Assembly: GCF_039654945.1 (NCBI RefSeq)
Contig: NW_027361690.1
Coordinates: forward strand, 19,654,001 to 19,718,000
Length of the DNA stretch: 64,000 nt
Direction: 5' to 3'
From: Dendrobates tinctorius
Lineage: Eukaryota
Shown: positions 1 through 64,000 of the stretch, piece after piece
Numbering within the stretch: position 1 is the stretch's first letter
How the letters are laid out: each line of letters opens with the position of its first letter
Translations under genes and position numbers: made by a program
Notes under the pieces: model-generated
Seen by the model: only the letters and a program-made list of their open reading frames with translations
Told to the model about the DNA's origin: nothing
The model's database searches: none

Positions 1-140
1 AAATGAATCCTTGTGCTTTCTTTTCCCGAAAGTTCTCCCCATCCAAACGTAACTATGATGTGGGGAATCGGGAACTGTTGGCCATGAAATGGGCATTTGA
101 GGAGTCGAGACATTGGTTGTAGGGAGCCAAACACCAAGTC

Positions 141-1907
141 GTGGTCCTTACTGACCACAAGAATTTAATTTACCTGGAGTCGGCCAAGTGCTTGAATCCT
201 AGACAGGCTAGGTGGGCCTTGTTTTTTACACGTTTTGATTTTGTGGTCTCTTTTCTTCCGGGCACTAAGAATGTCAAGGCAGACGCCCTCTCTAGGAGTT
301 TCCTTGCTGATTCTCCTTTTGTGACTAAGCCTGCTACCATCTTAGGCGAGGGGGTAGTTCTTTCTGCCATCTCGCCCGATTTGAGACGTGCTCTGGAAGA
401 GTTTCAGGAGGACAAACCTGAGCGTTGTCCCAGTGGAAAGTTGTATGTTCCTGACCAGTGGAGGAAGAGAGTGATGTCTGAAGTTCATTGCTCTGCATTG
501 GCTGGTCATCCAGGTATTTTTGGTACTAGAGATCTGGTGAGTCGGTCTTTTTGGTGGCCCACCTTGTCTCATGATGTCAGGAATTTTGTGCAGTCCTGTG
601 GGACTTGCTCCCGGTCTAAACCTTGTTCTCGCTCTAGTGGCTTGTTGATGCCTTTGCCAGTGCCCAGGAGGCCATGGACCCATATTTCAATGGATTTTAT
701 CTCTGATATGCCTGTCTTTCAGAGAATGACTGTTATTTGGGTGATTTGTGATAGATTCTCTAAGATGGTCCATCTTGTACCACTCCCTAAGTTGCCATCT
801 TCCTCTGAGTTGGTGCCCTTGTTTTTGCAACAGGTGGTTCGCTTGCACGGGGTTCCTGAGAACATTGTATCTGACAGAGGAGTTCAGTTTGTGTCTAGAT
901 TTTGGAGGACTTTCTGTTCCAAGCTGGGAATTCAGTTGTCCTTCTCCTCTGCGTTTCACCCTCAGACCAATGGGCAGACGGAGAGAACAAACCAGACTTT
1001 GGAGTCGTATTTGAGATGTTTTATTTCTGCCGATCAGGATGATTGGGTTTCATTTTTGCCCTTGGCCGAATTTGCTTTAAATAATAGAGCTAGTTCTGCC
1101 ACTTTGATGTCACCTTTTTTTTGTAACTTTGGTTTTCACCTTCGATTTTCTTCAGGGCAGGTGGAGCCTTCTGCCTGCCCAGGTGTTGACACTGTGGTGG
1201 AGAGAATGCACCAGATCTGGGACCAAGTAGTGAATAAGTTGTCTCTCTCCCAGGAAAAGGCCCAGCGGTTTTCCAACCAGCGTAGGACCGTTGGTCCCCA
1301 GTTTAAGGTGGGTGATATGGTTTGGTTGTCATCAAAAAATATTGCTATGAAGGTGGCTTCTCCTAAGTTTAAGCCTAGATTTATTGGACCTTACAAGATT
1401 TTGGAGATTATTAATCCGGTCTCTTTTCGGTTGGCTCTTCCTGTCACATTTAAAATTCATAATGTGTTTCATAAGTCCTTGTTGAAGAGGTTTGCTGAAC
1501 CAGTAGTTCCTGTGGTGGCACCTCCTGACCCAATATTGGTTGAAGGTAACATGGAATATGAGGTAGAGAAGATACTGGATTCCTGTCTGGCTAGACGGAG
1601 ACTCCAGTATTTGGTTAAGTGGAAGGGTTATGGTCAGGAGGATAATTCCTGGGTCTCTGCCTCTGATATTCATGCCGAAAGATTGGTGCGTGCCTTTCAT
1701 CGGGCTCACCCGGATCGCCCTGGTGGCATGGATGAGGGTTCGGTGACCCCTCCTCAAGGGGGAGGTACTGTTGTGAGTTCATTTTTCCCTTCACCATTGA
1801 GGTCTGATGAACTCCCTCCTCTGGTGAAGGAAGGTAGTGAGGCTGATTACCAAACACATGGGCAGCTAGATGATGACTGGGTGGCTGGAATTGAGGACTG
1901 GATATAA
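141..1907 (+). pseudogene. Ty3/Gypsy (chromovirus-type) pol 3' part: RNase H end, integrase, chromodomain
   Basis: TDHKNL/RQARW RNase H motifs; HHCC-like GHPG...C..C; integrase ISMDF, SDRG, QTERTN; GPY; chromodomain YEVEKIL..QYLVKWKGY..NSW. In-frame TAG just upstream (~120). The ORF runs into the LTR. Confidence 0.93.
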
Positions 1908-2587
1908 GGCTGCCAATGCCCTTCTTCCTGGCTGGTTATTTTCCTGCTGGATTCTAGTAGACCAGTCTGATTCCTGCATCTCAAAGCTAAGTTTTCTGCT
2001 CTTCTTTGTACTCTTCAGCTTTGTTTTTGTTTTGCCTTGTTTTTTGGGAGTTCTGCCATCCCCGGCCGGGGGTGAGCTGAACTCCATTTTTGTCTCTGAT
2101 CTGTTTATATTTTCCTCTGTCTTCAGAATATACCTGAGTGCTGATATAGTCTTTTGAAGCCTAGCGACTTCAGGGCCTGTTTTTCCTATCAGTCGGTTGG
2201 CTCATTTTGATAGGGTTTTTGCGGATGGCAGACAGCAGCTTTCCTATCCTGTCCTACGTAGTTAGCTTGGGCCCCATCATTTGCTCAACCTATCTTTCTA
2301 TCTGTGTTAGTGTTTTCATCTTGCTTCACCGTCATTATATGTTGGGGGCTGCTTATTGCTTTGGGGTCTGCTCTGGGGCAGTTTAGTTTTTCCCCTTTCT
2401 GTCTTTAGGCTATATAGTTCTCCGGCTGTGATCGAGGGGTCTAGGGCACCGTAGGAACCCCCCACGGCTACTGCTAGTTGTTGTGGATAGGTTCAGGGGT
2501 CTGCAATCCGATAGCTGCCAACCTCTCTGGTTTTTCTGGACTTAGCTGGTATTTTGTTTTTTCCTCCTTCGGTGACTCATCATAACA
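1769..2587 (+). mobile_element. 3' LTR of the Gypsy chromovirus
   Basis: Polypurine tract AAGGGGGAGG just before TGTTGTGA (1769). Ends TCATAACA (2587), an imperfect terminal inverted repeat. Confidence 0.75.
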
Positions 2588-3149
2588 GACTAGACTGCTC
2601 TCTGCTCGTCCCTTTTGTACCGCACCGCCCTCTTGTGTATGACCTTTGGCTTCGGCTGACCTCCCATCTGCTTGTCCCTCCTGTACCTCATTCGCCCATA
2701 TTGTGTATGATCTCTGGTTTGCCCGACTCTGAGTGTTCTTCCATCTCAGTAAGCATGACTCTAAGCCCCGCCCCCTTGTGGTCACATGACCGTAGGTCCC
2801 ATGCCTGCTTGCTAATACCTCAGCATTCAGGTCCTGTGCGTCTGTACTTTCCAGCTGTTACTGTCCCCGGGACCCCTACAGCACTGGGGAGTCCCTGCTC
2901 AGCGAGGGCTGTACGTCGGCGCTGTCAGGATCCTGACAGGCTGATCATGTGACCCTAGCATCATCACAGGTCCTTGTCTTTAGGGAAAATCCCGGCCAAA
3001 CATTAACTTGCTGGGAGAAATGTATCTCCCATCCAGTAAAACACCCTTTGCTCTACTACACTAACAAGAGAGCGGACTATGTAATAAAAGAGGGCGCTGA
3101 GAATAACAAAAATAACAAGAATACACTATGTAAGAGACAGCACTGTACA

Positions 3150-3419
3150 TAACAGCAGAGGAAGCTATATAATAAGGGATGGCATCATATATAACTAGAG
3201 AGGATGGTATGTAATAAGGAATGGTGTTATACATAACAAAAGAGGAACTATGTAACTAAGGATGGTTTTATACATAATAAGTGAGTAGACTATATACTAA
3301 GGGACTGTGCTATACATAAAAAGTGACTACACTCTATACTGAGGGATGGCGCTATACATAATAAGCGAGTACACTATATACTAAGGGACTGAGCTATACA
3401 TAATTGAGTACACTATATA
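3150..3419. repeat. Degenerate AT-rich tandem repeat (ctatatactaagggactgagctatacataa-like), resuming at 3993-4014 and 5651-5703
   Basis: Repeated motif visible on both sides of two Tc1/mariner insertions. Confidence 0.6.
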
Positions 3420-3992
3420 CCAGGGGCGCCTGAAAACTTCGGGGCCCACCCATGAAATCTTTTTTACATGGTCTTGTTTTGCAATGCAATATGTTATTTA
3501 GTTAGTTGAATGGTCTCATGAGCAATCTGGATTTATTTTGATTTTTTTTGTTTCCGTTACAGCATTTTAAAGTTAGGTCGCAAGGCTGAAATATGGAAAT
3601 GGAGAAGTTGGCAAAGTTCACACATCGGCTGCTGCAATTCACTCCTGTAGTTTCCAATTGCTTCAGCACCCACCCTATTCCCCTGATTTGGCTCCCTCGG
3701 ACTGTCACCTATTCCCACAGATGAAAAAGCACCTTGGTGGAAGTTGGAATTGCAGCCATTGCAGCCATTGCAACAGCCGATGTGTGTACTTTGCCAACTT
3801 CTCCATTTCACCATTTCAATATTTCAGCCTTGCGACCCAACTTTAAAATGCTGTAACGGAAACAAAAAATATCAAAATAAATCCAGATTGCTCATGAGAC
3901 CATTCAACTAACTAAATAACATATTGCATTGCAACACAAGACCATGCAAAAAAATTTCATGGGTGGGCCTCGAAGTTTTCAGGCGCCCCTCG
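3420..3992. mobile_element. Non-autonomous mariner-derived MITE
   Basis: ~215-bp terminal inverted repeats and TA on both sides. The internal remnant encodes QHPPYSPDLAPSD (mariner YSPDLAP motif). Confidence 0.88.
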
Positions 3993-4014
3993 TATTAAGG
4001 GGCTGAGCTATATA

Positions 4015-5650
<1,636 letters not shown>

Positions 5651-5699
5651 TATAATAAGTGAGTACACTATAAACTAAGGGACTGTGTTAAACATAATA

Positions 5700-6320
5700 A
5701 GCGATAATAACATCTTCCTCCACCTCCCCCTGTTCCTAAATCCATTATAAATCCCCCTTCCTCCCTTCCCAATCCCCCACACCCCTCACTGTCCGCCTCC
5801 CCTGGCATCTCATTATTGTCCTCTCCCCCCATCATTGCCTTCTCCCCCAGCACCCCACCATTGCTCTTTCCACCACATCTATCATTGCTTTCTCCCCCAC
5901 CACCCCATCATTGCCCATTCCACCACCTCCATCATTTTCTCCTCCTCTATCACCCTCATCATTGCCCTTTCCACCATCATTGTCCTTTCCACTACCATCA
6001 TCATTGTCTTTTCCCCCACCACCACCATCATTGCCCAATCTACCACCTCCATCATTGCCTTATAATAATAATAGTTTTATTTCTATAGAGCCAACATATT
6101 CCGCAGCACTTTACATTTTAGAGGGGACTAGTACAGACAATAGACATTACAGCATAACAATAAACACATAGATCAAAACAGATACCAAGAGGAATGAGGG
6201 CCATGCTCGCAAGCTTATTCCCCACCACCCCCATTACTGCCCTCTCCTTCACCTCCATCATTGCCTTATCCCCCACCACCATCATTGCCCTCTCCTTCAT
6301 CCCCATCATTGCCTTCTTCA
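5700..6320. repeat. C-rich low-complexity tandem repeat (ccaccatcattgcc-like)
   Basis: Repeated catcattgcc units. Confidence 0.7.
6061..6217 (-). mobile_element. Short L2-like 3' end fragment
   Basis: Short TAA microsatellite followed by sequence resembling the L2 3' end at 53352-53515. Confidence 0.55.
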
Positions 6321-6921
6321 CCTACACACACAGACACACACAGCACCATTCACCTCTATGCACATTCCCCCGCAGCGCTACGCACACATACACACACCAC
6401 CACTCATCTCTACACACACACGTACATGTACGTACACACACACCACAGACAGCACCTCTCACCTCTCCGCATGCTCTCCCGCAGCCACAGCATAACTGTC
6501 GCCAACAGCTTCCTCTCACCGGCACAGCCACGCCTCTGACTGCTGAGATAGGAAGCAAGGGCAGGAAGCAGGATGGATCGCTGAAGCTCTGCTGCCATTT
6601 TCTCTTGTAGGCAGCAGAGCTGCAGGGATCTCTCCCTGCACGCAAAAAATGAGGGCAATCTGGCCAGGGTCCCCCAAGAGCCTCGAAGCAGAATAAACAG
6701 GCCAGATTGCCCTCATTATTAGCCACCTTGCAGGGGCCCCCCTGGAGCCTCTGGGCCCCGCTGCAGCTGCACCCGCTGCACATGCAGTGTGTCCGCCCTT
6801 GATGTAAGTAATATAATGGTCTGGATCACACACACAAGGAAGGGTTTTTCCGTTGCAGCTCTGTCGATCTCCAATCAGAGACTTAAGGGCAGGAGTGCAG
6901 CAGCAGAGCCAGTAGTACTTA

Positions 6922-8332
6922 CAGTTATGTGAAAAAGTGTTTGCCCCCTTCCTGATTTCATATTCTTTTGCATGGGTTGTCACACCAATGAGTCTTTTAC
7001 AACACTCTGGAGGAATGTTTGCCCACTGATCTTTGCAGAATTGTTGTAATTCAGCCACAGTGGAGGGTTTCCGAGCATGAACGACCTTTTTAAGGTCATG
7101 CCACAGGATCTCAATCAGATTAAGGTCAGGACTTGGACTAGGCCACTCCAGAGTCTTAAAGGGAACCTGTCACCAGAAATCTGTTAATCTGCAGATATGA
7201 AGTCAATCTGCAGTTCACAGCCTTATGATGCTGTCCAGCGCTTGCACGCAGCCAAAAGCAGAGGGGAGAAAATTATCTTTATTCTCCCCACTGCATTCAT
7301 TGGCTCTACACTGCCATCAGTCAGGGCGGGAGGCGCTGCCCCTATGACTGAATAAAGATAGCTTTCTCCCCTCTGCATTCGGCTGCATGCAGGCACCGGA
7401 CAGCATCATAACGCCGTTAACCTGCAGATTAATCACGCATCTGCAGGTTAACATAATTATTTCTGGTTTTAACTTTGTTTTTCCTAAGCCATTCAGAGGT
7501 GGACTTGCTGGTGTGTTTTGGATCATTGTCCTGCTGCAGAACCCACATGCGCTTCAGCTTGAGGTCACGAACAGATGACCGGACATTCTTCTTCAGGATT
7601 TTTTTAGTAGACAGCAGAATTCATGGTTCCATTTACTGCAGCAAGTCTTCCAGGTCCTGAAGCAGCAAAACAGCCCCAGACCATCACACTACCACCACCA
7701 TATTTTACTTTGACCTCTTGATGAGTTGTTTCTGCACTCTTGGGGTAATTTTGGTTGACCGACCACTTCTGGGAAAGTTCACCACTGTTCTATGTTTTTG
7801 CCATTTGTGGATAATGGCTCTCACCGTGGTTCACTGGAGTTCCAAAGCTTGAGAAATGGCTTTATAACCTTTTCCAGACTGATGGATCTCAGTTACTCTG
7901 TTTCTAATTTGTTCCAGAATTTCTTTGGTCCGCGGCATGATGTTTAGCATTTGAGGACCTTTTGGTCTACTTCACTTTGTCAGGCAGGTCCTATTTAAGT
8001 AATTTCTTGATTAAGAACAGGTGTTGCAGTAATCAGGCCTGCGTTTGGATACGGAATTTGAACACAGCTTCCCAAATATGTGATAAACCACAATTTATGC
8101 TTTAAGGGGGCGTGGGGTGGGCAATCACTTTTACACACAGGGCCCTGTAGGTTTGGATTTCTTTTTCCCTTAATAATAATAAAGACCTTCATTTAAAAAC
8201 TGCATTTTGTGTTTACTTTTGCTATCTTTGACTAATATTTAAATTTGTTTAGTGATCTGAAACATTTAAGTGTGACAAACATGCAAAAGAATAGGAAATC
8301 AGGAAGGGGGAAAACACTTTTTTACACAACTG
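6922..8332 (-). mobile_element. Internally deleted Tc1 element
   Basis: TA|CAGTTATGTGAAAAAGTG...ACACAACTG|TA; transposase remnant ELQQFCKDQWANIPPECCKRLI. Confidence 0.85.
7160..7468. mobile_element. T2/Kolobok-type MITE nested in the Tc1 (right end eroded)
   Basis: TTAA|AGGGAACCTGTCA start. The Tc1 sequence resumes after TTAA at 7469-7472. Confidence 0.65.
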
Positions 8333-8391
8333 TAGGTATGGAAAAAAAAACATCTTGATGGAGCTTCTGAATACCCAGGTGAGATGTCAGC

Positions 8392-9224
8392 AGTCACGAT
8401 GACCCGTCCTGTGTGACGCGACCCGCAGGCCGGTAACTAAAACAACAAGACGCGGCATGTGATACTGTCCTTTGTGACACGGCCTCTGGCCGGTAACTAA
8501 AACAACAAGACACGGGGAAAGGGGAAACAGATACAACGGTGGGCCCTGCGATAGGGAAAGGGGACGTGGAGACCTCCTGCACTCCCCTATGTCAGTGTCC
8601 CTAACGCTCCTAACTTTCCCTATGCCGGTTCCGCACCTGGCGCCGATCAGGAACCTGTCACCCTAGCACACCCTACACCTATCCCTTGCTAGGGAGCTGG
8701 GTGGCACAGGCTCTGGCCCCACTGCTGTACTAATACACACTAAGGAAAAACACAAACAGGGAAACACCTGTTACTCTGTTGCACTTGCTCCTTGCAGCAG
8801 AGTCCACCACCAGAATGTAGCTCTCCTCCTGAATCGCTGCCACCAAGCTCTGTCAGAGCTACAAGGAAATCCCCTATGACTCCTTCCACACCAGGGCTAA
8901 GACAGTGCTGCAAGGAACGCTCTCCAGCTCCTTCCTCCACCAAGGATGGTTGAAATGAACACTATCACCAACACTGATTGCAACACCTGTGACTCTTTTA
9001 TAGCAGCCAGAGCAATCACACCTGCATTATAATCATGTGCACTTAACTAAAGAAACAAGAGTGCAATGACGCTCACCACCACCGGGGGCAAACTTAGAAC
9101 AAACGACACCAAAGTGCAATAATCCTAATGGCCACCGGGGGCAAAAAACAAACTTAAGCACAGCTTAAGAAAAAAAAGGTTACCTGTGCTTTTTATCAGT
9201 CCTGATCCTGCATGGATCATGACA
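8392..9224. mobile_element. Solo LTR
   Basis: aGTCACGAT...ATCATGACA inverted termini (first base mutated from T); 5-bp TSD TCAGC at 8387-8391 and 9225-9229. Confidence 0.8.
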
Positions 9225-9238
9225 TCAGCATTGCAGAG

Positions 9239-10516
9239 TAGATGTGGGCGGACCCCTGGATGTTTGGGTCTGGCCAAACAGTTACAAAAAGTTCGGATTT
9301 GGGTACCAGAACAGTACCCGGACCCGAACATGGACCCCATTCATTTTAATGAGGGGCCCGAACAGCCAGTTTTTGCCACGCTGTTATATGCATGACAGTG
9401 CGGCAAACACCGCTTTTGATCGGCAGTGAAATCATCCCCGTCGGTCAGAGAGCTGCAGTTCCCACGCTGCCAAAAGACAATGAAGTCACCACCGGTCACT
9501 GAGGCTGCGCTCGAAGCCGCTCAGTCACTAGTGGTTTTCAGCCTGGACGGTCGCATGTTGGCACCGTCCAGGTTGAAAACTGTTTATCCCCCAGATATGG
9601 ATTACGGCATGGGACAGAAAGACAGACAGGTATGGTATATTGTTGTTTTTTTATTATTTTATTTTTATTACAGGAGAATGAGGGCTTTGGTGGAATAGGC
9701 GTTTGGTGAGTATAACTGTGTTTGTTATTTTTAAATAAAAAAGTATAAGTGTGTTTTGTTTTATTTCTAATAAAGGACTTTATTCTAGCTGTGTCTTTAT
9801 TTACCATACAACTATGGATGTGTCTTTATTTACCATACAACTATGGTATGACAATACAAAGGGGACATCAACCCCACAAATATGAACCCCACTTCTCACC
9901 GCTACAGGGCAAGTGGGAAAAGCCAGGCAAAGCGTCAGATATGGCGCATCTAATAGATGTGCCTTTTCTGGGCAGGTGCGGGCTGCTATTTTTAAGCGGG
10001 GGGGCCACAATTTATGGCCACTTACCAGCCTGAATATACCAGACCCCAGCTATCTGCTTTAGCAAGGCTGGTTGTCAAAAATGGAGGGGGACCCTGCGCC
10101 GTTTTTTAAAATTATTTATTTAAATTAAAAAAAACAGCTTGGGGACCCCTCTATTATTGATAACCAGCCTTGTTGAAGTTGACTGCTGAGGGTTGCAGCC
10201 ACCAGCTGTGAGTTTTGACTGGCTGGTTATCAAAAATACATGGGAACCCACACCATTTTTTAAATAAATTATTTATTTACAGTGCAGGAGTGGCTGATGA
10301 ATACTCCTATCCGCCAGTCCTCACTATTATTAGAAGGTGTCGGATGATGGGGTCAGTGCCAAGCACGACAGTGTGGGACAAACACCCGGTGTTGGAGCAG
10401 CCGAACCCGAACACTAACTTGGACTTCCTGGAGAAGTCCGTGTTCGATGTCTGTGCCCGAACAGTAGGTGTTAGTTACAGACAACAAACTTTACTCTTTG
10501 GATTCACCCATCTCTA
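9239..10516. mobile_element. Non-autonomous hAT-like element
   Basis: TAGATGTGGGCG...CACCCATCTCTA termini; 8-bp TSD TTGCAGAG/TTACAGAG. Confidence 0.75.
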
Positions 10517-10810
10517 TTACAGAGCAGATGGAAGATTCATTGAATAGACAGCTGTGCAGAAAAATATTTTCCATTATTTGGAGTTTCAGTGATGCATTTC
10601 AGGGAATTCTCTGTCATCCGAGTGTACATATTTTTTTCTATACTATAGTACCATTTTGTGATCAGAGGTCAAGAAAGTAAAGTAAGATAACATCACACCA
10701 TTGTTGCAATTATGGCTTACTGACTTTATATATTTAAGAAAAGTAGCTTGTGTTGAAAAGTAGCAAAGTTTCTGTGCGATTCTCTCTCTTTGTATATATG
10801 AAGTATTTAA

Positions 10811-11251
10811 AGAGAATCTGTCATAAGGTTTTTGCCATCAAATCTGAAAGCAGCTTAATGCAGAGACAGAGACCCTGATTAATAATAATAATAATAATAA
10901 ATTATTCCACTGATTCCAGTGATGTGTAACTTACTGGGCTGCTTGCTGTAATTTTGATAAGATCACTGTTTTATCAACAGGAGATTATCACTAGAGGACT
11001 AGTAAACCTGCTGCCTGATTTGCAGCTTTCTGCCTATGCACAATGTACACAGGAAGCTGCCAATCTGTGGTATAGGCAGGGTTATACAGAGATCAGCATT
11101 AGAGAACTGCTAGATCTGCAGCAGAAAAACTAATTTTTATAAAAAACTCCAGCAAGCAGTCCAGTAAGTAATATATCACTGGAATCAGGGTCTCTACCCC
11201 CACACCATGCTGTTGTCAGATGAGGTTTCAAAAACCTGACACCAGATTCCC
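10811..11251. mobile_element. T2/Kolobok-type MITE
   Basis: TTAA|AGAGAATCTGTCA...CAGATTCCC|TTAA with long imperfect inverted arms. Confidence 0.75.
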
Positions 11252-11369
11252 TTAAAACAGGAATCGTGACTCAGCCTGACTTATGTGTTTTAATAAATAC
11301 TTGGATTATGTGCATTGTTTTTATGATTTTGTTTTTACAGCATTTGTTCTGTTGTAAAAATGACTCTGA

Positions 11370-12170
11370 ATCTTGATTCTACAGGTCTGCACAATTATGG
11401 TGACACCAAACTTGCATATTTTTTTTTACTTAAGTGGAGAGAAAAAAATCAGATTTTTTAAAGAAAAACATTTTTAGGTTTGTGTCACCATTTTCTGAAA
11501 CCTGAACATTTTTATATTGCTGTCAGTTAAGCTGTGTAAGGGATTGTTTTTTGCATGGTAAATTATATCAATTCCACTTTGGGGTACATATGATGTTTTG
11601 ATTGCGTTTGTTTAGTCCCAAGTGGTGATCGAAAACCCGCAATTCTGTCATTTTGATTTTTTTTCACGCTATGGTGCTTACCGATGCAGTTACAGTTAGT
11701 TTTACATATTCGCAGAATGGACTATTGTCTATGCGGTGATCCCAAAAATTGACATATTATATAGAGGAAAAAGGTGGTGTTTCAAATGTTTATTTAAGTA
11801 TTCTTATTTTTTAAACTTTTTTTTATATTTTTTGCTTAATTTTTTAGTCCCCTTATGGTACTAGGGTCTGTGATTGTTCGAGCGCTTATTTTATATACAG
11901 AAATACCATAGTATTACAGTATATAGCATAGATCAATGTCTCCTGTGGAACCCAGTCTGTGGCCGAGTTTCACAGGAGTGCCAAGAAGGCAGTGACAGTG
12001 ACCTTCAGGAGGCCTCCAGTTGACATGTTAACGCATACTAATAGGGGCCAATGGAAGCCAGGGGGCGTGAGAACCGCCACATGTTCAGGTACTGGCCACT
12101 GATGCCAGCTGTGCAATACAGTCGCCATCTGCCAAAATAATTATATGATTTTGCGCTTATGGGGTTTTAA
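11370..12170 (+). mobile_element. Old truncated relative of the TTAA MITE at 46216-47452
   Basis: Shared blocks (gacaccaaac...taagtggagaaaaaaa); ends ggggttttaa. Confidence 0.45.
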
Positions 12171-12205
12171 TTACTTTTATAACACATCTGACAGCAATAT
12201 ATATA

Positions 12206-13814
12206 CAGTGGGGCAAAAAAGTATTTCGTCAGTCAGCAATAGTGCAAGTTCCACCACTTAAAAAGATGAGAGGCGTCTGTAATTTACATCATAGGTAGAC
12301 CTCAACTATGGGAGACAAACTGAGAAAAAAAAAATCCAGAAAATCACATTGTCTGTTTTTTTTTTCATTTTATTTGCATATTATGATGGAAAATAAGTAT
12401 TTGGTCAGAAACAAGCAATCAAGATTTCTGGCTCTCACAGACCTGTAACTTCTTCTTTAAGAGTCTCCTCTTTCCTCCACTCATTACCTGTAGTAATGTC
12501 ACCTGTTTAAACTTGTTATCAGTATAAAAAGACACCTGTGCACACCCTCAAACAGTCTGACTCCAAACTCCACTTTGGTGAAGACCAAAGAGCTGTCAAA
12601 GGACACCAGAAACAAAATTGTAGCCCTGCACCAGGCTGGGAAGACTGAATCTGCAATAGCCAACCAGCTTGGAGTGAAGAAATCAACTGTGGGAGCAATA
12701 ATTAGAAAATGGAAGACATACAAGACCACTGATAATCTCCCTCGATCTGGTGCTCCACGCAAAATCCCACCCCGTGGGGTCAGAATGATCACAAGAACGG
12801 TGAGCAAAAATCCCAGAACCACGCGGGGGGACCTAGTGAATGAACTGCAGAGAGCTGGGACCAATGTAAGAAGGCCTACCATAAGTAACACACTACGCCA
12901 CCATGGACTCAGATCCGGCAGTGCCAGACGTGTCCCACTGCTTAAGCCTGTACAGGTCCGGGCCCGTCTGAAGTTTTCTAGAGAGCATTTGGATGATCCA
13001 GAGGAGTTTTGGGAGAATGTCCTATGGTCTGATGAAACCAAACTGGAACTGTTTGGTAGAAACACAACTTGTTGTGTTTGGAGGAAAAAGAATACTGAGT
13101 TGCATCCATCAAACACCATACCTACTGTGAAGCATGGTGGTGGAAATATCATGCTTTGGGGCTGTTTCTCTGCAAAGGGGCCAGGACGACTGATCCGGGT
13201 ACATGAAAGAATGAATGGGGCCATGTATCGTGAGATTTTGAGTGCAAACCTCCTTCCATCAGCAAGGGCATTGAATATGAAACGTGGCTGGGTCTTTCAA
13301 CATGACAATGATCCAAAGCACACCGCCAGGGCAACGAAGGAGTGGCTTCGTAAGAAGCATTTCAAGGTCCTGGAGTGGCCTAGCCAGTCTCCAGATCTCA
13401 ACCCTATAGAAAACCTTTGGAGGGAGTTGAAAGTCCGTGTTGCCAAGCGAAAAGCCAAAAACATCACTGCTCTAGAGGAGATCTGCATGGAGGAATGGGC
13501 CAACATACCAACAACAGTGTGTGGCAACCTTGTGAAGACTTACAGAAAACTTTTGACCTCTGTCATTGCCAACAAAGGATATATCACAAAGTATTGAGAT
13601 GAAATTTTGTTTCTGACCAAATACTTATTTTCCACCATAATATGCAAATAAAATGAAAAAAAAAACAGACAATGTGATTTTCTGGATTTTTTTTTCTCAG
13701 TTTGTCTCCCATAGTTGAGGTCTACCTATGATGTAAATTACAGACGCCTCTCATCTTTTTAAGTGGTGGAACTTGCACTATTGCTGACTGACTAAATACT
13801 TTTTTTCCCCACTG
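12206..13814 (+). mobile_element. Full-length Tc1-like DNA transposon
   Basis: TA|CAGTGGGGCAAAAAAG...TTTTCCCCACTG|TA, ~205-bp near-perfect TIRs. Confidence 0.96.
12575..13597 (+). pseudogene. Tc1 DD34E transposase, 340 codons open but starting TTG rather than ATG
   Basis: [22 protein letters not shown]. The sequence at 12575 reads TTG GTG AAG. Confidence 0.88.
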
Positions 13815-13889
13815 TATATTGATGTTAGCCATAACAATGCAGTAATTGCTGGCCATAAAAAGCATGTTCAGCTTTGATCTGGTACTTAA

Positions 13890-14260
13890 AGAGGTTGTCC
13901 ATTACTAGGACAACCCTAGGACAACCCTTTCTTGATCAAAATGTTTGGCCCTCATAAAATAATAAAACTTAAGCCTACCGCCCGTGAAGGTGCTGTTGCC
14001 GCAATATCAGCATTCGTGGTGCTCCAGTGCTGTTGTTGTGACAAGTGACGCCAGCGCCCAATCAATGCTGGCATCACTGTCCCCGCCTTTGGACAAATCG
14101 AACGTGAAGAGGAAGCCCAGGCCGCAGCTGATCTCTGACTTCCTCTTCCTGCTCAATTCGACAGGAGGCGGCAGCAAGGGAGGTGAATATAAGCTTTCTT
14201 ATTTTATGGGGGCCAAGCGAGGGGTATGAGAAGAAGCTGTCCAAATAGCGGACAACTTGT
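13890..14260. mobile_element. T2/Kolobok-type MITE
   Basis: TTAA|AGAGGTTGTCC...GGACAACTTGT|TTAA. Confidence 0.7.
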
Positions 14261-14608
14261 TTAAGAATTCAATCTCCAATATCTTCAGTGAGTATGGAGA
14301 TAAGGGCCTCATACACATTAGATTAAACTTGGAGGAACCAACCATTTTCAATGGAACCCTTGACCATCTAATGTGTATTGGGGTCTCCATAAAGACACTG
14401 GCAGAAAATCCATGGCAATAGACGTTCAGAAAGATGTTAGAAAAGATGCTTCAGGTAAAACACTAATGGCATTTTCCTGCAGCGTCTCCCTCTAGTAAAA
14501 ACCATCCGAGTACACCAGCATTTAAAAGATTTTTGAGGAGTTTTTGGTGCATAGATTAAGTGGAAATGTTCCAAATTCTAATCAAAACTTTGGGATTTCT
14601 GCACCAAA

Positions 14609-14801
14609 GGCCGGGGACACACTTGCGACAAACTCACATGAGTCTCAATACCCGGCACTGCCGCCGGCACTCGCTCGAGACCGGAGTGTGCAGCTGCATA
14701 GAAATACAAGCAGCCGCACAATCTGGTCCAGAGTGCCGGCGGCAGTGCCGGGTATTGAGACACGAGACTCGTGCGAGTTTCTTGCAAGTGGGACCCCGGC
14801 C
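14609..14801. mobile_element. Palindromic PIF/Harbinger-like MITE
   Basis: GGCCGGGGACACACTTGCG...GCAAGTGGGACCCCGGCC with 3-bp AAA flanks. The whole element can form a hairpin. Confidence 0.7.
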
Positions 14802-16318
14802 AAAAACTAAAACTCAGCAGAAAAGCTCAGTGTGAACACACACCTAGGGATTTCATCAGGAGTTTTTGGAGCAGAAAACTCCTCCAAAAACCATGAGGCA
14901 TTTAAAACCTGCAAGTTTTGATTGGAAAGGTGGGCTATGTGTGCACAGTCTTTTTTCTGAGTTTTCAGAGCAAAAACAAAGTGGAACTTGATTGTGAGGA
15001 GTTTTGAGGTTTGAAGTTGGATTTGAATATTTTCTGCACAGTTTCTACCCCAAAAATGTATTGAAAAACTCTGTGTGCACATAGCTTTGGAGAGTTTCTG
15101 CTCCAAAAATTCATCAAGAAACTCAATGTGAGCATACCCTGAGGATATGGGCATATGACCACTTAACCCGGACGGCAGAGCCGATGTTCTTCTAGGCTGA
15201 GCCACTTCAGGAAATAGCCAGTGTGGTTTTTTTTTCCTCAAGTGGCTTTGTTGGTAGTTTGGCTGTTGTGTTTTCTATCTTTTTTCCTATTTTTTAACTA
15301 TATAGAGTGGGTGGTTTCCATATGAAGCCATCTGAAGAATGAACAAGTTCCTTTTTTTATGATTTCAGAACCCTGAAGATTTCAAAGAAGTAACACAAAT
15401 TGAACATGTGCACAGCAATGTTGTTTTTGCATTGCTGGGTAGTGTGTTCATTTTTTGAGGCGGGTTTGCAGCGCTTTTTCGGGCAGGTTTCAGAATCACT
15501 CTGCCTGAAAGAGACGTCATGTGCATATACTCCTAGGGCGAACTAAAAATGGATGTATAGCTGACTTTCTTATGGGTTATGAGTCTTTTGTCTAAATTCA
15601 ACAACAAATTAAAGTCGTGCTCAAATTTGATGAAAGGAATAGTTGTATAAGCATAAGACAATCCACTCCTGAGTCCTGCCAACAAGTTTTATACATATTA
15701 CGAACTTTGAAAGCTGAACACTTGTAAAACTAAGATAGTTTAGATAAGAAAGTCCAATGAGATTGTCAATGACTTCATTTCTCAGCGTGTAAAAAATCAA
15801 AAATCTCACAGGCCTGACACATACAACACATAAAACTTTACTGTACTGCACAACTATTACAAATGAAAGATTGTTACCAGCTTGTTTAGCTATACACTGT
15901 GACAGGCTCTTACTCTCCCCGGGATGATGGGGTTATCACTTCTACTTGAAAAAAGGAAAGCATCTCCCTTCACCTACATATACTGTTACTGCTGATTCCG
16001 TCATTAAACAGGGTTAACGGAAAGTTCACACTGAATCACTGCTCACATTCTAAGCACTGGATAAAGATCGGAGCCAAGGTAAACATTGCTTACAAGTACT
16101 CCCAAAGTCTCATCACTAGCACTGCAGAATGCTGAGCGTGCTGGTGACTGGGATAGACAACTTCCAGATCTAACGAAGCCTTCCAATCCCAATCTGCATA
16201 CAAATATTATATTCATGCAACCGAGCCTAATTGTCTAGAAAACCGCCACTTCCATTCAGAAAGTGAAAGTTAACTAATAAGAGAGAACAGTAGTCAAAGT
16301 GACAGATTCTGTACAAAT

Positions 16319-19300
16319 ATTATGCACACTCTCCATCTCTCTATTATGCACACTCTCCATCTCTCTATTATGCACACTCGCCATCTCTCTATTATGCACA
16401 CTCGCCATCTCTCTATTATGCACACTCTCCATCTCTCTATCATGCACACTCTCCATCTCTCTATCATGCACACTCTCCATCTCTCTAATATGCACACTCT
16501 CCATCTCTCTATTACGCACACTCTCCATCTGTCTATTATACACTCTCCATCTGTCTATTATGCACACTCTCCATCTCTCTATTATGCACACTCTCCATCT
16601 CTATTATGCACACTCTCCATCTCTCTATTATGCACACTCTCCATCTCTATTATGCACACGCTCCATCTCTCTATTATGCACACTCTCCATCTCTCTATTA
16701 TGCACACTCTCCATCTCTTTCTCATGCACACTCTCCATCTCTCTATCATACACACTCTCCATCTCTCTATTATGCACACTCTCCATCTCTGTATTATGCA
16801 CACTCTCCATCTCTATTATGCACACTCTCCATCTCTCTATCACGCACACTCTCCATCTCTCTATTATGCACACTCTCCATCTCTCTAATATGCACACTCT
16901 CCATCTCTCTATTACGCACACTCTCCATCTGTCTATTATACACTCTTCATCTGTCTATTATGCACACTCTTCATCTCTCTATTAAACACACTCTCCATCT
17001 CTCTATCATGCACACTCTCCATCTCTCTATAATGCACACTCTCCATCTCTCTAATATGCACACTCTCCATCTCTCTAATACGCACACTCTACATCTGTCT
17101 ATTATACACTCTCCATCTGTCTATTGTGCACACTCTCCATCTCTATTATGCACACTCTCCATCATACACACTCTCCATCTCTCTATTATGCACACTCTCC
17201 ATCTCTGTATTATGCACACTCTCCATCTCTATTATGCACACTCTCCATCTCTCTATCACGCACACTCTCCATCTCTCTATTATGCACACTCTCCATCTCT
17301 CTAATATGCACACTCTCCATCTCTCTATTACGCACACTCTCCATCATACACACTCTCCATCTCTCTATTATGCACACTCTCCATCTCTATTATGCACACT
17401 CTCCATCATACACACTCTCCATCTCTCTATTATGCACACTCTCCATCTCTGTATTATGCACACTCTCCATCTCTATTATGCACACTCTCCATCTCTCTAT
17501 CACGCACACTCTCCATCTCTCTATTATGCACACTCTCCATCTCTCTAATATGCACACTCTCCATCTCTCTATTACACACACTCTCCATTTGTCTATTATA
17601 CACTCTTCATCTGTCTATTATGCACACTCTTCATCTCTCTATTATGCACACTCTCCATCTCTATTCTGCACACTCTCCATCTCTCTATAATGCACACTCT
17701 CCATCTCTATTATGCACACTCTCCATCTCTCTATCATGCACACTCTCCATCTCTCTATTATGCACACTCTCCATCTTTCTATCATGCACACTCTCCATCT
17801 CTCTATTATGCACACTCTCCATCTCTCTATCATGCACACTCTCCATCTCTCTATTATGCACACTCTCCATCTCTCTATTATACACACACTCCATCTCTCT
17901 ATTATGCACACTCTCCATCTCTCTATTAGCCACACTCTCCATCTCTCTATTATGCACACTCTCCATCTCTCTATTATGCACATTCTCTCCATCTCTCTGT
18001 TATGCACACTCTTCAGCTCTCTATTATGCACACTCAATCTCTCTTTTATACACACACTCCATCTCTCTATTATGCACATTCTCCAACTGTATTATGCACA
18101 CTGTCCATCTCTCTATCATGCACACTCTCCATCTCTCTATTATGCACACTCTCCATCTCTCTATTATGCACACTCTCCATCTTTCCATTATGCACTCTCT
18201 CCATCTCTCTGTTATGCACTGTCCAGCTCTCTATTATGCACACTATCCATCTCTCTATTAGCCACACTCTCCATCTCTCTATTATGCACACTCTCCATCT
18301 CTCTATTATGCACATTCTCTCCATCTCTCTGTTATGCACACTCTCCATCTCTCTTTTATACACACACTCCATCTCTCTATTATGCACATTCTCCATCTCT
18401 ATTATGCACACTGTCCATCTCTCTATCATACACACTCTCCATCTCTCTATTATGCACACTCTCCATCTTTCCATTATGCACACTCTCTCCATCTCTCTAT
18501 TATGCACTGTCCATCTCTATTATGCACACTGTCCATCTCTCTATCATGCACACTCTCCATCTCTCTGTTATGCACACTCTCCATCTCTATTATGCACACT
18601 GTCCATCTCTCTATCATGCACTCTCTCTATCTCTCTATTATGCACACTCTCCATCTTTCCATTATGCACACTCTCTCCATCTCTCTATTATGCACACTCT
18701 TCATCTCTATTATACACACACTCCACCTCTCTATTATGCACACTCTCCATCTATCATACACACTCTCCAACTCTCTATTATGCACACTCTCCATCTATCA
18801 TACACACTCTCCAGCTCTCTATTATGCACTCTCCAGCTCTCTATTATGCACACTATTCAGCTCTCTATTATGCACACTCTCTCCATCTCTCTATTATACA
18901 CACTCTCCATCTCTCTATTATGCACACTCTCCATCTCTCTACTATGCACACACTCCACCTATCTATTATGCACACTCTCCATCTCTCTATTATGCACACT
19001 CTCCATCTCTCTATTATACACACACTCCATCTCTCTATTATGCACACTCTCCATCTCTCTATTAGCCACACTCTCCATCTCTCTATTATGCACACTCTCT
19101 CCATCTCTCTGTTATGCACACTCTTCAGCTCTCTATTATGCACACTGTCCATCTCTCTTTTATACACACACTCCATCTCTCTATTATGCACATTCTCCAT
19201 CTCTATTATGCACACTGTCCATCTCTCTATCATGCACACTCTCCATCTCTCTATTATGCACACTCTCCATCTCTCTATTATGCACACTCTCCATCTTTCC

Positions 19301-20493
19301 ATTATGCACACTATCTCCATCTCTCTGTTATGCACTGTCCAGCTCTCTATTATGCACACTCTCCATCTCTCTATTAGCCACACTCTCCAGCTCTCTATTA
19401 TGCACACTCTCCATCTCTCTATTATGCACATTCTCTCCATCTCTCTGTTATGCACTCTCTTCAGCTCTCTTTTATACATACACTCCATCTCTCTATTATG
19501 CACATTCTCTCTATCTCTCTGTTATGCACACTCTCCATCTCTCTTTTATACACACACTTCACCTCTCTATTATGCACACTCTCCATCTCTCTATTATGCA
19601 CACTCTCCATCTATCATACACACTCTCCAACTCTCTATTATGCACACTCTCCATCTCTTTATTATGCACACTCTCCAGCTCTCTATTATGCACACTCTCC
19701 AGCTCTCTATTATGCACAATCTCTCCATCTCTCTATTATACACACTCTCCATCTCTCTATTATGCACACTCTCCATCTCTCTACTATGCACACACTCCAC
19801 CTATCTATTATGCACACTCTCCATCTCTCTATTATGCACACTCTCCATCTATCATGCACACTCCCTATCTCTCTTTTATGCACACTCTCCATCTCTCTAT
19901 TATGCACACTCTCTATCTCTCTATTATGCACACTCTCCATCTCTCTATCATACACACTCTCCATCTCTCTATTATGCACACTGTCCATCTCTCTATTATG
20001 CACACTCTCCATCTCTCTATTATGCACACTCTCCAGCGCTCTATTATGCACACTCTCCAGCGCTCTATTATGCACACTCTCCAGCGCTCTATTATGCACA
20101 CTCTCTCCATCTCTCTATTATACACTCTCCATCTCTCTATTATGCACTCTTCATCTCTCTACTATGCACACACTCCACCTCTCTATTATGCACACTCTCC
20201 ATCTCTCTATTATACACACTCTCCATCTATCATGCACACTCTCCATCTCTCTTTTATGCACTCTCTCCATCTCTCTGGTATGCACACTCTCTATCTCTCT
20301 ATTATGCACACTCTCCATCTCTCTATCATACACACTCTCCATCTCTCTATTATGCACAGTCTATCTCTCAGTTATGCACACTCTCCATCTCTCTACTATG
20401 CACACACTCCACCTCTCTATTATGCACACTCTCCATCTCTCTATTATGCACACTCTCCATCTATCATACACACTCTCCTCTCTATTATGCACA
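16319..20493. repeat. 24-bp minisatellite (ATTATGCACACTCTCCATCTCTCT)n, left part
   Basis: Directly visible. It explains the 8-aa periodic ORFs (MHTLHLSI). Confidence 0.98.
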
Positions 20494-21521
20494 TGTGGTG
20501 CCCTCAGGAGTATGGTCGCCACAATGGCATTGCCTTCCTCCAGGGAGGGTGATGTCATGCTTGGATGCAAGGAAGGGTCTCTCTAGCAGTTAATCATTTA
20601 CATGCAACACAGCTCCCACTCCGGGCCAGCAGAGGGAGCTCTGAACCAGAATTGGGGGAGGAGTGCTCTCTGAGGGCCAGGAGGGGGAAATGAGGAGTGA
20701 GTGTGAGGAGGGCAACGTGTGTAGACGTGTGGAGAGAAGCTGGAGGTTGAGCTGAGGAAAGAGAGCTCCCTCCCAGTGATAGCGCATGATCTGGAGCCTG
20801 GTCTCCACGGTTGTATGGATACTGAAGGTCCTGCAACAGAAACCAGAGAAATAGGAAGCTGTAAATGCTTTATTTACAACTAAGACTCGGAGGCACAACA
20901 GCGACGGGTGAGCCAAGAGAGATAGAGGGCTACAGCTGTCTGCCATACGAGGTAGTTCTAAGAGAAGATAAGAAGGAGGAACTTCAGTGTAACACTGTAC
21001 TGCATGTACCTCAAGCCAGCGCTAGGAATAAGACTACACAACCCATCTGATAGAGAGATCCCTGAGTTGCTTCCAGGCTAGCCTGCTCCTGTGCCATCTG
21101 TAATCAGGACACTGGACTACGTTTGCCAAGTAAAGGTGAAGAAACTGCACCCTGTTGTGTCCTTGCCTCCTTCCTGCAACATCCTCAGCACTGCTACATC
21201 TCTGTGCCAAACACTGCACCCTCTTCCTAAACATTCCGCTACACTTCCCTGGGACCAACAGCCCTACCTGTGGAGGGCTACAACATCATTGCTGAACTAC
21301 ACCATCTGTCCCAGAGGATCTGTCTGCAGCGTCGGCTTAACACCTCCCTTGCCGAACACCACAGGTGGCGTCACGAATCACTTATAAACTTTATTCCCAA
21401 CTCAACCCCTGTTACATGGGTGCCCAGGGCTACGGATCGGGACACCGCTGCTGTGACATTCCCCTCTGAAAGACCGGCCCGGTACCGAGTACCCCACAGC
21501 CCTGAGAGGGCGACCCATTTT

Positions 21522-21539
21522 TGGCATCACGAACAGGAT
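21522..21539 (+). promoter_or_regulatory. Primer binding site, tRNA-Ser(CGA)-like
   Basis: TGGCaTCACGAACAGGAT is complementary (1 mismatch) to the vertebrate tRNA-Ser 3' end ...ATCCTGTTCGTGACG-CCA, as I recall it. Confidence 0.8.
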
Positions 21540-21833
21540 TACAGAGCCCGGTATCCCCGGGTCCTGTGTGCCAGAGACTGTGTTGTGTGCTATAGACTGT
21601 GTGCGAAATTGGCGCCATTGCCGTCATTATCCCGCTGATTGGCGCGCGCAGGAAGAAAAGGGGGCAGGCTTTTGTGGGCGGAGCCAGCCGAGAAGCGTGA
21701 AAGGAGAAGAGTGCGCGGGAAGTGAAAAGCTGAGGCCTACAGTTCCGGCGTCCCTTGATCCCGCCGAGGAGCAGCATCCGGTAAGCCAGCACAACCCCGC
21801 GGCCTGGCCCACGTTAACTAGGGGGGAGAGAAA

Positions 21834-22909
21834 ATGTCTGAGGACAATGCCAATGTAGTGGCGGACGCTCCCGCTAACCTCCCAGCGCGGCCAGATGCAG
21901 GGTCCAGTGCAGCTGCGGCTCCAACAGCGACACTGAATCCGGCAGCCAGCGCTGCCACCAGGGCACAGCAAGAATCAGCGCCCACCGCAGCGGTCCCCAT
22001 AATGCCGCTGTCCATGCCCTACATACCAGGAGCGGCCTGGCTACCGCAGTACTCGGGTGAGTCACATACCCTGAGTGAATTCAAAGAGAGACTGTGCAGT
22101 TTGTTTGAGGTGTATCCTCTATCTGAAAGCCAGAAGGTGAACATCCTGATTGGGCAGCTAACAGGTGCAGCACAGAGAGAAATAAAAGCCTGGCAGGACA
22201 CTGACAAAGAGACTGTTAAAAAGATTTTGGCCAAGCTAAGGAGCACCTTTGACACCCGCACTGCCGCTGAAATCAAGATGAAGTTCTTTAGATGTAAACA
22301 GAAAGTACAGGACAGTATAAGGGACTATGCTCTTAACCTGCAGGAGGCGCTACGAGCCATCAAGCAAATTGATCCTGACAGTGTGAAAGAGGAAGACAAA
22401 CTGTTAAAAGAGCAGTTCATTGAAGGACTTCTATCCAGTACCCACAGAGCGCAGCTGCGCATCATAACCCTACAAAATCTTGACCTGGACTTTGCTGATT
22501 TCAAGGACAGGGCTATTCGGGTACTGCAGGAACCAACTGTCAGTCGTCCAGCGCCCCCTAGGCGCCCAGCGATCACCTACCACCAGGAAGCAACATCTTT
22601 CCCTTCCATCCCTGTTGAGGATGATGCACAGACTCTGGATAAAGATCCAACAGAAGAGCTGCGTCTTCAGGTCCAGGAGTTGACCAAAGGTATGGCTGCA
22701 CTTACTAAAACCGTGCAGTCCCTGCAGGTGTCCTCCAAGGAGAAGATCCAGCTTGCTTCCAGTCCAGAGGATGTCCCGTAGCTCCGGAAGAGGAGAACCC
22801 CGCCACTCCGAGGGAGGAACAATGACCACTATGACCAGGATGGACGGCCCATCTGCCGTCGCTGCCACAAGGCAGGCCATCTTGCAAGATTCTGTCCTTT
22901 AAACGAGTA
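21834..22909 (+). pseudogene. Gypsy gag with premature stop (22779-22781) before a CCHC zinc knuckle
   Basis: Capsid-like region (DYALNL..., KEQFIEGL). The same frame continues to CRRCHKAGHLARFC. Confidence 0.85.
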
Positions 22910-23002
22910 ACCCCTGGGGCAGAGGGCCAACCCCCAGGAGTAGGACCACAAGGCCCAAAGAACTGGCGAGCCAAGTATGTTGGAGGGAGACCGATCCTTC
23001 CA

Positions 23003-26000
23003 GTGGTGATTGACGGCATCCCCATGAACGCTTTGCTGGACACTGGCTCCCAGGTGACCACTATGCCCTATATCCTCTACAAGCGGTATTGGGCTGACTC
23101 TGAACTCACCCGTGGCCCAACTGATGAACTAACAGTAGTTGCCAGTAATGGTCAGTCTTTACCACAAGTGGGATGTAAAGAAATTACTGTTAAAGTGGGG
23201 AGGGTGGAGTTAAGATCTCAAGGTCTGATAGTTGTGGATATTGATCGACAAGAATGTAATCCCATGATGACTCTTGGTACAAATGTAATTGAAAATTGCC
23301 TTTCCGAGGTTATTGTCTTGTTGCAACAGGTGGCTGAGACTGCTGGTTCCAGTGAACAACGAGTCCTGCAGAAGGAGATCAAGGCCCTGATGCAAAGACA
23401 GCAGGTAGAACTCTCTGGCGGAGAAATTGGAAGCGTCAGAGTGAGTGATGCTTTCCCCCATTGCAATACCCACCAGATGTGAAATGTTGATTTGGTGTTG
23501 GGCAGCTATAGGTCTCAGAGGAAAAGATTACCAGGCATTGGTAGAGCCAGTATACTCTGATAGCAGGCCCACTGTCCTGACAGTCAGAGGGGTAGTTGAT
23601 GTACGTAAAGGGAGAGTACCTGTACGCCTTTTGAATTATGGGGAGGAGAAGGCCACAATAATAATATACAATAATATAATGCAATGCAGGCAGCAGAGCC
23701 CTTGGTCTCATCCGACCAGGTGGAGGACAATGGCTCTGTAAAGCAGCTGAGGAGTGGTGCCAGCAACTGCAGGTGAGGACTGAGGCTACTTTCACACTTG
23801 CGTTTTTTTTTGCGATGCGCACCGTGCGCAGAGCAAACGCACATAAAAAACGCATCATGCGTTTGTGTGCTTTTTTTGCAGGTTTTGGTGCTTTTTGTTG
23901 CGCATACGTATGCGCACGCAGACTATAATGGGTGTTTAGCTGTAAAAAAAACACATTGCACCTATGCGCACCCATGTAAAAGATAGGGGAAAAAACGCAT
24001 GCTTTTTTTGCGATAAAAAAACGCAAGTGTGAAACCAGCCTGACTCTACACCTTCATACCAGAAAAATGGGGTTTACAGGGTGACCCAGGAATATGAGCG
24101 GGTGTTCAGTAAACACCCTCTGGATTTTGAGAGGGCAAAGGGGGTTCAACATCATATCCCCACTGGAGATAATCCACCCATTAAAGAAAGGTACCGGCCT
24201 ATACCCCCAACACAATACCAATGTGCTAAAAGTATGGTGAGAGAGATGAAGGAAGCAGGGGTCATCAGAGACAGTTGTAGCCCCTGGGCAGCCCCAATAG
24301 TTTTTGTAAAGACAAAGGACGGTACCATGAGAATGTGTGTTGATTACAGGAAAATTAACAGCATTACACATAAAGATGCCTACCCATTACCCAGAATTGA
24401 AGAGTCCTTAGCTGCACTTAAAACTGCTAACTATTTTTCCACCTTAGCTCTCACTAGTGGGTATTGGCAGGTTCCAGTGGCAGAGGCAGACAAGGAGAAA
24501 ACAGCATTTACCACCCCAATGGGTCTCTGTGAGTTCAACTATATGCCATTCGGGCTCTGCACTGCCCCAGGAACATTTCAACAGCTGATGGAGTGCTGCC
24601 TGGGACACATGAACTTTGAGACAGTCCTGTTGTACCTTGATGATGTCATTGTTTTCTCCAAGACTTATGAAGACCATCTGGAGCACCTGGCTGAGGTGTT
24701 TGAAGCCTTGTCCAACTTTGGCCTGAAGGTGAAGCCTTCCAAATGCCACCTCCTGAAGCCCAAGGTACAGTACCTCGGTCATGTAGTGAGTGCAGAAGGT
24801 GTGGCACCAGATCCTGACAAAGTCCCAGTCATCTGGGACTGGCCGAAGCCGAGCAACCTCCATGAAGTATGCCAATTCCTCGGGTTGGTAGGCTACTACC
24901 GAAGGTTCATCAAAGGCTTCACTGAAATAGCCACTCCTATGCAAAATCTTCTGGTGGGGCATTCCAAGAAAGCCAAACAGAAGAATTCCACATTTGAATG
25001 GACTGAGGAGTTGGAGAGGTCCTTCACCCGACTGAAGATGGCTCTCACAGGAGATGAAGTTCTGGCCTACCCATATTATGACCAGCCCTTTGTGTTGTAT
25101 ACCGATGCCAGCAACGTGGGACTGGGAGCAGTACTGTCACAGGTACAGAATGGCAAAGAAAGAGTGATCTCCTACACCAGCAGGAAGCTTTGTCCCACTG
25201 AAAGGAACCCTGACAACTACAGTTCCTTCAAGCTGGAGTTCCTCGCCATAGTCTGGGCTGTGACTGAAAGATTCAAGCATTACCTAGCTTTCGCCAAGTA
25301 TACCATCTTCACGGACAACAACCCGTTGACTCACTTGGAAACTGCAAAACTGGGTGCACTGGAGCAGCGATGGATGGCTCGGCTGTCTAACTATGAGTTT
25401 ACCATCAAGTACCGAGCAGGGCACAAGAATGCCAATGCTGATGCGCTGTCCAGAATGCCTAATCTGCCAGATGCAGGAGAAGACCCTGAGGCTCTTGAAG
25501 AAATAGAGTTACCTCCCTTCCACCGGCCAATTGCAGCCCAACGTGCCCAAGGAGTGAGAAACAGATGGTCTGGCTTGAGAGAGGCCACCATAAATCCATT
25601 GCCTCATCATGAGTGGGCAGAAATGCAGGATAGTGACCCCGCAGTCCACCTGGTGAAGGAGCTACTGTAGCAAGCTGACTCACGCCCAGAGTCGGATGCT
25701 CCTGAAGAAACCCAGCAGTTGTGGAAGGAAAGAGGTCGGCTGTTCATTTATGAAGGAAAGCTGTGTCAGAGGAGTATCAATGCCCGCACTCATGAGCTGG
25801 TCTGGCAGGTGGTAGTCCCAAAGAGAGAGGCATCAATGGTCTTGGAAGCATACCACAATGGAGCTGGCCACTTCGGATGGAAGAAGTTGGAAGCATTGCT
25901 CCGGGAGAGATTCTACTGGGCTGGTATGAGGAAAGCCATTGAAAGGTGGTGCCGGGAGTGTGGACAATGTAACCTGCGCAGAAAGGATCGAAACAGCCAG

Positions 26001-27320
26001 AGAGCTCTTCTACAGCCAATAATAACCAAACAGCCACTTGAGTTGGTCGCCCTAGACCATGTGAAGCTGGTCCCAAGCCGCTCAGGCTACATCTATGCTC
26101 TTACCATCGTGGACCACTACTCAAGATTCCTGGTAGTCGTGCCTGTCAAAGATCAAACAGCCAGGACAGCAGCCCGAGCCTTTCAACAGCACTTCTGTAG
26201 GCCATACAGTTACCCTGAGAGAGTGCTTACAGATCAAGGTCCCGCTTTTGAGGCAGAAGTGTTCCAGGAATTCTGTAACTTGTACGGTTGTAAGAAGATC
26301 AGGACAACACCGTACCATCCACAGACCAATGGCATGTGTGAAAAGATGAACAAGGTAGTGATTGACCTACTGAAGACCTTGCCTTTGGAGAGGAATCTGT
26401 GGCCAGAAAAGTTGCCAGATCTTGTAGACCTCTACAACCACATTCCTGTGAATTCCACCAACTGCACTCCAGCCTACCTAATGAGAGCGAGGCCTGGTAA
26501 ACTGCCTATTGATTTGGATATGGGAGTCCTGACACCTGAGGTGACATCACCAGAGGCTGACTGGGACACAGAGAGGCAGCAACAGTACAGAAGAGTACAA
26601 GAATGTGTGGAAAAGAGTCTAGCTCAGGCAAGACAAAAACAAGAGAGGAACTACAATCAGCATGCACCTGCAGTTCCCTTGTCACCAGGAGAACAAGTCC
26701 TCAAGAGGAAAAGGAGGATGCATAAATTGGATGACCAGTGAGAAGCTGAACCCTATACCATTCTACCCTCAAACTTTGACAATACCAAGGTGTGCAATAT
26801 TAGTAAAGACGGAAGAGAAACCTCAGCAGCAATATCAAGGGATCATTTGAAACTATGCCCTGACCAGCTAAAAGGAAGAATGGAAGAACAAAATAACATC
26901 CAAACCGTAGAAGAAGAAAAGGTCAGCACCATACTTGGAGAATTCCCTGCAAATTGGACTAAAGTAAATGATGCTATATTGGTGCCAGTGTTGACATTTC
27001 CCCAACTGGTAGTACAAGAAGAAGTGACTCAAGAGAATCCTGAAAATCAGGAAAATCGGGCAGCAGATGCCACACCAGCAGTGGAGCTAGAGAACACTCA
27101 CCCTGCCAGTGGTGAACCTGTCATGCCCAAAGTGAGTAGAACTGGTCCTAGGAAATCTAGTAATCCTGTGCTACGCAGAACCACCAGTAGTGTATCCAGT
27201 ACATTACACACTACACTAGTAGTTAGCACCAGGCAACCAGTAAGGTCCCCAATCACACCAGTGTTACGCAGATCTACCCGTACTACTCAAGGTATACCAC
27301 CCATCAGATTCCGCATATAA
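23003..27320 (+). pseudogene. Gypsy pol (protease, RT, RNase H, integrase), interrupted
   Basis: LLDTGS; SPWAAP, VDYRK, YLDD; TDASN; ALDH, TDQG, GMCEK. Contains a frameshift, stops and a MITE insertion. Confidence 0.93.
23784..24040. mobile_element. PIF/Harbinger-like MITE inserted in pol
   Basis: TGA|GGCTACTTTCACACTTGCG...CGCAAGTGTGAAACCAGCC|TGA. Confidence 0.88.
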
Positions 27321-28695
27321 ATAAGTTAAAGTAATGTTAACCTGTACATGTACATATGTAACTGTTTTCAAGTTGGTACCTACAGATAATCTGTAAGATT
27401 GTTCCTTTTTGAATTTTTCCCGCTTGTTTTCATGGACATTTTGACCACAGGACTGTGTGTGGTCACTACCTTGTAAATAGTTCACCATTTGCCCAGGAAT
27501 GGACCATGGACATTGATGCTTGGACTTATCATCATAGGACTATTTTTGGAGCCTTTGGTTTTTGTAATTTTTCCTTTTTTTCAAATCTTGTAACCTTCAT
27601 ATTGTTTATCTGTTTATATGGTGTTTTATGCTTTTCATCAGCCCAGGAGTGCTGACTTGCACTAGGGGGAATGTGGCGCCCCCAGGAGTATGGTCGCCAC
27701 AATGGCATTGCCTTCCTCCAGGGATGGTGATGTTATGCCTGGAAGCAAGGAAGGGTCTCTCTAGCAGTTAATCATTTACATGCAATACAGTTCCCACTCC
27801 GGGCCAGCAGAGGGAGCTCTGAACCAGAATTGGGGGAGGAGTGCTCTCTGAGGGCCAGGAGGGGGAAATGAGGAGTGATTGTGAGGAGGGCAATGTGTGT
27901 AGACATGTGGAGAGAAGCTGGAGGTTGAGCTGAGAAAAGAGAGCTCCCTCCCAGTGATAGCGCATGATCTGGAGCCTGGTCTCCACGGTTGTATGGATAC
28001 TGAAGGTCCTGCAACAGAAACCAGAGAAATAGGAAGCTGTAAATGCTCTATTCCCAACTAAGACTCGGAGGCACAACAGCGACGGGTGAGCCAAGAGAGA
28101 TAGAGGGCTACAGCTGTCTGCCATACGAGGTAGTTCTAAGAGAAGATAAGAAGGAGGAACTTCAGTGTAACAAAGTACTGCATGTACCTCAAGCCAGCGC
28201 TAGGAAGGAGACTACACAACCCATCTGATAGAGAGATTCCTGAGTTGCTTCCATGCTAGCCTGCTCCTGTGTCATCTGTAATCAGGACCCTGGACTGCGT
28301 TTGCCAAGTAAAGGTAAAGAAACTGCACCCTGTTGTGTCCTTGCCTCCTTCCTGCAACATCCTCAGCACTGCTACATCTCTGTGCCAAACACTGCACCCT
28401 CTTCCTAAACATTCCGCTACACTTCCCTGGGACCAACATCCCTTCCTGTGGAGGGCTACAACATCATTGCTGCACTACACCATCTGTCCCAGGGGATCTG
28501 TCTGCAGCGTCGGATTAACACCTCCCTTGACGAACACCACAGGTGGCGTCACGAATCACCTATAAACTTTATTCCCAACTCAACCCCTTTTACATGGGTG
28601 CCCAGAGCCACGGACCGGGTCGCCGCTGCTGTGACAATCCCCTCTGAGAGACCGGCCCGGTACCGAGTACCCCACAGCCCTGGGAAAGCGACCCA

Positions 28696-28899
28696 CACAC
28701 TCTCTCTATCTCTCTATTATGCACACACTCCACCTCTCTATTATGCACACTCTCTCTATCTCTCTATTATGCACACACTCCACCTCTCTATTATGCACAC
28801 TCTCTCTATCTCTCTATTATGCACACTCTCCATCTCTCTATCATAAACACTCTCCATCTCTCTATTATGCACACTCTCCATCACTCTATTATGCACACA
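28696..28899. repeat. Right part of the 24-bp minisatellite
   Basis: The same unit resumes after the 3' LTR. Confidence 0.93.
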
Positions 28900-28919
28900 T
28901 AAGCATAGCAATCAAGTGT

Positions 28920-29437
28920 GTGTCTCCCTGTGCTTGATTGGCCAGCAAACTCGTCTGACCTTAACCCTATAGAGAATCTCTGGGGTATTGTCACAAGGAA
29001 GATGAGAGACACCAGACCCAACAAAACAGATGAGCTGAAGGCTGCTATCAAAGCAACCTGGGCTTCCATAACACCTCAGCAGTGCCACAGGCTGATCGCC
29101 TCCATGCCACGCCGCATTGACGCAGTAATTGATGCAAAAGGAGCCCCGACCAAGTATTGAGTGCATTTACTGAACCTACAATTAAGTAGGCCAACATTTC
29201 AGATATTAAAATCATTTTTCAAGCTGGTGTTATAAAGTATTCTAAGTTACTGAGATAATGACTTTTGGGTTTTCATTGGCTATACGCTATAATCATCAAC
29301 ATTAACAGAAATAAACACTTGAAATAGATCACTCTGTGTGTAATGACTCTATAGAATATAGGAGATTCACTTTTTGTATTGAAGAACTGAAATAAATTAA
29401 CTTTTTAACGATATTTTAATTTTGTGAGATGCACCTG
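28920..29437 (+). mobile_element. Tc1 3' fragment
   Basis: [16 protein letters not shown]...AKGAPTKY*; ends GATGCACCTG|TA. Confidence 0.88.
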
Positions 29438-31590
29438 TATATGCTCTGCTAGCCGGCGGATGTAAACACTTTGAATGGAGTAGCAAAGCTTCTAATAGAA
29501 GCTGTTCTGCAGTACCCGGCAGCAGTCACTACACACTGGATGGATCAGCACTTTGATGTTCTATTCAAAGCCTTTACATCTGATGGTCGGAAAAGCAAAT
29601 GACAGTTGCTGGGTGTTGGGCCCACCTAATCTGATATTGATGACCTTTACAGTGGACAAGTCATCAATATGTTGTCACCGGACAACCCCCGCTATATGTC
29701 CATCTCACATTGAAGGTCTATTTTTGGGAAATCTATTGTGACAGTAGTAGTAACAGATCTACAATGCCTTCTCCTTCCAGAACAAAAAGTCAATTTTTAG
29801 AGATTTCACGGGTACCAAGAATGTTCAAAGCATATCAGCACTGATAAATCAGTACACGAGACACTATAGTACAAGTATAATAGGGAGATGCTGACCCAAC
29901 ACGAGGTATAAGCATATAATTTATGACCGAAGCTGCACAATTATATTTAATAACTGTGCTATGGGACACAAACAAGGCCATATAACTAGTGTGGTCAGCC
30001 TGGTTTAGTAGGCTTAGACCCCCTACATCTTACAGAGCCAATGGGTGAGGTTTTATTGCTGACCATAGTAACATCTGAAAGAGGTTTTCCCCAAGTTTAT
30101 GTGGAATTATAACATGGATTTATGCCTCATCCCTCCATTGTGTACTACAAGCAGTTTCTATGAAAAATGTCCTTTACTTTAACTAAAAACTATCACCAGA
30201 TCAAAACTGCCCACTATTTTGTTCGGTTTACTTTACTCCCCTGAGTACTAAGTATTCCACTTTATAACATCCGCCAAATGGTTCCAGGGATATGGGTTAA
30301 TTTCTTGTTGGTCTTTACCAATGGGGAGTGGCTCGTTGAGTAGCCAACATACCACGCTCCTTTGTAAAGACTAGAAAATTTCCCACTAAATATAAAAGCC
30401 AACATCTTTGGAACTGTATGGTAGATTTAAAAATAAATAAATAAATAAAAAACTGAATACTCAATCGAGGCGCGGGGGAAGACATAGAGCAACAACTGGC
30501 AACAAGTACTCTTTAAAATTAACCTGACAGCTGATACGTGCTGCCTGATCCACGGGCAGCATGTATCAGACACTGGCTGTGTGATCTCAGACAGGGATGT
30601 TTGACTGTGAAATGCTGCTTAGTTTAAATGCCGCTGGGGACCGAGCAGCACTGGAAATTAGTCGGACAGTGCTTCTTCACGCCCGTTGCCCGAGAGTGAC
30701 AGGTCTTTGCCTATACGCGCACGTTCATGAGCCTCATTCACTTGATTTCAAATATTCTGAGTTATTACTTCCCCTACTGACTACAGTGTACACTACATCA
30801 CAAGTGAATTCAAATAGTTATAGGCAGTCTGTCACACACCCCAAAATGATAAAAATCATACTAGCACTATATGTTACCGGTAGAGTGCATAAGAAAATAA
30901 TTTAAATTCATATGCAAATGAGGGGACTTCTGTGCACCCATCACATGGCCAAGAGCTTGCTACACGGCTATACCCCTTATTTTGCATGTTGGGCTCTTCC
31001 CTGCCTCTGATTGTCAGCACTCATTTCCTAGAGCAAGTGCTGCCTGAAGTCAGCTGGTATGTGTGTGCATACATACCTGCTACACTTCCAGGTGTATCAG
31101 AGAAGCCAGCGGCCTCAGCAGAGAGGAGAATGGAAGAGAACACACCTGGTCACTGTGTGCGAGGGGAAAAATGGGGAACAATGCATCTGGCCACTGTGCG
31201 AGTGGGGAACAATGGAGAAAAACGCAACGGACCACTGTGTGCACAGGAAGTAAGGGAGGAGAACGCACCAGACCACTGGGTGGATGGGGAGAAAGGGAGG
31301 AGAACGCACCTGGCCACTGTGTGCATGGGGAACAAGGGAGAAGAATTCATCCGGCCACTGTAGGCGTGGGAAGCAAGGGAGGAGAACGCACCTGGCCACT
31401 GTGTGCAAGGGGAGAAGGGAGGAGAATGCATCTCGCCACTGTGTGCACAGGGAGCGATGTAGAAGAACGCAACGGACCACTGTGTGCACAGGAAGTAAGG
31501 GAGGAGAACGCACCAGACCACTGGGTGCATGGGGAGAAAGGGAGGAGAACGCACCTGGCCACTGTTTGCGTGGGGAACAAAGCAGAAGAA

Positions 31591-31961
31591 CACAGCAGCC
31601 CCACCCTGCCCCAAGCTTTATTTAATTGTGCACCTGTATCTGAACCTGCATTGCCCTTCATCTATGCTTGCTGGTCAGGCAATGTGTGGAGGCTAAACCT
31701 GACACGTCTGCATTCAGACCTGGTTGGCCTTCATCCGCACTTGCCTTTTCTGGCATCATGGGAGCGATCCAGAAATGCTCAGGTACGGATTGCATTTAAA
31801 GTGGTCTTGCTTTTAATGTATCTACGAGGCCATAATGGCACAGTGTTTATTAAAAACGTAGAGTAGGACCCCCCACATGAGATTGCCTTGGCGCGGCGGG
31901 GTGGCTCAGTTGAATTGATCAATTTTTTTGCTAAATATCTCATTTTGAATACAGTTCTTTT
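31591..31961 (+). mobile_element. 371-bp non-coding insertion carrying a structured-RNA motif, flanked by a 166-bp perfect duplication
   Basis: 31425-31590 is identical to 31962-32127. Motif at 31864-31943. Confidence 0.75.
31864..31943 (+). ncRNA. Candidate HDV/CPEB3-like ribozyme motif
   Basis: ACCCC pairs with GGGGU; AUGAGAU pairs with AUCUCAU; GCC-UUGGCGC-GGC hairpin; hairpin centred on UUGAUCAA; GCUAA before the closing helix. Confidence 0.5.
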
Positions 31962-33418
31962 AATGCATCTCGCCACTGTGTGCACAGGGAGCGATGTAGA
32001 AGAACGCAACGGACCACTGTGTGCACAGGAAGTAAGGGAGGAGAACGCACCAGACCACTGGGTGCATGGGGAGAAAGGGAGGAGAACGCACCTGGCCACT
32101 GTTTGCGTGGGGAACAAAGCAGAAGAATTCATCCGGCCACTGTGTGCGCGGGAAGCAAGGGAGGAGAACGCACCTGGCCACTGTGTGCAAGGGGAGAAGG
32201 GAGGAGAATGCATCTGGCCACTGTGTGCACAGGAAGCGATGTAGAAGAACGCAACGGGCCACTGTGTGACCGGGAAGCAAGGGAGGAGATTGCACCCGGC
32301 CACTGTGTGAATGGGGAGCAAGGGAGGAGAACGCAACTGTCCACTCTGTGCGTGGGGAGCAAGGGAGAAGAATTCATCTGGCCAATATGTGCGCAGGGAG
32401 CAACAGAGGAGAACGCACCTGGCTACTGTGTGCGTGGGGAGCAATGGAAAAGAACACATCGGGCCACTATGTGGATCGGGAGCAAGGGAGGAGAACGCAC
32501 CTGGCCACTGTGTGCAAGGGGAGAAGGGAGGAGAATGCATCTGGCCACTGTGTGCACAGGGAGCGATGTAGAAGAACGCAACGGGCCACTGTGTGACCGG
32601 GAAGCAAGGGAGGAGATTGCACCCGGCCACTGTGTGAATGGGGAGCAAGGGAGGAGAATGTAACTGTCCACTGTGTGCGTGGGGAGCAAGGGAGAAGAAT
32701 TCATCTGGCCACTATGTGCGCAGGGAGCAACAGAGGAGAACGCACCTGGCTATTGTGTGCGTGGGTAGCAATGGAAAAGAACACATCGGGCCACTATGTG
32801 GATGGGGAGCAAGGGAGAACGCACCTGACCACTGTGTGCATGGGGAACAAGGGAGAATTCATCCGGCCACTGTGTGCACGGGAAGCAAGGGAGGAGAACG
32901 CACCTGGCCACTGTGTGCAAGGAGAGAAGGAAGGAGAATGCATCTGGCCACTGTGTGCACAGGAAGCGATGGAAAAGAACACATCGGGCCACTATGTGGA
33001 TGGGGAGCAAGGGAGGAGAACGCACCTGGCCACGGTGTGTGCAGGTGGCTGGGCACAGGCAGTGTCAGTGCAGACAAGCACACACAATGATTACCTTTAT
33101 GCAGAGCTCACTCTGGGAAGCGAGCGTTGTCAATCAGGAGTGGGGGGGAAACCTCCAACATTGAAAATTAGGTCACATAATAGTGCACTGAGTTCTTGGC
33201 CACTCCAAGAGTGCACCAAAGTGCTCTCATTTACAAACAAATTAAAAGTTATTTTCTCAGGCAGTGTACTGGTAACAGGTAAAGTGCTAGTATGAGTTTT
33301 ACAGGGGCTAAGTTCCCTACATCACACTATAACTCATTTAAAAATACAATTTAGGGGCAAAAGACTTCTCTTAAGTCTCGCAGCACTCCTTCAAGCGCAT
33401 AATAAATATATATATATA

Positions 33419-35021
33419 CAGTCGTGCTCAAAAGTTTACATACCCTGGCAGAATTTTTACTTTCTTGGCCTTTTCCCAGAGAACATGAATGATAACACCA
33501 AAACTTTTTCTCCACTCATGGTTAGTGGTTGGGTGAAAACATTTATTGTCAAACTACAGTGTTTTCTCTTTTTAAATCATAATGACAACACAAAACATCC
33601 AAATGACCTTGATCAAAAGTTCACATACCTTGGTGATTTTGGCCTGGTAACCTGCACAGAAGTTGACAGAAATGGGTTTGACTGGCTACTAAAGGTAACA
33701 TCCTCACCTGTGACCTGTTTGCTTGTAATCAGTGTGTGCATAAAAGCTGAGTGAGTTTCTGGGATTCAGAAAGACTTCTGCATCTTTTATCCAGCCACTG
33801 ACGTTTCTGGATTGTGAGTCATGGGGAAAGCAAAAGAATTGTCAACGGTTCTACGGGAAATGGTAGTTGAACTGTATAAAACAGGAAAGGATACAAAAAG
33901 ATATCCAGTGAATTGAAAAGCCAGTCAGCAGCATTCAAACTGTGATTAACAAATGGAAAATCAGAGGCTCTGTAAAAACAAAACCAAGGTCAGGTAAACC
34001 AACAAAAATTTTGTCCACAACTGCCAGGAAAATTGTTCGGGATGCAAAGAAAAACCCACAAATTATATCAGGTGAAATAATGGACTCTCTGAAAACTAAT
34101 GGTGTGGCTGCTGCATGGTCGAGTCACCAGAAGAAAGCCAATACTGCGCAAATGCCACAAAGTATCTTGCCAACAATACACAAAACAGCATAGAGACAAG
34201 CCTCAAAACTTCTGGAACAAGGTAACTTGGAGTGATGAGGCCAAAATTTAACATTCTGGCCACAACCATAAACGTTACATTTGGAGAGAGGTCAACAAGT
34301 ACTATGATGAAAGGAACAGCATTCCTATTGTACAGCATGGAGGTGGATCGCTGATGTTTTTGGGATGTGTGAGCTACAAAGGCACAGGAAACTTGGTCAA
34401 AGTTGAAGAAGGATAGATAAATGCAGCATGTTATCAGCAAATACAGGAGGCAAATTTGCAATGGTCAGCCAGGAAGCTGCGCATGGGGCGTACTTGGACG
34501 TTCCAACATGACTACGATCCAAAACACAAGGCCATGTCAACCTGTCATTGGCTACAGCAGAACAAAGTGAAGGTTCTAGAGTGGCCATCTCAGTCTCCTG
34601 ACCTCAAAATCGTTGATCCACTCTGGGGAAATCTCAAGCACGCAGTTCATGCCAGACAGCCCAGGAATTTACAGGAACTGGAGGCTTTTTTCCAAAAAGA
34701 GTGGTCAGCTTTACCATCTGAGAAAATAAAGAATCTCATCTACAACTACCACAAATGACTTCAAGCTGTCACTGATGTTAGACGGGGCAATACATGATAT
34801 TAAGAAATGGGGTATGTGAATTTTTGATCCGGGGCCTTTGGATGTTTTAGGTTGTCATTATGATTTAAAAAGAGAAAACACAGTAGTTTGACAATAAATG
34901 GCCTCACCCAACCACTAACCATGAGTGGAGAAAAAGTTTTGGTGTTATCATTCATATTCTCTGAAAAAAGACCAAGAAAGCAAAAATTCTGCTGAGGTAT
35001 TTAAACTTTTGAGCACAACTG
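33419..35021 (+). mobile_element. Degenerate full-length Tc1 element
   Basis: TA|CAGTCGTGCTCAAAAG...CTTTTGAGCACAACTG|TA, ~200-bp TIRs, frameshifted transposase ([17 protein letters not shown]). Confidence 0.92.
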
Positions 35022-36432
35022 TATATAAAAAAGTATCTATCTAATCCAGGAAAAAAGGTAGCAGACCAATCCCTTGTAAGTGAAAAACCATCCCTTTTTA
35101 TTCACCCATAATATAAATGTGTTTTAGATCCAAACAGAATACTGAGCCTTCCATTAGCTTCCTTTTTTTCACAGGGATTACATTTTTTGGACATTTGGAT
35201 ACATTTCCTGGGGCTTGCACCCACATATATACAAGTGCTGCTGTAATTGTTTTTTATTTCTTTCTTTTACATCTATCATGTATCTATTATCTATCTATCT
35301 ATCTATCATCATTCTTTGTTCCTAAATTCTATTATACCACTATATTCCCATATATAACAGTGCCAGATTACAAAACTGACACTGCAGGAATATTCGGACT
35401 TGCTGGGATTTACTTGACTGCTTTCTCCTCCTGGAATGCGCCTCGCTTCCATACTCCAAGTATTTAGGTAACCTCCGGTTTATCGTGATGCAATATACGT
35501 CAGAGAGACGCCAACTGCACCCGATAAAGTATGTCCATATACATCAGCCTTGTTTTAAACAAAAGTATTTGGAAAAATGCGCTCTCTAAAATAATTCACT
35601 TTTATTATCTGTTAGAAAAAAAAAATCTGCACATAGCTGACATAGTTTGGCACGAGCGCTCTATATCCTGTCATTTTTATGCAGACTGTCAGAACAATTC
35701 TTGAGCTTAATCTCTGTCAGGGATCCCATAGCAATTCCACAGTAACAGAGAAATGACACCATGGAATCAGTGTAATATTACAGCATCGGACGCGTCACTG
35801 AACATGACACCTTAACTCATTCAACATGCTTAACACTGCAATTAGCATTTTCCATCTAATTTCCAAATAAATATTGCAATCATATTTTGTATCTATTTAA
35901 AAAGTTCTGTGCACCCAAACCGATATGACAGTAAACCTATCCAACCCCTTCTAATATCTGCATTCCATATAAGCCTGTGTGAGTGAGAACAAGAGCTAGC
36001 AGTGAAGGAAATCTCTACTCATGATGTAAAGGTCCACTCCCCAGTTTTGTGTCATCGACATGATATAACATCTTGATCCCAGTGCTTGCGCCATATGGAG
36101 CCCACCCTAGTGATCAAGGCAGAAAGCCCCCAACAATGGCATTCATTTAAAGATCCCTAAGCATCTCTGGACAATGACACAGGACTTAGATCTGGCACGG
36201 TTTAGTGGTGCTGGCACCTTGATAGAACTGTGCCAGGAGGCATTATTTCATAGTTATACCCAGCATACATGAAGTTCCTGTCATCACTTTACTAGAGATA
36301 CGGTACCTGCTTCAAATCTGCACCCACAAAATAAATAATATAAATAAAATAAAAAATGGTTACATATGTGCATATAAATAGTGAAGATATTGCCAATAAA
36401 CTCAATTCATAATCATTAGACAATACACATGG

Positions 36433-36565
36433 NNNNNNNNNNNNNNNNNNNNNNNNNNNNNNNNNNNNNNNNNNNNNNNNNNNNNNNNNNNNNNNNNNNN
36501 NNNNNNNNNNNNNNNNNNNNNNNNNNNNNNNNNNNNNNNNNNNNNNNNNNNNNNNNNNNNNNNNN
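36433..36565. other. Assembly gap (133 N)
   Basis: Run of N. Confidence 1.
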
Positions 36566-36593
36566 GACAGATAGATAATAGATAGAAGATGGC

Positions 36594-36648
<55 letters not shown>

Positions 36649-36689
36649 CTGTAGATAGATAGAGGATGGCATAGATAGGGGATAGACAA

Positions 36690-36733
<44 letters not shown>

Positions 36734-37029
36734 CAGATAGGAGATAGATAGTTGATAGATATAGAATTATATATAAAGATAGAGATAGATAGATAGATAG
36801 ATGGCATAGATAGGGGATAGATAGATAGATATATAGATAGATAGATAGATAGATGGCATAGATAGGAAATAGATAGATAGATAGTATAGATAGGATATAG
36901 ATAGATAGATAGATAGATAGATAGATGGCATAGATAGGAGATAGATAGATGGCATAGATAGGAGATAGATAGATAGGAGATAGATAGCATAGATAGGAGA
37001 TAGATAGATAGATAGATGGCATAGATGGC

Positions 37030-37088
<59 letters not shown>

Positions 37089-37129
37089 CTGTAGATAGAT
37101 AGAGGATGGCATAGATAGGGGATAGACAA

Positions 37130-37179
<50 letters not shown>

Positions 37180-37423
37180 GGCAGATAGGAGATAGATAGT
37201 TGATGGATATAGAATTATATATAAAGATAGATATAGATAGATAGATATATAGATAGATAGATAGATAGATAGATAGATGGCAGATAGGAGATAGATAGAT
37301 AGATGGCATAGATAGGGGATATATAGATAGATAGATGGCATAGATAGGAGATAGATAGATAGGAGATAGATAGATAGATAGATGGCATAGATAGGAGATA
37401 GATAGGAGATAGATAGATAGCAG

Positions 37424-37492
<69 letters not shown>

Positions 37493-37541
37493 CTGTAGAT
37501 AGATAGAGGATGGCATAGATAGGGGATAGACAAATAGATAA

Positions 37542-37590
<49 letters not shown>

Positions 37591-37683
37591 AGATAGCAGA
37601 TAGGAGATAGATAGTTGATAGATATAGAATTATATATAAAGATAGATATAGATAGATAGATAGATAGATAGATGGCAGATTGG

Positions 37684-37727
<44 letters not shown>

Positions 37728-37767
37728 GGCATAGATAGATGGCATAGATAGGAGATAGATAGATAGG

Positions 37768-37823
<56 letters not shown>

Positions 37824-37876
37824 GGCAGATAGGAGATAGATAGTTGATAGATATAGAATTATATATAAAGATAGAT

Positions 37877-37908
<32 letters not shown>

Positions 37909-37935
37909 GAGATAGATAGATAATAGATAGTATAG
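36566..37935. repeat. Compound (GATA)n microsatellite array
   Basis: Directly visible, with recurring interruptions. Confidence 0.98.
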
Positions 37936-38091
37936 ACAAACATTATAATACAATGGCTTTAGGCATTGTTATGCAGACAATATAATTAGCATCTAATTAA
38001 TGCCAATCTGCCATTTAATGACATGAATTCTTCCAGAGAGCAGGGATGCAGAGAACAGTCATAGATGGGAATGATCACTGGTGCTATTTAC

Positions 38092-38252
38092 CCTTTCAGG
38101 ACATCATGCCCCACGCCGGCTCCTCCACCTCTCCTCTTGGCTCGGTTGGCTCGGGGCTCCTTCAGTGTCTCTGATGTCACCTCTTTGTCGCTGGCACTGA
38201 AGGAGAACACTGTCAGTCCCAGCGCCAGCCCCAGCAGAGTACCCAGCCTCAT
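38092..38252 (-). CDS. fbn1: Fibrillin-1 first coding exon (signal peptide and propeptide)
   Basis: MRLGTLLGLALGLTVF...KEPRANRAKRRGGGAGVGHDVLKG matches the FBN1 N-terminus as I recall it (..KETRASRAKRRGGGGHDALKG), including the furin site RAKR. Ends at a phase-2 donor GG|GTAAAT. Possible acceptor TTTCAG| at 38343. Confidence 0.9.
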
Positions 38253-38339
38253 CCTGATCCACAGCAGTGTCCGGCTCAGCTCTGTGCTCCACGGGGTCCT
38301 GTCCAAAAGAAGAAAGAACAGTCTTCTCACATTAGGAGG

Positions 38340-38790
38340 AAGCTGAAAGCGACCGAAGCCCCAGCAGAAGCGCTATCTACCCCTGTCCGGCTCTCTCGCC
38401 TCCGGCTCCGGTGCACCCTGCTCCAAAGTAGCGTTACGCAGGCAAAAGGGCGCACAGCCCGACCCCCAGGACGCACGCTGGCCAAGAAGTGCTCTTCCAG
38501 GGGGCTTCAGCAGGCTGTGAGAGCTGCACACGCCATGGCGATGCTTGTGCTGTCAGGGCAGATGCTATTAAGAATTTATACAACCAAGTGGCCGTTAGGG
38601 ACAATAAACAAGATAAAAAGCCTTATGGCAGAGAACCCGCCCAGCGCCATCAGCAGAGCTGCGGCTGCTCCTACTCAGGGCTCTGCCTTTCTTGGCTGCT
38701 GCAGCTGGTGAGGCTGTCCGGGGGCTGTGCGCTCAGTGCGAGCCCACCATACAGGCAGCAGGCTCGGGGTCACCGGCACCAGCACTGCTA
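38340..38790 (-). promoter_or_regulatory. GC/CpG-rich region 5' of the fbn1 first coding exon (promoter or non-coding exons)
   Basis: Unique, CpG-rich sequence adjacent to the exon. TSS not determined. Confidence 0.45.
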
Positions 38791-40145
38791 GGGGTGAGGA
38801 GACTCTGGGGGTGAGGAGACCCTGGGGGTGAGGAGACTCTAGGGGTGAGGAGAGCCTGGGGGTGAGGAGACTCTAGGGGTGAGGAGACCCTGGGGTGAGG
38901 AGACTAGGGGTGAGGAGAGCCTGGGGGTGAGGAGACCCTGGGGTGAGGAGACTCTAGGGGTGAGGAGACCCTGGGGTGAGGAGACACTAGGGGTGAGGAG
39001 ACCCTGGGGGTGAGGAGACCCTGGGGGTGAGGAGACACTAGGGGTGAGGAGACACTGGGGGTGAGGAGACTAGGGGTGAGGAGAGCCTGGGGGTGAGGAG
39101 ACCCTGGGGTGAGGAGACTCTAGGGGTGAGGAGAGCCTGGGGGTGAGGAGACTCTAGGGGTGAGGAGACCCTGGGGTGAGGAGACTAGGGGTGAGGAGAC
39201 TAGGGGTGAGGAGACCCTGGGGTGAGGAGACTAGGGGTGAGGAGACCCTGGGGTGAGGAGACTCTAGGGGTGAGGAGACCCTGGGGTGAGGAGACACTAG
39301 GGGTGAGGAGACACTAGGGGTGAGGAGACCCTGGGGGTGAGGAGACCCTAGGGGTGAGGAGACCCTGGGGGTGAGGAGACACTAGGGGTGAGGAGACACT
39401 GGGGGTGAGGAGACTAGGGGTGAGGAGAGCCTGGGGGTGAGGAGACTCTAGGGGTGAGGAGACCCTGGGGTGAGGAGACTCTAGGGGTGAGGAGAGCCTG
39501 GGGGTGAGGAGACTCTAGGGGTGAGGAGACCCTGGGGTGAGGAGACTAGGGGTGAGGAGACTAGGGGTGAGGAGAGCCTGGGGGTGAGGAGACCCTGGGG
39601 TGAGGAGACTAGGGGTGAGGAGACCCTGGGGTGAGGAGACTCTAGGGGTGAGGAGACCCTGGGGTGAGGAGACACTAGGGGTGAGGAGACACTAGGGGTG
39701 AGGAGACCCTGGGGGTGAGGAGACACTAGGGGTGAGGAGACACTGGGGGTGAGGAGACTAGGGGTGAGGAGAGCCTGGGGGTGAGGAGACTCTAGGGGTG
39801 AGGAGACCCTGGGGTGAGGAGACTCGGGGTGAGGAGACCCTGGGGGTGAGGAGACTCTGGGGGTGAGGAGACCTAGGGGTGAGGAGAGCCTGGGGGTGAG
39901 GAGACACTAGGGGTGAGGAGACACTAGGGGTGAGGAGACCCCGGGGGTGAGGAGACCCTAGGGGTGAGGAGACCCTGGGGGTGAGGAGACACTAGGGGTG
40001 AGGAGACCCTGGGGGTGAGGAGACTCTAGGGGTGAGGAGATCCTGGGGGTGAGGAGACTCTAGGGGGTGAGGAGACCCTAGAGTTGAGGAGACTCTAGGG
40101 GTGAGGAGACTCTAGGGGTGAGGAGACCCTAGGGGTGAGGAGACC
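38789..40145 (+). repeat. G-rich 15-17 bp minisatellite (GGGGTGAGGAGAC...)n
   Basis: Directly visible; G4-5 runs in nearly every unit. Confidence 0.97.
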
Positions 40146-40494
40146 TCTGGGATCCGGGTCACTTCTCTCTGGAGACACTGGGTTTGCTCTGATGCAGGAC
40201 ATCTTAAAGGGCACTGCTACTTAAAGGGAATCCTACACCGCCAACACTGAAATGGAACCATTAATACATTCATGTAGGAGACTTAGACTCTATAGAAATT
40301 ATACTTGTGTTAAAGATTTTGATTATTTTGCCCAAAATGACCGTAGGTAAAGCAGGATGCCGATAATAGGGAAGAAAGCAATGATGGAGAAGGGAGAGTC
40401 AGCGCCTCCATCATGCTTCCTCTGACACAGGGTCAAACTGGCCCACCGGAGAACTGGAGGATTAGCGCAGCGGGCTTGATGACGTCACTACAAC

Positions 40495-40850
40495 AACATG
40501 GAAGGCTATGTGGGCCATTATATTATATAGAAGGCTATGTGAGACAAATTATATTATATAAAGGCAATATGGGGCCCATTACATTATATAGAAGGCTATG
40601 TAGGGGCCATTACATTATATGGAAGGCTATGTAGGGGCCATTACATTATATGGAAGGCTATATGGGGCATAATATACTGTTTAAAGAGCTATATGAGGGC
40701 CATTATACTGTTTGGAGAGTTATGTGGGAGCCATTATACTGTTTGGAGGGCTACAGGGGGATATCATACTGTTTGGGGGGCTTTGTGGGGCCATCATACT
40801 GTGTGGGTGCCATCATAATTTGTGGAGGGCTGTGTTGAGGTGTCCAACTG
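40495..40850. repeat. Degenerate ~29-bp tandem repeat (ggggccattatattatatggaaggctatgt-like)
   Basis: Directly visible; probably internal to an old non-autonomous element. Confidence 0.7.
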
Positions 40851-41086
40851 AGTTTCGGTATAATACTGAGTTGGGGGGTCACCATACTTTACCGGGTGGT
40901 TACATATGAGAAACTGGGTCTGAGCAGAAAAAGTAAATTAATGTGCATGCAAAATGTAATTGCATATGAACACATGACCTTTACACAGAGAAAACCAAAA
41001 ACAAAACACAAAACAAATATCCTGGAATAAAAAAGTAAAAAAATCTATTGCAAAAATTGCATGAAGGTAGTAATAATAGTAATAAT

Positions 41087-41170
41087 AAGGGTATTTAGTT
41101 AACATAATTTTGATCAAAATAATGTAGAAGCCATCCCGCCACGTCACGGCAACCCTTGTGGGACAGTCCT
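41087..41170 (-). ncRNA. Candidate HDV/CPEB3-like ribozyme motif, copy 1
   Basis: (CU)GUCCC pairs with GGGAU(GG); AAGGGU pairs with ACCCUU; GCC-GUGACGU-GGC hairpin; ACAU..UUUUGAUCAAAA..AUGU hairpin; ACUAA. Confidence 0.5.
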
Positions 41171-41508
41171 AACTCTTGTATTTAAAAACCTTTCCACTTG
41201 TCAAGTGACGTAAATGTGAACAAGGACAGAGGGACTGAACCACCAGTAATAGTGTAGGCCAGACAGGATGGATTTTCCAACTCAGAAACAGGGCGGTCAC
41301 ACCCTTATATGCACAGAATGCACAATGAAACAAATGAGAAACTGGGTCTGAGCAGAAAAAGTAAATTAATGTGCATGCAAAATGTAATTGCATATGAACA
41401 CATGACCTTTACACAGAGAAAACAAAACACAAAACAAATATCCTGGAATAAAAAAGTAAAAAAAATCTATTGCAAAAATTGCATGAAGGTAGTAATAATA
41501 GTAATAAT

Positions 41509-41592
41509 AAGGGTATTTAGTTAACATAATTTTGATCAAAATAATGTAGAAGCCATCCCGCCATGTCACGGCAACCCTTGTGGGACAGTCCT
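41509..41592 (-). ncRNA. Candidate HDV/CPEB3-like ribozyme motif, copy 2
   Basis: Same as copy 1 except the loop reads GUGACAU. Confidence 0.45.
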
Positions 41593-42683
41593 AACTCTTG
41601 TATTTAAAAATTTTTGCAATAGATTTTTTTACTTTTTTATTCCAGGATATTTGTTTTGTGTTTTGTTTTTGGTTTTCACCGGGTGGTTACAGTAGAGTCA
41701 TCATACCGCGCATCTGGGGAGTGCAGGATTAAAATTCACTGTGGTGGTATCATACTGTGTTTGGGAGCACTTTTGTTGACATCATACTTTATAGGGGCAA
41801 TGAACGAGGAATCTAGGGCTTCAAAAAGAGGAAAATTACTCTGTAAGTGCTGCAAAGTTGTGAGATATGCTCTTCTGTGCCTCCCCCGAATATTATTATT
41901 TTTTACTTTTTTTATGAGGGAATCCCGATTAGAACTTCTTAAACGGGAACCCATTATTTCTATATATTTCTCTGACAGGAGCGGAAGATGAGAGCTTTGT
42001 CTATGTAGGAGCCAAACACACACTATCAGAACGCGCTCTCGTCTCTCCTATCAGCATTGGCCGCCTGCTGCTGCTGGAGCGCTGTCAGTCATCACAAGAA
42101 TGATAACTGAGGTGATGGGAAAGTTCTCTTTAAAATCTTAAAGAGATTAGTACTTTACTGAATAGTGTCAAAACTTTTAAAGCTTCTGAACTAGTAGATT
42201 TCTGGGAAAGCTGGGTAACAAGATTATGGATATAACGATATGCAGAGACTTTGAAGACATAGGCTGGAAAGTGAAGGAACTGGGAGCACAGGTCGTCTTC
42301 TCATACATCCTCCCAGTGGATGGGCATGGACCAAGGAGATTGAACAGGATTCTACAGGTGATCAACTGGCTACGTCGATGATGCCATGAGCAACGTTTTG
42401 GGTTTCTTGACCATGGAGTGAATTACCTGTATGATGGACTCCTTGCTAGAGATGGGTTGCATCTTACGAAAACAGCAAAACACATATTTGGTAGACGCCT
42501 TGCTATACTCATCAGGAGAGCTTTAAACTAGAGCAATATGAGATGGGAAATATACGGCCAGGTAGAAATATTCAGCTAATGAAGTTTTTGGAGAACCCTG
42601 CTATTTATTAGAAGTGCAAAAACGGCGTGAAAGTGCAATGAGGACTGCGCTTGCTTCTGGTGGAGTACAAAGTTCTTTATTCA

Positions 42684-42725
42684 GCCAACGCGTTTCCTGA
42701 GCCTACTGGCTCACTTCATCAGGGC
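42684..42725 (-). ncRNA. Type I hammerhead ribozyme (Penelope pLTR)
   Basis: Reverse complement of 45155-45196. Confidence 0.75.
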
Positions 42726-43590
42726 AGATTACATTGAAAGATAATGAAACATTCTTATAGAGAAAAAAAAAAAAAAATTGGCGCCAATGCAGGGTTAAAT
42801 GACATCAACAAAGGTCAAAAAAAAAACAACTCAAAAACAATGAAATTTTATTACAAACATAAAAACACTCCAATAAAAGTGTATTAAAAAAAGAAAAAGT
42901 ATAAAATTATGCAAAAATAAAAATAGAACAGAGTACTATGGATCACGGGGTAAAAAGTGACTAAGGTTAATGAAAAAAAAAAAAAAAAGGGGGGGGAGGG
43001 GTGAGACCTCAAGGAGTATTAGAACCTGGCTCATGAAGTGCAGATGTATGCTGTAAAGTGCAAGTACCAGGTATTAGTCCACTAAACCATTGGATTTAGC
43101 TGAAGTAGTTTAAGAAAAATTTTTTAGAAATTATTTGTTTTATAAAAAACAAAATCCAGCAAAATAACTTGAAGTGGTATTAGAACCTGACTAATAAAGT
43201 GCAAGTACAGGTTGTAAAGTATGAGGTATTAGTCCACTGAACCATTAGAATAAACAGAAGCGGTTTGAAGAACATTAAAGGAATTATTTGTCAATTTATT
43301 TTATAGGAATCAAAATTCAAAAAAAAACTTCAAATGGTATTTTTGTAAAGAAATAGTCTTTTCATTTTATTTTGTAGAGGGAAAATCAAAATTGGACATC
43401 AGAAAAAAAAAAAAAAATCACAAATGGTATCACAAAAAACTTCAAATGGTATTTTTGTAAAGAAATAGTCTTTTCATTTTATTTTGTAGAGGGAAAATCA
43501 AAATCGGACATCAGAAAAAAAAAAAAAAAAAAAGGCATAAAATTGGGTAAAATGTAATAAAAGTGTATGAAAATCACAATAAGGATGAAA

Positions 43591-44073
43591 TCAAATGAAA
43601 GCATCATTGATAATATTGAGGCCATAGGAGCCAATTGTCTTCAATTTATAGATCCAATAGACCTCTTTTCTGTTTAATGCTTGGGTTCTATTGGAAACGT
43701 GTTCAGGGATGTGTTCTATAGGAAAAATGATGGCTTTAGAAAAATCTCTTTGGTGAAATGAATCAAAGTGTTGTGACAGACCATGTTGTTGATATCCAAT
43801 TTTAGTGTTTTGTCTATGTGAGTTCATTCTACAATGAAGGGGTTGTGTGGTTCTCCCAACATACAATTTAGGACAAGGACACAGGATAACATAAATAACA
43901 AAGGCAGAAACACAGGACAGGTGATTAGTGATGGTGAATTTTTCTGAGGTGAATGGATGTGAAAAGATGAAAGTATTATGGGCAATATTACTGCAAAGGC
44001 TACATCTGGGCCTCTGGCATCTAAAAATGCCTGGTGTCAAGCCGGTATGATTGTCGGGAGTATATTGGTTCAA
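43591..44073 (-). pseudogene. Penelope GIY-YIG endonuclease C-terminal fragment
   Basis: C..PRC..C, VIYVILCPCPKLYVGRT, R...H, KEVYWIYKL..GLN. Confidence 0.9.
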
Positions 44074-45154
44074 TCTGCTAGGGGCCAGATGATTTTTTAG
44101 TGATCTGGCCTTCCTAAATGTAACAGTAGGTTTGTCAGGAAAAACTTTATTAAGTACAGGATCTTTTTGGATAATGTACCATATGTCCCCTAGTATATTT
44201 TTAATCTCCTTATGTTGGGGACCTATGGTACATTATCCAAAAAGATCCTGTACTTAATAAAGTTCTTCCTTTGCAGTAATATTGCCCATAATACTTTCAT
44301 CTTTTCACATCCATTCACCTCAGAAAAATTCACCATTTTTTTTTTTCTTTCTGATGTCCGATTTTGATTTTCCCTCTACAAAATAAAATGAAAAGACTAT
44401 TTCTTTACAAAAATACCATTTGAAGTTTTTTGTGATACCATTTGTGATTTTATTTTTATTTTTTTTTTTTCTGATGTCCGATTTTGATTTTCCCTCTACA
44501 AAATAAAATGAAAAGACTATTTCTTTACAAAAATACCATTTGAAGTTTTTTTTTGAATTTTGATTCCTATAAAATAAATTGACAAATAATTCCTTTAATG
44601 TTCTTCAAACCACTTCTGTTTATTCTAATGGTTCAGTGGACTAATACCTCGTACTTTACAACCTGTACTTGCACTTTATTAGTCAGGTTCTAATACCACT
44701 TCAAGTTAATTTGCTGGATTTTGTTTTTTATAAAACAAATAATTTCTAAAAAAAATTTCTTAAACCACTTCAGCTAAATCCAATGGTTTAGTGGACTAAT
44801 ACCTGGTACTTGCACTTTACAGCATATATCTGCACTTCATGAGCCAGTTTCTAATACTCCTTGAGGTCTCACCCCTCCCCCCTTTTTTTTTTTTCATTAA
44901 CCTTAGTCACTTTTTACCCCGTGATCCATACTACTCTGTTCTATTTTTATTTTTGCATAATTTTATACTTTTTCTTTTTTTAATACACTTTTATTGGAGT
45001 GTTTTTATGTTTGTAATAAAATTTCATTGTTTTTGAGTTTTTGTTTTTTTTTGTTTTTTTTTTTACCTTTGTTGATGTCATTTAACCCTGCATTGGCGCC
45101 AATTTTTATTTTTTTTTCTCTATAAGAATGTTTCATTATCTTTCAATGTAATCT

Positions 45155-45196
45155 GCCCTGATGAAGTGAGCCAGTAGGCTCAGGAAACGCGTTGGC
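45155..45196 (+). ncRNA. Type I hammerhead ribozyme (Penelope pLTR)
   Basis: GCC CUGAUGA AG UGAGCC AGUA GGCUCA G GAAAC GC GUU GGC; palindromic minimal stem III. Confidence 0.75.
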
Positions 45197-46215
45197 TGAA
45201 TAAAGAACTTTGTACTCCACCAGAAGCAAGCGCAGTCCTCATTGCACTTTCACGCCATTTTTGCAAATTTGTCCTAGGACCCTGTGCAGACTTGCTGCTG
45301 CTTCCCATGCGTTTATGGGTGTTGTGACTTTCTCACAACCCCAATAGGTGAGCACCTTCCTTTTTCTCTGTTAATGTGTTTTTTGATACGGATTTTACAC
45401 AGTGGATGCGCCCTGTATTTTTCCTTTCTATTTATTAGAAGTGGAAAGAAAGAACAGAATCAACAAACTCTGAATGAAAATAGAGGAGCAAGAGAAACTG
45501 ACTACAAGCTAAAATGTGTCTATACAAATGCACAGAGCATGGGAAACAAGGAGAATTGGAGCTGCTAACACAGGAAGAGAAATATGATGTCATAGGCATC
45601 ACTGAAACTTGGTGATATGATACTCATGCTTGGAATACAAATCTTGAAGGCTACAACTTATTTTTTAGAAACTGGATTAACAAGAAGGGAGGAGGTGTTC
45701 ATTGTATGTTAGGAAAATGCATATCTCCACAGAGATCCAAGCTTCAGAGACTGGTAGCTTTGTAGAAACTGTTTGGATAAGAATAAAAGGAGAGAAGAAC
45801 AGAGAGGAAACTATTGTAGGTGTTTACTATAGGCCTACTGGACAGACTGAAGATATGGATGGACTCATTTTATATCAAATGGTTCTTTTTTCAAAAAAGT
45901 ATGACATAGTGATCATGGGAGATTTTAGCTATCCATAAATTTGTTGGGAATCTCTCAGGCAAAAAATAATGGGTCTAGAAAATTCTTATCTTCTCTCGCT
46001 GACAACTTTATCTTTCAGAAGGTAGAAGAGAGAACAAGAGGATCTGCAATCTTGGACCTAATTCTTACCAACAAGAAGGAAATGGTTGAGGAAGTTAAAG
46101 TGGCTGGGAATTTAAGAGGCAGCGATCATGCTATCCTCCAATTTTGGATTACAAGAGGAGGAAGACCAGCGAGGACTCGGACTTTAAGGTTGGACTTCAG
46201 AAAGGCAAATTTTAA

Positions 46216-47452
46216 CCCCTTAATGATCAGAGCTTTTTTCGGTTTTGCGTTTTCGTTTTTTGCTCCCCTTCTTTCCAGAGCCATACATTTTTTTACTTTT
46301 CTGTCAATATGGCCATGTGAGGGTTTATTTTTTGCGGGATGAGTTGCAGTTTTGAACGATACCATTGGTTTTACCATGTCATGTAACAGAAAATGGGAAA
46401 AAAATTCCAAGTGTGGTGAAATTGCAAGAAAAGTGCAATCCGACACTTGTTTTTTGTTTGGCTTTTTTGCTAGGTTCACTAAATGCTAAAACTGACCTGC
46501 CATTATGATTCTCCAGGTCATTACAAGTTCATAGACACCAAACATGTCTAGGTTCTTTTTTATCTAAGTGGAGAAAAAAAATACCAAAGTTTGCTAAAAA
46601 AAAGTGCCTTTTTCCGAGACCCGTAGCGTCTCCATTTTTCGCGATCTTGGGTTAGGTAAGGGCTTATTTTTGTGCACAGAGCTGACATTTTTAATGATAC
46701 AATTTTTGTGCAGATACGATCATTTGATTGCCCGTTATTGCATTTTAATGCAATGTCGCTGCGACCAAAAAACGTAATTCTGGTGTTTTGATTTTTTTTT
46801 TCTCGCTACACCGTTTAGCGATCAAGTTAATCCTGATCGCTAATAATTTTTTTATTGATAGATCGCACGATTCTGAACACAGCAATACCAAATATGTCTT
46901 TGTTTGATGTTTTTTATTGTTTTATTTTGAATGGGGCGAATGGGGGGTGATTTAAACTTTTATTTTTTTATTTTTTTCATATTTTTAAAAACCTTTTTTT
47001 TACTTTTGGCATGCTTCAATAGCCTCCATGGGAGGCTAGAAGCTGCCACAACTCGATCGCCTCTACAACATAGAGGCGATGCTCAGATCACCTCAGTGTA
47101 GCAGATTTACTGCATTGCTATGAGTGCCGACAGAGTGGCGCTCATAGCAGTCCGGCATCAACAACCATAGAGGTCTCAAGGAGACCCCTGGTTGTCATGC
47201 AGACGAACCGATGACCCCTGATCACATGACGGGTCACCGGTGAGCGAATTTCCGGCCGGATGGCCGGGAGCGCTTGTTAACTAGTTAATAGCCGCGGGCG
47301 GATTGCGATTCTGCCCGCGGCTATTGCGGGCACATGTCAGCTGTTCAAAACAGCTGACACGTCCCTGTTTTGATGCGGGCTCACCGCCGGAGCCCACATC
47401 AAAGCGGGGTGCTGTCATCAGACACACTATTCCGTCCGATGGCAGAAAGGGG
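46216..47452. mobile_element. piggyBac-like non-autonomous element
   Basis: TTAA|CCCCTT...AAGGGG|TTAA. The CR1 sequence is continuous across it. Confidence 0.88.
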
Positions 47453-49933
47453 TTAATGGACTCAAAAAGAGGGTAGGAAAGGTCCAATGACTGAATGTTC
47501 TAAAGGACAGAAATGTTCAAGAAGGATGGGAGATTTTTCTAAATGAAATTCTCACCCGCAACATCGGTAACAATCACAAAAAGAAGGAAGAATTGGAGGC
47601 ATTTAAAGAGACCAGGGTGGATGAACACAGAACTTAATCACTTGTTAAAAAGGAATGTATATCAAATGGGGGTGGAGTCATATCTAAAGAAGAACATAAT
47701 GCTGTTTGCAGGGAATGCAGGGCAAGAACTAGAAGAGCTAAAGCCAGTAATGAAGTGAGGCTTGCAAGGGATACCAAAAGAAGTAAAAAATAATTTTGGA
47801 GGTATGTCCAAAGCAAAAGAAAAGTCAAAGATGCTATAGAATTTTTACATGATAAGAAGGGTGAAGTGGTCAAAAGTGATGTTGAGAAGGCTTATCTTTT
47901 AAATTCCTCTTTTGCATCTGTTTTCTCTAAGAAAGAAATCAACTGATCTTCAAGGTGCCATCAAAGGAATAAAAGAATCCACACTATCTATAAATAGAGA
48001 GATGGTGATGGAACACTTAGCTAATTTAAATGAATTTAAATTTCCTGATCCAGATGACTTACATCCTAGGGTACTGAAGGAGTTAGCAGAGGAAATCGCA
48101 GAACCACTAGCCAGAATCTTTGAAAAATCCTGGAAAACAGGAGCAGTCCCAGAAGATTGGAGGAGGGCAAATGTTGTCCCTATCTTCAAAAAAAGAAAGA
48201 CGACCGAGCCAGGAAATAGGCCAGTGAGCCTTACTTCTATAACAGGAAAGATATTTGAACAAATTATTAAACAGCATGTATGTAAGTACTTGGATAAGAA
48301 TACAGTTATTAACCAGAGCCAGCACGTTTTTCTAGCAAACAAGTAATGCCAGACTAATCTAATTTCCTTCTATGATGGAATCTGTCACTGGGTGGATCCG
48401 GGAAATGCGGTACATATAACATATCTCAACTTCTGCAAAGCATTTGATAAAATATCTCTCACTATCCTTATTAAAAAAAATGACCAAGTATGGGATTGAC
48501 AAGGCTAGGCTTAGATGGATTCATAACTGGCTCAGTGATCGTACTCAAAAGAGTGGTAATAAATGGTTGCACATCCAATTGGAAAAGTGTTTCAAGTGTG
48601 GTACCTCAAGGCTCTGTCCTGGCCCCAATGTTGTTCAGTATTTTTATAAATGATCTAGCTAAGGAAACTGAAGGTAAACTAATCAAATTTGCAGATGATG
48701 CAAAGCTAGGAGGGATAGTTAAGAAGAAGACAGAGAAGACATAGAAAGGATTCAGAAGGATCTAGATAAGTTAAACAATGGGCAGAGACTAATAGAAAGG
48801 TATTTAACAGAAAGAAATGCTAAATTCTACATCTGGGCAAGAAAAACAAAAATTACATCTATAGAATGGGAGGAATAGAACTAAGCAACAGCACGTGTGA
48901 AAAAGACTTGGGTATACTAATAGATCACAGACTGTACATGAGTCAACAGTGTGATGCAGCATCAAAAAAGGCAAACACAGTTCTAGGATGTATTAAGAGA
49001 CGCATAGAGTCTAGATCATGTGAAGTAATTATCCCCTTATACTCCTCATTGGTCAGGCCTCATCTGGAATATTGTGTCCAGTTCTAGGCAGCACATTTTC
49101 AAAAGAAAAACGAGCAAGTTTAGAGAAGAGCTACCAGGATGGTGAGTAGACTGGAAAGTATGTCCTACGAGGAACGGTTAAAGGATAGGGAAATTAACAA
49201 GAGAAGCAATGGTATGAAACTGAAAGGGAGGAGATACAGTTACAGGTTCGATATTAGAAAAAAGCGTTTTGACAGTGAGGGTGATCAATGAATAGGTTGC
49301 CACGAGAGGTGGTGATTTCTCCTTCGATGGAAGTCTTCATAAAGAGGCTGGACAGACATCTGTTTGAGATGGTATTGTGAATTCTGCATTAAGCAGGGGG
49401 TTGGACACGATGTCTCTGGAGGTTCTTTTAACTCCAACATTCTATGATTCTATGATAATGTAGACCCCTAAACGGTAATGGAGAGTAATTTGCAGTGATA
49501 TATACCTTGTCCTGATATATAACTTTGATCAATATATCTTTATAATGGTATGTTTTCAACAGACCACATAGTGACAGTATATGGACCAATTGCAGCCTCT
49601 TGGCAACTACGCACAGACGATTCCAAAAAACTACAGTATGTGTTAGCCTGGTCCGATGTATAGACTGGACTAATGCATCTAAATAGCAGGCAGCTCTTGC
49701 ATCTGTAAGGCTAGTTTCACACTAGCGTATGGAGGAGCTGCAGACGGCTGCGGGCTTCGTCCGTGAAGCTCTGCCCCCGGCCACGCCTCCTCCGTTTAGC
49801 CACGCCTCTGTCAGCATGCTGCATGCGTACCCCATCTTTAGCATTAGGTATGCAGGCCGTGCCGATGAATGCAGATGCCTCCGCATGCATCTTTTTGACA
49901 GTGGAGCGAGCGCACCAAAATGCAAGTACTTAA

Positions 49934-50369
49934 AGGGAATCTGTCACCCCTTTTTTGAGATATCATATAATGATATCATTCAATTGTGTGTCACATAAGG
50001 ATTCTCTTAGTACTTTTGCTTCCCCCTGACCCCGCACCTTTCATGCATAAATACCTTTTTTTATATCGGTTCAGATGTATGTAAACTGCCGCTGGGCGGG
50101 GCTTATTCACCTGCTCCCCCCCTCCCTGTCTTGCTCTACGTATTTCTTCTTGTGTAGAGCAAGACAGGGAGGGGGGAGCAGTTGAATAAGCCCCACCCAT
50201 CGGACCGGACCGTGGCAGTTTACATACATCTGAACCGATATAAAAAAGGTATTTATGCATGAAAGGTGTGGGGTCAGAGGGATGCAAAAGTACTAAGAGA
50301 ATCCTCATGTGACACACAATTGAATGATATCATTATATGATATCTCAAAAAAGGGGTGACAGATTCCCT
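49934..50369. mobile_element. T2/Kolobok-type MITE, near-perfect palindrome
   Basis: TTAA|AGGGAATCTGTCACCCC...GGGGTGACAGATTCCCT|TTAA. Confidence 0.9.
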
Positions 50370-50714
50370 TTAAATGACAGTATATTCTGCACTGCAGGTG
50401 CCCTCTTTATTCACAATATGGTGTGATCACTGTGATCATGTCAATGTCACTGCAGTCAGTCTTTAATCACATTTTTGTTCAAATTCCATCATAAATAACA
50501 ATTACTATAATGAGTACAGGTTCTAGCTATAAAAAAACAGAACATACAGTGGCATGTAAAGTTTTCTTTTGCATACTTCTGAATCTGAATTTTGAATTTT
50601 AGCTGACGAAACGTAGTAAAGGTTTTCTTCTGATGCCTCTTTCATGAAAGCCATATTTGTGCAGATGTCTCTGAACAGTAGAACAAGGTACCACACCTGC
50701 ACAGTTTGCTAATT

Positions 50715-51160
50715 CATAGAATTATAGAATGGTAGAGTTGGAAGGGACCTCCTGGTTCATCTGGTCCAACCCCCTGCTCAAAATATTATTCACTGAATTA
50801 TCCCAGACAGATGTCTGTCCAGACTTTGTTTGAAGACTTCCATTGAAGGAGAACTCACCACCTCTTGTGGCAGCCTGTTCCACTCATTGATCACCCTCAC
50901 TGTCAAAAAGCTTTTTCTAATATCTAATCTGTGTCTCCTCCCATTTAGTTTCATCCCATTGCTTCTAGTCTTTCCTTGTGCAAATGAGAATAAAGATGAT
51001 CCTTCTACAATGTGACAGCCCTTGAAATATTTGTAGACAGCTATTAAGTCTCCTCTCAGTCTTCTTTTTTTACAAGCTAAACATTTCAAAATCCTGTAAC
51101 CGTTCCTCATAGGACATGGTTTGCAGACAGGTCACCATTCTGGTCGCTCTTCTCTGAACT
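50715..51160 (-). mobile_element. 5'-truncated CR1 3' end
   Basis: Reverse complement of the CR1 end at ~60580-61020; RRLRGDLIAVYKY...WNRLP. Confidence 0.92.
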
Positions 51161-51427
51161 GTTTCTGGAGGTCTTCTGCAGTCAAGCTGGGTTTCTGATT
51201 TGCCTCTCTAGCAATCTTACGAGCAACTCACTGAAATTTAACTTTGTCTTCCAGACCTTAGTTTGACTTTCACTGTTCCTGTTAACTGCCATTTCTTAGT
51301 TACATTACAAACTGAGGAAACAGCGCCTTGAAAATTCTTTGCTATCTTCTTATGTCCTTCCCTTGCTTTTTAGGCCTCCACCATTTTCATTTTTAGGGTG
51401 CTAGGCAGCTGCTTAGAAAAGCCTAAC

Positions 51428-52035
51428 TGTGACGCCGCTTTCCCCGATGCCCCCCGAGCCCCAACATACTTACCTGTCCACGGCGTCCCGGTGTGCTCCC
51501 GGAGCTGGTGCGCGTCATCCGGCATCCACTCTTCCGGTCTCGCGGCCGGCTCCTGGCTCCCGTCGGGTGCGCGTGCACGTCTCTCGCACTGGACTCGGTG
51601 GCGCACGCACACATTTCCCTGCCTGACCGTGGCCACCCCTTCCCGGCTTCTCTATGACCTGGGAGGACCCTGACCCGGAAGTCTTCTTCCTCTCTCTGTT
51701 CTCTCTTAGTGCTCGCCTGCTCCAGCCTGTGCCTGTCTCCTCTTGTGTCGCCATTCCCCTCAGAGTGTTCCTCTTCAGCCTCTCTCCACCGCATCGGCAG
51801 TAGTCTCCCCTGTGATCTCCGGTTCCTGCTGCCAGCCTCTCTGCTAGTCCATCCTGTCTCCCGCTTGTGTCTCCTACTGTCCTTCCCTGGGTACCAGCTG
51901 TGGCAGCGATAGTCTCCCCTGAGCCTGCCCCTGAAGCTCCCTGTATAGGAGGTGGTACACCAGGCCAGCTCACCCGAGGGAGGTTCGTTTTCGCGGCCCA
52001 GCGGGTTCACTTTAGGAGTTCCACAAGTTCTCACA
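51428..52035. mobile_element. Probable solo LTR
   Basis: GC-rich block bounded by TGTGA...TCACA, interrupting the Tc1. TSD not convincing. Confidence 0.6.
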
Positions 52036-53582
52036 CAATCGCTGCTGTTTTTTGGCACAAGGTTAGAAGCTGAGAAATTTGCATCACCTGGCCTTTTCTA
52101 ACAATGACAGTGAACAAGCCAAAACTCTAACAAGCTAATTAAGGTCTGAAGCCATAGCCATAATTCTCTCCAAGGGTGCCCAAACTTTTGCATTTTTTCA
52201 TTTTCCTTTTTGTACTTTTTAGAATGTAAAAGATGAAAATATATTTTTATTCTTTTGCCTAAAATACATAGGAAATTTGTCATCTTTAACTTTAGGCCTT
52301 TTGGAGACCATTTCATCTTCAACTTACTTAACTCTTCACAACAACAGTAATTTTGACCTGAGGTGCCCAAAAATTTACATGCCACTGTATGTGGAAATTT
52401 CAGGATGTCTGAATGAGGTCATGGTCCATTTGGTGGCTTAGCTTACCAAGAACAAAATGATCAGCAGTCTGAAATTGGACATGCTAGATCCTTATACCCT
52501 CCAACATTACATTTTGAGGTTGAGTTGGGACCAGCCGCACACACAGCACGGGACATTTAGTTCATTCTAACAAGTTCAGCTTTACCGGACAGTTCAAGTA
52601 CATCAGTCTTTAACACACAGTATTGGCACAGCACCCTCCAGTTCTTGTTCCATCTACACAGTACATTTCAATAATTTTCTTACGTTCAGCTCAGACTATC
52701 CCTACGTTAAAAGGTCCTGTTAGCCCTAGGGATTCTCCACCCAGTTCAACAGTATTCCCAAGATCTACTCTTCCCTCATATGGTTTCACGTCCATCTTCC
52801 ACTGTATGGAAGGGTTGTTGGTGCTCTCCATAGTCCCTGACTTAAGCCTTGATCTCCGTACATTGCAGAAATGTCTGCTGAGAGTTTTGTAAGTCCTCAT
52901 ACTGCCAGAACAATTTGCCACCACTGTGCTTTCAGCCCATTGCCACTTGAACTTCACCTTGTCTCCAACAAACAATTTCACTATCACTTTCACTGACGCT
53001 AACCCACTAAAACCAGGAAGTCGCTCCCTTTTTGTCCTACTGGCGCCCCCAAATTGTGGGCTTGTACCAAATATTAACTATTTCCTAAATTCTGTACTAG
53101 CTGAATTTCTTTCCCATGCTTTCCCTATACCTGAGCTGAGTGTACCAGAGTTACCTTAAGCTTTACCTTGACAGTACCCACACAGCAGAATAAGTGCCTA
53201 TAACACTATACATTGTTTACATTAAACAACTAAAACGCATTCACACTCCAATTTCACAATGCATGTATAAAATGCATGACACTATTCACACTATACAATT
53301 GTCTTCAAGGGCAGGAAGATCACAGTATCTGTCGCAGCCTTAAGGGTACTTTATTATTATTATTATTATTATTTATTGTTATAGCGCCATTTATTCCATG
53401 GCGCTTTACATGTGAGGGGGGTATACATAAAAACAAGTACAATAATCTTAAACAATACAAGTCATAACTGGTACAGGAGGAGAGAGGACCCTGCCCGCGA
53501 GGGCTCACAATCTTCAAGGGATGGGTGATAATACAGTAGGCGAGGGTAGAGCTGGTCGTGCAGCGGTTTGGTCGATCGGTGG

Positions 53583-56500
53583 TTACTGCAGGTTATAGGC
53601 TTGTCGGAAGAGGTGGGTCTTCAGGCTCTTTTTGAAGGTTTCGATGGTAGGTGAGAGTCTGATATGTTGTGGTAGAGAGTTCCAGAGTAGGGGTGATGCG
53701 CGAGAGAAATCTTGTATGCGATTGTGGGAAGAGGAGATAAGAGGGGAGTAGAGAAGGAGATCTTGTGAGGATCGGAGGTTGCGTGCAGGAAAGTACCGGG
53801 AGACGAGGTCACAGATGTATGGAGGAGACAAGTTGTGGATGGCTTTGTATGTCATGGTTAGGGTTTTGTAATGGAGTCTCTGGGCAATTGGGAGCCAGTG
53901 AAGGGATTGACAGAGGGGAGAAGCTGGGGAATAGCGGGGGGACAGGTGGATTAGTCGGGCAGCAGAGTTTAGAATAGATTGGAGGGGTGCGAGAGTGTTT
54001 GAGGGGAGGCCGCAGAGCATGAGGTTGCAGTAGTCAAGGCGAGAGATGATGAGGGCATGGACTAGGGTTTTTGCAGATTCTTGGGTGAGGAATGAACGGA
54101 TGCGTGAAATATTTTTGAGTTGAAGTCGGCAGGAAGTGGAAAGGGTTTGAATATGTGGTTTGAAGGAGAGATCAGCATCAAGGATTACTCCGAGGCAGCG
54201 AGCTTGTGGGACTGGGGAGAGTGGGCAGTCATTTACTGTAATTGATAGGTTCGTAGGGGGGGTCACGTGAGATGGGGGAAAGATGATGAATTCTGTTTTG
54301 TCCATGTTGAGTTTCAGATATCTAGTGGAGAAGAAGGATGAAATAGTGGACAGACATTGAGGGATTCTGGTTAGTAGGGAGGTGATATCTGGTCCAGAGA
54401 TGTAGATCTGTGTGTCATCAGCATAAAGATGATACTGAAAGCCATGAGATTCTATGAGCTGTCCCAGGCCAAAGGTGTAAATAGAGAACAGCAGGGGCCC
54501 TAGGACTGAACCTTGTGGGACTCCGACAGATAGGGGGCGAGGTGAGGAGGTGGTGTGTGAGTGGGAGACGCTGAATGTCCGGTCTGTTAGGTATGATGAG
54601 ATCCAGGAGAGGGCCAAGTCTGTGATGCCGAGGGATGAGAGGGTCTGTAATAATAGGGAATGGTCCACTGTGTCAAAGGCAGCCGACAGGTCCAGGAGGA
54701 GGAGGACAGAGTAGTGTCGCTTGCTCTTGGCAGTTATGAGGTCATTGGTGACCTTAGTAAGGGCAGTTTCAGTGGAGTGGTGTGACCGGAAGCCAGATTG
54801 TAAGCGGTCGAAGAGGGAGCAAGAAGAGAGATGGGAGGACAGTTCAAGGTAGACGTGTTGTTCCAGTAGCTTGGAGGCGTATGGGAGAAGTGATATAGGG
54901 CGATAGCTAGATACAGAGGATGGGTCAAGAGAGGGCTTTTTGAGGATAGGTGTGATGGAGGCATGTTTAAAGCTTGAGGGGAAAACACCAGTTGTTAGTG
55001 ATAGGTTGAAGAGATGGGTTAGGGTTGGGATGAAGACTGTGGTGAGGTTTGGGATGAAGTGGGATGGGATCGGGTCGAGTGCACAGGTGGTGAGATGTGA
55101 TCTTGAGAGTAGAGTGGAGAGTCGATCTTCTGTAATGGTGGAGAAGTTGGTTTTGAAGGTGGAGGGCTGGGAAGTCGGGAGGAAGGGCTCTGGGGGTTGT
55201 TGACCAAAACTGTCCCTGATGTTATCAATTTTCTGCTTGAAAAATGAGGCAAAGTCTTCAGCTGAGATGAGTGGGGAGGGAGGAGGTGCTGGGGGGCGGA
55301 GGAGAGAATTGAAGGTGTTGAATAACTGTTTAGGGTTGTGAGACAGGGAGGATATGAGAGATGAGAAGTAGGTTTGTTTAGCTGTGGCGAGTGTGGTCTT
55401 GAAAGTAGTGAGGGACTGTTTGAATGCGATGAAATGCTCGTTGGAGTGGGATCTTTTCCATCTGCGCTCAGCAGCCCTGGAAGCTCGCCTCAGCTCTTTG
55501 GTCAGGCTGGTGTGCCAGGGCTGTCTGTTGATTTTGCGAGTTTTGGTATGTGTAAGTGGGGCAGCGGATTCCAAAGCTACAGCTATTGTGGTGTTATATA
55601 GAGCGGCAGCGTCATCCGCATTGTGTAAGGAACTTATATCTGTAAGAGGGAGGAGGGATTCGGAGAATGAGTGTAGGTCAAGGTGTTTAAGATTCCTGCG
55701 AGGGTGTGAAAGTTTGTGGGGTGGGGATTGTAGACATGGAGTGAAGAGGGAGGAGAATGTGAGCAGGTTGTGGTCAGAGAGAGGAAGAGGTGAGTTAGAG
55801 AGGTTAGATAGGGAGCAGAGGCGGGTGAAGATGAGGTCCAGTGTGTGGCCATCTTTGTGGGTGGCTGTAGAAGACCATTGAGTGAGGCCGAAGGAGGAAG
55901 TGAGAGATAGAAGTTTAGTGGCAGCTGAGAGGGAAGTGTCAATGGGGATGTTGAAGTCGCCCATGATGATAGTAGGGATGTCCGCGGAAAGGAAATGAAG
56001 TAACCAGGTGGTGAAGTGGTCAAAGAAGGTGGTGGCTGGCCCTGGGGGGCGGTAGATGACAGCCAGTTGGAGGTTGGAGGGGGAGTAGATGCGCACAGAG
56101 TGCACCTCAAAGGAAGGGAGGGTAACAGAGGGTGGCAGTGGGATTGGGGTGAAGGAGCAGGTATCTGACAGGAGAAAACCAACTCCTCCACCATGTTTGC
56201 TGCTGGGGCGGGGGGTTTGAGAAAGGTGGAAGCCGCCATACGAAAGTGCAGCAGGAGAGGCTGTGTCAGAAGGGGTGAGCCAGGTTTCGGTGATGGCGAG
56301 GAAGGAGAGTTTGGTAGTAACAAAAAGATCATGGATGTAGGAAAGCTTGTTGCAGACAGAGCGAGCGTTCCACAGAGCTCCTGTTAGTGGGACTGGGGAA
56401 GCGGGGGCTGGGTGAATGGGTATAAGGTTGGAGAGGTTACGGAAGGTTGTGATAGAGCGTGGATGGGAGGTAGAAATGACTGTGGGAATGTGGTGAGGAG

Positions 56501-56759
56501 GACCAGGATTTGGAGAGATATCACCAGCAGTGAGAAGGAGCAGAGAAAGTGTTACCAGGTGGGAGCAGGAGAGGGCATGAGGGGGCTGTCTGTGTTTGGA
56601 GACAGAGGATTGTATGTTAAGGAACAGTTTTGAGGCGGAGGTGAGGTGGATGGGGAGGATTGAAGAAGAGATGAACAGTTCCTTACTAGGAGTAGGGATT
56701 AGGGGAATTAGCAGAAAGTGAAGGATTATTGGGGTGAAAGTGAAAACAAACAGAAACAT
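53583..56759 (-). CDS. L2 APE endonuclease-reverse transcriptase, intact 1058 aa, with N-terminal 2A-like motif
   Basis: WNARS, ITETWL, GDFN, SDH; [24 protein letters not shown]; GDISPNPGP. Confidence 0.95.
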
Positions 56760-57059
56760 TGTTTACAGTGACTGTGTCCAGTTACCTTCAGTTCCCTTCT
56801 GGTTCAATTCTGGTTTTAATTCTTAAATTAATCTTCACACTTCTAGCACACACTTATAGCAATCACAATGCAGACTGAAGTCTATGCAGACTTGTACTCT
56901 GCAATATATGTACAACTAAGTGCAGTCAGGTGTGAAGCAGAGAGGAGTGGTCTCTGCTCATCTTGGCCAGACAATTAAGAGTGGACCAGATGTATATGAT
57001 CAAGCCAGAGTAAACAAGGTCATAAATAACACTGGGGTAAGCTGGGGTTAGCTGAAAGG

Positions 57060-57435
57060 CATACCATGTGAATGCTAGGTGCAGAGGCAAGTCTATGTGC
57101 AAAGCTGGGTGATGCACTGTGTGTCCTTCATAGACAGACAGCAGGAGAGCAGGAGAGCTGGGTGGATGGACATACCATGTGAATGCTAGGTGCAGAGGCA
57201 AGTCTATGTGCAAAGCTGGGTGACGCACTGTGTGTCCTTCATAGACAGACAGCAGGAGAGCAGGAGAGCTGGGTGGATGGACATACCATGTGAATGCTAG
57301 GTGCAGAGGCAAGTCTATGTGCAAAGCTGGGTGACGCACTGTGTGTCCTTCATAGACAGACAGCAGGAGAGCAGGAGAGCTGGGTGGATGGACATACCAT
57401 GTGAATGCTAGGTGCAGAGGCAAGTCTATGTGCAA
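57060..57435. repeat. 111-bp tandem repeats (~3.4 copies) in the L2 5' UTR
   Basis: cataccatgtg at 57060, 57171, 57282 and 57393. Confidence 0.93.
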
Positions 57436-58036
57436 GTCTATGTACTTCACACATAGCGAGATCCTTAGCGAGATCGCTGAAACATCACAGATTTTGTGAC
57501 ACAACAGCGACCTCGCCTGCGATCTCGCTACGTGTGACACATAGCGGCGACCGGCCCCTGCTGCGATATCGCTGATCATGCTCGAATGTCCTAGGCCATT
57601 CTTTGATCTTTGGTGTCCCGCTGGCCAGCATGCATCGCTGTGTTTGACATCATAACAACGACGAGCGACCTCGTTGGTGACTCAGAACTCAGGAATGCAG
57701 GCGTGATTTTGCTTTGTCTTTTCAACGCCCCCTCAGCTCCGATTGGTGATCTCAAATTAGGATCTTTGTAGCGTTTCCTTTTATAGGTCAGCTACTAATT
57801 ATATGCAATCATAACATTGTGTGTCCCTGTGTCAGTAACTGTGGATCCACGAATAAAATAGCGCACTAGAGACTCAGACAGGGACGCTGAAGCAAACCGC
57901 GTAGTGATAGCGCAGTAGTGGCCACCAATCGGAGCAGAGGGGCATGGAAAAGGCAACGCTAAAGCATGCCTATCGAGGTCTGAGTCATTAAAATGACGAA
58001 ACAATCACTGGCCTCAGGGAGACCAGTCAAAGAAAA

Positions 58037-61020
58037 GGGAAGGGAAGCAAAAGACCAGAAAAAGCCATACACCTGACAAATGCTATTGAGAACTCTGCTA
58101 TTAGAAGTGGAAAGGAAGAACAAAGACAAAAGAATCTAATTAATAAAAATATTGGAGAAAGAGAAACCAATCACAAACTAAAATGTTTCTATACTAATGC
58201 ACAAAGCATGGGCAACAAACAAGGAGAATTGGAAATACTAACACAGGAAAAGAAATATGATGTCATTGGAATCACTGAAACTTAGTGGGACAATACACAT
58301 GATTGGAATACAAGACTAGAAGGATACAACTTATTTGCAAGAAACAGACTTGATAAACGAGGAGGGGGTGTCGCATTGTATGTTAGAAACGCGTATATCT
58401 GCACAGAGATTGACGCTTCAGAGACTGGGAGTTCTGTGGAAACTGGGCAAGAATACAAGGACAGACCAATGGAAAGGACACCATTGTAGGCATTTACTAC
58501 AGGCCGCCTGTGCAAGCTGAAGACATGTATGAACTCTTTTTGCATCAAATGGCCAAGTTCTCCAAAAAATATGACATAGTTGTCATGGGAGATTTCAACT
58601 ATCCAGACATTTGTTGGGAATCTCTCTCAGGCAAAACTAACAGGTCAAGGAAATTCTTATCCTCTCTTGCTGACAACTTTATCTTCCAAAAGGTAGGGGA
58701 GAAAACAAGGGGAACTGCTACCTTGGATCTAATCCTCATAAACAGGGAGGAAATGGTTGAGGAGGTAAAAGTGGCTGGGACCCTAGGAGGTAGCGACCAT
58801 GCTATTTTAGAATTTTGGATAACTAGAGGAGGAAGACCTGTGAAGACTCAGACGTCAAGGTTAGATTTCAGAAAGGCAGATTTTAAGGGATTCAGAAAGA
58901 GAATTGGAGGGATCCAATGGATGGATATCCTTAAAGACAAAAATGTCCAGGAAGGATGGGAAATCTTGAAAAATGAAATTCTCAAAGCACAATTGTTAAC
59001 AATTCCGAAAAGAGGGAAGAATAGGAAGCATTTAAGGAAGCCAGGATGGATGAACACAGAAATTAAGCACATGCTAAAAAGGAAGAAAAAAATGTTTATA
59101 AGTTTATAAAATGGAAAGAGGGAGGCATATCTAAAGAAGAATATAATGCTGTCTGCAGAACCTGCAGGGCACAAATCAGATTATCTAAAGCTGACAATGA
59201 ATTGAGGCTTGCAAGAGATGTCAAAAGCAATAATAAAGGTTTTTGGGGGTATGTCAAAAGTAAAAGAAAAGTCAAAGATGCTATAGGATTTTTACAGGAT
59301 GAAAATGATGAAATGGTAAGACAGGATGTTGAGAAGGCCGAACTTTTAAATTCCTATTTTGCATCTGTTTTCTCTCAGAAAGGAAATGTAACATCAACTG
59401 TTCTTCACTGTCCTATTAAGGGAATTGAAGAATCCAGGATATCTATAAACAGAAAGATAGTGAGGAAACACTTAGCTAACCTAAATGAATTCAAGTCTCC
59501 AGGTCCAGATGAATTACACCCCAGAGTACTGAAGGAGATAGCAGAAGAAATTTTTGAACCCCTCTCCATAATCTTTGAAAATTCTTGGAGAACAGGAGAA
59601 GTCCCAGAAGACTGGAGAAGAGCAAATGTTGTTCCTATCTTCAAAAAGGGAAAGAAGGTGGACCCAGGCAACTATAGGCCGGTGAGTCTGACTTCTATAC
59701 CAGGAAAGATCTTTGAACAAATTATTAAACAACATGTATGTCAGTACCTGGATAAGAATGAAGTGATTAAACAGAGTCAGCATGGGTTTGTAACTAATAA
59801 GTCATGTCAGACTAACTTAATTTCCTTCTATGATGGAATCACTGATTGGGTGGATCAAGGAAATGCTGTAGATATAGTATATCTTGACTTCAGCAAAGCA
59901 TTTGACAAAGTATCTCATACAATCCTTATTGAAAAAATGACTAAGTATGGAATGGACAAGGCAACTGTTAGGTGGATTCATAACTGGCTTAGTGATCGGA
60001 CCCAAAGAGTGGTCGTAAATGGCTACACATCCAGTTGGAAGAATGTCTCAAGTGGGGTACCACAGGGCTCTGTCCTGGGCCCTGTATTGTTCAACATCTT
60101 TATCAACGATTTAGATGAAGGAATTGAGGGTAAACTGATTAAATTTGCTGATGACACAAAGCTAGGAGGGATAGCTAATACTAGAGAAGAGAGAGAGAGG
60201 ATTCAAAAAGATATAAATAAACTGGAGAAGTGGGCAGCAACTAACAAAATGGGTTTTAACAGGGAAAAATGCAAAGTACTACATCTGGGCAATAAAAATG
60301 AAAAAAAGTATATACAGAATGGGAGGAATAGGGCTAAACAACAGCACATGTGAAAAAGACTTGGGTATACTAATAGATCACAGACTGAATATGAGTCAAC
60401 AGTGTGATGCAGCAGCAAAAAAGGCAAATGCAATTCTAGGATGTATTAACAGAAGCATACAGTCTAGATCGCGTGAAGTCATTATTTCCCTCTACTCCTC
60501 TTTGGTCAGACCTCATCTGGAATATTGTGTCCAGTTTTGGGCACCACATTTTAAAAAAGACATCAACAAACTGGAGCAAGTTCAGAAAAGAGCGACCAGA
60601 ATGGTGACCGGTCTGCAAACCCTGTCTTATGAGGAAAGGTTGCAGGATTTGGGAATGTTTAGTTTGCAAAAGAGAAGACTGAGAGGAGACTTAATAGCTG
60701 TCTACAAATATCTAAAGGACTGTCACATTGCAGAAGGATCAACTTTATTCTCATTTGCACAAGGAAAGACTAGAAGCAATGGGATGAAACTAAATGGGAG
60801 GAGACACAGATTAGATATTAGAAAAAACTTTTTGACAGTTAGAGTGATCAATGAGTGGAACAAGCTGCCACGAGAAGTGGTGAGTTCTCCTTCAATGGAA
60901 GTCTTCAAACAGAGGCTGGACAGACATCTGACTGGGATGATTTAGCGAATCCTGCTTTGAGCAGGGGGTTGGACCAGATGGCCCAGGAGGTCCCTTCCAA
61001 CTCTACGATTCTATGATTCT
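58037..61020 (+). mobile_element. CR1 LINE with near-complete, frameshifted ORF2
   Basis: [34 protein letters not shown]; ATTCTATGATTCT tail. Confidence 0.96.
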
Positions 61021-61287
61021 GCAGCAGTCGGCAAAGGCGCTCAATCAGTGAAATCCTAGGTGCATTGCACCCTGGGAAATACGAATATGCAAATAAAATC
61101 TGTGGAGCCTCATTTAAGAGTCTCAAACACAGGACTAGCCAGATCTTCCTCCAGGGAAGGACCCAGCCAAGGAGTGGCTCCTTTCGGAAACCACCATTGC
61201 CACCATATTAAGTGGCCCTTTAAGTCAATATCCAGTTCTTTACGAGTTTACAGATATCACAAGGGAAATACCAAGGCCAGGTATCCA

Positions 61288-61331
61288 TCCACAGACAGCT
61301 GTTTCGGGGTGTTTCCCCTCATCAGTGTGGA
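61288..61331 (-). ncRNA. Type I hammerhead ribozyme
   Basis: UCCACA CUGAUGA GGGG AAACA CCCC GAAAC AGCU GUC^ UGUGGA. Complete core; predicted cleavage between 61294 and 61293. Confidence 0.92.
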
Positions 61332-61688
61332 ATAGGATTCTGGCTAGGTGGGAGCAATGCCTAGTAGACCAACATCACGAAACAATCACTGACCTCAGGG
61401 AGACCAGTCAAAGAAAACACTGCGGCAGCCGGCAAAGGCGCTCAATCAGTGAAATCCTAGGTGCATTGCTCCCTGGGAAATACGAATATGCAAATAAAAT
61501 CTGTGGAGCCTCATTTAAGAGTCTCAAACATGGGACTAGCCAGATCTTCCTCCAGGGAAGGACCCAGCCAAGGAGTGGCTCCTTTCGGAAACCACCATTG
61601 CCACCATATTAAGTGGCCCTTTAAGTCAATATCCAGCTCTTTACGAGTTTACAGATATGACAAGGGAAATACCAAGGCCAGGTATCCA

Positions 61689-61732
61689 TCCACAGACAGC
61701 TGTTTCAGGGTGTTGCCCCTCATCAGTGTGGA
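61689..61732 (-). ncRNA. Type I hammerhead ribozyme, second copy
   Basis: Same fold; stem II GGGG CAACA CCCU, with G-U at the core-proximal pair. Confidence 0.85.
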
Positions 61733-62170
61733 GTAGGATTCTGGCTAGGTGGGAGCAATGCCTAGTAGACCAACATCACAAAACAATCACTGACCTCAGG
61801 GAGACCAGTCAAAGAAAACACTGCGGCAGCCGGCAAAGGCGCTCAATCAGTGAAATCCTAGGTGCATTGCTCCCTGGGAAATACGAATATGCGAGTCGTT
61901 AGAATAGCTGCTGTGTGACAAGGTCCCAACGACCGCTGAGGTCGTTTTACGGATCGCCGTATCGTTGCTGCATTGTTGAGTAGATCTTCCTGTTTGACAA
62001 CTTACTAGAGACCATGTAGCGATGTACCAGCGATCCTTACAAGGTCGTATCGTTGTCAGGATCGCTGGAGCATCGCTATGTGTAACGGGACCCTTACAGT
62101 AGTGCAGGAAGTGGTGTACGGCGTAGTTCAACAAGATGGTTTGACACTGTGAGGAGAAGAGTGGTGCACG

Positions 62171-64000
62171 TGTAGGGAAGGTGACCTGACGGACGGACGG
62201 ACTAGTCAGAGTGAAGAAAGATAGGTTTGCACAGTGTAGGTAGGAGACAGTGATTACAGTGGGGAAACAACTAGAAAAGTGTAGTGGACGTGCAGTACCT
62301 TGGGATGACCATTAGATGGCAGGGTGGAGTGTGAGTAAAGGACTTTACAGCAGCTTAGGGCTTTAGAAACCGTTGGTCATGGGGGGCGTGGTGACAGTTA
62401 GTGACAGTTTCAAGGAACCGGGGAAGTTATAAATTCTGAGGGAGGGTTCCAGAAGGTTCCAGTCCCCAGGGGGAGCTCAGGTGACAGGAGGACTTCGCCA
62501 GTCTGTGTGCCCTGAGGAGAATCCGACCAAGGGGACTGAGGAGAGGAAACGTCAGGGGGTGGTCCTGACAGAAAGATACCGCAGAAGAGACGAGGCAGTG
62601 AGTGCCATATACCGTATTTGACACGACGACTGACCAGTGAAAGCGCTGTTGGTTATTGGGCCTAGGGCGGCCACAGTGGCGGACCTGTCAGGAGCGTCGA
62701 ACAAGTGAAGGAGGGACAGTACGCATATGTACGTCCCTATTGTAAAAGTACGGTGTGTAAACGGCTCTGGAAACGGAGGGCCGATAAGTGAAGAAACGTG
62801 CGGTGTGCTGCGGAGGCCGTCAGGCGGACGGCAAGTAATGAAATAAACTTGGACCTGTTGCACCCAGAATCTGCCTCATCGTGTCTCTGTTTATCATCTC
62901 TGCGCGGTAAGAAGAGGGACCACCCCCCCCAGCTCGGCACCCCACCACCAACCCTACATTTGGCGTAGTCGGCAGGATCGCCGCCGCTAATACGCTATCT
63001 TCTGCGGCAGGCCTGCAACTGAAGGACTGAGGAAAACTTGGACTGCTCTATTTCGGATTATAAACACCTGTGGACTAAAAATTACTGACCTGTGGATTAC
63101 AAATTGGGACGCTGTGTCGGATCTGTGTTGCTTGCAGAGGATCCAAGGCAGTAGCTGATTCTGCCCAAGATGGCGGTATTACTTCAGCGCAGAGGAGAGG
63201 TCCGGGTGTTTGCAGTTGTTCAGAATGGACTGGGACCCCCTCCAACGTACCCCAAAAGGAAGCAATATATGCCCGGAGACCGACGTTTCCATATATTGGA
63301 CCCTGGCAGATGGATGGAAAGGTCTGCCAACGCCCCACCCAGCAGGAGGAGTGGCACAGAAGAAAAACTTGGCTGCGGCTGTCTGACGCCATTCGAGTGC
63401 TGCCCAACGGACGGTATGAGATGCTGCGGGTGTCGGGGCATCGGCCGCCTAGAGTGGCAATGGCGGCGAGAGATGGAGCTGCACCAGAAGTCATCTTCAG
63501 ATTTACGGGCAGGCAGCGGGATGCTGAGCCAGGGAGCGGAGCCTGAGGGGAGTCAGCGAGAACGGCTGCCACCAATACCAGCAGAGGACTTCTCAGCGGA
63601 GCCCCCGAGTCTGGAGGGAAGGCCCGCAGGACAGTGGAGCAAGGAACGGAGGCTGCGGGGGAAACTGCGTGATGATGGAACGGAGGCCGCAGCGCCAGGG
63701 AAGGTGAGAGTACCCCCGGCCCTACCAGTGCCTCCGCAAGCGGCCCCCACCATTCTGCTGCAGCACGCGGCCCCCTGCGCACCGGAAGGCCTAGTTACCA
63801 CGGGCCCCGTGGTGTATGCAGAGCTGAGCGAGGTCCCCGCTCATGTCCCCGAACTACCCCGCCCGGAGTCACCAGTGCAGAGCTCACCCAAAGAAGATGC
63901 TGCTGCGCTTTCCCTGCTAATAGCAGCTGCATTGTTGAAATCGGCCGTTACTCCGACTCCGTTGGAAGTAGTGGATGCGGCCTGTCCTGAGGCCGCGGTT
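62171..64000 (+). mobile_element. 5' end of a Gypsy-like LTR retrotransposon (LTR ~62171-62958 and leader/degenerate gag)
   Basis: TGTAGGG...CCCTACA termini followed by a PBS. The LTR start is uncertain. Confidence 0.75.
62961..62978 (+). promoter_or_regulatory. Primer binding site, tRNA-Ser(AGA/TGA)
   Basis: TGGCGTAGTCGGCAGGAT is complementary to the tRNA-Ser 3' end ATCCTGCCGACTACG-CCA. Confidence 0.88.

What the first reader, a model, noticed from the sequence alone, without database searches (positions are those of the whole stretch)
31864..41592. Shared, covarying ~80-nt RNA motif in two different small mobile inserts: candidate new ribozyme/retrozyme class
Seen: 31864-31943(+) reads UAGGACCCCCC AC AUGAGAU U GCC UUGGCGC GGC GGGGU GGCU..AAUUGAUCAAUU..GCUAAAU AUCUCAU. 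41170-41087(-), and its copy 41592-41509, read UAGGACUGUCCC AC AAGGGU U GCC GUGACGU GGC GGGAU GGCU..UUUUGAUCAAAA..ACUAAAU ACCCUU. The outer helix changes sequence but keeps pairing (AUGAGAU/AUCUCAU vs AAGGGU/ACCCUU), and so does the crossing helix (ACCCC/GGGGU vs GUCCC/GGGAU). The GCC-N7-GGC hairpin, GGCU, the UUGAUCAA palindrome and CUAAAU are fixed, and the rest of the inserts is largely dissimilar. Knowledge: the order P1-P2-P3-L3(7 nt)-P3'-P1'-P4-CUAA-P2' is the HDV/CPEB3 double-pseudoknot topology, and the CPEB3 L3 is UUCACGU. Deviations: P1 is only ~5 bp if it starts at a purine, L3 lacks the YCC needed for a canonical P1.1, and P2 has a bulge. Inference: a non-canonical HDV-like or new self-cleaving RNA that replaces the hammerhead in an amphibian retrozyme-like family. 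The P4 palindrome might mediate dimerisation, as palindromic stem III does in type I hammerheads.
Basis: partly seen in the sequence, partly recalled or inferred. Interest (0 to 1): 0.92.

Follow-up and report, generated by a model that had tools for sequence, protein, structure and literature searches.

The report
HDV-like ribozyme in frog mobile repeats
Two otherwise unrelated small non-coding inserts in this frog-like genome share an ~80-base RNA fold that matches, helix for helix, an overlooked variant of the hepatitis-delta-type self-cutting RNA, so they look like jumping repeats that use this ribozyme where known 'retrozymes' use a hammerhead.

Summary
In detail: three copies of the motif lie at 31869-31943(+), 41166-41087(-) and 41588-41509(-), in two inserts that share nothing else. 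It is not a new ribozyme class. P1 is 7 bp and starts at a C that pairs with G (C1-G37). The C of 'GGCU' can then pair with the G of loop L3 (xUGxCGx), which gives a swapped P1.1 pair beside a U.U, as in CPEB3. P2, P3, the 7-nt L3, P4 and a J4/2 'CUAAAU' with the catalytic-position C all fit.

The same core is abundant in phages, a giant-virus-sized contig and metagenomic repeats, where P1 covaries heavily. A covariance model built from phage copies alone finds exactly the three frog copies in the window. Rfam finds nothing.

Insert B is 1.8 units of 422 nt with a 17-nt target duplication and an inverted 5' piece. Insert A is 371 nt between 166-nt perfect duplications. This fits retrozyme-like elements, but cleavage, circular RNA and the mobilising enzyme remain untested. 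One copy carries a likely inactivating change and one has a weakened P1.

The scan has noted this fold before at other places in the same genome.

The parts
31591..31961 (+). Insert A: a 371-nt insert in a 41-nt host tandem repeat. It has no internal direct or inverted repeats. The ribozyme fold lies near its 3' end.
   Evidence: The boundaries follow from the 166-nt exact duplication on both sides. No internal repeats were found. The host repeat is shown.
31425..31590 (.). Left copy of a 166-nt perfect direct duplication flanking insert A. The right copy is 31962-32127. It is either a very long target-site duplication or an assembly or recombination artefact in the host tandem repeat.
   Evidence: longest exact shared stretch is 166 nt, 31425 = 31962.
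31846..31868 (+). Conserved leader just 5' of the predicted cut site in A, UUAAAAACGUAGAGU-AGGA. The counterpart in B is 41189-41167(-), UUAAAUACAAGAGUUAGGA. Its function is unknown.
   Evidence: alignment A1 shows the block upstream of the motif.
31869..31943 (+). Ribozyme fold, copy A. P1 31869-31875 with 31898-31904 (5/7 paired: C3xU35 and A7xG31 are mismatches). J1/2 is C 31876. P2 31877-31883 with 31937-31943 (7/7). P3 31885-31887 with 31895-31897. L3 31888-31894 is UUGGCGC. C38-U39 are 31905-31906. The P4 hairpin lies within 31907-31930 (AAUU-GAUC-AAUU). J4/2 31931-31936 is CUAAAU.
   Evidence: One search gives the sequence; the phage-only covariance model scores it 19.9 bits, E 0.007.
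40905..41674 (-). Insert B: about 1.8 tandem units of 422 nt, read on the minus strand. Its 5' end is an inverted 76-nt piece of the unit (41609-41684, complementary to 40983-41058). No ORF exceeds 74 aa.
   Evidence: (D1/D5 spacing 422/428, I1 76 nt at 96%), (the units differ by 1 substitution and 2 indels).
40888..40904 (.). Target-site duplication of insert B, TT(T/C)ACCGGGTGGTTACA. The second copy is 41675-41691, with 16/17 identical.
   Evidence: family D8.
41087..41166 (-). Ribozyme fold, copy B2, the best copy. P1 41166-41160 (CUGUCCC) with 41137-41131 (GGGAUGG). J1/2 41159-41158. P2 41157-41152 with 41092-41087. P3 41150-41148 with 41140-41138. L3 41147-41141 is GUGACGU. C38-U39 are 41130-41129. 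The P4 hairpin lies within 41128-41099. J4/2 41098-41093 is CUAAAU, with the catalytic-position C at 41098.
   Evidence: 28.2 bits, E 7e-5; the nested MFE recovers P2 and P4.
41509..41588 (-). Ribozyme fold, copy B1. It is identical to B2 except for L3 GUGACAU, where the G25-equivalent is an A at 41564 (a CpG transition). It is predicted to be inactive.
   Evidence: 22.5 bits. G25A abolishes cleavage in a C. briggsae HDV-like ribozyme (PMC13635239).

Best explanation
The shared motif is an HDV-like (delta-type) self-cleaving ribozyme fold of a variant subclass. In this subclass the two stacked pairs at the active site are changed. The first nucleotide is C paired to G (C1-G37) instead of the G1.U37 wobble. 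The single Watson-Crick pair of P1.1 is G(L3)-C38 instead of C-G, beside a U.U as in CPEB3.

Each unit of a ~370-420-nt non-coding repeat carries one such ribozyme. Inferred mechanism: transcripts of tandem copies cut themselves 5' of C1, after '...UUAGGA'. This releases unit-length RNAs that begin with the ribozyme and carry 5'-OH and 2',3'-cyclic phosphate ends. These RNAs, probably after ligation into circles or as uncut multimers, are copied by a reverse transcriptase supplied in trans. They are inserted with target-site duplication, sometimes as more than one unit and with a 5' inversion.

Shown: the fold, its covariation, its kinship with the phage and other copies, and the insertion anatomy. 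Inferred: catalysis, circles, and which enzyme mobilises the elements.
For: Fold and register: copy B2 fits every module (P1 7/7, P2 6/6, P3 3 bp, 7-nt L3 with U and CG, optional P4, J4/2 C-U-A-A-A-U).

Covariation between A and B: 4 of 6 P2 pairs, 1 P1 pair and 2 P4 pairs change on both sides.

Class level: a viral scan with the core alone gave more than 108 loci. Of 80 unique hits, 49 have a perfect 7-bp P1 partner 9-11 nt upstream of P3, against 2 of 80 in decoy windows. There are 28 distinct P1' sequences. The parsed table shows matching P2, optional covarying P4 and J4/2 C-N-R-A. On the model-fitted alignment 98.8% of cells pair, against 38-53% when the partners are slid. Six of 7 P1 pairs change on both sides, and pair 1 is C-G in 46 of 48 rows.

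Membership: a covariance model built from 10 phage copies only gives the three frog copies as the top three hits in the window (E 7e-5, 0.0016, 0.007; the next hit is E 1.1). The catalytic-position C is invariant in the phage alignment and present in all three frog copies.

Context typical of self-cleavers: some copies lie about 30-45 nt after RAGATH-15 RNAs. In L001 two copies start 1 and 3 nt after encoded CCA ends of tRNAs.

P1.1: the theta-ribozyme tables show natural P1.1 covariation CC/GG, UC/GA and GC/GC (PMC10879173 supplement). A P1.1 made of one Watson-Crick pair plus U.U is crystallographically seen and fast-cleaving (PMC13635239).

Mobility: insert B has a 17-nt TSD, 1.8 units and a 5' inverted piece. 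Insert A interrupts a host repeat cleanly.

Expression and multimers: contig sets guessed to be RNA from three organisms hold the B unit with 'goes back 428/413' joints. They show few differences in the ribozyme part against many in the rest. Two joint changes (41127 with 41100) turn a CxA into a G.U at the base of P4.
Against: No cleavage data exist for the C1-G37/G-C subclass in any paper I could read.

The canonical G1.U37 wobble and CC/GG P1.1 are absent. Rfam's HDV-type models give no hit at E<=10 on the frog loci or E<=1 on phage examples.

Copy A has only 5/7 P1 pairs, and B1 has the G25-equivalent mutated.

Nested-only folding energies are no better than shuffles (z 0.86, 0.20 and -0.18). 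The whole 422-nt unit is not unusually structured (z -0.3).

The runs were available only as assembler contigs. There are therefore no read-end pile-ups at the predicted cut site, transcription is not proven, and the tandem joints could be DNA.

Insertion ends do not coincide with the cut site, and no autonomous partner was identified. The 166-nt flanking duplication of A is far longer than usual TSDs and could be an assembly artefact.
Confidence: 0.66

Rival explanations
1. The fold is a genuine HDV-like ribozyme, but it serves 5'-end processing of a SINE/LINE-type transcript, as in R2, RTE and L1Tc elements. Under this reading it does not drive a retrozyme-like cycle through unit-length or circular RNA.
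For: HDV-like ribozymes are known in R2 and other LINEs (review PMC7761336). The window holds an intact APE+RT LINE ORF at 53583-56759. Insert B's 17-nt TSD and 5' inversion are LINE-type hallmarks.
Against: In such elements the ribozyme sits at the very 5' end. In insert A it lies 278 nt in and 18 nt from the 3' end. Insert B is a 1.8-mer with one ribozyme per unit inside one TSD. The covariance model finds no copy at the LINEs in the window.
Confidence: 0.14
2. The motif is a conserved structured RNA descended from the HDV-like fold that no longer cleaves. It might serve, for example, as a recognition or packaging element for the reverse transcriptase. Alternatively these particular copies are dead relics.
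For: C1-G37 and the swapped P1.1 remove two canonical active-site features. A has a mismatched P1 and B1 a G25-equivalent mutation. A 23-nt leader outside the ribozyme is equally conserved.
Against: The catalytic-position C, the L3 U...CG and the C-N-R-A junction are kept across phage, giant-virus-sized-contig, metagenomic and frog copies. Phage copies sit where self-cleavers sit, next to tRNA ends and RAGATH-15.
Confidence: 0.15
3. The resemblance is chance, or it is a DNA-level motif such as a protein-binding site or palindrome shared by two unrelated repeats.
For: Only two independent occurrences exist in this window. There is a perfect DNA palindrome, TTGATCAA. Thermodynamic z-scores are near zero.
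Against: The patterns are far above shuffled expectation. Helices change sequence but keep pairing, and the model hits are strand-specific. A model built from unrelated phage sequences retrieves exactly these three sites.
Confidence: 0.03

Closest known systems
CPEB3 and other HDV-like (delta-type) self-cleaving ribozymes
   Same: Same order P1-P2-P3-L3(7 nt)-P3'-P1'-P1.1'-P4-J4/2-P2'. P3 is 3 bp. L3 ends in ..ACGU. P1.1 has one Watson-Crick pair beside a U.U. J4/2 starts with C followed by N-R-A.
   Different: The first pair is C1-G37, not G1.U37. The Watson-Crick pair of P1.1 is G-C, not C-G. No Rfam HDV-type model scores the motif. The genomic setting is a mobile repeat, not a conserved intron. 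The CPEB3 sequence details are from my own knowledge and were not checked with a tool.
Theta ribozymes and minimal HDV-like ribozymes of gut phages (Kienbeck et al. 2024, PMC10879173)
   Same: The core is nearly the same: RCC-U-NN-NCGY-GGY, then P1', then two P1.1 nucleotides, then CUAA(N), then P2'. The phage relatives of the frog motif are mostly P4-less in the same way, and a few abut tRNA 3' ends.
   Different: Published theta ribozymes all start with G and have L3 U|CC (rarely UC or GC) with GG (GA, GC) after P1'. The string GCCTTGACGTGGC is absent from the parts of that paper's supplementary files held here (several were cut when stored). The frog copies have a long P4 and no tRNA nearby.
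Animal non-LTR retrozymes (Cervera & de la Pena 2020, PMC7229834; bioRxiv 10.64898/2026.07.22.740005)
   Same: Non-coding units of a few hundred nt that occur as monomers and short tandem multimers, with one small self-cleaving ribozyme per unit. They are flanked by target duplications and abundant in amphibians. A hammerhead-bearing 401-bp tandem lies in this same window.
   Different: The defining ribozyme of retrozymes is a type I hammerhead; here it is HDV-like. An HDV-like ribozyme cuts at its own 5' edge, so the ends of the unit RNA are not held together by the ribozyme helix as in hammerhead retrozymes. No sequence is shared with the local hammerhead repeat. Circular RNA is not shown.
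HDV-like ribozymes of R2, RTE and L1Tc non-LTR retrotransposons
   Same: A delta-type ribozyme carried by a retroelement and used on its own transcript.
   Different: Those ribozymes sit at the 5' end of protein-coding autonomous elements and trim a co-transcript. Here the carrier is a ~400-nt non-coding unit, with the ribozyme internal to the insert and repeated in every tandem unit.

Membership tests
HDV-like self-cleaving ribozymes | Nested double-pseudoknot strand order P1-P2-P3-P3'-P1'-(P4)-P2' | tested here: met
   All three copies follow it.
HDV-like self-cleaving ribozymes | P1 of 6-7 bp beginning at the cleavage site | tested here: met
   B1 and B2 pair 7/7 (CUGUCCC/GGGAUGG, two G.U). 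A pairs only 5/7.
HDV-like self-cleaving ribozymes | G1.U37 wobble at the cleavage site | tested here: not met
   The pair is C1-G37 in the frog copies and in 46 of 48 class members.
HDV-like self-cleaving ribozymes | P1.1: two pairs between L3 positions 2-3 and the two nucleotides after P1' (canonically CC with GG) | tested here: inconclusive
   L3 'UG' faces 'CU', which allows G-C plus U.U. Natural series at this pair are C-G, G-C and U-A. U.U-containing P1.1 is validated in PMC13635239. This particular pair is not shown directly.
HDV-like self-cleaving ribozymes | 3-bp P3 closing a 7-8-nt L3 that holds the U20 and G25 equivalents | tested here: met
   GCC/GGC with L3 UUGGCGC (A) and GUGACGU (B2). 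B1 has A in place of the G25-equivalent.
HDV-like self-cleaving ribozymes | Catalytic C as first nucleotide of J4/2 (C-N-R-A) directly before P2' | tested here: met
   CUAAAU precedes P2' in all three copies. The C is invariant in phage alignment A4.
HDV-like self-cleaving ribozymes | Helices supported by covariation | tested here: met
   Between A and B, P2 has 4, P1 has 1 and P4 has 2 double changes. At class level.
HDV-like self-cleaving ribozymes | Match to curated family models (Rfam HDV, CPEB3, drz and related models) | tested here: not met
   No hit at gathering score or at E<=10. Phage relatives are also missed at E<=1.
HDV-like self-cleaving ribozymes | Site-specific, divalent-ion-dependent self-cleavage | not testable with these tools
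   This needs a bench assay, or raw RNA reads. Only assembler contigs were served.
Theta / minimal HDV-like ribozymes | No P4, and the cleavage site within about 5 nt of a tRNA 3' end | tested here: not met
   The frog copies have a 24-30-nt P4 region and no tRNA. Most phage C1-type copies are also not next to tRNAs.
Non-LTR retrozymes | Non-coding units of about 170-400 nt in tandem or as monomers, flanked by TSD | tested here: met
   B is 422 nt x 1.8 with a 17-nt TSD. A is 371 nt between duplications. No ORF exceeds 74 aa.
Non-LTR retrozymes | Type I hammerhead ribozyme in each unit | tested here: not met
   No hammerhead core or Rfam hit in A or B on either strand. The ribozyme is HDV-like.
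Non-LTR retrozymes | Expressed as unit-length circular RNA | tested here: inconclusive
   'Goes back' joints appear in contig sets guessed to be RNA. They fit tandem DNA, multimeric RNA or circles equally well.

The most novel reading that the evidence does not exclude
The C1-G37 / G(L3)-C38 form is a catalytically active, widespread and so far unannotated subclass of delta-type ribozymes, present in phages, a giant-virus-sized contig, other repeat-rich metagenomic DNA and frogs. In frogs it powers a second kind of retrozyme ('delta-retrozymes'): ~370-420-nt non-coding RNAs that cut themselves out, circularise and are re-inserted, sometimes as multimers. This would run in parallel to the hammerhead retrozymes of the same genome.
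Probability: 0.4. Interest if true: 0.8.

Novelty: new variant of a known kind. Interest (0 to 1): 0.66.

Why it matters
Retrozymes and related small circular RNAs of animals are so far defined by the hammerhead. A vertebrate family of the same life-style built on a delta-type ribozyme would show that the ribozyme module is interchangeable in genomic elements, as has been argued for infectious circular RNAs.

The variant core (C1-G37 with a flipped P1.1 pair) also changes two pairs at the active site that structure-based searches and Rfam models take as fixed. That explains why hundreds of phage and eukaryote-like copies go unannotated. It gives a natural test of how much the G.U wobble matters for catalysis.

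Copy B2 is a ready construct for that test.

Tried and rejected
- Rfam on the whole window and, at permissive thresholds, on both loci and on phage examples gave no ribozyme hit.
- Nested-only folding energies of the motifs and of the whole 422-nt unit were no better than shuffles. This is uninformative for a pseudoknot.
- The first viral scan, which required the TTGATCAA palindrome, found nothing.
- A metagenome scan requiring the frog leader TAGGAC plus the core found nothing.
- I hoped tRNA adjacency would fix the cut-site register. Sixty phage loci had no adjacent tRNA. Only L001 gave two adjacent cases.
- A control that replaced the catalytic C by A, G or U in my descriptor did not discriminate, because CUAAGA also contains A-A-G-A. 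I dropped it.
- MAFFT alignments of the whole class were not structurally consistent. I therefore used a same-geometry subset for the model.
- I looked for a shared 3' tail between inserts A and B and the intact LINE at 53583-56759. The LINE ends in (AAT)n, and the 'CAGTT(T)CT' near both insert ends is not above chance.
- The crystallised Ackermannviridae ribozyme record BK037802 is not in the phage collection. Weinberg et al. 2015 is not held. I could not check whether C1-type variants were already listed there.
- The search of earlier findings by sequence and one of the word look-ups returned nothing.

Full report
**Observation.** The three motif copies are at the stated places. Two partial patterns taken from the motif each match exactly three times in the window. 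Shuffled expectation is 0.15 and 0.05, and no shuffle reaches three. B1 and B2 are successive units of one tandem, so the independent occurrences are A and B. blastn at word size 7 finds no similarity between the two inserts or with the hammerhead-bearing repeat of the window. The motif is therefore the only thing they share, apart from about 23 nt directly upstream of it. The assembly gap at 36433-36565 lies between the two loci, more than 4 kb from each. It plays no part, and I did not fill it or look it up.

**Anatomy of the fold.** I read the RNA from the C that follows 'UAGGA'.
- Copy B2 (41166-41087, minus strand) gives P1 CUGUCCC/GGGAUGG (7 of 7 paired, two G.U), J1/2 AC, P2 AAGGGU/ACCCUU, a U, P3 GCC/GGC around L3 GUGACGU, then C-U, a long P4 hairpin with a GAUC loop, J4/2 CUAAAU, and P2'.
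- Copy A (31869-31943, plus strand) has P2 AUGAGAU/AUCUCAU, L3 UUGGCGC, a different P4 stem around the same GAUC, and the same CUAAAU. Its P1, CCCCCC(A)/GGGGUGG, pairs at only 5 of 7 positions.
- Copy B1 differs from B2 by one CpG transition that turns the L3 'CG' into 'CA'.
- Between A and B, four of six aligned P2 pairs, one P1 pair and two P4 pairs change on both sides.

The GG of 'GGCU' belongs to P1, and the following C can pair with the G at L3 position 3, next to a U.U.

**Is this an HDV-like ribozyme?** Rfam says nothing at gathering score or at E<=10, so I looked for relatives.
- The pattern carries no information on the 5' strand of P1. Yet 49 of 80 unique hits have a perfect 7-bp partner 9-11 nt upstream of P3, against 2 of 80 in a decoy window. 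There are 28 different P1' sequences.
- Parsing shows the full delta architecture: P1, a short J1/2, P2, the core, an optional and covarying P4, a junction C-N-R-A(+0-2), and P2'. Most phage copies lack P4, like the published 'minimal' and theta ribozymes.
- The supplementary table of the theta paper gives the canonical layout G...|P2|RCC|U|CC|NCGY|GGY|P1'|GG|...|CUAA|P2', with rare covarying P1.1 (UC/GA, GC/GC) (PMC10879173). The core string found here does not occur in the parts of its supplements held here.
- The frog and phage form is thus the same scaffold with C1-G37 in place of G1.U37, and with L3 'UG' facing 'CU' in place of 'CC' facing 'GG'.
- A P1.1 made of one Watson-Crick pair and a U.U has been seen in crystals of a fast-cleaving phage HDV-like ribozyme. 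G25A abolishes cleavage in the C. briggsae HDV-like ribozyme studied in that paper (PMC13635239).

**Membership test.** I built a covariance model from ten phage copies only (P1 and P3 as pairs) and searched the whole window with filters off. The three frog copies are the top three hits: 28.2 bits (E 7e-5), 22.5 bits (E 0.0016) and 19.9 bits (E 0.007). The next hit has E 1.1. The alignment of 49 distinct model hits has 98.8% of cells paired, against 38-53% with slid partners. Six of seven P1 pairs change on both sides, and the first pair is C-G in 46 of 48 rows. That alignment is fitted to the model, which favours pairing, but the decoy test does not depend on it.

**Context of the relatives.**
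- Two phage copies lie shortly after RAGATH-15 RNAs.
- In L001 two copies start 1 and 3 nt after the encoded CCA ends of tRNA-Leu and tRNA-Val. This supports a cut at model position 1. Most phage copies, however, are not next to tRNAs.
- At least six P4-bearing copies sit in a 617,453-bp 'viral' contig with FNIP-like repeats. From memory, this is the size of the Cafeteria roenbergensis virus genome.
- A metagenome scan that required CUAAAU gave 28 contigs. They include two repeat families with perfect, mutually different P1, P2 and P4.

**The carriers.**
- Insert B (40905-41674) is flanked by a 17-nt duplication (16 of 17 identical). It holds about 1.8 units of 422 nt and begins, in RNA sense, with a 76-nt inverted piece of the unit. 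Its two units differ by one substitution and two indels.
- Insert A (31591-31961, 371 nt) interrupts a 41-nt host repeat between two perfect 166-nt copies of the target.
- Neither insert has a sizeable ORF or internal repeats.
- A multimer with a 5' inversion inside one target duplication points to reverse transcription of a multimeric or circular template.
- The insert ends do not coincide with the predicted cut site. In A the ribozyme is 278 nt in and 18 nt from the end. This argues against a simple linear monomer as template and against the 5'-processing role that delta ribozymes have in R2, RTE or L1Tc.
- The window contains an intact APE+RT LINE ORF and hammerhead cores, including a 401-bp hammerhead tandem. 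I found nothing that links a particular enzyme to A or B.

**RNA evidence.** Only assembler contigs were available, so ends cannot be seen.
- Contig sets guessed to be RNA from the source organism and two relatives hold the B unit, with joints that go back one unit (428 and 413 nt).
- The ribozyme part shows four listed differences in 84 nt, against about 35 in the other 280 nt.
- One difference turns L3 into UUGACGU. Two that travel together turn a CxA into a G.U at the base of P4.
- A relative has a different P1' and P4 but the same CUAAAU.
- This fits constraint on the fold. It does not prove transcription, cleavage or circles.

**What remains weak.**
- No experiment on the C1 subclass was found in the papers I could read. 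Weinberg 2015, the source of the crystallised variants, is not held.
- Thermodynamic scores are uninformative.
- A and B1 are probably impaired copies.
- The 166-nt duplication may be an assembly effect.

**Literature and prior scan notes.** The retrozyme literature I could search describes only hammerheads. An HDV-like retrozyme-type element therefore appears undescribed, within the limits of that library. The scan itself has noted the same fold at other places of this genome. One follow-up reached the same C1-G37 / swapped-P1.1 reading, and I re-derived and tested that reading here.

**Verdict.** This is a real, structured, strand-specific RNA motif. It is best filed as a variant HDV-like ribozyme carried by retrozyme-like non-coding retroelements. 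It is a new variant of a known kind, not a new ribozyme class.

Noticed in passing
window 31425-31590 and 31962-32127: A 166-nt perfect direct duplication flanks the 371-nt insert A inside a 41-nt tandem repeat. This is far longer than usual target duplications. It could be a staggered-break insertion, recombination within the repeat, or an assembly artefact.
   Followed up: partly
window 61301-61325(-) and 61702-61726(-), within the 401-bp tandem 61019-61892: Classical hammerhead cores (CUGAUGA-GGGG..CCCC-GAAAC) occur once per 401-bp unit, directly after LINE fragments (APE and RT pieces at 58510-60353, plus strand). Rfam gives no hammerhead hit there even at E<=1.
   Followed up: partly
window 42692-42722(-) and 45158-45188(+): There is an inverted pair of identical hammerhead-like cores (CUGAUGAAGUGAGCCAGUAGGCUCAGGAAAC) 2.4 kb apart, about 1 kb from insert B. 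It may be the two ends of a Penelope-like element.
   Followed up: no
window 53583-56759(-): An intact 1058-aa LINE ORF (endonuclease plus reverse transcriptase) has a 3' UTR ending in (AAT)n near 53350. It is a possible trans-mobiliser, but nothing links it to inserts A or B.
   Followed up: partly
window 31846-31868(+) and 41189-41167(-): About 23 nt just upstream of the predicted cut site (UUAAA.AC..AGAGU(U)AGGA) are conserved between the otherwise unrelated inserts. After cleavage this stretch would be the 3' end of the unit RNA. Its role is unknown.
   Followed up: no
L008, L016, L053, L055 (IMGVR_UViG_650627024_000001, 617,453 bp): At least six P4-bearing C1-type delta ribozyme folds lie in one giant 'viral' contig rich in 66-nt FNIP-like repeats.
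   Followed up: partly
L002 1863-1916, L003 2498-2551: The C1-type minimal ribozyme lies about 30 nt downstream of a RAGATH-15 RNA (240 and 224 bits). A RAGATH-12 RNA lies a few hundred nt further on, and L003 also has a weak twister-P1 match.
   Followed up: no
L001 739-775(-) and 3572-3607(-): C1-type copies start 3 and 1 nt after the encoded CCA ends of tRNA-Val and tRNA-Leu in a 13-tRNA phage array. Their P1.1 candidates are CG/CC and UU/AU. This extends the theta-ribozyme idea to ribozymes that start with C.
   Followed up: partly
L112-L136 (Ga0209568, Ga0056115, Ga0056116) and L109, L117, L119, L123, L129, L130 (Ga0213866, Ga0213868): These are two metagenomic repeat families whose shared module is a ~190-nt block holding a perfect C1-type ribozyme with P4 and J4/2 CUAAAU. 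The flanks are mosaic. The source organisms are unknown.
   Followed up: partly
window 41082 (loose ends of contigs in runs X1 and X15): A B-family relative in transcript-like contigs has P1' CCUAUGG, a short P4 UGUCUAGGAUA (loop CUAG-like, also self-complementary) and the same CUAAAU. A contig from another organism has CCAUAGG where its P1 5' strand would be. This hints at a compensatory P1 variant, but the two come from different runs.
   Followed up: no

What the first reader, a model, noticed from the sequence alone, without database searches (positions are those of the whole stretch)
40905..41677. Multimeric non-coding insertion with 14-bp TSD and terminal inversion but no hammerhead
Seen: ~1.6 head-to-tail copies of a 422-428 bp unit, a ~67-bp inverted piece at the right end, a perfect 14-bp TSD, no credible ORF, no poly-A tail and no CTGANGA core on either strand. 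Inference: a non-integer multimer starting at an arbitrary point fits reverse transcription around a circular or multimeric RNA. Inversions normally mark the 5' end of retroposed inserts, which makes the minus strand the RNA sense. That is the same strand on which the candidate ribozyme folds.
Basis: partly seen in the sequence, partly recalled or inferred. Interest (0 to 1): 0.78.

Follow-up and report, generated by a model that had tools for sequence, protein, structure and literature searches.

The report
Frog retroelement insertion with delta-type ribozyme
This is a young, non-coding copy of a very abundant frog jumping repeat, pasted in as two head-to-head arms; each unit carries a hepatitis-delta-type RNA fold, probably self-cutting, where the known animal repeats of this kind ("retrozymes") carry a hammerhead.

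Summary
The insert spans 40905-41677 (773 bp). It has one full 428-bp unit, a 276-bp partial second unit, a 69-bp inverted piece and a perfect 14-bp target-site duplication. It has no ORF, no poly-A and no hammerhead core.

The insert is not ribozyme-free. On the minus strand each unit folds as an HDV/CPEB3-like nested double pseudoknot (C1 at 41166 and 41588). A model built from these two copies alone finds the same fold in a different 371-bp insert at 31861-31949 (E 2e-7), with seven base pairs changed on both sides. In contigs of another species the fold varies far less than the sequence beside it. Rfam does not recognise it, and cutting is untested.

The RNA-sense 3' ends of both arms abut the duplicated target. 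The RNA was therefore minus-sense and both nicked target strands primed cDNA. Partial tandem, inverted 5' piece and a repeat-array target are the published Penelope-like element signature. That signature needs a multimeric RNA but not a circle, so the circle idea stays open and is not required.

The repeat family is hugely abundant in the source species. This scan had already flagged delta-type repeats (396- to 417-base units) on other DNA of this genome. I found no paper describing HDV-type retrozymes.

The parts
40891..40904 (.). Left copy of the 14-bp target-site duplication ACCGGGTGGTTACA. Its 3'-OH on the top strand would have primed the long arm.
   Evidence: exact, and only two occurrences in the window.
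40905..41332 (-). Full 428-bp unit (copy 1), RNA sense on the minus strand. The RNA-sense 3' end (reverse-transcription start of the long arm) is at 40905. An ACA microhomology with the target lies at the junction.
41333..41610 (-). Partial, 5'-truncated upstream unit (copy 2, about 276 bp). It ends 20-22 nt upstream of its ribozyme cleavage site.
   Evidence: within the repeat, one substitution and two slippage-type indels against copy 1.
41609..41677 (+). Short inverted arm. It is RNA-sense on the plus strand and copies unit positions 41058 down to 40990. Its RNA-sense 3' end abuts the right duplication, so it was primed from the bottom strand.
   Evidence: 69/69 identical to copy 1, and not adjacent to the breakpoint, so it is not a simple fold-back.
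41678..41691 (.). Right copy of the 14-bp target-site duplication.
41087..41166 (-). HDV/CPEB3-like fold of copy 1 (80 nt). C1 is 41166. P1 is 41166-41160 with 41137-41131. P2 is 41157-41152 with 41092-41087. P3 is 41150-41148 with 41140-41138. L3 is 41147-41141 (GUGACGU). P1.1 is C 41130 with G 41145. P4 is 41125-41102. J4/2 is 41101-41093, with the putative catalytic C at 41098.
41509..41588 (-). The same fold in copy 2 (C1 is 41588). It carries G25>A in L3 (41564, a CpG decay), which probably weakens this copy.
   Evidence: G25A impairs a solved HDV-like ribozyme (PMC13635239).
40501..40830 (.). 31-bp minisatellite that forms the target region. It continues beyond the insert at about 41700-41800.
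31861..31949 (+). Related fold in a different 371-bp insert. This is the comparison sequence that supplies the covariation.

Best explanation
This is a recent retrotransposition of a very abundant, non-coding repeat of about 425 nt from a frog genome. The repeat is transcribed as minus-strand RNA. Each unit encodes an HDV/CPEB3-type double-pseudoknot fold that most likely self-cleaves 5' of C1, so that tandem transcripts would be cut into unit-length RNAs. Integration was by target-primed reverse transcription from both staggered nicks, 14 bp apart. The top-strand 3'-OH started at unit position 40905 and copied 1.65 units of a longer-than-unit template, crossing two uncleaved or religated ribozyme sites. 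The bottom-strand 3'-OH started 85 nt further upstream on the RNA and copied 69 nt. The two cDNAs were joined at a 2-nt microhomology. This architecture, together with the repeat-array target, is that of Penelope-like elements and their non-autonomous 'non-LTR retrozymes', with a delta-type ribozyme in place of the hammerhead. Shown here: the anatomy, the strand geometry, conservation and covariation of the fold, and the abundance. Inferred: self-cleavage, the Penelope-like enzyme as mobiliser, and the nature of the template (multimer or circle).
For: Anatomy and duplication. Youth: the two copies differ by one substitution, and the duplication is perfect. Fold: a descriptor scan hits only the two copies, against 0.13 hits per 128 kb in 30 shuffles. 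A covariance model built from these two copies alone finds just one other significant site in the window, the 371-bp insert, at 39.6 bits and E 2e-7. On that alignment 96% of cells are paired. Seven pairs changed on both sides (four in P2, one in P1, two in P4). None of 500 shuffles reached this, and slid controls gave 0-2. L3 and P1.1 match CPEB3 position by position: U21, A23-C24-G25-U26 and U38 are kept, and C22:G37 is swapped to G22:C37. Contigs of another species show 3 variable sites in the 80-nt fold, all unpaired, against 21 in the 123 nt upstream (p = 0.0036). Abundance: summed word depth is 1e5-6e5 over the insert against 6-80 in the flanks, peaking on the fold. Other copies show opposite-strand joints at other positions. 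Published Penelope-like element signature: partial tandem, inverted 5'-truncated copy and microsatellite bias (PMC8557442). The enzyme cleaves and extends both strands, starts reverse transcription internally, and uses unprocessed multimeric RNA as template (PMC11167929). Animal retrozymes are non-autonomous Penelope-like elements (bioRxiv 10.64898/2026.07.22.740005).
Against: No Rfam HDV-like family matches, even at E<=10 on a 111-nt slice. Two conserved HDV features are absent. The cleavage-site pair is C1-G36 rather than a G.U wobble. Position 20 is G in this subfamily, so the G25.U20 reverse wobble cannot form. The descriptor was written after seeing the sequence. The covariation rests on only two lineages, and the alignment was fitted to P2, P3 and P4. 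Folding energy of the fold and of the whole unit is no better than shuffles (z 0.17, -0.30, +0.22). No Penelope-like ORF lies in this window, and no shared sequence with an autonomous element was shown. The only reverse-transcriptase ORFs nearby belong to APE-type LINEs and an LTR element. The 85-nt spacing of the two start sites is larger than the 30-40-nt Penelope 'tail'. No raw reads were available, so RNA ends, strand and circles are unobserved.
Confidence: 0.68

Rival explanations
1. One reading: the template was a covalently closed circular RNA of about 425 nt, made by ribozyme cleavage and then ligation. Reverse transcriptase ran around it 1.65 times from an arbitrary start.
For: The cDNA crosses two ribozyme sites without a break. 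The two copies differ by a single substitution and share the same private variants against the family majority, as expected from one monomer copied twice. A 535-nt contig in a probable RNA run spans more than one unit. HDV-type cleavage leaves 5'-OH and 2',3'-cyclic phosphate ends, which RtcB joins in hammerhead retrozymes (PMC7229834).
Against: Autonomous, linear Penelope-like elements make the same partial tandems from multimeric unprocessed RNA. A young tandem source locus would also give identical units. The left end may be a preferred site rather than arbitrary. The unit does not fold more stably than shuffles. The permuted contig could equally come from a tandem DNA locus or from a transcript of one.
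Confidence: 0.3
2. An APE-type LINE (L1, L2 or CR1-like), not a Penelope-like element, retroposed a tandem-repeat transcript by classical twin priming.
For: Twin priming gives exactly this head-to-head geometry with 7-20-bp duplications. Two APE+RT LINE ORFs, one apparently intact, lie in the same window. HDV-like ribozymes are otherwise known from LINEs such as R2, RTE and L1Tc (PMC7761336).
Against: The RNA-sense 3' end has no poly-A or microsatellite tail. The unit shares no same-sense similarity with the LINE 3' regions in the window. In LINEs the ribozyme sits at the element's 5' end, whereas here it is internal to a tandem unit. Partial tandems and a repeat-array target are Penelope-like traits.
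Confidence: 0.18
3. The insert arose at the DNA level: a fragment of satellite or extrachromosomal circular DNA was captured at a double-strand break, with a local inversion.
For: The repeat is extremely abundant and tandem-prone. A non-integer multimer could come from a broken circle of repeat DNA.
Against: There is an exact 14-bp duplication precisely at both edges. Both arms point outward with RNA-sense 3' ends, as target-primed synthesis predicts. The inverted piece is not adjacent to the breakpoint, so it is not a fold-back. A second family member nearby is also flanked by a duplication.
Confidence: 0.05
4. The conserved minus-strand fold is real but is not a ribozyme. It could be a binding or recognition structure for the reverse transcriptase that happens to have HDV-like topology.
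For: Rfam does not recognise it. It lacks the G1.U wobble and, in this subfamily, U20. The cDNA runs through two sites uncleaved. For the anole Penelope element, hammerhead cleavage was dispensable for insertion in vitro.
Against: All five helices, a 7-nt L3 with the CPEB3 ACGU motif, the compensated P1.1 pair and a C-N-R-A J4/2 sit at the expected spacing. Active HDV-like ribozymes tolerate varied P1.1 pairs (PMC13635239).
Confidence: 0.25

Closest known systems
Animal non-LTR retrozymes (Cervera & de la Pena 2020, PMC7229834; Li, Clavereau & Pollet 2026 preprint)
   Same: Small non-coding AT-rich units of about 170-400 nt, one self-cleaving-type motif per unit, tandem or partial-tandem genomic copies, duplications longer than 4 bp, very high copy number in amphibians, and Penelope-like insertion features.
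   Different: The defining type I hammerhead is absent on both strands, and an HDV/CPEB3-type fold takes its place. Circular RNA and cleavage are untested for this family.
Penelope-like elements and their insertion architecture (PMC8557442, PMC11167929)
   Same: A partial tandem preceded by an inverted 5'-truncated copy, both target strands used as primers, starts at sites not homologous to the target, and insertion into a repeat array.
   Different: There is no RT/GIY-YIG ORF, so the element is non-autonomous. There is no hammerhead. The two start sites lie 85 nt apart rather than 30-40 nt. The partner element was not identified.
CPEB3 / HDV-like ribozymes (Rfam HDV-like families; 10.1101/2022.09.22.508989; PMC13635239)
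   Same: Nested double pseudoknot with P1, P1.1, P2, P3 and P4. P3 is 3 bp, L3 is 7 nt with U21 and A23-C24-G25-U26, there is a U.U second P1.1 pair, and a C in J4/2 is followed by N-R-A.
   Different: C1-G36 replaces the G1.U wobble. The first P1.1 pair is inverted (G22:C37). Position 20 is G in this subfamily. There is no covariance-model match in Rfam, and no activity data.
HDV-like ribozymes of LINEs (R2, RTE, L1Tc; PMC7761336, PMC3185411)
   Same: A delta-type ribozyme serving a retroelement RNA, cutting away upstream transcript.
   Different: Those ribozymes sit at the 5' end of a protein-coding LINE and define its 5' terminus. Here the fold is internal to a tandem, non-coding unit, and the insert does not begin at the cleavage site.
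L1 twin priming
   Same: Head-to-head arms inside one duplication, a second primer annealing internally on the same RNA, and a microhomology join.
   Different: No poly-A, more than one unit copied, and a different likely enzyme.

Membership tests
HDV-like ribozymes | Nested double pseudoknot: P1 (6-7 bp), P2, P3 (3 bp) and P4 in the canonical order and spacing | tested here: met
   The descriptor scan hits both copies, against 0.13 hits per 128 kb in shuffles. On the alignment with the second family, 96% of cells are paired and 7 pairs changed on both sides.
HDV-like ribozymes | P1.1 mini-helix between L3 and the two nucleotides 3' of P1 | tested here: met
   G22:C37 is invariant in all three sequences, with U21.U38 as in CPEB3 and the Ackermannviridae ribozyme. 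The first pair is inverted relative to CPEB3.
HDV-like ribozymes | Catalytic cytosine in J4/2 just before the 3' strand of P2 | tested here: met
   The motif C69-U-A-A-A-U (C at 41098) is identical in both families. Its catalytic role is untested.
HDV-like ribozymes | G1.U wobble at the cleavage-site base pair | tested here: not met
   C1-G36 in all three sequences. The wobble is described as highly conserved.
HDV-like ribozymes | Reverse-wobble G25.U20 in L3 | tested here: inconclusive
   G25 is present in copy 1 and lost in copy 2. Position 20 is G here and in most copies of this species, but U in the 371-bp insert and in the other species' contigs.
HDV-like ribozymes | Match to a curated covariance model (Rfam HDV, CPEB3, drz families) | tested here: not met
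   No hit at E<=10 and none at gathering score.
HDV-like ribozymes | Site-specific self-cleavage giving 5'-OH and 2',3'-cyclic phosphate ends | not testable with these tools
   Only assembled contigs were available, with no raw reads.
Animal non-LTR retrozymes | Type I hammerhead ribozyme in each unit | tested here: not met
   No CTGANGA on either strand and no Rfam hammerhead hit.
Animal non-LTR retrozymes | Small non-coding tandem unit, low GC, duplications longer than 4 bp, high copy number | tested here: met
   428-bp unit, 33% GC, no ORF, 14-bp duplication. Enormous depth in the DNA run.
Animal non-LTR retrozymes | Unit-length circular RNA in vivo | not testable with these tools
   One permuted 535-nt contig in a run only guessed to be RNA is not proof.
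Penelope-like element-type insertion | Partial tandem with an adjacent inverted 5'-truncated copy inside one duplication | tested here: met
   compared with the descriptions in PMC8557442.
Penelope-like element-type insertion | Both target strands used as primers, so RNA-sense 3' ends face outward on both sides | tested here: met
   Geometry derived. The biochemistry is in PMC11167929.
Penelope-like element-type insertion | Sequence shared with an autonomous RT/GIY-YIG element (pLTR or 3' region) | not tested
   There is no Penelope-like ORF in the window, and the genome could not be searched with these tools.

The most novel reading that the evidence does not exclude
Frogs harbour a second, undescribed class of animal retrozyme. 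It is non-autonomous and mobilised by Penelope-like elements. Its unit-length RNAs are released, and possibly circularised, by a CPEB3-like delta ribozyme with an inverted core (C1-G36, G22:C37) instead of a hammerhead. Ribozyme modules would then be interchangeable in these elements. An abundant vertebrate retroelement would also be a plausible source population for CPEB3/HDV-type ribozymes.
Probability: 0.4. Interest if true: 0.8.

Novelty: new variant of a known kind. Interest (0 to 1): 0.6.

Why it matters
Known animal retrozymes and Penelope-like elements are tied to hammerhead ribozymes. Delta-type ribozymes in retroelements are so far known only at the 5' ends of LINEs. A hugely abundant frog repeat with retrozyme architecture and a covarying CPEB3-like fold would show that the self-cleaving module is swappable within one mobilisation system. 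It would supply a natural variant of the HDV core that lacks the G1.U wobble and has an inverted P1.1 pair, which could be used to test catalytic models. It also bears on where vertebrate HDV/CPEB3-type ribozymes came from. This clean, young, two-armed insert also records Penelope-style priming from both target strands in vivo, matching recent in vitro biochemistry.

Tried and rejected
- **Rfam:** I searched the locus, the whole window and a 111-nt slice. Nothing fell in the insert.
- **Hammerhead:** the core search was negative.
- **Thermodynamic folding:** MFE folding of the 84-nt fold recovers P2 and P4 but is no more stable than shuffles. Whole-unit folds on both strands are also no better, so there is no viroid-like rod.
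- **More family members:** an exact-pattern scan for the conserved core in metagenome and viral contig collections gave 0 hits. The covariation therefore rests on in-window sequences only.
- **Earlier findings:** look-ups by sequence and by a long word list were blank.
- **Sequencing runs:** every run offered was assembled contigs, and the RNA labels are guesses. RNA ends, strand, cleavage site, circles and an empty-site allele could not be read. The 'skip' joints near the flanks look like minisatellite paralogues, not the exact empty site.
- **One apparent boundary:** the contig flank reported before 41337 resembles the unit with a roughly 10-nt deletion, so I did not count it as an independent terminus.
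- **LINE partner:** the only unit-to-LINE similarity is a low-complexity TAA-rich 21-mer in the opposite sense.
- **MAFFT alignment A1:** it misplaced the 371-bp insert's P1 and P2 by one base because of a 1-nt deletion. I used the model-based alignment A4 instead.
- **Coding capacity:** rejected.

Full report
**Observation.** The described anatomy is exact.
- A 428-bp unit (40905-41332) is followed head-to-tail by a partial second unit (41333 to about 41608-41610).
- A 69-bp piece follows (41609-41677). It is the perfect reverse complement of 40990-41058 of the first unit.
- The 14-mer ACCGGGTGGTTACA flanks the insert at 40891-40904 and 41678-41691. It occurs nowhere else in the window.
- Deleting the insert plus one 14-mer restores a 31-bp minisatellite that runs on both sides.
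- Within the repeat, the two unit copies differ by one 7-bp slippage-type indel in an (AAAAC)-like run, one A-run indel and a single CpG>TpG change. The first inserted base (40905, T) also differs from the unit's A at 41333. The event is therefore young.
- There is no hammerhead core, no poly-A and no credible ORF. Composition is 33% GC.

**Context.** Earlier notes of this scan identify the genome as a frog's. The window is transposon-rich. It holds chromovirus-type integrase and RT/RNase H ORFs, two Tc1/mariner transposases and two APE+RT LINEs. It holds no RT/GIY-YIG ORF.

Laying public contigs on the locus shows that the unit is a very abundant repeat in the source species. Summed word depth is 1e5-6e5 across the insert and 6-80 in the flanks. 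Diverged relatives occur in a second species. All runs were assembled contigs, and the RNA labels were guesses. Neither expression strand, RNA ends nor circles could be read.

**The insert is not ribozyme-free.** On the minus strand each unit can form an 80-nt nested double pseudoknot of the HDV type.
- P1: CUGUCCC / GGGAUGG.
- P2: AAGGGU / ACCCUU.
- P3: GCC / GGC, closing a 7-nt L3 (GUGACGU).
- P1.1: C37:G22 plus U38.U21.
- P4: a long hairpin.
- J4/2: UAACUAAAU, with a C-N-R-A motif just before the 3' strand of P2.

C1 is at 41166 in copy 1 and at 41588 in copy 2.

A descriptor encoding these constraints hits only these two sites in 128 kb, against 0.13 hits per shuffled window. The descriptor was written after seeing the sequence, so this is weak on its own.

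Stronger evidence comes from a covariance model built from these two copies alone, with only P2, P3 and P4 specified. It finds one other significant site in the window: 31861-31949 on the plus strand of an unrelated-looking 371-bp insert (39.6 bits, E 2e-7). On that alignment, with P1 and P1.1 added, 96% of cells pair. Seven pairs changed on both sides: four of six in P2, one in P1 and two in P4. None of 500 shuffles reached this, and slid-partner controls gave 0-2. The caveats are that only two lineages are compared and that the alignment was fitted to three of the helices.

A second line of evidence comes from another species. Its contigs show 3 variable positions in the 80-nt fold, all in unpaired positions. 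The 123 nt immediately upstream show 21 (Fisher p = 0.0036).

**Comparison with solved ribozymes.** The numbering coincides with CPEB3. CPEB3 has L3 U20 U21 C22 A23 C24 G25 U26 and P1.1 G37/U38. This element keeps U21, the ACGU motif and U38, and swaps C22:G37 to G22:C37. Recent structures show that active HDV-like ribozymes tolerate U:A/C:U or U:A/U:U P1.1 helices, and that G25A is strongly impairing. Copy 2 carries exactly G25>A through CpG decay.

Against membership:
- The cleavage-site G1.U wobble is replaced by C1-G36.
- Position 20 is G in this subfamily.
- No Rfam model matches, even at E<=10.
- Folding energies are unremarkable.

I therefore treat the fold as a real, conserved RNA structure of HDV topology (about 0.8). 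I treat self-cleavage as probable but untested (about 0.55).

**How the insert was made.** With the minus strand as RNA sense, the long arm (41610 down to 40905) has its RNA-sense 3' end at the left duplication. The short arm reads RNA-sense on the plus strand, with its 3' end at the right duplication. Their 5' ends meet at a 2-nt overlap.

So the top-strand 3'-OH (…GGTTACA) primed cDNA at unit position 40905, where there is an ACA microhomology. The bottom-strand 3'-OH primed at unit position 40990, 85 nt upstream on the RNA. The inverted piece is not adjacent to the breakpoint, which excludes a simple snap-back. The plus strand cannot be the RNA sense, because both arms would then have their start points in the middle of the insert.

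**Which machinery.** Penelope-like elements are described as follows. They insert as partial tandems, often with an inverted 5'-truncated copy adjacent at the 5' end, and with a bias for microsatellites (PMC8557442). The purified anole element cleaves and extends both target strands. It starts reverse transcription at internal, non-homologous sites of its RNA. It uses unprocessed multimeric RNA, and hammerhead cleavage is dispensable in vitro (PMC11167929). Animal hammerhead retrozymes are now regarded as non-autonomous Penelope-like elements.

The present insert fits this signature in every structural respect. The second delta-type insert in the window also sits in a minisatellite.

Several things are missing:
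- a demonstrated autonomous partner;
- any Penelope-like ORF nearby;
- the usual 30-40-nt spacing of start sites.

A LINE acting by classical twin priming remains a minority alternative (about 0.18). It is weakened by the lack of any 3' tail and by the internal position of the ribozyme.

**Circle or multimer.** The cDNA runs across two ribozyme sites, so the template was uncleaved, religated or reached by template switching. The near-identity of the two copies, and their shared private variants relative to the family majority, fit one monomer copied twice. They fit a young homogeneous tandem source equally well. Penelope biochemistry explains the partial tandem without a circle.

Two other contig junctions place an element boundary within about 5 nt of this insert's left end (40907, and 41346 after allowing for homology that continues a few bases into the reported flank). 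This hints at a preferred start rather than an arbitrary one. I discounted a third junction as an indel variant. The evidence is too thin to decide. I put the circle at about 0.3.

**Known or new.** Full-text searches found three established associations: hammerhead retrozymes, Penelope-like elements with hammerheads, and HDV-like ribozymes at LINE 5' ends. They found no report of an HDV-type ribozyme in retrozyme-like or Penelope-mobilised repeats. Absence from this library is not proof.

This scan has already flagged delta-type repeats with 396- to 417-base units, and the same atypical core, on other DNA of this genome. I used those notes as leads and re-derived the fold here independently.

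**Verdict.** This is a clean, young, two-armed insertion of a new variant of a known kind of element. The ribozyme's activity, the circular RNA and the mobilising enzyme remain to be shown.

Noticed in passing
window 31426-32128: A 371-bp non-coding insert (about 31592-31962) is flanked by a perfect direct duplication of about 166 bp of a 41-bp minisatellite. It carries the same delta-type fold on the plus strand (31861-31949), with a 1-nt deletion in P1. It shows weak homology to the 428-bp unit over about 260 nt. Its RNA-sense 3' end lies only about 18 nt after the fold, unlike the 428-bp unit.
   Followed up: partly
window 61019-61892: 2.2 tandem copies of a 401-bp unit (96-97% alike) with a CUGAUGAG hammerhead core on the minus strand. 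They lie directly downstream of a plus-strand APE+RT LINE remnant (58510-60945). No obvious duplication is visible at the edges.
   Followed up: partly
window 53583-56759 (-): An apparently intact 1058-aa LINE ORF2 (Exo_endo_phos plus RVT_1). It is a possible active APE-type LINE and a candidate for the rival mobiliser.
   Followed up: partly
window 141-1907 (+), 24081-25670 (+), 4234-5313 (-), 12575-13597 (+): Chromovirus-type integrase with chromodomain, an LTR-element RT/RNase H, and two Tc1/mariner (Sleeping Beauty-like) transposase ORFs. The window is largely transposon debris.
   Followed up: partly
window 39000-40151 and 40501-40830: A GC-rich 17-bp minisatellite (about 69 copies, with a 361-bp higher-order period) is followed by the 31-bp minisatellite that received the insert. 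A weak mir-144 Rfam hit at 40595-40670 (23 bits against a gathering score of 60) is a repeat artefact.
   Followed up: no
window 41167-41190 (minus sense, just 5' of C1) and 40905-40930: About 25 nt upstream of the predicted cleavage site (…GAGUUAGGA|C) is conserved between the two insert families, although HDV-type ribozymes need no upstream sequence. A second shared motif (UCUGC..UCAGACC..GUU) lies exactly at this insert's reverse-transcription start. Neither is explained.
   Followed up: no
window 17712-20552 (+), 36292-37533 (-): Long ORFs (946 aa and 413 aa) with no Pfam match. Several overlapping long ORFs suggest a compositional or repeat artefact. An assembly gap (N run) lies at 36433-36565 and was left untouched.
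   Followed up: no
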